A stretch of DNA of 43,362 nt from positions 1 through 43,362 of the forward strand of contig NIVC01004522.1 in NCBI GenBank assembly GCA_002269645.1, read 5' to 3'. How positions within the stretch are numbered: the first letter of the stretch is position 1; every line of letters begins with the position of its first letter. This DNA is from Macrostomum lignano (lineage: Eukaryota). The notes under the pieces were generated by a model that had not been told where the DNA came from, ran no database searches, and saw nothing but the letters and a program-made list of their open reading frames with translations. Below, piece by piece: positions 1-43,362 of this stretch. The position numbers were made by a program, and so were the translations under genes.

Positions 1-1
1 T

Positions 2-14
2 AAGGCAGTACGTA
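2..14. repeat. Target-site duplication, left copy (AAGGCAGTACGTA)
   Basis: Identical to 3137-3149. Confidence 0.85.
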
Positions 15-3000
15 AGGCCTGACGGAGGGATGGGCCAAGCGGCTACGCCGCATGGCTCAAACTTCCGCCTTGGTCTCCACCAACTGACCATCCTCCGCTG
101 CCGGCCGAGCTCAGACTCCCGACGGCGGGCACAAGGCGAAGGCAGCAGCCGTACCCCAGTCGCTGGGGAGGAGGGCGGTGTAGCGCGGCTAGGTGACTCA
201 CCTGCCGTGGGCGCCGTGTCGCGCCTCCGCGGCGGCTGAGGAGACGGCTGAGCCTGAGCCAATGGAAAATTGGCGACTCAACTCTCACGCGATGAGGCTG
301 ATAATGAGTTGCTTTTGCCTCCCCTGGACAGTAGACATGACTGTCTCCCAGGGCATCTCACTACTTGCAGGTCAACGCAGCACAGCATTGCTGCTTCAGT
401 CAACCTATTGAAGCACACTGACCAAGACGCGCCAGGGATTATCCTTATCCAGGAACCTTGGACGCTAAGGGGCAGGCCCCAACATGTCCCCAACCGGCTA
501 CAGTGTTTACGACGCTGGCACCCGGGAGGGAAACCTGACACCAAGATCCTGCATCATGGTGTCCAGTTCTATTAACGCATGGCTCAGATCGGACGCTGTC
601 TACCAGGGACATCTGTGTCATCCAGTCTGAAGACATACTCCCTGGGAGGACTACCCTCATCGCCTCGGTCTATACCTACCGGGCGACGGCGAGAATGATC
701 CCAGTAGAGCTTGTCACACTGGTCGAGCTCTGCTCCACCAGGAATTATGAGCTGCTTGTGGCAGGCGATATCACGCCCACCTCACCCATGGGGCAGTTCT
801 GATATTAACCAGAGAGGTGAAGACTTCCTGGCTTATATCACTACTACAACCTTGAGTTCTGTAACTCGGTAATACCCCTACTTTCAATAACGGACGCCGA
901 TCGGAGGTGCTGGATGCCACCCTCGCCACGCTTCCAGAGTACTAGGGAGTGGCGGGTGCTTTCTGAGGCGTCCCTCTCCGATCACAAGTTCATCTCCACG
1001 CTGGCCAGCGCCCCGAAACGCAGGCCAGCTTTACTGGAAACGGAATGCAAGGAATACCGACTGGACGCGCCATCAGGCTTGCTCTGGAGGAGACCTATCG
1101 TTGCACTAGCGCTCCAGTCTCCATCAACAGTTGCGAGGAAGCAGATGAATTTGCGGCCGCACTTACGGACTCGCTCACTGCTGCCTTCGAAGCCTCATGC
1201 CCACTAAATGCATATAAAGGCAAACAGTCGGCCCATGGTGGAACCCGCAGCTTGGCGACCTCCGTCGCAGAGCCAAAAAGGCTTCACCGCAGGCCCCAAA
1301 AAACTAAAAACCTGGCCGACCAAACCGCCTACCTGAACTCTATCCACGAGTTCAAGAGGCAGGTTAGGAACGCCAAAACCAACAAGTGGCGCGAATACTG
1401 TGAGGAACTTGAGGGCTCCCGCCCCACCTCCAGAATCGTTAAAGTCCTCACCCTGGACAAAATGTCCAAACTCTCCTCAGTCAAGAGAGCCGACGGCTCG
1501 CTCACTGAGAACCCAGGAGGAACACTGGAAGCGATGCTAACAGCGTTTTTCCCGAACGAGCCAGCCAGGCCCGACCCCCCCCCCCTGACCACTCAGTGGG
1601 CGTCACGTACTGGCTGACTCAATCATCACGGAGGACCGCGTTCCTAAAGCAGTCTCCTTCAACCCTTTAAATCCCCAGGACCGGACGGCATTGTGCAAGC
1701 TTTCCTGCGAGAGGCGGTGAAATGCACCGGTTTCCTGCGTTACTTACGCCGGCCTGGTCTGGACCAGCGCCTTGCAGATTAAAACATGCAACGAAGCCCT
1801 TAAAAAGGTGCAGGGACGCGCGTGCCGCATGATTCTGAATGCCCCGCTCTCTGCTCCCTTTGACGGCCTCAACGCCTTCCTTTGCCTCCCGCCTCTGGAC
1901 ATCTTTGTCCGTCGCGAGGCTGCTAAAACCACCAGCCGGCTCATCGAGGCTGGCGTTAGCTTCAAGCCACAAAGAGCGATGGCGGAGCGCTAGCTCCTGC
2001 CGCACTCTGACCTGTGCCTTAAAGTTCTGGAGGAGAGCGGGAGTGCGGCTGTCCTTTCGGACGCTGAGCCGCGCTCCCTAAATCTCTAACAACGCTTTAA
2101 GGTCACTATCCCCGCCAGGGAGAACGCCAACGACAGCTGGGCCCCTCAGGAGGTTCACTGCTTCATTGACGGATCCTCCAAAGACGGTTTATCCGGCTTT
2201 GGAGTCTGTATCCTTATCAACGGCCGCGTGATCGCTACTCACGCCCAACACACTGGCAGACTCTCCAGCGTCTTCCAGAACGAAATCCTTGCCATCAGCT
2301 CCTGTGCAGCTGAGCTCCACTGCAGGGACTTCAAGGACAGAGGAATCTTCTTCCACTCTGACAGCCAGGCCGCTTTACAGGCCCTGTGTCACACCACTAC
2401 GAACTCCCGAACAGTCCGCGACTGTACCGGGCAGCTCAACAAGCTGGCTTGGAGGAACACCGTCCGGCTCACGTGGATCCCAGGACACACTGGGTTCAAA
2501 GGTAACGAGCTCGCCGACTCCCTCGCCAAGGCGGGTAGTTCTGGCTCGCTCCTTGGCCCTGTGCCCCTGGCCCCCATCCCCGCCACGGTCATTAATCGTG
2601 AGACATCCTGCACTAAAGCAGATGGGGTGGCATTTCCAACTGCCGCCAGTCCCGTGCTGCAGTGCCCAATTCATCCCTCAAGCTGCGGAGAATCCTTTTG
2701 AATCAAAATCGAAAAGATATCCGCGCTCTCATAATGACCTTCACAGGTCACGGTTGCTTTGCCAGGCACTGCTTTCTCCGAAGTGTTCGCCGGAGCGAAC
2801 TCTGCCCTTTCTGCAACCTCGAGAACGAAGACGCCAAGCACTTCGTCTGCTACTGCCCGGCCCTCAAACGAGACCGGCTCAACCACCTCGGGCCCAACCC
2901 GTCCCTGGACGACGCTTGCCGGCCCGAGAACATCCCACGGCTCATCCGGTTCCTCCGGGCTACCAAACGAGCCTCCGTCTTCCCCACCGAAGACAACGCT

Positions 3001-3136
3001 GCAGACAGGACCGGCAGACCTCCCTGACCGGCCCCGCGCCCTAGCCTTTGCGGGTCTTCTCAGGGATTAGTGGAATGGGCGACGCTCGCCTCCCCGCTGC
3101 GTCTTCGGACCGCCCTGCAGCTAAGTCAAGTAAGTC
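15..3136 (+). mobile_element. 5'-truncated non-LTR retrotransposon (APE + RNase H + C-terminal CCHC; LOA/Lian-like), internally deleted and frameshifted
   Basis: Flanked by identical 13-bp direct repeats AAGGCAGTACGTA (2-14, 3137-3149), with a short TAAGTCAAG-type repeat tail at 3122-3136. GC-rich relative to host DNA. Motifs across frames: APE (IILIQEPW, VAGD, SLSDHKFI), KSPGPDGI, VTYAGLVW..LKKVQGRACRMI..LPPLD, RNase H (FIDGS, SVFQNEILAI, FHSDSQAAL, WIPGHTGFKGNELADSLAK), CCHC (CPFCNLENEDAKHFVCYCP). Confidence 0.9.
337..3027 (+). pseudogene. Disrupted ORF2 (pol) of the non-LTR element: APE ~337-1000, linker, RT core absent, RNase H ~2150-2540, CCHC ~2800-2860
   Basis: ATG at 337 begins MTVSQGISLL..QHSIAASVNLLKH. 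The domain pieces lie in several ORFs (270-575, 914-1207, 1045-1617, 1772-1993, 2228-2701, 2662-3027) joined by frameshifts. No YADD-like motif is seen. Confidence 0.85.
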
Positions 3137-3149
3137 AAGGCAGTACGTA
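3137..3149. repeat. Target-site duplication, right copy (AAGGCAGTACGTA)
   Basis: Identical to 2-14. Confidence 0.85.
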
Positions 3150-4179
3150 CGGGCCAAGTTGAAAAAAGACCATTTTTTCGACATTAAAAAACAAGTTTTT
3201 GTACTGTTAGCCCAGATTTTTAGTATATGGAAAGAAGATAAAGTGCGAGACAAAAATCCATTTTATATCATTTTAGCTTGGATGCCCGTGTTTACTGACG
3301 CAGCTCGCTAAGCGCTGCCATATTTTCCTGCCCCTATAATTGAGATCAACGTTTTTGACAACCCAACGCCATGGCAACCAAACACTGTGGATCTGGTAGC
3401 CGCAGGTGTTTGACGAATTTTAGCGAAAACCGTTTGTAAATTCGTCATGCCATTTAAAATGGCACCGTTTAAAAGTTGAAAAATGTGAATCTTAGCGTGT
3501 CACATGTTGCACGTCTTATCATATCAGGGACGATTTCGATTCAGAAAGATATCATCTTTCTGATGAAATAAAATACTCGCTACGCAAGGCCAGAGCCAAG
3601 CTGGGCTGGCTGACTAAAGCCAGGTTTGCACTGGCAGCTAAAACCCGTAGAAAAATAGCTGCTTGAAAGTAATTTTCAGCAATTTTTCCGCTGGCTATTT
3701 GGAATTTTATAAGCAGCAGTTCACCTGTCAGCTTCGACAAAATTTACTAGTTTTGCTTGCAAACCCCAACGGCTGCGTAGAAGTAAGTATTCTGGATCGC
3801 TATTGTTTCTGCAAATTTCTGTATAACTACATGTAAATGCGACTGGTACTTGTTAGTTGGCAGATAATAGAACGAACGGGTCCAATTGTATCAGCTTGTC
3901 CCAAAAAAGTGCCCAACACGTGTGCATGGCATACATACTTTGTGCCCGTGATTTTGGTCCTGAGCAAAAACTGCACAAACAGATAGGTAGGGTAAAGCCA
4001 ATAGCCTTGAGCGATGATCAGAGGCACTAATCTGTGCCACCCTCTGTGGCATATAACTAGGTTCAGATTTTCTGAACCAGGACGTTCTTTATCGAAAGCA
4101 CAGTGCGTTCGTGTTTTTTAAACATCTTTAAAACATTTGTGCTTTCGAGAAACTCTCCAATTTCTATATCTTACTTCAG

Positions 4180-7167
4180 ATGCAGCAAGAAGTCGTTAGC
4201 GATGAACGTGGAGAACTTTTACATGTTGATTCTGATCAAGATAGCGAACAGAACCTCAGTAGCACTGCAGCTATAAACTCAGACAGTAATGAGCAACACA
4301 ATGCCGAAACGCATTGTACTTCACTTAAAGACAACTGGGAGTTGATTACTAAAGAGACCATTCAAAAATTGTCTCCCGGAGACGTGATAAGCAGAAAGTA
4401 CTGCGGATTCAGTTACAGGATGATTGTGGACAGCGTCGAAGTAAAAAAAGACGCAAACGAAAATTTTGAAAAGGCGACAATTAGTGCCATTTACTACGGT
4501 AGGCAGGGAATTAAACGCCGGATAGTTCGCGATGTTTTCAGTATTCAAGCGGATGGAAGCTCATCGGTCTTAAAGCCGAAATGTTGGCTTCAGCACCAGC
4601 CAAATGAATGGTGCTACTCACCTGAAGTTGTGGTTCAGCGAGCTCGGAGCCGTGTAAACGAAGCTCAGCACTCATTTTTTGGAAACATGGCTTCAGACTT
4701 CGTCAGGTGGTGCAAAACCAGGTGTTCCAGCCATCGGCCAGATAACTTAGTCCCGATTTACGTCTCTGAAGATAATAAGAATATGATTCACTCCGTGAAA
4801 TCAGGCGACCATCTGGAAGTCAAATGTGCAGGACGCGACAGATTGCACTGCAAGGTCTTGACGACCACTAAATTAAACAATTCAAAGTTTGAATTAACGA
4901 TGAGAGCTACTTCTGTTGATACAGGAACTAAGCACATCAGGATGGTTCACGAACGAAAAATTGAGCTGCAGAGAAACAAGTTAGTAAAAGTAAGCGTCAA
5001 CTTGCAAGGTATCGATTTGTCCAATCGCACTGAAAAAATAAACAACCTGATCTACAAGAATAAGCGAGCTAGAATGCACGATTTCTGCTTGCATCTGACC
5101 AACCCTAACATGTCGGATGAGGAATGGATGCAAACAGTGGTCGACGTGCCTAAAAGACATTGGAGTTTCCGAATTCGATTCTTTAAACCTACAAAGCCTG
5201 CCGAAAATCTGAACAAAGGAGACATTGTATATATTCAGGGCCATTACCAAGTTGTAACTAATGTAGCGTTCAACGATTCTAAAGTCGAAATTACTACTAT
5301 GCTGTATGGAAAAAAAGAATTAAAAGCCAATGAACCGATCGAAGTAAAGCTTGCCATTGAAGCTAAAGAACGGGACGCGATTCTCTGCGTACACAATGAC
5401 GCCGCATTAGACTGCCCTCTGGAAGGTGGAGGACGAAAGAAGCCAAGTTACACTTTCGAAAGAATCAAGGATTCAGCTCAGATACAGAAAGGGTGTACAA
5501 TCAGTATGAGAAGCGGATCCCCACTGTTTAAACACTGTATCGTTTCCAGTGTCGCAACAGACAATGAGAGTGCTACCGAATCTGAGAGTGCTTCTGATTC
5601 TGAGTTTTTTGTTGAATCTTCTGATATAGTATCTTTTAGTGCCATTTCATACGAACTAGGATCACTCATAGCAGAGAAAAGCTTCACTTTAAATGTCTCG
5701 AAGAGCACAATCTATCGAGTGACCTACAATGTCTCAGATAAAAGCATGTACTCCAGCAATGAAGTCGTCGAAAGAGCCCGCTCACGCCTGGGCGAGAGGC
5801 AGCACAACATCCAGTGGAACAGCAGAGGGGACTTCGCTCGCTGGTGTAGCATCAAGCACCAGAGTAATCGAGAACAGACCCGCGTCCCCGTCAACTCTGC
5901 TGATGAACTCCATGCATTCAAGCAGGGTCACGTTAGATTTTTGAAGCTCCTTCCGTACTCGCATCACGCAATTCTAAGGGATTGCAGCAAAGTAGAAGGA
6001 TGCAATGATATCTTGAGAGTTAGCATGTACGAGAACAATGTTGCTTATAAATGTGTCAGAAAAGAGCAGCTGAATATTTCAGAGAACGAAACCGTTCGAC
6101 GAGTAAGGTACGCAGAACGTCGCGAAGTCAACTCTGCCAGTGTCGAGCAGCTACTCGGCCTCACATTCTTAAACGCGGACGATGATCGGCTTGGGTTCAG
6201 CGGCCCAATCGTTAAGAAGTGTGGCAGCAGAGTAAAGAGTGAGGATTTCTGTTGCTGGATTAAAACCAGCTACTGCGAGAGAGGAGAAAAGGCAGTTCAA
6301 GAGTTGTTCGATCAGAGTACCCGAAAACAGGTGGAAGTGGAGGAGATTGGAAGAGACAGCGTCAATATTTTTGACCACATCATTCTCACTCGCAAAGCTA
6401 ACGGAAAGGACATTGAGGTTCATTTCATTGTCACTAAGTGGGATTCAATTGCGTGCACTGGTGTCGGTATGACGTACGAGTTTTCCGCTGAAAAGGTCGG
6501 CTTAAGATTTAAGAAGTTCGATGGCTTTCTGCGAGTGACGGGCCCGGGTCACATTGAGAAAGTGGTGCACAACTCCGAGCTCAACTGGGACCAAATTGAT
6601 GCCAAGTTTAAAGAGCTGGAAGGAATTGAGGAATACAGCCTACTTTTTAACAACTGTGAACATTTTGTTAATTACCTGATTTATGGCCGCCTTACCTGCT
6701 CTCAGTTAAGCCGGGTGACAGGCCTTGGAACAAAGTATGTACTGAGATTTTTGCGCACTATAATGGTTTATGTTTTTCGATTTTTTAAAGGATTTGGAAA
6801 ACAATTCTCATCATTTTCTCCTGTTGGTGATGTGATTGGCACCATTCCAGATGGATTAACATGGTGGTGCGAGGGTTTAGGCCTTGGTTTCATTGCGCTG
6901 ATGATCATTAGCTCGATCGTCTGGCTTCGAAAACGTCAAGCAGACTTGGCCATGCCTGATCACGAGTTTAAATATCGATTGATCAACATCCTGTCCATGG
7001 GAGGCTGTGCGCTTCTAGGAGCTGTCTTAGCATTCGGACTGGTTCACGTGTTGCTACTGTCAAGTTGGCCAGCAATTTGCCTTGGTGTCGGAATCGGTTC
7101 ATTTGCGGCAGTAGTCGGATACTTCGCTCCTAAGCTCTGGGCACTTTTAAAATGCCTTAGGCCTTAG
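4180..7167 (+). CDS. Multi-LRAT-domain membrane protein A (995 aa): six tandem LRAT/H-NC-like modules, last with intact H...NCEHF, about 3 C-terminal TM helices
   Basis: Single uninterrupted ORF. Terminal module has EVHF (His 6421-6423) and YSLLFNNCEHFVNYLIYG (Cys 6655-6657). Upstream modules keep GDVI/GDHL/GDIV starts and EVVxRARSRxxE...FxxWC ends. Hydrophobic C-terminus (GLGLGFIALMIISSIVWL etc.). ATG directly follows TTACTTCAG. Confidence 0.88.
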   Translation: MQQEVVSDERGELLHVDSDQDSEQNLSSTAAINSDSNEQHNAETHCTSLKDNWELITKETIQKLSPGDVISRKYCGFSYRMIVDSVEVKKDANENFEKATISAIYYGRQGIKRRIVRDVFSIQADGSSSVLKPKCWLQHQPNEWCYSPEVVVQRARSRVNEAQHSFFGNMASDFVRWCKTRCSSHRPDNLVPIYVSEDNKNMIHSVKSGDHLEVKCAGRDRLHCKVLTTTKLNNSKFELTMRATSVDTGTKHIRMVHERKIELQRNKLVKVSVNLQGIDLSNRTEKINNLIYKNKRARMHDFCLHLTNPNMSDEEWMQTVVDVPKRHWSFRIRFFKPTKPAENLNKGDIVYIQGHYQVVTNVAFNDSKVEITTMLYGKKELKANEPIEVKLAIEAKERDAILCVHNDAALDCPLEGGGRKKPSYTFERIKDSAQIQKGCTISMRSGSPLFKHCIVSSVATDNESATESESASDSEFFVESSDIVSFSAISYELGSLIAEKSFTLNVSKSTIYRVTYNVSDKSMYSSNEVVERARSRLGERQHNIQWNSRGDFARWCSIKHQSNREQTRVPVNSADELHAFKQGHVRFLKLLPYSHHAILRDCSKVEGCNDILRVSMYENNVAYKCVRKEQLNISENETVRRVRYAERREVNSASVEQLLGLTFLNADDDRLGFSGPIVKKCGSRVKSEDFCCWIKTSYCERGEKAVQELFDQSTRKQVEVEEIGRDSVNIFDHIILTRKANGKDIEVHFIVTKWDSIACTGVGMTYEFSAEKVGLRFKKFDGFLRVTGPGHIEKVVHNSELNWDQIDAKFKELEGIEEYSLLFNNCEHFVNYLIYGRLTCSQLSRVTGLGTKYVLRFLRTIMVYVFRFFKGFGKQFSSFSPVGDVIGTIPDGLTWWCEGLGLGFIALMIISSIVWLRKRQADLAMPDHEFKYRLINILSMGGCALLGAVLAFGLVHVLLLSSWPAICLGVGIGSFAAVVGYFAPKLWALLKCLRP

Positions 7168-9827
7168 CTAAAACTACGATAATAGACGTTATGGCGTCTG
7201 CTGACTTCAAAATTCTTCAACGGAATATTTCCCAAGTACGTTCGTTACTATCGCCTGTTAGTTTTTTTCTGCCGTGATTTCAGAAATGCGTCAGAACGCT
7301 TGGCTCTAAAAACTCTAAACTCTAATAGTGAAATCGAACTATGTACCTTCACCAAAAAACTCGCTTTATAAACAATTCTTTTTATTTCTAAGGTGAAATA
7401 TTCAATCATTAATTTTCGTTCCGCATAGTATAGCTATAATAGTATACCAGATGTAAGTGTTGTTTCCGGTGTCATGAATGCTATTTCACCGACTCCCAGT
7501 CCGTATAAGCATATCTATTTACAATAACAAGAGTAATGGTAAAGATTTTCAATAACAATTTCAAATAACAAGTCTGTTATTCAAGATTTTTGCAAGTTTT
7601 AGTGGTGTATTTGGTTTCCATGTTTTCAATGACTTTATTTAAAATTAGCGACTACGCTCTCGTACAACGTTTTTCGCAAATTTACTTTAAGTGGCTTAAA
7701 AATATGAATGCGACACGTCTTTTCGCAATTGACACTGTATCGGTTTGATTATTCTGTAATTAGAAAAGCAAATGAACGAGCGTATTCTCTAAACTTTAAT
7801 CAAGATATTATTCCTTTATAGTTTTAATGATTCTGTGCGTCAATTTATTCTATCTAGGCTATGGTTCTAATAATATGCTATTTTGTTTAATTCGATTCGT
7901 TTCCAAGAAATTCTACTCATATTTGAACATTCAACTAGTAGTAATTTCTGTAAGCGCATGGCAGTCTTGGACGTGGATCAACCAGTGTATGCAAGATCGA
8001 AAGCATAGCAGTTTAGTTTAAATCTTCAGTGTACGCAATTAAATAATAACAAAATTAATGATTACTATTTAGTTACTAGCAAATCGTCTAGGCCTGACAT
8101 GCGTAGCCAGTTAAATATATATTCTACTACTAGTACTACTATCGTTCCCTACTCTAGCCTCCGCAAAGTAAATATACCGGACTCGTTACAGGGTGCTTCT
8201 GTTAAAGATACAATATTTTTCCGAGGCTATCCATCGCACAGACAATCTTGACTGATTTTGCAGTTTTGATAATTGTTAAATCCCTGAACACCTAGATAAA
8301 GAGTACGAGGTACAGTACGGCTCGTAGTACAGGTATTCAGGTCCTTGCTCGCCTGCGTCAGGACGCGAGTGGTCACAGCTTCCCGTAGTACGAAGGCATC
8401 TGGACGATCCTACGTGACTGATGTTCGCGTCAGAACGCTTGGACACCAAACCACGAGTATCAGCCCCTTATACGCTCGTGTAGTTCTCCGGTTTTTCATT
8501 TGACGTCCTAATTTCGTCCAGTGTAGTTTGATCAGTCATACTTAAGAGGGCTTAAAATCAACATCGTGTTGCTGTTGAGATCTTTCTGCGTTCTTTTCAG
8601 TCTTAAACGCAAAATAGTAACAAGACTCAAGTGTTTAAGAGATTTCTAAACAGCTTAGATGCCTGGTCCATGCTATATATTTTATTATCTTTCGTTCCCT
8701 TAACGCATGGTTAGCAACGGCAGGGGTTTAAATAAACAAACACATGCAACAAATTAAATTAAAATAAAATAGTAGGTTCGCTACGGGGGCGAGGATAGAT
8801 TTTTTAGTATCAGTATTTTGGCTCCATTGAGTGAGTCTTGAGTAATTTTATCTGCTTTTTTGCGGTTGCTATGCTTCCCGGGGTTGGTCGTTGGTTTTCG
8901 AGCTTTATCTCGCCTGCCAGCTAAATCTTCTCGCCGTCTTGCTTTAACTGGCACCTCGGCTGTTCATTAACGTAATCTCACCCCCACTTGTATCTGGAAT
9001 GGATGGTGGCTGTGATCTTATCAACCCCGCTGCTGACCTCTTTGCTTTTTTCTTTTTGCTCTTTTAACCTGGCCTTGCCTAATCAGCTAGCCTGGCCTCG
9101 GCTTGGCTTTTTTCTGGTCCCTTCTTGCGGATTTCTAAGCCCTACGTACAGGCAATTATTCTACAGAAACAATAGTTGCTTTTTTGCAAAAGAAATCTCA
9201 TAAAAATTCATTTCTAAAGTTTTTGCTTTCGTTTAATGAAGAGCCCGTGAGCAGTAGCTCAACCATCGTCAACCATACCATAGTTGTTCGAATCGTGACC
9301 TCTCGCGGTTTATGCTACTGATTTTATTATATTAAATATTATTTCGATTATTTTAGTGGATTGCTGGTTTATTTAATGATATTTAGTGAAAAAACGGTTT
9401 AAAACATTAATCCTCCTTGTGTTTCCTTGATATGTGCTAGGGCAAGACTCCCCATGAGAGGCAAGACTCCTATATTTCCTATATTCTAGTTTCCCCTTAG
9501 TTCCCCCTTACCTTGAATTCCCTTCAGTTGAAATTTTCTAAGTCAAGAAATATCACAAACGGATGCTTCTCTGACCCAACTGCTCTTTACTCATAACGTT
9601 TCCCACCAAAACCTGATTAGTAATTACTGATTAGTCTCATATCTCATTCTTATATCTCATTCTCATATCTCACAGTCTCTGCTTGCTTTTAATTGTCAAT
9701 CAGTCTAACACCCCAAGTCTAATAATATGTCGAGCGCTGAACCGTGTAAGGCCATTCCCAGATGAAGGTTTCAGCATTTTTTCAAGCATCTAATTGCCTC
9801 GTGAGGTCAGTCAAAAAAGAGCGAAAT

Positions 9828-10160
<333 letters not shown>

Positions 10161-10289
10161 CCTAAAAGAAAGGGACAGAACCCATGCTATTCATTATTTT
10201 ACTAAAATGTTTGGGGGCCTCAGATTCTGCAGACTCAGACTCTGCATTGCAGTATGCACTGGATTGTGCATCTATAGATGCCATGGTTA

Positions 10290-10720
10290 TCGGAGTGTTG
10301 GGGAACCAACAGGACTAGGAATGGAAGCTTCCGTACATCACCTGGGCCTATAAAACCTCGGTGCACAGCACCACCGGCCTCAGCCCATATAGTAGGCCTT
10401 CAAGGCTGGCCACCCAGACTGCATGGCTCTTGACAGCTGGCTGATAACGGCGACCGGCCGGCAGCGGACGGTGGACATCGCGGCTTCCTGCAGCGGACTC
10501 AGAAAACCCTGGCAGTGCACCGTTGACTCGGTGCATGGCCAGCTGCGGCGTGCGCAGATCGAGCGGAACCGGCTCGCCAACCAGGACTGCCATATTGTGC
10601 CGTTCTTGGAGGGCCAGCTCGTGGTGCTCTGCAACTAAGTGCGGCCAGACGCGGAGCCTGAGTGACAAGTGGAAAGGGTCGTACCGAGTCCTGAGCACCT
10701 GACTACCTGCAGCTTCCGTC
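10290..10720 (+). mobile_element. Degenerate Ty3/Gypsy integrase C-terminal fragment (core end plus GPY/F module)
   Basis: From 10301: GNQQD*EWKLPYITWAYKTSVHSTTGLSPY (W-x-x-L-P...AYN...H..TG.SP motif). Later PFLEGQLVVL and RSLSDKWKGSYRVL (GPY/F). Stops and frameshifts present. Confidence 0.8.
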
Positions 10721-10754
10721 TTCGTCATCACTGGAGCTTCCATCCGCTGTCGAC

Positions 10755-11160
10755 AAAGGGGAAAGTGATGTAGTCGACTTGTTAGTGCGCAGGGCTCTGT
10801 AGGGTGCCCGTGCAAGCGATGTCTTTGGGGTGAGGGTTGCTTGTTATCGCATGCATGTTGGTAGTGGGTGCACTCAGCCCCCGTTCTAGTTCAAATATAT
10901 TGGCGTGCGACAGTGAGGTGGGCCTCACGCGTTTTTGGGTAATCATTCTTAAACCACGCTCTTATGGCTCGCACTATCAATGACAGGATAGACAAAAAAG
11001 AAGTGCATTCTTGTAGAAGTTGTTTCGCTGTGATAAGCTCGAGTTAATAAAAGTTTCTTCGCGTCAAACAAGCAGACAGTTTTAAAGCCTATAGCAGTGT
11101 TTTAAGCTTCATTACCCAAAAAGGTACACTTGAATAACTGCTTATTGATTTTCTTCTACA
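10755..11160 (+). mobile_element. Putative polypurine tract and 3' LTR of the Gypsy relic
   Basis: AAAGGGGAAAG (10755-10765) follows the integrase fragment. TGTAG at 10769 pairs with CTACA ending at 11160, and AATAAA lies at 11046. No second LTR is present in the window to confirm the ends. Confidence 0.45.
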
Positions 11161-12332
11161 AACTTCTGCATTGGTAAGCAGCTAAAACATTCCTCTATTT
11201 AGTTATAGTGACGACTGACTCTAAGACTGATGATTTATAATTCAGTCTTATGATAGTACTCATTTTATTCATTGATTGAAGCCCGTAAATTTTAGCCCAG
11301 TAAAGTTGTTGACATAATACGAGCGTAAACCCATTAAAAAACAAGGCAATTTTTTGTGACTAATTTCGTTTTTTCAAATGGTTGTCAAAATATAACACAA
11401 CCATGTAAATAGCTAATCGTTGCGGTGTCTCTGTACAAGTCAAGTAATCGAAGGACAACAACAAAAACAACAACAAAATACTTCACCCGTCAGCCACGCA
11501 GTGGAAAGAAAGGGGGGAGAAGTCACAGAGCGCGTCTCTGGGTCATAGCCCTCAGAAAGTCACCTACAGCTTGGTCCGGGGCGCCAGCATCGTTAGGACG
11601 CTGCACTTTTAGCACGTGATCCAAAATCTCACGTTCTGGACTTCCAAATTTCAATTGTAGCCAAGCACGCCCCACATTGCACTAATAAGCTTATCAATGC
11701 GAAAATCTTTAAGCAGTCTCGCAGGACAGTGTCTCTGTGTTGCCAGTTGGCAAGGCTCCAGATACTGTTTTGTTTTCTAAACCGGTTTCGCGAAGATTTG
11801 TTTTATTTAATTAGGCTAAATGGGGTTTGGCCAAGGACAAAATTCGATCAAGAAAAAGCTTTGCTAGAAAAATGCGATGATGGGAGCACGAGAATCGGCC
11901 GCAGGGAGATTTGCCCACCGAGCGTTTCGTGCCGAACATAGAAAAGAAAACCTACAAGAAACAGTTTGATCTGGTAAATTTCTTTATTCGCTGCCGGAAA
12001 TACGACAAAAACTCGGCGGGCAATTCTCTTGGACCCCGATAAGACATGGATATAGCGACTTCCAAAACATTATTTACGTCTTTTGGGACTTTATTCGACT
12101 ATATTTATTATTAGCCCAGAAAATATTTGAACCCGTGTGACTTATGTGAGGACACAAGCCTTTCTCTGGAGCTGTATCACAATTTTTTCGTATTGCGCAT
12201 CGAAAACCGGTCTCTAGAGCAAAATCTGAAATCTGACCTTCTACATTAGTTCTCCTTGGCAATGTGCTACATCCATATTCAAGGACCACTAATTGCCGAA
12301 ATTAGCTTTCTAAAAAACCCGGACAATTTCAG

Positions 12333-15300
12333 ATGCAGGCACTCGAAGGCTCGAAGACTGCACAGCGGCTGCCCCTTCAACAAGAGGCTGCAGCAGCTGT
12401 GGTGGCCGCCCAGCCGCCCGGCACCCCCGAGGCAGCAGCTCTGCAAGCTGAGAGACCTTCACCGGTAACAGGCTCAATTCAGAGCTTCGAAACTTTAACG
12501 CCGGAATCGATTCGAAATGTAAAGCCTGGAGATGTCATCAAAGCGTCAGGACGTTCTGAAGAAATCGTTGTTAAAGTTGAAGTCAAAGACGGATTCTTTA
12601 CATTTTCGACAATTTATCCCAAACTATGCAGAGTTTTCGGCCAAATTGAGAGACGAGTAATCAAAGACATATTAATAGTTAAAATTATAAATTCTAAAAG
12701 ATCAAAGCAGCTGAAACCCAGTTGCCAACTTCGACACTTTCCAAAATCGGGCTGCCATGCTCTTGACGAAGTTGTCTGGAGAGCTCGAAGTCTCTTGAAC
12801 GAGAAACGCCTTACTAATAAGTCAGGTTTCATACTTTGGTGCAAGACCAAAGACCAATCTCACAGGAAAAATTGTACCGTGCCAATTTATCTGCCTGGGA
12901 ATTTCGAAATCCACCAAGTGAAAGTTGGCGATCATTTGAGTCTTAAGCACGACTCTGGTTCAATTCATGCAGTCGTACGAAGTAGCCAAGAGATGTGCGA
13001 GGACATTTATTTACTATCGTTGAGTGTTTCCACGCAGGACTTGATGAAGGATCGAATTGCCTTTGTAAACATTTCTACGCGAAAATTTCTACAATCGAAA
13101 GAATCGAATGAGCGCGTTCCAGTTGTAATATCGGTATCAAAGTGCGTGGAGACTAAGGAATTTCTCCACAGGATCGAATTGATGCGCGGCCTCGCGTATC
13201 CGAGGCGCATTTCGACTCTGCAGTTTTGCCTTCTTCTCACCGACTCGAGTCGCCACGGGCAGGACTGGAGGCAGCAAGTCGCACAGGTGTCGAATCAGAG
13301 TAGACCGATTCGACCATTGACCCGAAAAATTGAAGCGAAAAATCTTCAACGAGGCGACATCATTTTTGTTGACGATGCCTACAGAGTAGTCTGCAGTGTA
13401 GATAGCGACAAGGATGAAGTCAGCGTTAAATTAGTCAACTACGTTGAAGTCGACCACGAAGATTGCAAGACTTGCACGCTAAAGTATCTGATAAAAAAGG
13501 AAGAGACGGAAACAACTCTGTGTGTGCATAATGACAACACCGCTGATTGCCCTTTGGACTTAGAAGAATCATCGCCGGTAAATCTCGCAGCCATCTGCTC
13601 AGAGGAACCGGTAACCCTCCAGTTGCTTCAAAAGCTACAGAAAGGTGACGTCATTTGCCTGTGGTACACTGGCAAATGGCACAGGGTTATCGTGAAAAAT
13701 ACATTGTCACCGCTATTCATTACGGATCGAAATCGTGGCTTGACGGTAAAGCAGTGATCAGAGAAGACTTTGTTTTTACGAGTAAATATGACAGACCGGG
13801 AACTAAGCAGGTGCATCCGAAGTGCTTTCTCTGCCACTTCTCGGATCTCTGGTGCCACGAGCCCGATGTTGTGGTTGACAGAGCTCGAAGCCGCCTCAAC
13901 GAGCAGGAATACTCTCTGATTGCTAACTGTGGCACTCGGTTTGTCATGTGGTGTAAGACCAAGTCCATCAGCCACAGAGCTGACAACTCGGTGCCCATAT
14001 TTCTAGATGGCTTTCACACTCACGAAATTAAAGAAGGTGATCATCTTGAATTTAGCTGTGGTCTAAAAAACAGACTTCACGGAGAAGTGACCAAAGTAAC
14101 TAAACTGAATAATGGGCGAAAACTTTTTCTCGAATTGCAAGTAATCAAGCCCCATGAATTGCATTACGTGCACACAAGCGAACTAGTGCTCAAAAGGGAT
14201 GAGGCAGTGACTCGAGTCATTCAGTATCAGTCTCGTGTCATCAGTGAAGCTGAATTGACGCGACGCATTGAGTTCATAGAAAATCTGGCCTTCAACCACA
14301 GTGAAAGTTCATTCAAAATTTGTCACCTTGTGATGAACAACGATAGAAGATTTGATGATTGGAAAGACAGCATTTGGGATGCATTGACTCAAAATGCAGT
14401 GCAAAGCAATCGGCCCGAATTGGTTGAGAGTGTTACTCCCAATCATGACCATGATGGCCTTAGAGTTGGCGACATCATACACGTGAATGGTGTCTACCGG
14501 GTTGTTGCGGGCGTCAGTGCCGGCAGCGGTCAGTCATCCGGACAAGTCAGCATTAAAACGCTCCACTATGGCTCTCAAAAACAAAATTTGTGTGTGTCAA
14601 AATTAAAGTACATCATTGATTCTGAAGAGAAGGACGCCAAGCTGTGCGTACACTATGATCCCAGCTTAAACTGCCAATTGTATGGCGGTGGTAGCCAGGC
14701 ACCAGCACATATGGCTGAAGAAGTACATGATATGCAAAGCATTTCAGCTGGCTCGGTCATTTCTTGGAGAGACAATCGGCATTCTCTGTACCAGCACGCT
14801 GTGGTGGTCAGAAACCCGGTGCTACCGGATGCGAACAATCCCCACTGCGCTAAAATCGATGTCATTTTTTACAGAGGTTCGTGGAGAGGTCAGATTGAGA
14901 GGCAAACTTTATCAGTAGACTTGAAGAAGCAGAAAATTTACACGATTAAGTACAACGTACTGGAAGGCTGCGTTCTCACCCCAGAAGAGGTGATTAAAAG
15001 AGCCAACAGCCGACTGAAAGAGAAGCAGCACAACTTCCAGTGGAACAGCAGTCGCGACTTTGCTCGCTGGTGCAGCATCAAGCATAGCAGCAACAGGGAG
15101 CAGTGCGCAGTTCCCGTACACTCGGCGAAAGACCTTCTTAAGTTCGAGAGAGGCCACATAAAGTTCTACAAGTCGCCTTGCTTTTACAAGCACGAAGCAA
15201 TTATGCGCAGCTGCTCTGCAGTAGATGGCTGCAGCGATATTGTTCGGGTCGAGTTGTACGAAAACAATCACGATCAGAAACAGGTGCGATTTGAAAAGCT

Positions 15301-16447
15301 CGTCATTGGCCCGGGTGAGAGCTCGATTCGACGCGTCAACTACTACGGCTTTGAAGAAGCCACTGGTTTTGCTATTCTGCAGGAGCTGACGGACTGCACG
15401 TTTTTGAATGCCGACGACGACAGGAAGGGATGGACTGCGAAGGCCAAGAAGTTTGGCAGCAAGGTTTGCAGTCGGGACTTTTGCTTCTGGCTGAGAAATA
15501 ATCATGATGCCGATCGGATGTGCGGCATTCAAAGCCTGTTCGGTACTGACCTGGCCGAAATTCAGGACAAAATGAAGAAACTTATTAGAGAAAAATCACT
15601 AAAGGTTTCGGAAAGTAATCAAAAAGTTGAACTCGAAGACAGAGTTGATAGACGCAGTCTCAGGCAATACGATCACATTATTCTGAATCGGATGGTCAAC
15701 GGAGTAGTTTCTGAGGCTGATTTCATTTTAACCGAGTGGGATGCTGCCACTTGTTCCGGCGTTGGGGTCACGTACGCATTGCCGCAGGATCCAAAAGACA
15801 TGGGAGTCGTCAAGTTTCAAGGATTTCTTCGAGTTGAAGACAATCAGATCGAGAAGGTCGTGCACAACTCCGATTTAGACTGGAATCAGATCGACGCCAA
15901 ATTCAATCAACTGTGTGGCAGTAGGAGTTACAGTTTACTGTTTAACAACTGCGAACACTTTGTCAACTATTTAATTTATGGCCGGGTGAGCAGTACTCAG
16001 CTGAATAATCTAGCCTGGCGTTTTAGCCACTTTTTACCCAACGCGGTGCAAAGCATTGCTACTGCTGCAGTTCGAATCCTACGATTAGTCTACACCTTGA
16101 TGGAGACGGGAAGTTTGAACACAGCTGCTTCACTTCCCTTAGTGCTGATTGAGGGCGGCTCGGTGCTTTTAATTGCCCTTTTGGGTATTGCATCATATCT
16201 GCTTTTGCAGCATCGCAAAGCGAACTTCAATATGCCTCAGCAGGAGTTCCTCGGCAGAAGACGTGACATCTTGTGCCGCACTTTGGTTCCAATATTTAGC
16301 GTAATCATTGTTGGAGCCGTCATTCACACTGCCCCGGTCAGTGCCCCCATTATTGGCAGCGCGGCTGGAGTCGGAGCACTGGCTGTTGGTCTTGCTTACT
16401 TCCTGCCAAGCATGCGCGCCATAATGATGGCGCGAATGAAACCGTAG
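12333..16447 (+). CDS. Multi-LRAT-domain membrane protein B (about 1371 aa if fused): nine modules, one -1 frameshift near 13695-13702
   Basis: ORF 12333-13757 encodes three modules plus the start of a fourth (LQKGDVICLWYTGKWHRVIVK). ORF 13655-16447 continues that module (IVTAIHYG...VVDRARSRLNE) through YSLLFNNCEHFVNYLIYG (Cys 15950-15952) and the TM helices. ATG directly follows CAATTTCAG. It may be an intact gene with an assembly indel or a real frameshifted allele. Confidence 0.75.
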
Positions 16448-16589
16448 CAGATTCACTGCAACCTTTTATTGAATAATTTTTTAATTACGAATAATTATTA
16501 GATATGTGTACCAACAGTCATGGACAACTGAAGCAAACCTTGAGCAGGCCGGATTGCTATTATGAAATTTCAAAGCACTCGAGGGTTAG

Positions 16590-16631
16590 GGAGCCTCATG
16601 TGGCCCGCAGGCCGAAGTTTTCTGATCCCTG
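16590..16631. mobile_element. Terminal remnant resembling hAT/Charlie-type non-autonomous elements
   Basis: TGGCCCGCAGGCCGAAGTTTTCTGATCCCTG resembles the common hAT MITE end TGGCCCGCGGGCCG.AGTTTG...CCCTG. The partner end was not found. Confidence 0.35.
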
Positions 16632-17587
16632 ATTTAAGCTATTAAGTTTTTTAAACATAAAAAACTGGAGTACAAGCTCAGACGATACACTCAGCTTTCC
16701 TAGAAATTTTGCGCTAGATGCCGGTTAAACCAACGTATACATATACTTGCCGCATTGCTAATGCCTAATTAATATGCTCTAATATGTGACCTAATTTTTC
16801 AATTTACGACCCTATTCAGCCTTCTCTAAAGCATACTAAATTCACTACGGCAGACATACGTTCTTTGGCCTCCAGGTCATTTCGAGTGTATATAGCGTCC
16901 TTCTGCTTCAGTTGTCCATTCGTCTAGAAACGTTCTATAGACAAAGAATTATTTCAATTTCATATCCTCTTTAAACGGTACTGCAGCCAAATGCATGCGT
17001 ATTATTCAGAAAAAAAATTCCTGTGTTTTTAAAAAATGAAGTACGAGTAATAAATATTACATGAATATTGGTGATGGCTAATTAAAATCGTGTAGTAATT
17101 TTTGTTTTAATAGAAACTTAATCTGACTAAATTAATAAGTGAATATTATGCAGTTTTTTTTCAAATGGTTATCTTTTTTTCAACGCTGTTAAATTCATAG
17201 AAAAAAGTTTGACTTTTTGTTTAAACACGCTCGTAGTACTGCTGGACTTCATCCGTTTTGTTTTTACACGTGAAAGCAGCGATTTTCTGAGTGTAAGCAA
17301 CTCTTGCTCAAACGGACAGCGGATACAAAAGTAATCATTTCTATTTTTAACATATTAAAATTCTTAAATTTCTTATCTAATGCCCTACCTATATGTACTT
17401 CATGCGGAAAATGTGTTATCAAAGCCGCCAGATGTACAGAGATTTCGCATCAAGCTTCAGGCGTGTTTTTATATGTCAGAGCTATTTATAACATGTCAGA
17501 GATACGAGCGTTTATATTTATTAGCTATCTTGCTTGCTTTTTGTAATGCACAGTGCACAGGATTTTCTGGCGAGGCGCTTGACCGCT

Positions 17588-20500
17588 ATGGTAAGTTCTT
17601 TCGCTTGTTACATGTAACTAAAAATCGACAATGTTATACACACAATACCACGAATATCTTTTCTACTTTTAGGAACAAACTCAGAACCAGGGAATTTTCG
17701 TTTCCGCTGTAGCCGAAAACACGACTGAAAGTGATGCTGTTGAAGCTGACGAACTCGCTACCGCTTGTGATGCGCCCTGCGAATCAACCGAGTCACAAGC
17801 CGATACGGCACCACGGGTGTATTGCTACGAGGAGAGGCTCACGTGCGAATCAATCAAGAATGTTGCCATTGGCGACGTACTAGAAATCCGATACTTTGAA
17901 CTGCCGCACAAAATTATCGTGGAGAACACGAGCATCGTTGACACTGAGCAGGAGTTGATCATCACCATCGATGCCATTCACTACGGAAGAGACTGGCTTT
18001 CTGTCCAGGTAATGAGAGAAAAATTTCAATTCATTGCTCGAAAAGACTCATTGGATCCCGGTGGGGCGCTGAGCAGGAAATGCTGGAAGTGTCACTTCCC
18101 ACCAACCTGGTGCCACCCACCCGATGTGGTAGTGCAAAGAGCTCGAAGTCGGCTGAACGAACGAGAGCACTCGGTCATTGACAACAGGGCGTCTCATTTT
18201 GCATTTTGGTGCAAGACCCAGTCGGTTAGCAATCGTGCGAACAATATTGTACCGATCTTTGTAGCCGCTAATCAGCACATTCACGAAGTGAAAGTTGGCG
18301 ACCATTTGAATTTTGCGACAGACGGTGAAATTGAATTACACGGAGAAGTTAGAGATGCTGTCAAGGCGAGTGAGTCGCAGGTTTTGTTAACTATGCTAGT
18401 GTCGAGTAGACACGTGAACAGAGAAATAATCAACTCTGCGCACATTTGTGAAACTAGAATTCAAAAACCAGTCCAAGTTGTAAAATCAGCTGCAATTGGT
18501 CTGACTAGTGAAGATTTACAATGGCGAATCAGAATGATACAGGATATTTCCTACAAGCGTTTGGTTGGAAAACTTGCCTTCTGTCTACACCTGACCAATC
18601 CTAACTTAAGCAGGGAAGACTGGCTTTGTCGAGCTATCCAGGTTCCAAACGTCACGAAAGAAACTGCGCAACCACTCTGTAAGACCATTCGCCCAGAGCT
18701 GTTGAATCCAGGCGACATCATACTGCATGACGGCATATACTCAGTGGTGTCTGCAGTCAGATGCGATGGCTCAGGTGCTCTGATAACTAAAATTCAGTAC
18801 TCTGCCCGTCGAGTAAACAAAAATGCTCATAACTGCCTGTTTGAAATAAAAATTGCTATCGAAAAATACGAAAGACAGGCTGTGCTTTGCGTTCACAAAG
18901 ACATTTTCCGAGATTGTCATCTGTACGGTGGAGGACTTGAAACACCCAGCTACACTGTAACCAAGGTGACGAGTGTGAATGAAATTTACAAAGGGTGCGT
19001 CATTAGCACCAGAGACGGCTTAGTCTTCAAACACTTGGTTGTCACCGATTGTCCCAAAATAATTAGTACACCGGCAATGAAAAACCAAGTGATGTTTAGC
19101 GCGATTTCCTACAATGTAGGACCTTCTATGTTGCTCGGAAAAAATTCCGTCGCCGAGAGCAGCTACACAATAAATTTAAGAACAACGCCAGTTTACGTTA
19201 TGAAGTACTGTGTCTCGAACGAGGTTCTCTACTCAACTGAGGAGGTGGTTCTTAGGGCTCGCTCGCGTCTGGGAGAGAGACAGCACAACTTCCAGTGGAA
19301 CAGCGGCCGAGACTTAGCTCGATGGTGCAGCATCAAGCACCAGAGTAATTTGGAACAGGGCATCGTTCCTGTTACCTCGGCAGACGATCTGCATCGTTTC
19401 CAAAGAGGACACATCAAATTCTTGAAGAAGCCGAAGTCTCTCTACGCGCACAATGTTCTTCTCAAAGAGTGCAGTAAAGTTGAAGACTGCGACGATGTGC
19501 TGAGAGTGATATACTATGAAAATAACGTCGTTTTCAAGCATGTCCGCATTGAGAAGCTGGACATTGGAGAAGATGAGCACCTCCAAAGAGTTCGGTACGC
19601 AAGCTGTCGAGAATGGAACCAAGCAGAACTAGAAAATCTGATTGATCATACGTTTCTAAATGCGGATGACGATCGGCTGGGCTACCTAGGAATGCAAGGC
19701 AGCAGAGTGACTAGCCAAGATTTCTGCTTCTGGATAAAAACTCGCTTCTCAAAGGATGGCATCAAGGCAGTCAAAAACTTACTCGGCGAGGAGTTGGGGC
19801 TGTTAAGGAACGAACTGAAAGTCAAGAGGAAGGACACGGAAACCATCGTAGGTGGACGAAGCCTAAAACCGTTGGATCACATCGTTCTTAGGCGCACTGT
19901 AGCTGGTAAGGAAGCAGAAGTTCACTTCGTCATCACGAGCTGGGATGCAAATTTATCTACCGGCTATGGAGTAACTTACGAATTTCCCGTAAAGAAGACC
20001 GAAATGGGATTCTACGAGTTTAAAGGCTTTCTCAGATTAACTGGCCCAGGTCAGATCGAGAAAGTGGTGCACAACTCAGAATTCAATTGGGATCTAATTC
20101 AAGAAAAGATTCGAGATCTGCGCGGAGGCGAAGATTACAGCATTCCGTTCAACAATTGCGAGCACTTTGTCAACTACTTGATTTATGGCAGAGTTGTCTG
20201 TCTGCAGCTAGTTAGGCACTCGAGGAGGCTGTTTGGCTTTGTACCGAGTTTTCTACACCATTTAGCTGCCGATGGCATTAACTTCCTGAAGTTTGCAATG
20301 CACCACGCGTCTGGCTTAAGAAAAGTCGGCGTTAAAATTCCAATTTTTGAGAGCGTTGGCCTAGTTCTTAACCTTGTAATCGCCGGCTGTCGATTTCTGC
20401 AACTAATCAGGCGTCGGGCTCGAACAGCCATGCCACACGAAGAGTTTTCGATGCGAAGACGTTATATTTTCGTGGACGCGATTTCGTCAACATTCGGGGT

Positions 20501-20627
20501 TTTATTGGCTCTTGTTTTGATCGCAGTGCAGGCTACTGTATTTACACCGCTCACTCTGTGTTCCGCACTCATCGGGTACGCGTTGTTGAAGCTGATTCCC
20601 TTGGTAAAATCAATTTTTGTGCCTTGA
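17588..20627 (+). CDS. Multi-LRAT-domain membrane protein C (985 aa): join(17588..17590,17673..20627)
   Basis: ATG|GTAAGT donor at 17591 and CTACTTTTAG acceptor at 17672 (82-nt phase-0 intron). Exon 2 is open from 17673 (EQTQNQG...). Same six-module layout as A: EVHF (His 19923-19925), FNNCEHFVNYLIYG (Cys 20157-20159), hydrophobic C-terminus. Confidence 0.85.
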
Positions 20628-21350
20628 AAAGCTTCTAAAAAACCTTACGCAGACTATTTTTTCTGAAATTAGCAAGCCCGTAGTCAGTATGTCTGTGACG
20701 TCACGGTATCTGGATTATTAATTGTTCGATTTTTTTTCATTCTATATGATCCGTGCCATTGTTTTTATTCCAGAACATGTAATATAGTAATACCGTAGTT
20801 TATTTGGTTGTACATGAATTTTACACCACTCTTGTTTAGAAATTTTATCACTGCCTGTAGTTTTTAATATTGTGGCTGGTGCACGGCTGAGAGCGAGGCC
20901 CTCATGTACACAGGCCCCTGCATGCATGCCTGGCTGCTGGGGGGGGGTTGCAGTTCGATCTGACTCACACCTCCCTATTCTTGTTAGGTATAAATGACTA
21001 TGAATAACAAGTATATGCAAAATCTTTTTGCTCGCTTGCTACTTTTCAACTAGCCACCATGCTCGCAACAAGCCGCTTTAATATTCTAGAATTTCGTGCG
21101 CCTGTACGATGTAATATAAATTGCCAATGGGGAAATCCCTAATTCCCTGGGAAACCTCTCATTATCGGTGGCTAGTAGTTAATTATAAAGTTTTATATAA
21201 GTTAGTACATGTACATCTTTAATTGCACTTAGTTTCTTGTCTAAAACACTTCTTTTTATTATTTTTTTTAAATCCGAAATTATTTTTTATGACGGTAAAA
21301 AATTGTTACACATTCAAATATATTTCATAAGAATGTTATGAAGAATCAAT

Positions 21351-21456
21351 TTAACTCTCGAACGAAATTTTGGGGTCCAATGGACCCGACGATTACTTTC
21401 TCCATGTTTCTTATGGAGAGTTTTCTATTATCGTGGCGCAACCTTTCGCGGGTTAA
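21351..21456. mobile_element. Possible piggyBac-like miniature element (TTAA-flanked, imperfect TIRs)
   Basis: TTAACTCTCGAACG ... CTTTCGCGGGTTAA (11/14 inverted match) with internal GGGTCCAATGGACCC. Confidence 0.3.
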
Positions 21457-21970
21457 TAACTTTGACCCACAAATGTTGTCAGTAGTTTTTAAACTGTTGT
21501 TTAGATAACTAAAATACGTGTAGCTAATTATAATTTTGACCAAAAACCAAAAGACTTGGTTACTAGTAGACAGATTTTTTGTTTGTATAGTAGTTGAACG
21601 AGTTATAACCAATATTGCGGGTGTAATTTTAACCTTTATTTTTTCATAGAAACAGTATAATTGCTCTTTCGTCCACACGGTTAACTAGTTTAGTGGATCT
21701 TAACTTTTTATCCACAATAAAAAATATCAAACCTGTGCTGTATAGATATTAAGATATATACAGTCTGTAATCTCAAACTTTTGCATTAAGCACTAGTTTA
21801 ATTTTTTTGCAAAACTAATAATATCAGATTTCAAGAAATTTAAACAACTACTAGGCCTTTGAATTTGAAGCTAAGCCTAAAGGAAATAAACATTTAATAT
21901 TAATTAAGAGTTCTGTATTGCATACAATTTACAATCTTTAAATAGTCACATTTTAGTATTGTTTCCAAGA

Positions 21971-29217
<7,247 letters not shown>

Positions 29218-29364
29218 ACTTGACAACTGGATTGTGCAAAACGCAGAATAACTTTGAAGGGCGATCGGCAATATTAGCAATCCATAATTACCTGGCAGGC
29301 CGTTTCTTAGAATATGCCCTAATATAGGGGTTTAAAATTCTATTTCAATGAATTAATGCTCTCG

Positions 29365-29775
29365 CAAGAATTACCCCTAGATATTTCTAAGAATCACCCG
29401 TAGATATTTATATGAATTGCCCTAGATGTTTCTAAGAATTGTCCCTAAATATTTCTAAGAATTACCCCTAGATATTTATATGAATTACCCTTAGATATTT
29501 CTGAGAATCACCCCCAGATATTTATTAGAACTGCCCTAGATATTTCTAAGAATTGCCTTATATGTTTCTAAGAATTGTCCCTACATATTTCTAAGAATTA
29601 TCCCTAGATATTTATATGAATTACCCTTAGATATTTCTGAGAATCACCCCCAGATATTTGTTAGAATTGCCCTAGATATTTCTAAGAATTGCGCCTACAT
29701 ATTTCTAAGAATTGCCCCTACATATTTATATTACTTGTCAATTCATATTTTTAAGATTGTCCCTAGATATTTATA
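29365..29775. repeat. Degenerate ~21-22-bp minisatellite (AATTGCCCTAGATATTTCTAAG) just 3' of the Rab2 stop
   Basis: Directly visible. Confidence 0.9.
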
Positions 29776-30676
29776 AGAGGGGCCTGTAAATTAAAAAAAA
29801 TATTTTTCTTCAACGTTTTGGGGAATTTAAAATCATAAGAATTAAACAAAAAACTATGTTGAGTTTGAATCTGATACAAATTATCTGTAATACCCGCTTT
29901 AAATAATTGCATTGCAAAATTCGGATGTCAGATTAAAATTATTTTGTTTGTTTCAACGTGCCCAAATTTGTCTTGTGTTGTGCTTTAAATGGTTTTCTTT
30001 GTTTTAATTATGCATGACTTATACTCTGAGCAGCCCATTTTATTGATGACTTTCTGCTGTTGATGGGCAGTGAACTTATTTTAGAAAATCCCAAATTGCT
30101 TTATTATTTTATTCAACTGTGTTGTGTTTCAATTAATTGCTTTACCTTGAGTAGTTTGTCACCACCGTTACCTTTTAGTCTGCTGATGTTGTTTTCCTCT
30201 TTTTTATTTCAGCTTTCTGAACTGATTTTATTAATACAGTTTCTAACTTTGTTATATTTGTTATTATTGATTTTATTTTTGACTCGTATTAAAACAAAAT
30301 TCCATAGAAACTTAGCGATATAATTATTAGCCAAGTTCCGTTTTCCGTTTTACTTTGCACAAATGAAAAAAAATTGTCACACAAGCGTTGGTAAGACTGT
30401 CTGAGCTGGTGAATAAATATTCGTTATTGATGATCAAATATTTGCCACAATTATATTCTGGTCCCAAAACCCTCAGCAGGGATTTTGCTTACAAAAACAT
30501 GAGAACAATGTTTTATTCTCAACTTGTATTGTGCTTATTATATTCCAATAATATATATTATCTAGTTGATGTTGTTTGAAATCAGTTTTAAACATCAGGT
30601 TTTACACAGTCTCTGTTTATTTCATTTTATGATCAGTCAAATTTGGTGTTAAAAAAGCAATGTACAATTTTTGAAC

Positions 30677-32408
<1,732 letters not shown>

Positions 32409-32767
32409 AAAACAGTGACAAGTGGGAATGAACTACAAAAGTACAGCTGAACTTTCGCAGAAACTTTTCTTTATTGCCCATTTCCGCTAGCATTTCGTAA
32501 ATAGATAGCTCGATTGATACACTTGTGATTGCATCTAGAACTTGCCTCATTTTAAAGTCAAAGTTCGGAAGTTCAGATGGTGATTTAAATGAGATTTTTG
32601 TTTTGGTAAAAAGCTTGAGAATTTTCTATCACGCACTGAAATTCCGTCACCTTGAGCTTCATTAGTAAAGTGCAATGTCACCAGAGTAAACAGACTAGCA
32701 CGAACTTATATCGTGTGCTAAGTATCATCAGTCGCTTTCTTTAAGCCCTTATAATAGTAATTTCAGG

Positions 32768-34292
32768 CTACATCACGTGACAGGGACAGCAGGCAAGATG
32801 CTGTCTGCTGGCAGCATTCTTCAAGTACATCGACGCCTTGGCAGCTCGGCCTTTCACTGAGTAATGAACTTCGCGGTCCTTGGCCAGCTCTTCCGAGGTC
32901 AGCATCGTGGGCACCTGTTCGTAGTATTCCTTAGTTGGCTGTCGGGTCTCTACGAATTGTTTTAATGCTTGCGTCATGAGATCCTGAGTGAAGCGATTGT
33001 TAAATTCCAGGCACAGGTACTTCAGGTAGGAGTCTCGGATTCTTGACTCCGTCTGGCAGCAGTACACCAGGTAGTTAATGTAGGGACCGTATCCGTAATT
33101 GTAGGTTTTGTCCACTTTTCGGTAGAAATCGATAACTGATGCTTCGTCCTGCGGCGACAGCTCGCAGAGGCACAACAGGCAGGTCAGGGACACCGCGGCT
33201 CGTTGTAGGAACCCCGCTGAGACGCCGCTAATGCAGTGCTCTCGCTGGGCCATGGTCGGGTGCGGCCATTTGCCCTCCTCGTCGCCCAGGAGATTGAAGC
33301 TACCTCTGCCCAGCACGGGCACGGCGAATGCGTCTCCGTAGGGCGAGCTGACCTCCAGCAGGCAGCAGTAGACTGTTTCTGCTTCAATGTAGGCGTCTCT
33401 CAGGTAGTTGACTCGAATGCCGAGTGGTTGAATCACCGGATTTCTAGTGATGAAGTTCCCGTGAAGCTCTATGCTCGAGTCTGAAGGCTGCGACGGCTGT
33501 TTAAGAGCTGACGTGCTCTTGCTGCCGTTTTTCTGCTTCTTCAGCTTGCTCGGCGGGTACTCCTGCGTAAGTGGGTGATTTGTATGAATGTTACCTGTAG
33601 AGAGTCAGCCACATTAACGTTAAATGGAGTCGAACCCCGGAACCCGAGAATCGTACGTGCTACCTCTTCGCTACCCATTGCACAAGCATTAAACTTAACT
33701 TGCTATGGTGTTGAAATGGAAAGTTGTATCCTCCAAAACTTTCGTACCTAATGAAAGCAATAAAAGGCATATTCTATTGGTTTTTTCTAGCCTTTATTTA
33801 TTTTCTAGCCTTACTGCACCTCAAAACTGTTTAAGATATTCAACGTTCATTTCGAGCTTCAAAGCGGTAACAAAACAGGCCAATTTGAATTCCTACCTGC
33901 AGGTCAAGCTGCACTCGACTCTTAGAAAGCAGCCGAATGCCGAGCTGGGCCAGCGCATCAGCCTGAGTTTCCGGATTCTCCAGCTGGTTCAGCACCGAGC
34001 TCAGCAACACGGACTCCCGCTGTTGATCTTCTCCATTCTGCTTCATCATAGAGAATTTGTTGCCAAATCTTGGCCTGATGAGGAAGTCCAGACTGTCTCC
34101 TGATGCCGCAGATTCCCCAGCAGATGCTGAGGCTGGTTGGTACGATTTGCCTTCCTGTTTCGGCATTGCTTGCAGACAGGAATTGTCTTCCCCAGAGCAA
34201 TGCTCAGACGCTGGGTATAAGCTGGAGGTCTTGAGACTACTTCTTTTTGATTTAGAAACAATTCTGTTACACCAACTTTTTTGTCTCGGCAT
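32768..34292 (-). CDS. Uncharacterised protein, about 396 aa; probable join complement(33897..34292, 32768..33562)
   Basis: Two GC-rich open frames on the minus strand. Donor CAG|GTAGGA at 33896 (phase 0) and acceptor CTTACGCAG|GAG at 33563 (phase 0). First ATG at 34292 (MPRQKSW). Ser-rich N-terminal part, globular-looking C-terminal part. Start and splice sites are uncertain. Confidence 0.55.
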
Positions 34293-35157
34293 CTCAAGCC
34301 TCGGCGTGGTGCTCGTGCAATTGTAAATAAAGTGCGCCACAGTTCTTACTCGTCTGCCCTGGCCCTATTGTGTGCCTGCGCAGCTGCTCACCTCTCTCTC
34401 CGCCTCTCTTTCAGGCCCGCAAAAGCAAAGAGACGAAGGCAACATCTTTTAGTTTTCCTGTCCCCTGCCCTAGCTGGGTCTTTTTTTCGTCCCTGGACTG
34501 CAGGCATGGTTGTGGCTATTCGGAGACATGGCGGTTGCAACAAACAGATTTGTCGCTCAAGTAATATGCTTGAATAAATTTGGGGTAGATGATGGTCGAG
34601 TAAGACTGTAGACTTCAATGAACTTTTTTCTAACCGAAATAGTAATTTTATATAAACCAGCCCGCACCTAGGTATTCACAGGTATTTCGAGTTTGCACTG
34701 GGTCAAATTTCTTGCTCTGATGAATTAATGCGGGTTTTCCGTTTCACGTTTTTAAGCCTTAGCTTGAACAAATAAATCGCACACATTTTACATTCGCCCA
34801 GAAAAGTTTCCCTAGATATTGCGACTGATTGATATATTTAAACGCGCATGTACATCTTATATACTTCACATACTGTACGCCCAGATTCAACTAAGCTTTC
34901 GGTGTACACTAGAATTTGAGAAATTACAGGAATATGGTCGCTTCCTCACTGGTCACTTACTAAATTAACTTATAATCTTATCGCATTGAACTCAGCGGGT
35001 TCGAGGGGCCGCTCAGCTGACTTAAATTTTTATGCTTGGTTTGCAGAAAGTGTTAACACAGCATTATTATCAAAGTGGAGAACTGAGTGAGTTTTTAAAA
35101 CATTTCCACAAGATTCACTGGTCAGCAAGCTAATTCTCTAAGGGACTGGCTGCAGTC

Positions 35158-38100
35158 ATGTCGCGTCTCGTAAAGAATTTGCTTTTTTTACTCATGGCAA
35201 TTCTGCTTGTGATGGCGACTGCTCATGCTCAAGGTGAGGTAGAGTACATGCTACTTCTAATTATTGTAATTTTTCTGTTCTTTAGCATGTCTGTTGAATG
35301 TACGAGCGTATCAATACGCTATCAAATGCGTTTAAACTATTCAAACCAGTCTTCATTTAATAAAGAGGTTTTCATTGAAGAGTGTCTAGCTATTATAGAA
35401 TTTAAGTCGAATGTCGAAACACACCAACCCAAGCAGAAGACACACCTACCGAGAATTGCCTACCTAAGGGAGTCACTTGTCAACCAACAATCGGTTTTGA
35501 TAATTCCGAGAGTGCAGGCAAATCTGTTGAGTATCGATACGCTTTCGAGCAGTCGATCAGCTGGTTTGAAGAAGACGGCCAACAGAGCCACAGGGGTTCG
35601 AAGCAAGCGGCCAAGCAGAGAGTTGCCTCTGGCTTGCTGACGGTTGTCAAGTTTCGCAGACAGAGCTGCGAGATGGCAGCTCGAGTGAGCGTCGACGCCG
35701 GGACCATGAACGCCTGCCCGATTTGAGGTTTGCCATCAGCGGCGGCCGAATTCGTGCCGTCTGCCTGGGAGCTGACGAGAGCGCTGGCTCATCGGCTGCC
35801 TCGCTGAACCTACAGCGAGGACTGCTGTCTATGCTGCAGACATCTGCTAGGGATTTCCACCTGCCAAAAAGCCTTGTTGAAGTATGTTCGTTAGTCTTAG
35901 TTTGAAAAAGAAACAGTCTTCTTCTAATTATAAGGAAAGTATCTATTTTCTATCTACACCCAACCAAGACTGACATCCTCGGGGATTGCGCAACCCACTT
36001 CGTGGCAACCGGACCCAACAGCTTTCGTAAAACGAAGCAACTTCAAGAGTGCCGCGGCGTGAACCGATTCGCCACGGTTGGTCCTCGAATATCGAGCTGG
36101 TTTAGCGGTGTGGTGAGCGACTGTTTAACATCGTATAAAGTGATTTTGCTGGGGCAAACGTTTCAGCGCATTTAACTGTCACTTTCCAGTCTCCAGATTC
36201 ATCCAGACGTCTAGTAACTGGCCATCAACAGTGCGACACCAGCCTACATCCAATTCATGGCTCAATCAACCTGGTCAACTGCTCAGAGAAACTCTCGCTG
36301 AATTCTCCACTTCCTGCCTCTTTTGGCTCCCTGTTAAGCTTGAAATTCGCACCAGCCTACGCTTGATTGACAGGCGTTCTGCTTCAGTACAACCGTCAAC
36401 TATGCTTAGCAAAATTTCTCGACGAACTAGTCTCAGCTATGAGAACGACGATGAGCTGGATGCTGAGTCGCCGAGAGACGATGTCGAATCGTTGCAGTCT
36501 GTACTGACCAGTCTATGCAATCAGTCAAAAGTGCGAAATCCTGCCGTGCTGGTTATGAATTTAGGAAAATTGGTCAGCAAAGTTCGCTACCCCGAACCGC
36601 TGGAGTTACTGCATCGATGGCTGACAACAAGCTTGAAGTGCTCGAATTTACGTCTTGCGAGGTGAGACCAAGTGCAATAAAGAAGAATGTAAGATGTATG
36701 TGCAGAGTCCATAGTTCCCGGATGATGTGTGCACATTAGTCGAGAGTTGCAGGGGGTCGTAACCCAGTGGTCTAGTGCGGCGCTTTCTTGTGTACCAACG
36801 GCCCAGGCTCGATTCCAAGTGCAGTCACACTAACTTTGGGGCTAAATTGGAATCTCGGCTTGGCTCTGCTCGCGCCATTAATGGCTTTAAAGGCCAATCC
36901 CTAAGGCACAGTGAAGTGTACATGCCTTGACGATAAATAAATTTAGGGCCGCTGTAAACTCGTGTGTGAGTGTGTGCCTGTGCGTATGACTGCAGCGTAC
37001 GTATCCGCGTGCTTGTGTGCCGATGTGTGACAATGTCGCTTAAAGTGCGCCAGGGTGCACACAGCCCTCTGCCTCCAGCTATTCTAGTCAAAAAGGAGAG
37101 AGTTAACGGATGATGTGTGTACATTGGGTTTATAGTTACAGAAAGTATGAATAAATTGTAAAGTGTATAGTTAATGCATAAACTGTATGCACCGGAAGAA
37201 CTAGATTGAATGGATAATTCGTGAGATTTTAGCATAATTTCAATAAAAAATACAACTAGTAGTACTACTATAGAATTTCTCAAATGCTTTTCATATCAGT
37301 TTTTTTACAGCTTTCAACCCCCTTTCTATCAAACGCAGGTGGCAATACCTGAAGACTTTGGTGCAGGCAGACATGGACGCGGGCATTGTCGCGATTTTTC
37401 GCCTTCTGGCCGATAAAAGCATCGGTGGCGGATTGCCGATTGTCGGTCCTGACAGACAAAACATCTTGAAGATATTAGCTATCCAAGCTGCTTCATCAAA
37501 GTTCCCGTTGTCCACTGCAGTGATAATTAGCGCCGTAGATTTTTCAAGACCTGCCTTACATCGTCGAACTCAAAAGCCAGCTGCTCACCCGAGGACGTCG
37601 GGCCGGCCATGCTGGCCGTCTCAGCAGTTGCGCGTCGAACGAAAGCAGCAGAACGATCAGCTGAGTTGGAATCTTCTCTGACCACTCTGCTGACCGGATT
37701 CAGCGAGGGAGATGATAAAATCAATGGGAAAGTAAGATTCATATGCTCGTTAATGAACTTGTGATAATGGTTACACGGGCTCTAATGGCAACAAAGAGTG
37801 AAAACAGAGCTAAGGATCGTGAACGAATTCAGCAGATTTTTTATCACTAGTTGGACTTTTAAACTTCTCTTGGTTTAGTTTTACTGGTAACTATATATAT
37901 TCAGGCATCGGGAGGTAAGGTAAAAAGCTAGGGTTAACTTTTTTAATCACACGACACCAATCAGAATCAACGTCACCTGACCGACTGGGCACTCCTGGCA
38001 ATCGGCAATCTCGGTCCCGATTGGGCAACTCAGGCTGTCACTTCTGTGGCTGCCTCCACAGTTGAAGCAGCTCGTCATTCTACTGGCAGACGTCTTCTGG

Positions 38101-41100
38101 CTGTCGCAGCACTTCAGAACATGCAGCCATCAGCATTGGCAGTTTCGGCGTTGGAGCGTCTGCTGATGTCGGGTGCTTTGATCAGCAGCTCTGATGGCAG
38201 AAGACTGCAGGCTGCCATTGTACGCGCCTTGCTGCCCAGGTTGGAAAAAGGCACTTGTCCAACTAACAGAAATTGGTGAGTCAATCATGTTTTTTTAAGT
38301 TGCAGGTAATTTTACCGAGGGATGTCGCGACAGAAGTCGTTACGAGTGTACCCTTAGCAACGTTGAAAACCGCCAGAGCAGTGGCCGAGCGATTGACTTC
38401 AGCTTACTACTACAGTATGCAGATGATGATGCAAGGTTTTTTAACGCTCGCTCGGGTTGTCTAGGGTGTAGGGTGGCGGTTTTCAATGTTGCTAAGTATA
38501 CATAATGAGGGGACCTTAGGGGTTGTAGCCAAGTGGTTAGAGCGTCGGACTCACAACTGAAGGTCAGGGGTTCGATTCCAAACCCACTGGAACAATTTGT
38601 GCACTTGAGCAAGACACTTAACTCTGCATTTTTTCAGTTAACCCAGCTGTAAAATGGTTACCAGCATTAGCTGGGGTAATTGACGGTGCGTGTCGCGACC
38701 CCCCAGTCCTTGGATTGAGCAGCCGTACGCAACCTTCAGATGCGCCGCGCAATAGCTGCGGCTGAGCTCTCGGTTGCACATCTGGCCCAATTGTAATCAA
38801 ATACCATTAATATTACTATCGCACAACAACAAATTTGCAGCCTTCTTAGTTCAGAACTGTGTTCTTCTGAAAGGCTTTTTGATTTAATAAACGTTATAAA
38901 GTCAATTTATTCATATTTTATACGTCCGGTACAGTGACTTTGAACTGCTAATTTTATTAATAAAGACCCTAATGACACTAATATTTCAGTCCAACGTCTC
39001 TCTCCACTGCAATCGAACGCTTGTGGAACAGCAGCAACCCAGCTGACGCAGCCTTAGCCACTTACGCACACTCTGTCGCTCGGAAACGGCTCGAAAAACT
39101 GGAATCGTCACTTTCACAGGACTCTGCGTTGAAAAGCGACGCAGCTCTGAGGCAATTGCGTCAATTGGTGGAGAAACCTCCGGCGCTTTTCTCCATCGAC
39201 CGGGCGTCGAAACCGTCGGTTCGCGCCGACAGGTTTCAGCTGGTAGACGGCCTGATTGATATCAGCTATGAGATTGACTGGGAAAGCGCTGATGCGGTGA
39301 TAATCTCGATGCCAACTCGAGCCGAGTTTCAACTGACCCTACATAACCAGATGACTGGATTTGCTGTTCCACTGCTGGATGCGGAATTGATTCGACGGTT
39401 TTCTAACGGCCCAGGTGATCATACGGCGGTCATCAGAAGAAGAGGCGATGTTACTGTAGCAGTTGACTGGACAGGCGAGTCTTCTATTGGCGATTTGCAG
39501 CGGCTTCTGTGGGACGACACGTGGATGTCTGCGACAATTGAGTCTGTTTTGATGCCGACAACATTGCAAGTGACTACAAGCCTTGGACAGGTAGGGAAAC
39601 CGAATCTTCAACTCTCCTAAGATAAAAAATCACAAAAAACGAAAACTAGAAGTACGCAAAACTTGCGATTTTTTGCGAATTTCGTTAAAGACAGGGTTTT
39701 AGCTGCAAAAATGCTTCAGCAAAATAGAAATTTTCATATTTTTTCACCGCTAACTTTGCAATATCTGGAGCCATTTATACTCGTAGAACAGATATTTCTC
39801 GACCGAAGTGATGGAAGTTAAGAGAAAGCCTCCTCTTTTTGAAGTTATCTGCTTGAAACACGTGATTCTATCTTTAATCTTCAGCCATGTTCACTCGCAG
39901 GCCCTCTTGATATCAAGCGAGGCGGCACTGATTGCAAATAGCGGTGTGTCACGGCGGCCACCGTCTGTGACTGAGAGCTTTCGAACCGATGCTCCGTCAT
40001 GCTGCAGCCGAGCTTCTCAGTTTATGCCAGTCGCTCAGTCCATCTATCAGGGTTGTCCATGGGCAGGCGGAGTTCGCGTTCAAGTGTCATCATCGATTGG
40101 GCATCTCTGGCGACGGCGATCTCTCAGTGAGCTGTTCTGGCGCTGGCAGACTTCTGATGGATGGGGCCTGTCTGTGGGTCTTCGATCGCCCCTGCAACGT
40201 CAGGAGCTGCTCAGAGTGCGCTTGATGAGTGTTCTGGCTGAAGGCAAGAATGATGCGAAAAATCCAGTGTTTAATGACACCTGGATTTCTGAAAATCAAG
40301 ACGACATTTCATCAAGACAATCTTGGCAGTTGTGCATGCGAGCTTTTTCCAGAACTATCACGGGCCACAACATTTGCGCCAGCGTTAAAAAGCAGAGACA
40401 GTGGAGTAAGTTTAGTCTAATTTTAGAGCGACAGGTGAGTTTATAATCTGTAAACGATATTTAATAAGGTTATAAAATACCTGGAGGGTCTGGGGGGAAT
40501 ATGACGGGGTTGTAGCCTAGTTGGGGGTTAGCCTAGTTGGGGGTTGTAGCCTAGTTGGGGGTTGTAGCCTAGTTGGGGTTGTAGCCTAGTTGGGGGTTGT
40601 AGCCTAGTGGGGGTTGTAGCCTAGTTGGGGGTTGTAGCCTAGTTGGGGTTGTAGCCTAGTGGGGGGGTTGTAGCCTAGTGGGGGTTGTAGCCTAGTTGGG
40701 GGTTGTAGCCTAGTGGGGGGTTGTAGACTAGTTGGGGGTTGTAGCCTAGTTGGGGAGGGTTGTAGCCTAATTGGGGGTTGTAGCCTAGTGGGGGGGGTTG
40801 TAGACTAGTTGGGGGTTGTAGCCTAGTAGGAGTTGTAGCCTAGTGGGGGGGGGGTTGTAGCCTAGTTGGGTGTTGTAGCCTAGTGGGGGGTTGTAGCCTA
40901 GTGGGGTTGTAGCCTAGTGGGGTTGTAGCCTAGTGGGGGTTGTAGCCTAGTGGGGTTGTAGCCCAATGGGGGGTTGTAGCCTAGTGGGCTGTAGCAGTGG
41001 AGGGTTGTAGCCTAGTGGTTAGAGCGTCGGACTCACGACTTGAAGTTCGGGTTCGATTCCCGATCCAATGGAACAATTTGTGTCCTTGAGAAAGACACTT

Positions 41101-43362
41101 GTAACTCTGCTTTGCTTCAGTTCACCCAGCTGTGAAATTGGTGCCAGCATTAGCTGGAGTAATTGAGACTGTGTGTGCTCTTGTTCGCGCCCAAGCTTTG
41201 AAGCGCGCCATCTGACGCTGCTTTTGTGATCTGGCAGCGTACTCTGTTGTTGTTGTTGTTGTTGTTGTGTGCTGGCGACCTCTCTTAGTCATTGGACTGA
41301 CCAGCTGTACGCAGCCTTCAGATGCGTCGCGCATATAACTAGGCGGGTGTAATTATTTTACAAAATTAAAAAAGATTAAATCTGTTACACATTTTTCCGC
41401 CATTTGCAGGATCCCAAGGCTGAACTGTTTGAAGCTACACTGGAAAAGAAAACCACCGAGACCATGTCAGAGACCAAAATAGTTTTTGGAAACCGAAACT
41501 CTCCTCAGAGACACTTCGGTTTGACAATTAATTCGCTAAATACTTCGGAAGGCAGCTTTTTAAAGTTCGACGCCAGCAACCCGTGTTTCCGGTGAGTCTC
41601 AACTCGAGTCTGCAGGCTGGAGGAGGCATCGCCGCTGCCCAGTTGTTGGCTGGCAGCCAGAGCTACTCGTTTCTTGGAAACTGGAGCCGCAACAGCTCAG
41701 ATTGGCGGTGCGTATCATTTGGGCTCGTGCACAAAAATTGACCAGTGCTTTGATTCACCCATGAGGACAACCCCAAGGCACAAAGAGTGTTCCTGCCTGA
41801 CGATTAGAAAGGCAGGGCCCTCCCTGTGCACCCTGTCGAGCGTGTGCATGAGTGCTTGTCTGCGTACAGTGTTGGCGCGCTTGTATTGTGCTCAGGATCC
41901 AGAGGAACGGGCACAATTATTTGACGATTTCGCCGAAGCCAGAATGCCCGCAACCATATCCTGCAGCTATTGCTGTCCATAATCAGATCAATTTGGCACA
42001 AAGTTCAGACCCATTACTGTGAGCCCAAGCTCTGGACTTGGTTTATTGAAAGACAAAGGTGTACTTTTCACTTCCCTTTATCAGACTGACTGGCGACGTG
42101 TCCAGAGTGGACAGATCCTGGCAGAGATTCGGTCTAGACTTGGTCTCCGATGCAGTGTCCGGCACTGATCAACTCACTGTAGATTTCCCAACGGCAGCCG
42201 GCGTATCAACAGTTTAGATGGCGACTTTGGAAGCCTACTTTGGCTCGAACTTTGCGACTTCGTGCTCGGATTTTGAAGCAGCAGTTTCTGCGCGGCTAAC
42301 CGAATCAGGCAGTAATGAGACGGCCTCTGCGCGTTTTGAATTTCTGGCGGTCGCGTGTCAATGGTTCCTCAGATAAGCTGGTGTTTGTTCAATCGACAGA
42401 AGCCGACAACTTGGGTTGGATGGATGCGGCATCGACTTGAAACCTCCGTGAGCCGAGCTGGCATTGAAAATGGCTTAGGTACTCTAAATTTAAGTTTAGG
42501 GCATCGACTTGAGTTATTTACTCATAGCGCGCTTGGAAGAAGCTTTTCAATGCTGCCGTCTGATGTTTTTCTGACAGAACCGACACGATCAATGTTTCGT
42601 TAGCAGAGACGCGAGGTGAGAAATGGCTCGCACTGTCTGGTGGGGTGAATATTTAGCCTTGTTGGCACTCTCGGGCAAAGGCTAGAAGTTCCAAAGGCTC
42701 TATTGAACCTATCTGTGTCTGATGCCGGCAGTAACTTCATGTCGCTGTGTCAAGCTCGTGGAGCTTTGACGATTTTGTCATCAAATTCAAGCAGATCGAC
42801 AACTGTACAGCTTCCATGGGGTTAATCGAAACTGCAGATGGCGTATTTCGTCCGGCGCCACTGGAAAGCTTCAACCTAGATGTTCGGTTTATTCGTTCTC
42901 CCAGCGGTATGAGAATTTATAAAGAAACTGACGGCATAGCATTCAATATCAAGCACTACTGGCCAGCTTTGACCTCACTGAACCAGTCTCTGCGATTGAC
43001 AATTGACACGCAGAGATTCCGAGAACCTAAGCATTCCAAGAACGCAATTACTTTCAACAATCCTTGTTGCACCTGCCTGAGAACCGTGGTCTGACGCATC
43101 AGATCAGCGCAGATGCAGCCTTTGCCGAGAACTTCAGCCTGACAAATCAACTCAGTTGGCTTGCCTATCGCAGAGGTTTCTTCAAACTTGTCAGCTTGTT
43201 CGAGCTAAACGGAAAGTGCCTGTTCAGGATGAAACAGCAGGTTGATGGCTGAAAACTACTCAGCCAGTGCATCAACATGGTGGCATCGAGTCGGCTACGC
43301 TCTCACTGTTGAACTCCAAATAACTCGCATCTCCTACGCAGCGGCGTTGAAAATTTCCACCC
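35158..43362 (+). CDS. Large lipid transfer protein (apolipophorin/ApoB/vitellogenin-type LLT domain), multi-exon, 3'-incomplete, several apparent -1 frameshifts
   Basis: Signal peptide exon 35158-35233. Further exons: 35407-35881, 35969-36112, 36190-36661, 37339-37731, 37965-38275, 38990-39590, ~39901-40434, 41410-41591, with fragments beyond. Splice phases are compatible once the frameshifts are allowed for. Motifs: GKSVEYRYAF, LRFAISGGRIRAVC..LNLQRGLLSMLQ, VE|TDILGDCATHF..FRKTKQLQEC, C-x-EK, RTSLSYE, LLAIGNLG, LQPSFSV..MG, ITGHNICASV. Confidence 0.78.
36738..37106 (+). mobile_element. tRNA-headed SINE-like insertion in an LLTP intron
   Basis: A-box-like TAACCCAGTGGTCTAGTGCGG (~36760) and B-box-like GGCTCGATTCC (~36806). 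Flanked by a 19-bp direct repeat CGGATGATGTGTG(C/T)ACATT (36719-36737, 37107-37125). Confidence 0.6.
38347..38502. mobile_element. About 156-bp MITE
   Basis: CTTAGCAACGTTGAAAACCGCCA (38353-38375) and TGGCGGTTTTCAATGTTGCTAAG (38474-38496) match 22/23 as inverted repeats. Confidence 0.7.
38519..38752 (+). mobile_element. tRNA-derived SINE with CORE-like domain (copy 1)
   Basis: A-box TAGCCAAGTGG, B-box GGTTCGATTCC, then TGTGCACTTGAGCAAGACACTTAAC...CAGCTGTAAAATGG, similar to the MIR/CORE block. Homologous to 41002-41333. Confidence 0.8.
40506..41001 (+). repeat. ~18-bp G-rich minisatellite (GGGGGTTGTAGCCTAGT), about 28 copies, identical to the 5' end/A-box of the adjacent SINE
   Basis: Directly visible; the last unit runs straight into GGTTAGAGCGTCGGACTC of SINE copy 2. 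Confidence 0.95.
41002..41333 (+). mobile_element. tRNA-derived SINE with CORE-like domain (copy 2), carrying an 86-bp internal insertion
   Basis: A-box TAGCCTAGTGG, B-box GGTTCGATTCC, CORE-like TGTGTCCTTGAGAAAGACACTT. Insert 41180-41265 ends in (GTT)7 and is flanked by TGTGTGCT repeats. Confidence 0.8.

Follow-up and report, generated by a model that had tools for sequence, protein, structure and literature searches.

We find that gene A of Macrostomum lignano, which lies in the 43,362-nucleotide window analysed here (contig NIVC01004522.1, taken whole), encodes a chain of six LRAT-like modules in which the catalytic cysteine survives in the last module alone, and that the five Cys-less modules upstream of it are under purifying selection and are not decaying relics. 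The predicted protein has an acidic N-terminus, followed by the six modules and a hydrophobic C-terminal tail. The explanation that we favour, with moderate confidence, is that of a membrane-held protein with one PLAAT-type site in module 6, in which the five Cys-less modules are non-catalytic partners. As part of the same explanation, and held to the same degree, we take genes A, B and C of the window to be paralogs arranged in tandem, from a branch of the LRAT/PLAAT family (permuted NlpC/P60) that has expanded in Macrostomum lignano.

Table 1. Positions of the three genes in the window and of the modules of gene A.
Feature	Positions	Strand	Residues	Description
Gene A (BOX15_Mlig034298g1)	4180..7167	+		single uninterrupted ORF, 995 aa; Pfam LRAT 56.8 bits (cut-off 24.3)
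A, module 1	4342..4743	+	55-188	LRAT-like; Pfam LRAT E 0.009; hhalign 100% against the family profile, 99.4% against module 4
A, module 2	4744..5133	+	189-318	five strands and two helices
A, module 3	5182..5451	+	335-424	truncated: beta-sheet half alone, without the Cys helix
A, module 4	5452..5877	+	425-566	LRAT-like, paralogous to module 1; Pfam LRAT E 7.5e-4; hhalign 99.9%
A, module 5	5878..6294	+	567-705	Ser687 at the Cys position (KSEDFC); helix begins at Ser687
A, module 6	6343..6714	+	722-845	PLAAT/LRAT-type, putative catalytic module; Pfam LRAT 33.2 bits alone; PDB sequence matches PLAAT2 and PLAAT3
A, C-terminal hydrophobic tail	6715..7164	+		four long predicted helices (839-992; DSSP of model), three of them strongly hydrophobic
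Gene B	12333..16447	+		nine modules in the order 1-2-3-1-2-3-4-5-6
Gene C (BOX15_Mlig027402g1), main exon	17673..20627	+		same six modules as A

Genes A and C are uninterrupted in the window (995 and 936 codons) and again at a second locus (L001); the annotated protein of C takes its first ~17 residues from a small upstream exon. Gene B is present in the window as two frames (12333-13757 and 13655-16447), the break being a 22-nt deletion just after about position 13692 relative to the intact copy of B found at the second locus. A Pfam scan of the remaining ORFs of the window gave no match.

Homology to LRAT-like domains extends to all six modules; it is clear in modules 1 and 4 and shows in modules 2, 3 and 5 by profile-profile comparison only. 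The Pfam LRAT matches in A fall in modules 1 (16.7 bits), 4 (20.2) and 6, and module 6 is the only one to pass the cut-off alone; modules 2, 3 and 5 gave no match when seven paralogs were scanned with Pfam LRAT. A BLASTP comparison of A with itself did not find the internal repeats, and profiles built from three paralogs detected module 1 against module 4 as their sole pair; a 303-domain LRAT-like family profile was needed as the reference for hhalign. The wider family was found by an exhaustive representative search, word-indexed homology searches having returned nothing beyond the window's own two proteins. Against the 303-domain profile the six modules score 27.8-208.9, and in column-shuffled controls of modules 2, 3, 5 and 6 the real scores (27.8-49.0) compare with nulls of 9-11 +/- 2. 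Module 2 aligns with 89.6% probability over 27 residues of the GD..H box (score 36.8, null 9.3+/-1.5), module 3 with 88.5% over 40 residues (33.7, null 9.3+/-1.6), and module 5 with 55.7% over 102 columns (27.8, null 11.1+/-2.0), where YSHHAIL lies over YAHHAIV and KSEDFCCW over NCEHFCNW; the null maximum of 17.3 for module 5 is also the maximum of the whole set of controls.

The AlphaFold model of full-length A, which is of medium confidence (pLDDT 67, module cores 70-89), places five strands and then two helices in each module, with the exception of module 3, which is without the second helix. In the model, the helix that begins at Cys826 in module 6 begins at Ala171, Met299, Arg549 and Ser687 in modules 1, 2, 4 and 5. 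A Foldseek search with the whole model returned PLAAT3 structures as the only meaningful matches; the entries 4dot, 7zom and 7c3z were at the top (prob 0.91-0.98, TM 0.55-0.61, E 0.1-0.5), with the matching module unspecified.

The original prediction was that only the last module keeps the catalytic Cys, and this is borne out: the single Cys-His pair in an NCEHF context is that of module 6, made up of Cys826 (NNCEHF) at the helix N-terminus and His748 on strand 2, and the nucleophile Cys is missing from modules 1-5 in all seven paralogs. The PLAAT2/3 chain matches to module 6 cover the NCEHF helix. The motifs on which the prediction was based are all present in A (NMASDFVRWC at residues 169-178, RMHDFCLHL at 298-306, NSRGDFARWC at 547-556, VKSEDFCCWI at 685-694 and NNCEHFVNY at 824-832), as are NSSRDFARWC and NCGTRFVMWC in B and NSGRDLARWC and NRASHFAFWC in C, and module 3 is, as claimed, without an NCEHF equivalent. 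The range to which the prediction was assigned, 4345-6700, corresponds to residues 56-840.

The description of the upstream modules as pseudo-enzyme repeats holds in part. They are diverged LRAT-fold copies without the nucleophile Cys, but the inertness that the term implies is qualified by the strand-2 His of modules 2, 4 and 5 (His223, His452 and His595), which six of the seven paralogs have preserved, and by the change in module 5, where the Cys is gone but its place is taken by Ser687 and not by a random residue. The residue in the Cys column of module 5 is Ser in A, B, C and the paralog P0004, and B also has Ser there in module 4; elsewhere this column holds Asp in module 5 (three of the seven paralogs) and Arg, Gly or Asp in module 4 (three paralogs). 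Module 1 of A reads Tyr79/Tyr105/Ala171 (NMASDF) in the triad columns, while the other paralogs have His/His followed by Ala, Gly, Ser or Pro, with His/His/Ala in C and both His residues retained in B (His/His/N-C-G). In module 2 the Cys position is occupied by Met299 (RMHDFC) and Cys303 is conserved. Module 3 ends in the conserved motif LCVHND..DC.L.GGG, of which His405 and Cys412 are invariant in all seven paralogs. Module 4 of A combines His452 with Ser490 in the strand-3 column and Arg549 at the Cys position (NSRGDF), the last being Gly in C, and neither module 4 nor module 5 has a strand-3 His. Module 5 also carries an invariant acidic insert, TFLNADDDR (662-670), directly N-terminal of its helix.

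Two further candidates for upstream nucleophiles were considered and rejected. The NCGTRF string of gene B does not represent an intact NCEHF, as it spans six residues from N to F against five, and when the two strings are aligned without gaps, with N and F as anchors, Gly falls in the nucleophile column. The helix cysteines Cys178, 303, 556 and 691 lie 4 or 7 residues past the Cys position, which is one to two helical turns; judged from helix geometry alone, these conserved residues would face the core.

The roles of the Cys, of the His residues on strands 2 and 3 and of the C-terminal hydrophobic domain have been described for the PLAATs (PMC10102619, PMC3142127). The strand-3 column of module 6 holds Thr765 by alignment, in a strand-3 register that is not secure, and Arg or Ser in distant paralogs; the corresponding residue is His in PLAAT2-5 and Asn in PLAAT1. 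Mutagenesis of LRAT suggests that the enzyme may not need this third residue (PMC3142127). Module 6 of C, like that of A, has the strand-2 His, and B has Asp in its place. Given this replacement and the Thr in the strand-3 column, even the module that appears to be live may depart from the standard PLAAT type.

A unit of three modules appears to have been duplicated to give the array, as modules 1-2-3 are collinear with modules 4-5-6 over 327 aligned columns and B contains one extra 1-2-3. Between the paralogs, modules 1 and 3-5 share 40-58% amino-acid identity and module 2 shares 24-36%, against 10-25% in the linkers and 10-27% in linkers and tail together; in every module pN (0.27-0.56) is well below pS (0.70-0.88). 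Saturation of dS rules out the use of dN/dS among A, B and C, and recent pairs from the second locus were used in its place. These pairs give dN/dS of 0.38-0.53; for modules 1-5 the values are 0.41 for B/B', 0.53 for A/A' and 0.44 for C/C', with few substitutions in the last two. Modules 1-5 of B/B' differ by 68.8 nonsynonymous and 42.2 synonymous changes against a neutral expectation of about 3.3:1, so that nonsynonymous changes are about half of those expected. The earlier proposal that the upstream modules are under selection is thus upheld, and values of 0.4-0.5 represent moderate constraint only. The sequence conservation cited for this proposal is also found, with RARSRL, FLNADDDR and others invariant in A, B and C; however, the RARSRL.E helix is family-wide and also occurs in active PLAAT-type modules.

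The tail of A, which has hydropathy peaks in windows at 896, 934 and 954, can be aligned with those of B and C, with which it shares the motif MP..EF..R. It is likely to be a membrane anchor.

We propose that this multi-helix tail would hold the protein at the membrane; as there is no signal peptide, the modules should face the cytosol. The single PLAAT-type Cys-His site of module 6 would then adjoin the membrane, where it may act on the acyl chains of phospholipids, by transfer or hydrolysis, with a thioester on Cys826 as the intermediate. Duplication of the three-module unit would have given rise to the five upstream modules, which would have lost the nucleophile Cys, together with the whole Cys helix in module 3, while keeping the fold and being maintained by selection. 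They are most likely non-catalytic partners of module 6, forming a scaffold for a lipid, an acyl chain or a protein, through the binding of which the single active site could be positioned, gated or targeted. The loss of the Cys under maintained selection makes it probable that these modules have a regulatory or binding function; the roles suggested with the original prediction (lipid binding, autoinhibition and decoy sensing) are guesses.

If the upstream region consisted of decaying functionless repeats, or if the genes were pseudogenes, the conservation would reflect recent common ancestry. The frame shift in the window copy of B, dN/dS values that are not very low (0.4-0.6) and a gene family that is lineage-restricted and copy-rich would all fit such a history. 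Against this, the reading frames of A and C are open at both loci and B is intact at one of them; modules 1 and 3-5 have kept their identity far better than the linkers and tail even though synonymous sites are saturated; and modules 1-5 of the B/B' pair show an about twofold deficit of nonsynonymous changes. We therefore consider decay highly improbable. It is also improbable, although not to the same extreme, that modules 2, 3 and 5 are unrelated small beta-rich domains inserted among the LRAT-like modules 1, 4 and 6. The lack of Pfam LRAT matches to these three modules in any of the seven paralogs would be explained in this way, as would direct module-against-module comparisons that are mostly insignificant, the confident alignment of modules 2 and 3 over their N-terminal 27-40 residues only, and a Foldseek search with an isolated model of module 5 that gave no meaningful match, the model itself being poor (pLDDT 57). 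Profile scores 8-18 SD above the column-shuffled nulls for modules 2, 3 and 5, the extent of the module 5 alignment, the same strand and helix order in all modules of the full-length model and the collinearity of the two halves of the array argue for homology.

With the strand-2 His in modules 2, 4 and 5 and the Ser in module 5, catalysis may persist in part of the upstream array. A multi-site enzyme might then use Ser687 with His595 in module 5, the Ser that B has in module 4, or the Cys that adjoins the nucleophile column in module 1 of B, where both His residues are present. The recurrence of the Ser of module 5 in four paralogs and of His595 in six of seven is consistent with this, and so is the wider family, in which Ser fills the Cys column in 148 of the 303 modules, with both His residues kept in 120 of these (81%; the figure for Cys modules is 55%), which looks like a maintained triad. 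However, Asp replaces the Ser of module 5 and Arg, Gly or Asp that of module 4 in three paralogs each, both modules are without the strand-3 His, module 1 of A has lost all three triad residues, and the Cys in module 1 of B is one position out of register. We know of no LRAT or NlpC/P60 enzyme with a Ser nucleophile, and consider a multi-site enzyme unlikely; the reading that we prefer remains that of one PLAAT-type site with five non-catalytic partners.

The wider family includes multi-module bivalve and hemichordate proteins annotated as LRAT domain-containing (for example Potamilus KAK3603616.1, Mytilus XP_076105740.1 and Mercenaria XP_053378500.1), whose modules share the type of flatworm modules 1 and 4, with E down to 1e-49. 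The exhaustive representative search recovered module types 2, 3 and 5 from M. lignano only. As in the flatworm, each protein has one Cys module and several Cys-less modules, and the unit of Cys helix and hydrophobic block is homologous between the two groups. The order is reversed, with the Cys module followed by two to three hydrophobic helices and then by one to eight His-His-Ser modules, whereas in the flatworm the Cys module comes last and most triad residues of the modules before it are lost. In bivalves the His-His-Ser modules are present in many copies per protein, always with one Cys module and the hydrophobic block. We tentatively raise the possibility, though we do not think it probable, that the Cys-less modules represent a branch of LRAT and NlpC/P60 domains not described before, with Ser for Cys and both His residues kept (His-His-Ser, N-R-S-x-H-F). 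If such Ser modules catalysed a reaction or bound a ligand, the flatworm proteins would have to be seen as a more derived version of a membrane machine with two chemistries, and not as an enzyme that carries dead weight.

PLAAT and LRAT enzymes remodel and rupture membranes in lens organelle clearance, picornavirus entry, pathogen restriction and retinoid storage. One live and five selected Cys-less copies in a single chain offer a system in which to study non-catalytic use of the LRAT fold, a question that also stands for the vertebrate proteins LRATD1 and LRATD2, and the bivalve His-His-Ser sets make Ser-based LRAT-like chemistry a testable possibility. Since the genes form a lineage-expanded, tandemly duplicated family without annotation, the study of enzyme evolution and the biology of flatworms and molluscs stand to gain most; no wider question hinges on them.

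Among known systems, PLAAT1-5 (HRASLS) and LRAT (PF04970; permuted NlpC/P60) resemble module 6 in the NCEHF motif, the Cys at the helix N-terminus and the strand-2 His upstream, and PLAAT1-4 and LRAT share with A a hydrophobic C-terminal membrane segment after the catalytic domain. They differ from A in having one domain of ~130 aa and one transmembrane helix, where A has five extra Cys-less LRAT-fold modules and three to four tail helices. To our knowledge every characterised PLAAT or LRAT member is single-domain, and our literature search found nothing on multi-module LRAT proteins, Macrostomum LRAT genes or bivalve LRAT-domain proteins; the architecture of A, B and C is new within the family and uncharacterised. 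LRATD1 and LRATD2 (FAM84A/B) are vertebrate LRAT-domain proteins regarded as non-catalytic. Their likeness to the upstream modules, an LRAT-fold domain retained without an enzymatic role, would be one of analogy alone, since unlike A they are single-domain, soluble and have no linked active domain. In the D1 and D2 domains of receptor tyrosine phosphatases and in the kinase and pseudokinase domains of JAK, a dead copy of a catalytic fold is kept by selection beside a live copy in the same chain. Fold and chemistry in these proteins, for which PTPRU provides a comparison case (bioRxiv 10.1101/805119), are unlike those of A, which has five Cys-less copies, and regulation of module 6 by these copies would be drawn from them by analogy only.

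In the free-living flatworm Macrostomum lignano, the window carries three long plus-strand reading frames in tandem (genes A, B and C), and a word-indexed search found two deposited M. lignano proteins matching it, both hypothetical and named 'LRAT domain-containing'. The original prediction held that only the last of six modules in A keeps the catalytic Cys, the other five being pseudo-enzyme repeats. The region in question (4345-6700) corresponds to A residues 56-840, and every quoted motif was recovered in place in the translated frames of A, B and C.

LRAT is the only Pfam family found in A. When the modules were scanned one by one, module 6 scored 33.2 bits by itself, over the cut-off of 24.3, and module 4 (E = 7.5e-4) and module 1 (E = 0.009) also matched; modules 2, 3 and 5 gave no Pfam LRAT match, and BLASTP found no internal repeats in A. 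A profile of A, B and C matched PLAAT2 and PLAAT3 PDB chains across the NCEHF helix of module 6. Module profiles of seven flatworm paralogs each were then compared singly with an alignment of 303 domains drawn from the matches of an exhaustive profile search. Profile-profile probabilities were 100% for module 1, 99.9% for module 4 and 95.9% for module 6, with 89.6% for module 2 over 27 residues surrounding the GD...H box, 88.5% for module 3 over 40 residues, and 55.7% for module 5, yet spanning 102 columns. Column-shuffled controls, run for modules 2, 3, 5 and 6, scored 9-11 ± 2 (maximum 17.3), against 36.8, 33.7, 27.8 and 49.0 for the real profiles. A full-length AlphaFold model of A (seven-sequence alignment input; mean pLDDT 67, module cores 70-89) shows five strands followed by two helices in every module except module 3, where the sheet is followed by one short helix only. 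Meaningful Foldseek matches to the whole model were confined to PLAAT3 structures (probability 0.91-0.98, TM 0.55-0.61), with weak E-values and the matching module not reported. On this evidence we read all six as diverged LRAT-fold modules, most surely 1, 4 and 6 and less so 2, 3 and 5.

In PLAATs the Cys begins helix 3 (NCEHFV), with one His on strand 2 and another on strand 3 (Asn in PLAAT1) (PMC10102619), and the superfamily as a whole follows the rule of one polar residue alongside an invariant Cys/His pair (PMC3142127). We placed these columns by alignment and by the helix start in the AlphaFold model.

Residues at the catalytic columns of the six modules (seven-residue listings in the order A, B', C, P0004, P0005, P0006, P0009; B' is the intact B copy P0003, and P0004-P0006 and P0009 are further M. 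lignano paralogs)
Module	Strand-2 His column	Strand-3 column	Cys column
1	Y H H H R H H	Y, H in remaining six	A G A A S P A
2	His in 6/7		M F L S K S Q
3	His in A only	L H Q Q Q R D	no Cys helix
4	His in 6/7	S F S S M Y C	R S G D S S S
5	His in 6/7	M L Y L I C L	S S S S D D D
6	His in 6/7 (B = Asp)	Thr in five paralogs	Cys in 5/5 paralogs covering the column

The catalytic Cys is thus kept in module 6 alone, where the one Pfam LRAT match over the cut-off and the PLAAT2/3 matches also fall, and the alignment contains no in-register Cys in the upstream modules of any of the seven paralogs. The NCGTRF of B was considered as an intact NCEHF and rejected, since the stretch between its N and F, both included, is six residues long instead of five and this puts its Cys one position early. 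Four other cysteines, Cys178, Cys303, Cys556 and Cys691 (4711, 5086, 5845 and 6250), lie 4 or 7 residues past the lost nucleophile position; they are invariant in modules 1, 4 and 5, present in 6/7 paralogs in module 2 and replaced by Val or Leu in module 6, and helix geometry indicates that they probably face the core.

Three points qualify the label 'dead'. The strand-2 His is conspicuously kept in modules 2, 4 and 5, and in A, B and C module 5 has Ser where the nucleophile would be. Of the 303 modules of the wider family, 148 carry Ser in the Cys column, with both His residues kept in 120 of the 148; this looks less like decay than like a His-His-Ser set that is being maintained, and the LRAT-like fold may have a Ser-nucleophile branch with a maintained triad. 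The flatworm modules are more degenerate than those of bivalves, and for this reason we think that the Cys-less flatworm modules are mostly inert.

The exhaustive search, covering 1.84 billion representatives, returned 440 relatives, among which only paralogs from M. lignano (P0003-P0006, P0009 and others) are of the six-module type. Modules of the 1/4 type are found in up to nine copies in many bivalve proteins (Potamilus, Mytilus, Mercenaria, Dreissena) and in one hemichordate protein (Ptychodera). P0007, P0008, P0010 and about 100 other relatives, comprising proteins of these four bivalve genera and transcriptome proteins, are built alike, from one His-His-Cys LRAT module followed by two to three hydrophobic helices and then one to eight His-His-Ser modules with the motif N-R-S-x-H-F. 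Some relatives, P0040 and P0052 among them, are homologous to A-type proteins from the Cys helix through the hydrophobic block; in these and the bivalve proteins the order is reversed relative to the flatworm, running from Cys module through hydrophobic block to Ser modules. Within A, modules 1 and 4 are clear paralogs (99.4% by profile comparison), and at a permissive alignment threshold modules 1-2-3 are collinear with 4-5-6 over 327 columns, pairing GDIV with FDHI, DFC with DFC and LCVHND with KVVHNS. Together with one extra copy of exactly 1-2-3 at the B N-terminus, this collinearity points to a three-module block as the unit of duplication, and module 3 appears to be a module 6-type copy that has lost its Cys helix.

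Synonymous sites are saturated among A, B and C (pS 0.70-0.88; pN 0.27-0.56 across all modules), so that no dN/dS can be computed among them. Amino-acid identity in modules 4 and 5 (41-58%) is near that of module 6 (50-58%), and linkers (10-25%) and tail (22-27%) are far less conserved. Unsaturated pairs come from NIVC01001606.1, a second M. lignano locus with near-copies of the three genes (A', B' and C'). For modules 1-5, dN/dS is 0.41 for B/B' (68.8 nonsynonymous and 42.2 synonymous changes; neutral ratio about 3.3:1), 0.53 for A/A' (18 and 9) and 0.44 for C/C' (8 and 5), with 0.38 for the additional 1-2-3 block of B. The Cys-less modules are thus under moderate, not strong, constraint, as the proposal that they are under selection had anticipated. 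B/B' divergence (dS about 0.09-0.13) is far above that of A/A' and C/C' (about 0.016), and the second locus holds, between B' and C' (14848-17101), an extra partial, frame-split B-like copy absent from the window.

The special conservation claimed for these modules held in part: RARSRL.E belongs to a family-wide helix present in active modules too, and TFLNADDDR is a conserved non-family motif. The latter is an invariant acidic insert (A residues 662-670; 6163-6189) that follows the last strand of module 5 and directly precedes its Cys-equivalent helix, adjoining the degenerate active site; the loop that follows has low model confidence. Among the other best conserved stretches is LCVHND..DC.L.GGG..P (residues 403-422; 5386-5445), at the end of the truncated module 3, where His405 and Cys412 are invariant in seven paralogs with a spacing that might suit metal binding. 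These two most conserved non-family motifs are candidate functional surfaces.

The A N-terminus is acidic and not signal peptide-like, and the AlphaFold model and hydropathy predict four long C-terminal helices, of which three are strongly hydrophobic. In PLAATs a hydrophobic domain at the C-terminus targets the enzyme to membranes and is required for function (PMC10102619). The best-supported reading is of a putative cytosol-facing, membrane-tethered PLAAT-like acyltransferase/phospholipase whose single active site would adjoin the membrane, preceded by a chain of five non-catalytic LRAT-fold modules that may position, gate or target it. We found no mention in the literature searched of A/B/C-type proteins or multi-module LRAT architectures, and database names for these proteins and their relatives are all 'hypothetical' or 'uncharacterized'. 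Other enzyme families offer well-known cases of an active domain joined to inactive copies kept by selection, and vertebrate LRATD1 and LRATD2 are each a single LRAT domain regarded as inactive.

In the deposited model of A (P0001, 871 aa), the splice shifts the frame after residue ~852 (6735-6900) and the hydrophobic tail is lost. Read without interruption, the frame encodes a tail that can be aligned with the tails of B and C, which makes an error in the annotated intron probable. B lacks 22 bases just after ~13692 relative to the intact 1379-aa copy (10001-14140 of the second locus), which shifts the frame (junction 13655-13760); both halves are otherwise open, and either recent pseudogenisation or a fault in the assembly may explain the split. 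Module 6 of B (~15580-15620) keeps NCEHF and has Asp for the strand-2 catalytic His of A and C (SEADFILTEW against IEVHFIVTKW). P0003 has Asp in the same place, plus an NCEHL reading, so B may lack activity even where intact.

Genes and tandem arrays in the window
Feature	Position	Strand	Description
Gene A	4180-7167	+	single uninterrupted frame, 995 aa
Gene B	12333-16447	+	spread over two frames
Gene C	main exon ends 20627	+	plus small upstream exon
(AG)n array	9828-10160
31 bp x27 array	26742-27560
20 bp x22 array	28292-28743
23 bp x16 array	29366-29727
18/35 bp array	40506-41016

None of the eight other window ORFs tested (150-250 aa) had a Pfam match. The stretch 22000-26000 is AT-rich (GC 0.29-0.30, against 0.40-0.58 elsewhere) and without a long ORF. 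A satellite with a 38-bp unit and about 45 copies occupies 30683-32408; it is rich in purines on the plus strand and accounts for the overlapping minus-strand 'ORFs' at 30617-32550 and for the strong GC/AT skew there.

Follow-up and report, generated by a model that had tools for sequence, protein, structure and literature searches.

Three paralogous genes of Macrostomum lignano, all on the forward strand of contig NIVC01004522.1 according to the ORF list of the window (the whole stretch of 43,362 nucleotides that we analysed), encode large proteins in which a string of LRAT-like modules is followed by one intact PLAAT/LRAT-type module and by a hydrophobic C-terminal region. With a probability of roughly 60%, and by analogy with the known enzymes, we read these products as tail-anchored phospholipid acyl hydrolases or acyltransferases furnished with a pseudoenzyme array, the upstream domains of which would constitute a conserved scaffold. 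The proteins are an undescribed layout of a known enzyme family, LRAT/PLAAT, and the best explanation for the locus is a tandem birth-and-death cluster of three paralogous M. lignano genes.

The genes, here called A, B, and C, with their modules numbered M1 to M6, are arranged as follows:

4180–7167, forward strand: gene A, a single unbroken ORF of 995 amino acids (ORF list).
12333–13757, forward strand: first ORF of gene B, 474 amino acids, comprising one additional M1-M2-M3 block and the beginning of the M1 that follows, truncated here by a frameshift.
13692–13693, forward strand: point at which 22 bp of the intact second copy are missing, flanked by short GAAAA repeats; the loss shifts the frame of gene B.
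13655–16447, forward strand: second ORF of gene B (B2), 930 amino acids, homologous from nucleotide 13694, with a partial M1 through to M6 and the transmembrane (TM) region.
17546–17590, forward strand: exon 1 of gene C, 15 codons, with its start codon (ATG) at 17546 and the donor site GTAAGT at 17591, located by tblastn of residues 1–15 of P0002.
17591–17672, forward strand: intron of gene C, 82 nucleotides, GT-AG.
17673–20627, forward strand: exon 2 of gene C, six modules plus the TM region, 100% identical to residues 16–999 of P0002.

A preliminary description of this DNA had announced three same-strand paralogues of about 1000 to 1370 amino acids; the positions, the strand, and the sizes of A and C were as stated, but the 1370 residues of B are attained in this contig only if the 22-bp frameshifting deletion is read through, the gene (12333–16447) being otherwise split into two overlapping ORFs in different frames. 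The deletion was defined by blastn of window positions 13600–13800 against positions 11259–11457 of a second genomic copy (L001), together with a three-frame translation. In that copy the counterpart of gene B is intact and corresponds to P0003, of 1379 amino acids, to whose residues 1–452 the first ORF is 88.6% identical and to whose residues 459–1379 B2 is 93.6% identical. The deposited protein P0001 (BOX15_Mlig034298g1) is 99% identical to gene A, though the TM region is absent from that deposited model; for gene C, the bare ORF covers 17817–20627, and the deposited model P0002, with exon 1 and the intron added, reaches 999 amino acids. Gene A begins with an acidic disordered N-terminus (residues 1–51), continues with the six LRAT-like modules, and ends in the hydrophobic region, whereas B owes its extra length to a further M1-M2-M3 block, its third, which matches the following one at 31% identity; the first ORF of B is likewise 31% identical to the first 400 residues of A, C, and B2 (BLASTP). 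A and C share 41% identity over 968 residues (E = 0), and A and B2 36% over 941 residues (E = 6e-177), similarities that greatly exceed chance. Since all the paralogue alignments are collinear, the module order is common to A, B, and C, in agreement with the earlier portrayal of diverged paralogues with one module order. Within the window the cluster is flanked by a decayed retroelement and satellite DNA.

The putative catalytic domain is the terminal module, which in gene A is the following:

6316–6699, forward strand: module M6 of gene A, residues 713–840, an intact PLAAT/LRAT-type domain with His733, His748, and Cys826 (codon 6655–6657).

The string FNNCEHFVNYLIYG occurs exactly once per gene, at nucleotides 6646–6687 (A), 15941–15982 (B), and 20148–20189 (C); it contains the cysteine at the catalytic position, and its NCEHF is invariant in all three. 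The corresponding residues are His674, an Asp, and Cys766 (codon 15950–15952) in B2, and His736, a His, and Cys829 (codon 20157–20159) in C. Only this last module appears to retain a triad—Cys-His-His in A and C, Cys-His-Asp in B—as assigned by strand position and not by residue alignment to PLAAT3. Around these residues, A and C read DHI(I/V)L...EVHF and B reads DHIIL...EADF. His733 and Cys826 do not vary among the three paralogues, nor does the first His among seven M6 sequences. The Asp at the second-His position of B is plausible because PLAAT1 naturally has an Asn there (PMC11989323). M6 by itself scores 33.3 bits against Pfam LRAT (E = 6.5e-8), and the best solved matches of an M6-module profile were PLAAT2 (4dpz, E = 1.8e-6) and PLAAT3 (4dot and 7zom, E of approximately 3e-5), with FNNCEHFVNYLIYG aligned to Cys113 of the PLAAT2/3 structure sequences; beyond the NC helix, identity to those structures is so low that the PDB profile search did not extend the alignment. 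With PLAAT1-5 (HRASLS, H-rev107), M6 has in common the NCEHFVN-L-YG helix bearing the catalytic Cys, which residue opens helix 826–835 in the AlphaFold model of A, as well as an upstream H-box His, a second His or polar residue, and a hydrophobic membrane segment thereafter.

Upstream of M6, gene A carries five further modules:

4333–4764, forward strand: M1, residues 52–195, pseudo-domain with Ala at the nucleophile position (GNMASDF).
4765–5184, forward strand: M2, residues 196–335, the weakest, with the GDHL...LH start kept and no catalytic motif.
5185–5454, forward strand: M3, residues 336–425, truncated to the beta-sheet half, without the NC helix.
5455–5895, forward strand: M4, residues 426–572, M1-type pseudo-domain with Arg at the nucleophile position (WNSRGDF).
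5896–6315, forward strand: M5, residues 573–712, with the H-box His kept (YSHHAIL) and Ser at the nucleophile position (KSEDFCCW).

The whole proteins all exceed the curated gathering cut-off of Pfam LRAT (PF04970; 24.3 bits), at 56.8 (A), 61.2 (B2), and 54.2 bits (C). The module-by-module Pfam check that had been proposed succeeded for three of the six, M1 (E = 0.011), M4 (E = 8e-4), and M6, but returned nothing in M2, M3, and M5, which were recognized through family-specific profiles. One of these was a repeat profile, an alignment of 245 repeat units collected by a search seeded with M1 and M4, whose HMM gave at most 7.9 bits on 880 shuffled sequences; the others were reciprocal HMMs of M2, M3, and M5, searched against non-flatworm proteins with reversed sequences as the control. 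M1 matched the 245-unit alignment at 100% probability (hhalign) and, in proteins of bivalves and hemichordates, hundreds of repeats; M4 matched M1 at 99.6%. For M5, hhalign with the repeat profile gave 96% over 106 columns and the repeat HMM 15.7 bits; for M3, 87.5% over 42 columns and 18.4 bits; and for M2, 89.5% over 82 columns and 9.8–11.8 bits. The reciprocal HMMs matched LRAT-like domains of non-flatworm proteins in register, at 19.0 bits for M5 (reversed-sequence maximum 11.8), 24.8 for M3 (9.1), and 17.3 for M2 (5.1), and direct hhalign of these same three modules against M6 was not significant. We accordingly count six probable LRAT-like modules per protein, and nine in B, of which M1, M4, and M6 are firm assignments by profile and model, M3 and M5 moderate ones, and M2 a weak one. 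In the non-terminal modules (five; eight in B), the nucleophile and usually one or both histidines are lost, the triad positions being, for example, Tyr-Tyr-Ala and Lys-Ser-Arg in A, x-His-Gly and His-Phe-Ser in B2, and similar in the others; because the catalytic nucleophile is lost, we consider the modules upstream of M6 to be pseudoenzyme domains. M4 also has an acidic disordered insert (residues 462–479, with a pLDDT there below 50), and M5 a TFLNADDDRLG insert.

In the AlphaFold model of A (mean pLDDT 72.9, from an 11-sequence alignment), each module is predicted to form five to six strands and then two helices, with the exception of M3, in which a single short helix follows the strands; M2 has five strands, then helices. 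This order of elements is compatible with a circularly permuted NlpC/P60 fold. The whole model retrieved a Catovirus "lecithin retinol acyltransferase" from BFVD with Foldseek (probability 1.00, TM-score 0.43 normalized to target length, E = 0.12), whereas against the PDB nothing fell below E = 0.1 and no PLAAT was among the top hits. Since the moderately probable PDB matches of the whole model were SH3-like barrels (eIF5A, PWWP, Tudor; probability up to 0.82) and not PLAAT, the LRAT fold of the single modules is put forward on the basis of sequence profiles and the secondary-structure pattern. Between them, Pfam, hhalign, the repeat HMM, the M6 profile, and AlphaFold agree with the previously proposed string of LRAT-like modules having one intact terminal module beside a hydrophobic anchor.

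That anchor occupies the remainder of the protein:

6700–7164, forward strand: membrane region of gene A, residues 841–995, two to three hydrophobic helices plus an amphipathic helix.

It had been stated that each protein ends in FNNCEHFVNYLIYG plus about three hydrophobic helices, and this is what we found: after the string, a Kyte–Doolittle scan disclosed two strong hydrophobic helices, with peaks at residues 898–916 and 942–960, and one weaker, whereas AlphaFold drew four (841–878, 891–923, 927–958, and 964–992; pLDDT 50–70). These hydrophobic helices, two to four in number, begin some 60 residues past the NC motif; the same scan showed no N-terminal hydrophobic segment, such helices being confined to the C-terminus. 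All three proteins share one loop motif, R-x-A-x3-MP-x2-EF-x2-R, without variation. The topology is ambiguous, since the basic loop that follows the first of the strong hydrophobic helices could lie on either side of the membrane.

The second genomic copy provides a measure of constraint. A and C are intact ORFs of 995–999 amino acids in both copies, and the second copy holds, in addition, one partial duplicate that is frameshifted. Between the copies, dN/dS came to 0.62 (A), 0.39 (B), and 0.32 (C); the substitutions behind these values are few (33 for A and 21 for C), and the constraint that they point to is only mild. Among the paralogues, the identity of M4 and M5 (42–57%; M5 45–57%) equals that of the catalytic M6 (48–56%) despite the loss of the nucleophile in the former two, the least conserved module being M2 (19–31%).

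We found the six-module form in M. lignano only, where the architecture appears, whole or in part, under at least nine Mlig gene identifiers. The supposed lineage expansion therefore stands as regards gene number, but the combination of an LRAT domain, TM helices, and repeats is also present in a hemichordate, Ptychodera flava, and in the bivalves Mytilus, Mercenaria, and Potamilus, whose proteins typically have one His-His-Cys domain, in some cases more, two to three TM helices, and 3–11 LRAT-like repeats of the His-His-Ser type. From the sequence comparisons, the M. lignano form is a divergent branch of this wider, unnamed bivalve and hemichordate family. The relatives contain an M1/M4-type unit 30–38% identical to that of Macrostomum (M1-type consensus GDvI..Y...HhAIV...vIHY...EVV.RARSRLGE...N.S.HFA.WCK), and outside Macrostomum the M2, M3, and M5 types of module are only weakly recognizable; an HMM of the TM region weakly matched five non-flatworm members (E = 2.5e-5 to 8e-3) in the TM region that follows their catalytic domain. 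In Ptychodera, as in Macrostomum, the repeats precede C-terminal TM helices, whereas the bivalve order is active domain, TM helices, and then repeats. The bivalve repeats, moreover, almost always keep both histidines with Ser in place of Cys (143 His-His-Ser units), whereas the Macrostomum triads are degenerate, some with a His or a Ser. LRATD1 and LRATD2 (FAM84A/B) are vertebrate LRAT-domain pseudoenzymes that have lost the catalytic cysteine and are presumably noncatalytic, resembling M1–M5 by description only; unlike the Macrostomum arrays, they are soluble single-domain proteins with no fusion to an active domain or a membrane anchor. With LRAT itself (PF04970) the superfamily is the same, and acyl-thioester chemistry is presumed to be common, but we saw no LRAT-specific insert and no N-terminal TM helix, and the layout is multi-domain. 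The PLAATs have 162–279 amino acids, one catalytic domain, and one hydrophobic tail (PMC11989323); the Macrostomum proteins depart from this small single-domain format, which the preliminary description had named as the norm, with their 995–1379 amino acids, six or nine modules (5–8 of them extra upstream pseudo-domains), and 2–4 anchor helices. In the searchable literature we found no description of the multi-module architecture, which accords with its having been presented as possibly uncharacterized.

The analysis establishes how the genes are built, that their domains are homologous, which catalytic residues survive, that a hydrophobic tail is present, that the sequences are constrained, and how the family is distributed among taxa; the enzymatic activity, the topology, and any role of the array we infer. 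Each protein would be cytosolic and held in the membrane by its C-terminus; the membrane-proximal M6, if it behaves as PLAAT and LRAT do, would attack an ester-linked acyl chain of a phospholipid in the anchor's own membrane, a thioester intermediate would form on M6, and the chain would be released either to water (phospholipase A1/A2) or to an acceptor lipid (acyl transfer). The array upstream would perform no catalysis; its pseudo-domains might instead form a conserved scaffold to which lipid, protein, or the active domain binds, and such binding may control where or when the active domain works. That the array serves specifically in regulation, multimerization, or targeting, as the preliminary description suggested, or that the proteins rupture membranes, would be no more than an extrapolation from the vertebrate PLAAT enzymes (PMC11989323), and a role in defence would be pure conjecture.

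Four other explanations were weighed against the scaffolded lipid enzyme. That the upstream modules are unrelated small beta-barrels (SH3, Tudor, or PWWP-like), with only one to three true LRAT domains, is suggested by the Pfam blank on M2, M3, and M5, by the nonsignificant direct comparison of those modules with M6, and by the SH3-like Foldseek matches; but in the family profiles M5, M3, and M2 line up with LRAT-like repeats from the GD-x-I...H start onward, M5 as far as the (S)-x-D/H-F-x-x-W helix, and outscore the shuffled and reversed sequences, while in the model the strand-then-helix pattern of the three matches that of M1, M4, and M6. Barrel matches could, furthermore, be drawn by the beta half of LRAT, a small antiparallel sheet in its own right, so we hold the barrel explanation to be quite improbable. 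Hardly credible is the supposition of a decaying, nonfunctional cluster of pseudogenes or annotation noise in a repeat-rich region: the frameshift in gene B, the frameshifted partial duplicate of the second copy, and the neighbouring retroelement and satellites speak for it, but A and C are intact in both copies and B in the other one, dN/dS is below 1 for all three pairs, and the catalytic residues are invariant across paralogues just 36–41% identical.

The remaining two concern what the terminal domain does. A single papain-like cluster, with a shared permuted core, comprises LRAT, PPPDE (C97), and the NlpC/P60 amidases (PMC10318531), and weak Peptidase_C97 matches fall at the NCEHF region (E = 0.056–0.18); M6 might thus be a thiol hydrolase of the kind known from other NlpC/P60 and PPPDE relatives, with proteins or peptides as substrates and, for example, the activity of a deacylase, an amidase, or a deubiquitinase-like enzyme. 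We give that little credence, in that the NCEHFVN-L-YG motif and the best matches (E = 1.8e-6) are specifically those of PLAAT/LRAT and the position of M6 directly beside membrane helices fits an interfacial lipid substrate. Alternatively, in line with the defence role entertained in the preliminary description, the proteins would be autoinhibited effectors of membrane rupture or pathogen restriction, whose array senses a trigger or serves as a decoy and then frees the PLAAT-like domain for the destruction of a target membrane, as with PLAAT3 on damaged organelles. The PLAATs do degrade organelle membranes through PLA1/A2 activity and a C-terminal hydrophobic domain, and PLAAT4 is associated with virus and parasite infection (PMC11989323); the lineage-specific expansion, the tandem duplication, the difference in copy number between the two genomic copies, the relatively high dN/dS (0.3–0.6), and the strong expansion of the relatives in bivalves, where many gene families are likewise expanded, would also be in keeping with such effectors. 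Expansion by itself is nevertheless no proof of immunity, no known immune genes are linked within the window, where the flanks are decayed retroelement and satellites, and PLAAT3 has a recruitable tail of one helix where these proteins would have a permanent anchor of several; we consequently judge effectors of this kind to be unlikely.

Returning to the scaffolded lipid enzyme, we may extend that reading to a bolder form, in which an ancient, undescribed bilaterian system permanently couples a membrane-bound PLAAT-type enzyme to LRAT-derived arrays acting as ligand or acyl-chain sensors or as oligomerization modules, and so gates the remodelling or destruction of membrane lipids. The His-His-Ser pocket is conserved in the bivalve and hemichordate arrays; the proposal is speculative, with the odds well against it, but if true, the coupling of enzyme and array would introduce a new principle of regulation among the PLAATs, which invertebrates might employ for innate defence or to clear organelles.

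The familiar PLAAT and LRAT enzymes are small and consist of a single domain; M. lignano is a genetically tractable flatworm. A protein that unites an active domain with a multi-helix anchor and with five to eight of its own copies, conserved but inactive, would offer a natural case of pseudoenzyme domains within the chain of an active relative, in a family with roles in N-acyl-lipid synthesis, vitamin A storage, and the breakdown of eye-lens organelles, and with PLAAT4 linked to virus and parasite infection (PMC11989323). With their conserved His-His-Ser repeats, the relatives in bivalves and hemichordates prompt one to ask what role the LRAT fold may have without catalysis and, further, how PLAAT activity can be restrained at the membrane.

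The window spans all 43,362 bp of contig NIVC01004522.1 of the flatworm Macrostomum lignano (assembly GCA_002269645.1), and the cluster in it comprises three genes on the forward strand:

4180–7167, plus strand: gene A, a single ORF of 995 aa
12333–13757 (474 aa) and 13655–16447 (930 aa, here B2), plus strand: gene B, two overlapping ORFs in different frames
ORF ending at 20627, plus strand: gene C, deposited model P0002 of 999 aa

In the P0002 model, exon 1 of gene C occupies 17546–17590 (15 codons) and is followed by an 82-nt GT–AG intron, which structure we confirmed in the sequence. By BLASTP, A is 41% identical to C over 968 aa and 36% identical to B2 over 941 aa, and A, B2, and C align collinearly from end to end with E-values from 0 to about 1e-177; the similarity of the three genes is real and far beyond chance. 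The 474-aa ORF of B is an extra copy of the first ~400 residues, at 31% identity (BLASTP). The exact string FNNCEHFVNYLIYG is common to A, B, and C, and hydrophobic helices come after it in all three. The preliminary description of three large same-strand paralogues with the same module order and a shared terminal motif preceding hydrophobic helices was accordingly borne out; the size of about 1000–1370 aa that it gave holds for A and, with the intron, for C, but not for B as it stands in the window.

When the 995-aa protein of gene A was looked up by exact match in public assemblies, no record came back. The protein deposited for that gene, P0001 (871 aa), leaves the continuous ORF after about residue 859 (window ~6757–6850) and ends in 21 out-of-frame residues, with the membrane helices missing; no canonical GT–AG boundaries reproducing it were found in gene A. 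P0001 may have arisen through faulty annotation or may represent a soluble isoform, and we preferred the continuous ORF because it keeps the region conserved with B and C.

A second M. lignano copy of the cluster (L001, contig NIVC01001606.1) is 94–99% identical to the window at the nucleotide level, and there B is one intact ORF of 1379 aa (P0003). Relative to that copy the window is without 22 bp after nt 13692, at a site between short GAAAA repeats, which loss shifts the frame of B, so that a 1370-aa product would be obtained from the window only if the frameshift were read through. The possibility that the additional 22 bp of L001 constituted an intron was rejected, that segment being too short and translated in frame as EKLAREN inside a module. 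The window B is a recent pseudogene, or else its frameshift is an assembly error. Between B and C, L001 also carries (14848–17098) a second copy, partial and frameshifted, of the C-terminal half of B. Because the 3' part of the window B matches this additional copy at 96.4% and the intact B of L001 at 94.1%, the cluster appears to have been remodelled by unequal exchange, the closeness suggesting unequal crossing-over or deletion. Downstream of the cluster, L001 holds a small GTPase gene (23544–27101; Arf/Ras/Roc Pfam hits), to whose region the window aligns at ~24–25.8 kb with 95% identity.

ORFs are otherwise sparse in the window, whose flanks contain a decayed non-LTR retroelement and several satellites:

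1–3044: GC-rich (51–58%) non-LTR retrotransposon remnant
9828–10160: (AG)166 microsatellite, between genes A and B
26742–27560, 28292–28743, 29366–29730, 40506–41016: four minisatellite arrays downstream of the cluster (periods 31, 20, 23/114, and 18/35)
30683–32408: 38-bp satellite, ~45 copies, in which a GAGAGA run is embedded and GC and AT skew are very strong

Within the first of these, the ORF at 2228–2701 matches Pfam RNase_H (E = 3e-8), and the short ORFs around it, which fall in several frames, suggest that the element has decayed. Three overlapping minus-strand ORFs of 570–633 aa at 30683–32408 were discarded as spurious and satellite-derived, not genes. The stretch at 22–26 kb has only ~30% GC.

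Gene A was divided into six modules (M1, aa 52–195; M2, 196–335; M3, 336–425; M4, 426–572; M5, 573–712; M6, 713–840) and a membrane region (aa 841–995). Against the Pfam LRAT model, A, B2, and C scored 54–61 bits, above the curated cut-off of 24.3; that model recognises only M6 (E = 6.5e-8 alone), M4 (8e-4), and M1 (0.011), while M2, M3, and M5, for which the same assignment had been put forward, go unseen by it. Of two word-indexed homology searches, the first recovered nothing beyond the window's own proteins and the second, from an 11-sequence alignment, nothing but P0001; the family was recognised instead when 1.84 billion representative proteins were searched exhaustively with a profile, which gave 450 relatives, most of them matching the M1 or the M4 segment several times. 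From these relatives we collected 245 repeat units, whose consensus (GDvI..Y...HhAIV...vIHY...EVV.RARSRLGE...sN.S.HFA.WCK) corresponds to an LRAT domain that retains the two histidines and has Ser for the catalytic Cys; the resulting repeat HMM also matches the canonical N-terminal LRAT domains of bivalve proteins. In hhalign comparisons with the repeat profile, M1 reached 100%, M4 99.9%, M5 96% (106 columns, from the H-box through the S-x-D-F-x-x-W helix), M6 95%, M2 89.5% (82 columns), and M3 87.5% (42 columns, confined to the beta half). The repeat HMM scored M3 at 18.4 bits, M5 at 15.7, and M2 at 9.8–11.8, the maximum among shuffled controls being 7.9 (n = 880); and flatworm-only HMMs of M2, M3, and M5 matched non-flatworm LRAT-like domains in register at 17.3, 24.8, and 19.0 bits, whereas the respective reversed-sequence controls reached 5.1, 9.1, and 11.8 bits. 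When the shallow module alignments were compared directly by hhalign, only M1 versus M4 was detected, deeper alignments being needed for the rest. A simple block duplication of [M1-M2-M3] into [M4-M5-M6] was rejected, only M1 and M4 being demonstrably alike.

An AlphaFold model from the three window paralogues alone was unusable (mean pLDDT 37), whereas the 11-sequence paralogue alignment gave for A a mean pLDDT of 72.9, with the modules mostly at 75–90. Every module in that model shows a common strand-then-helix pattern, in which two helices come after five or six strands, M3 having a helix stub only. Foldseek with the whole 995-aa chain found no PDB match below E = 0.1 and no PLAAT among the top matches; the moderately probable ones were SH3-like barrels, and a BFVD match to a Catovirus "lecithin retinol acyltransferase" had probability 1.00 at a sub-threshold E = 0.12. 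A rival reading would take the upstream modules as non-LRAT barrels, for which those PDB matches are to be set beside the profile comparisons. We regard M1, M4, and M6 as firmly LRAT-type, M3 (truncated) and M5 as probably so, and M2 as likely though weakly supported. Six modules, or nine with the additional M1-M2-M3 block of B, is a fair description, even if the support from Pfam, hhalign, HMMs, and AlphaFold is uneven among modules. Pfam scans of the paralogues and relatives revealed no informative accessory domain; eIF4G and ANTH matches in Mlig000755 were disregarded as low-complexity.

The full set of catalytic residues occurs only in M6 (His733, His748, and Cys826 in A, with the same set in C), as had been anticipated in the proposal of one active-type module among many, its activity being predicted from sequence. 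The M6 of B has His, Asp, and Cys at the triad positions; human PLAAT1 has Asn at that second His position (PMC11989323), for which reason a polar substitute there is tolerated in the PLAAT family. PLAAT3 loses its activity when any one of the triad residues is replaced by Ala or Ser (PMC11989323). In place of the nucleophile M1 has Ala or Gly, M4 Arg, Gly, or Ser, and M5 Ser, and one or both histidines are also gone in most non-M6 modules, which modules are, as judged by their residues, predicted pseudoenzyme domains. Across the three paralogues M4 and M5 share 42–57% identity, on a par with M6 (48–56%), the least conserved parts being M2 (19–31%) and the membrane region (23–28%); judged from such conservation the pseudo-domains are not decaying spacers.

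A hydrophobicity scan found no N-terminal hydrophobic segment in the cluster proteins, whose N-termini are acidic and predicted to be disordered (AlphaFold pLDDT <35). The hydrophobic helices are confined to the region after M6, with strong ones at aa 898–916 and 942–960 in A and a weaker one near 965–985; AlphaFold places four long C-terminal helices there, at low confidence, and the loop motif R-x-A-x3-MP-x2-EF-x2-R of the membrane region is invariant. The simplest inference is that the module chain of ~840 residues would be cytosolic, with a C-terminal helical anchor and M6 nearest the bilayer. In the shorter paralogues P0012 and P0161 (Mlig000755), positions 96–153 of the membrane-region profile—its last third—match four to five times in tandem, an apparent amplification of the C-terminal helix segment itself.

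Among solved structures, the nearest relatives of M6 are PLAAT2 (4dpz, E = 1.8e-6) and PLAAT3 (4dot, 7zom, and others, about 3e-5). PLAATs are enzymes of 162–279 aa that combine H-box, NC domain, and hydrophobic tail, and that through a Cys-His-His triad exert phospholipase A1/A2 and CoA-independent acyltransferase activities and can destroy organelle membranes (PMC11989323). From those relatives and activities we infer that M6 would attack a phospholipid acyl ester within its own membrane, form a thioester with the acyl chain, and then release that chain, with either water or an acceptor lipid receiving it. The pseudo-domains, five in number (eight in B), could, we conjecture, be a conserved non-catalytic scaffold to which the active domain, a partner, or a ligand would bind. 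Against this lipid chemistry stands the rival reading of the terminal domain as a protein-directed thiol hydrolase, while another, to be considered beside the membrane destruction known for PLAATs and close to the defence or membrane-remodelling role conjectured at the outset, would have the proteins as defence effectors. Were the cluster dead, as a further rival reading holds with the broken frame of the window B to be weighed, the dN/dS values between the window and L001 copies (0.62 for A, 0.39 for B, 0.32 for C) would have to be accommodated, which values, few changes underlying them, suggest mild purifying selection on all three.

Proteins with six modules and a C-terminal anchor came to light only in M. 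lignano, in which at least nine gene identifiers represent this form (Mlig034298, 027402, 000580, 011640, 012089, 023781/031065, 006580, 014099, and 000755), some of them duplicate copies in a partly duplicated genome. Both the architecture and the lineage expansion proposed at the outset hold, but the restricted range applies to that form alone, the repeat unit extending to bivalves and a hemichordate. Proteins of Mytilus, Mercenaria, and Potamilus usually run from one His-His-Cys LRAT domain through 2–3 TM helices to 3–11 repeats, the latter almost always His-His-Ser; in the hemichordate Ptychodera flava there are proteins in which two C-terminal TM helices come after eight modules. Among the 174 proteins scanned, 143 units were His-His-Ser and 89 His-His-Cys; in the bivalve and Ptychodera relatives (e.g., P0007, P0008, P0014, P0171) the 143 His-His-Ser units compare with 17 His-His-Ala, which strict conservation of a "dead" triad suggests that the non-flatworm repeats keep a pocket function. 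Database labels for the family proteins read only "LRAT domain-containing" or "uncharacterized," and in the searchable literature we found no description of the cluster genes, the repeat family, or multi-LRAT architectures, an absence that is not proof. Since the repeat unit is common to bivalves and Ptychodera and the layout differs in M. lignano, the window genes are a divergent branch, with a rearranged layout, of a bilaterian family that has no name, and their architecture is of interest for research on PLAAT/LRAT enzymes and pseudoenzymes, M. lignano being a tractable flatworm.
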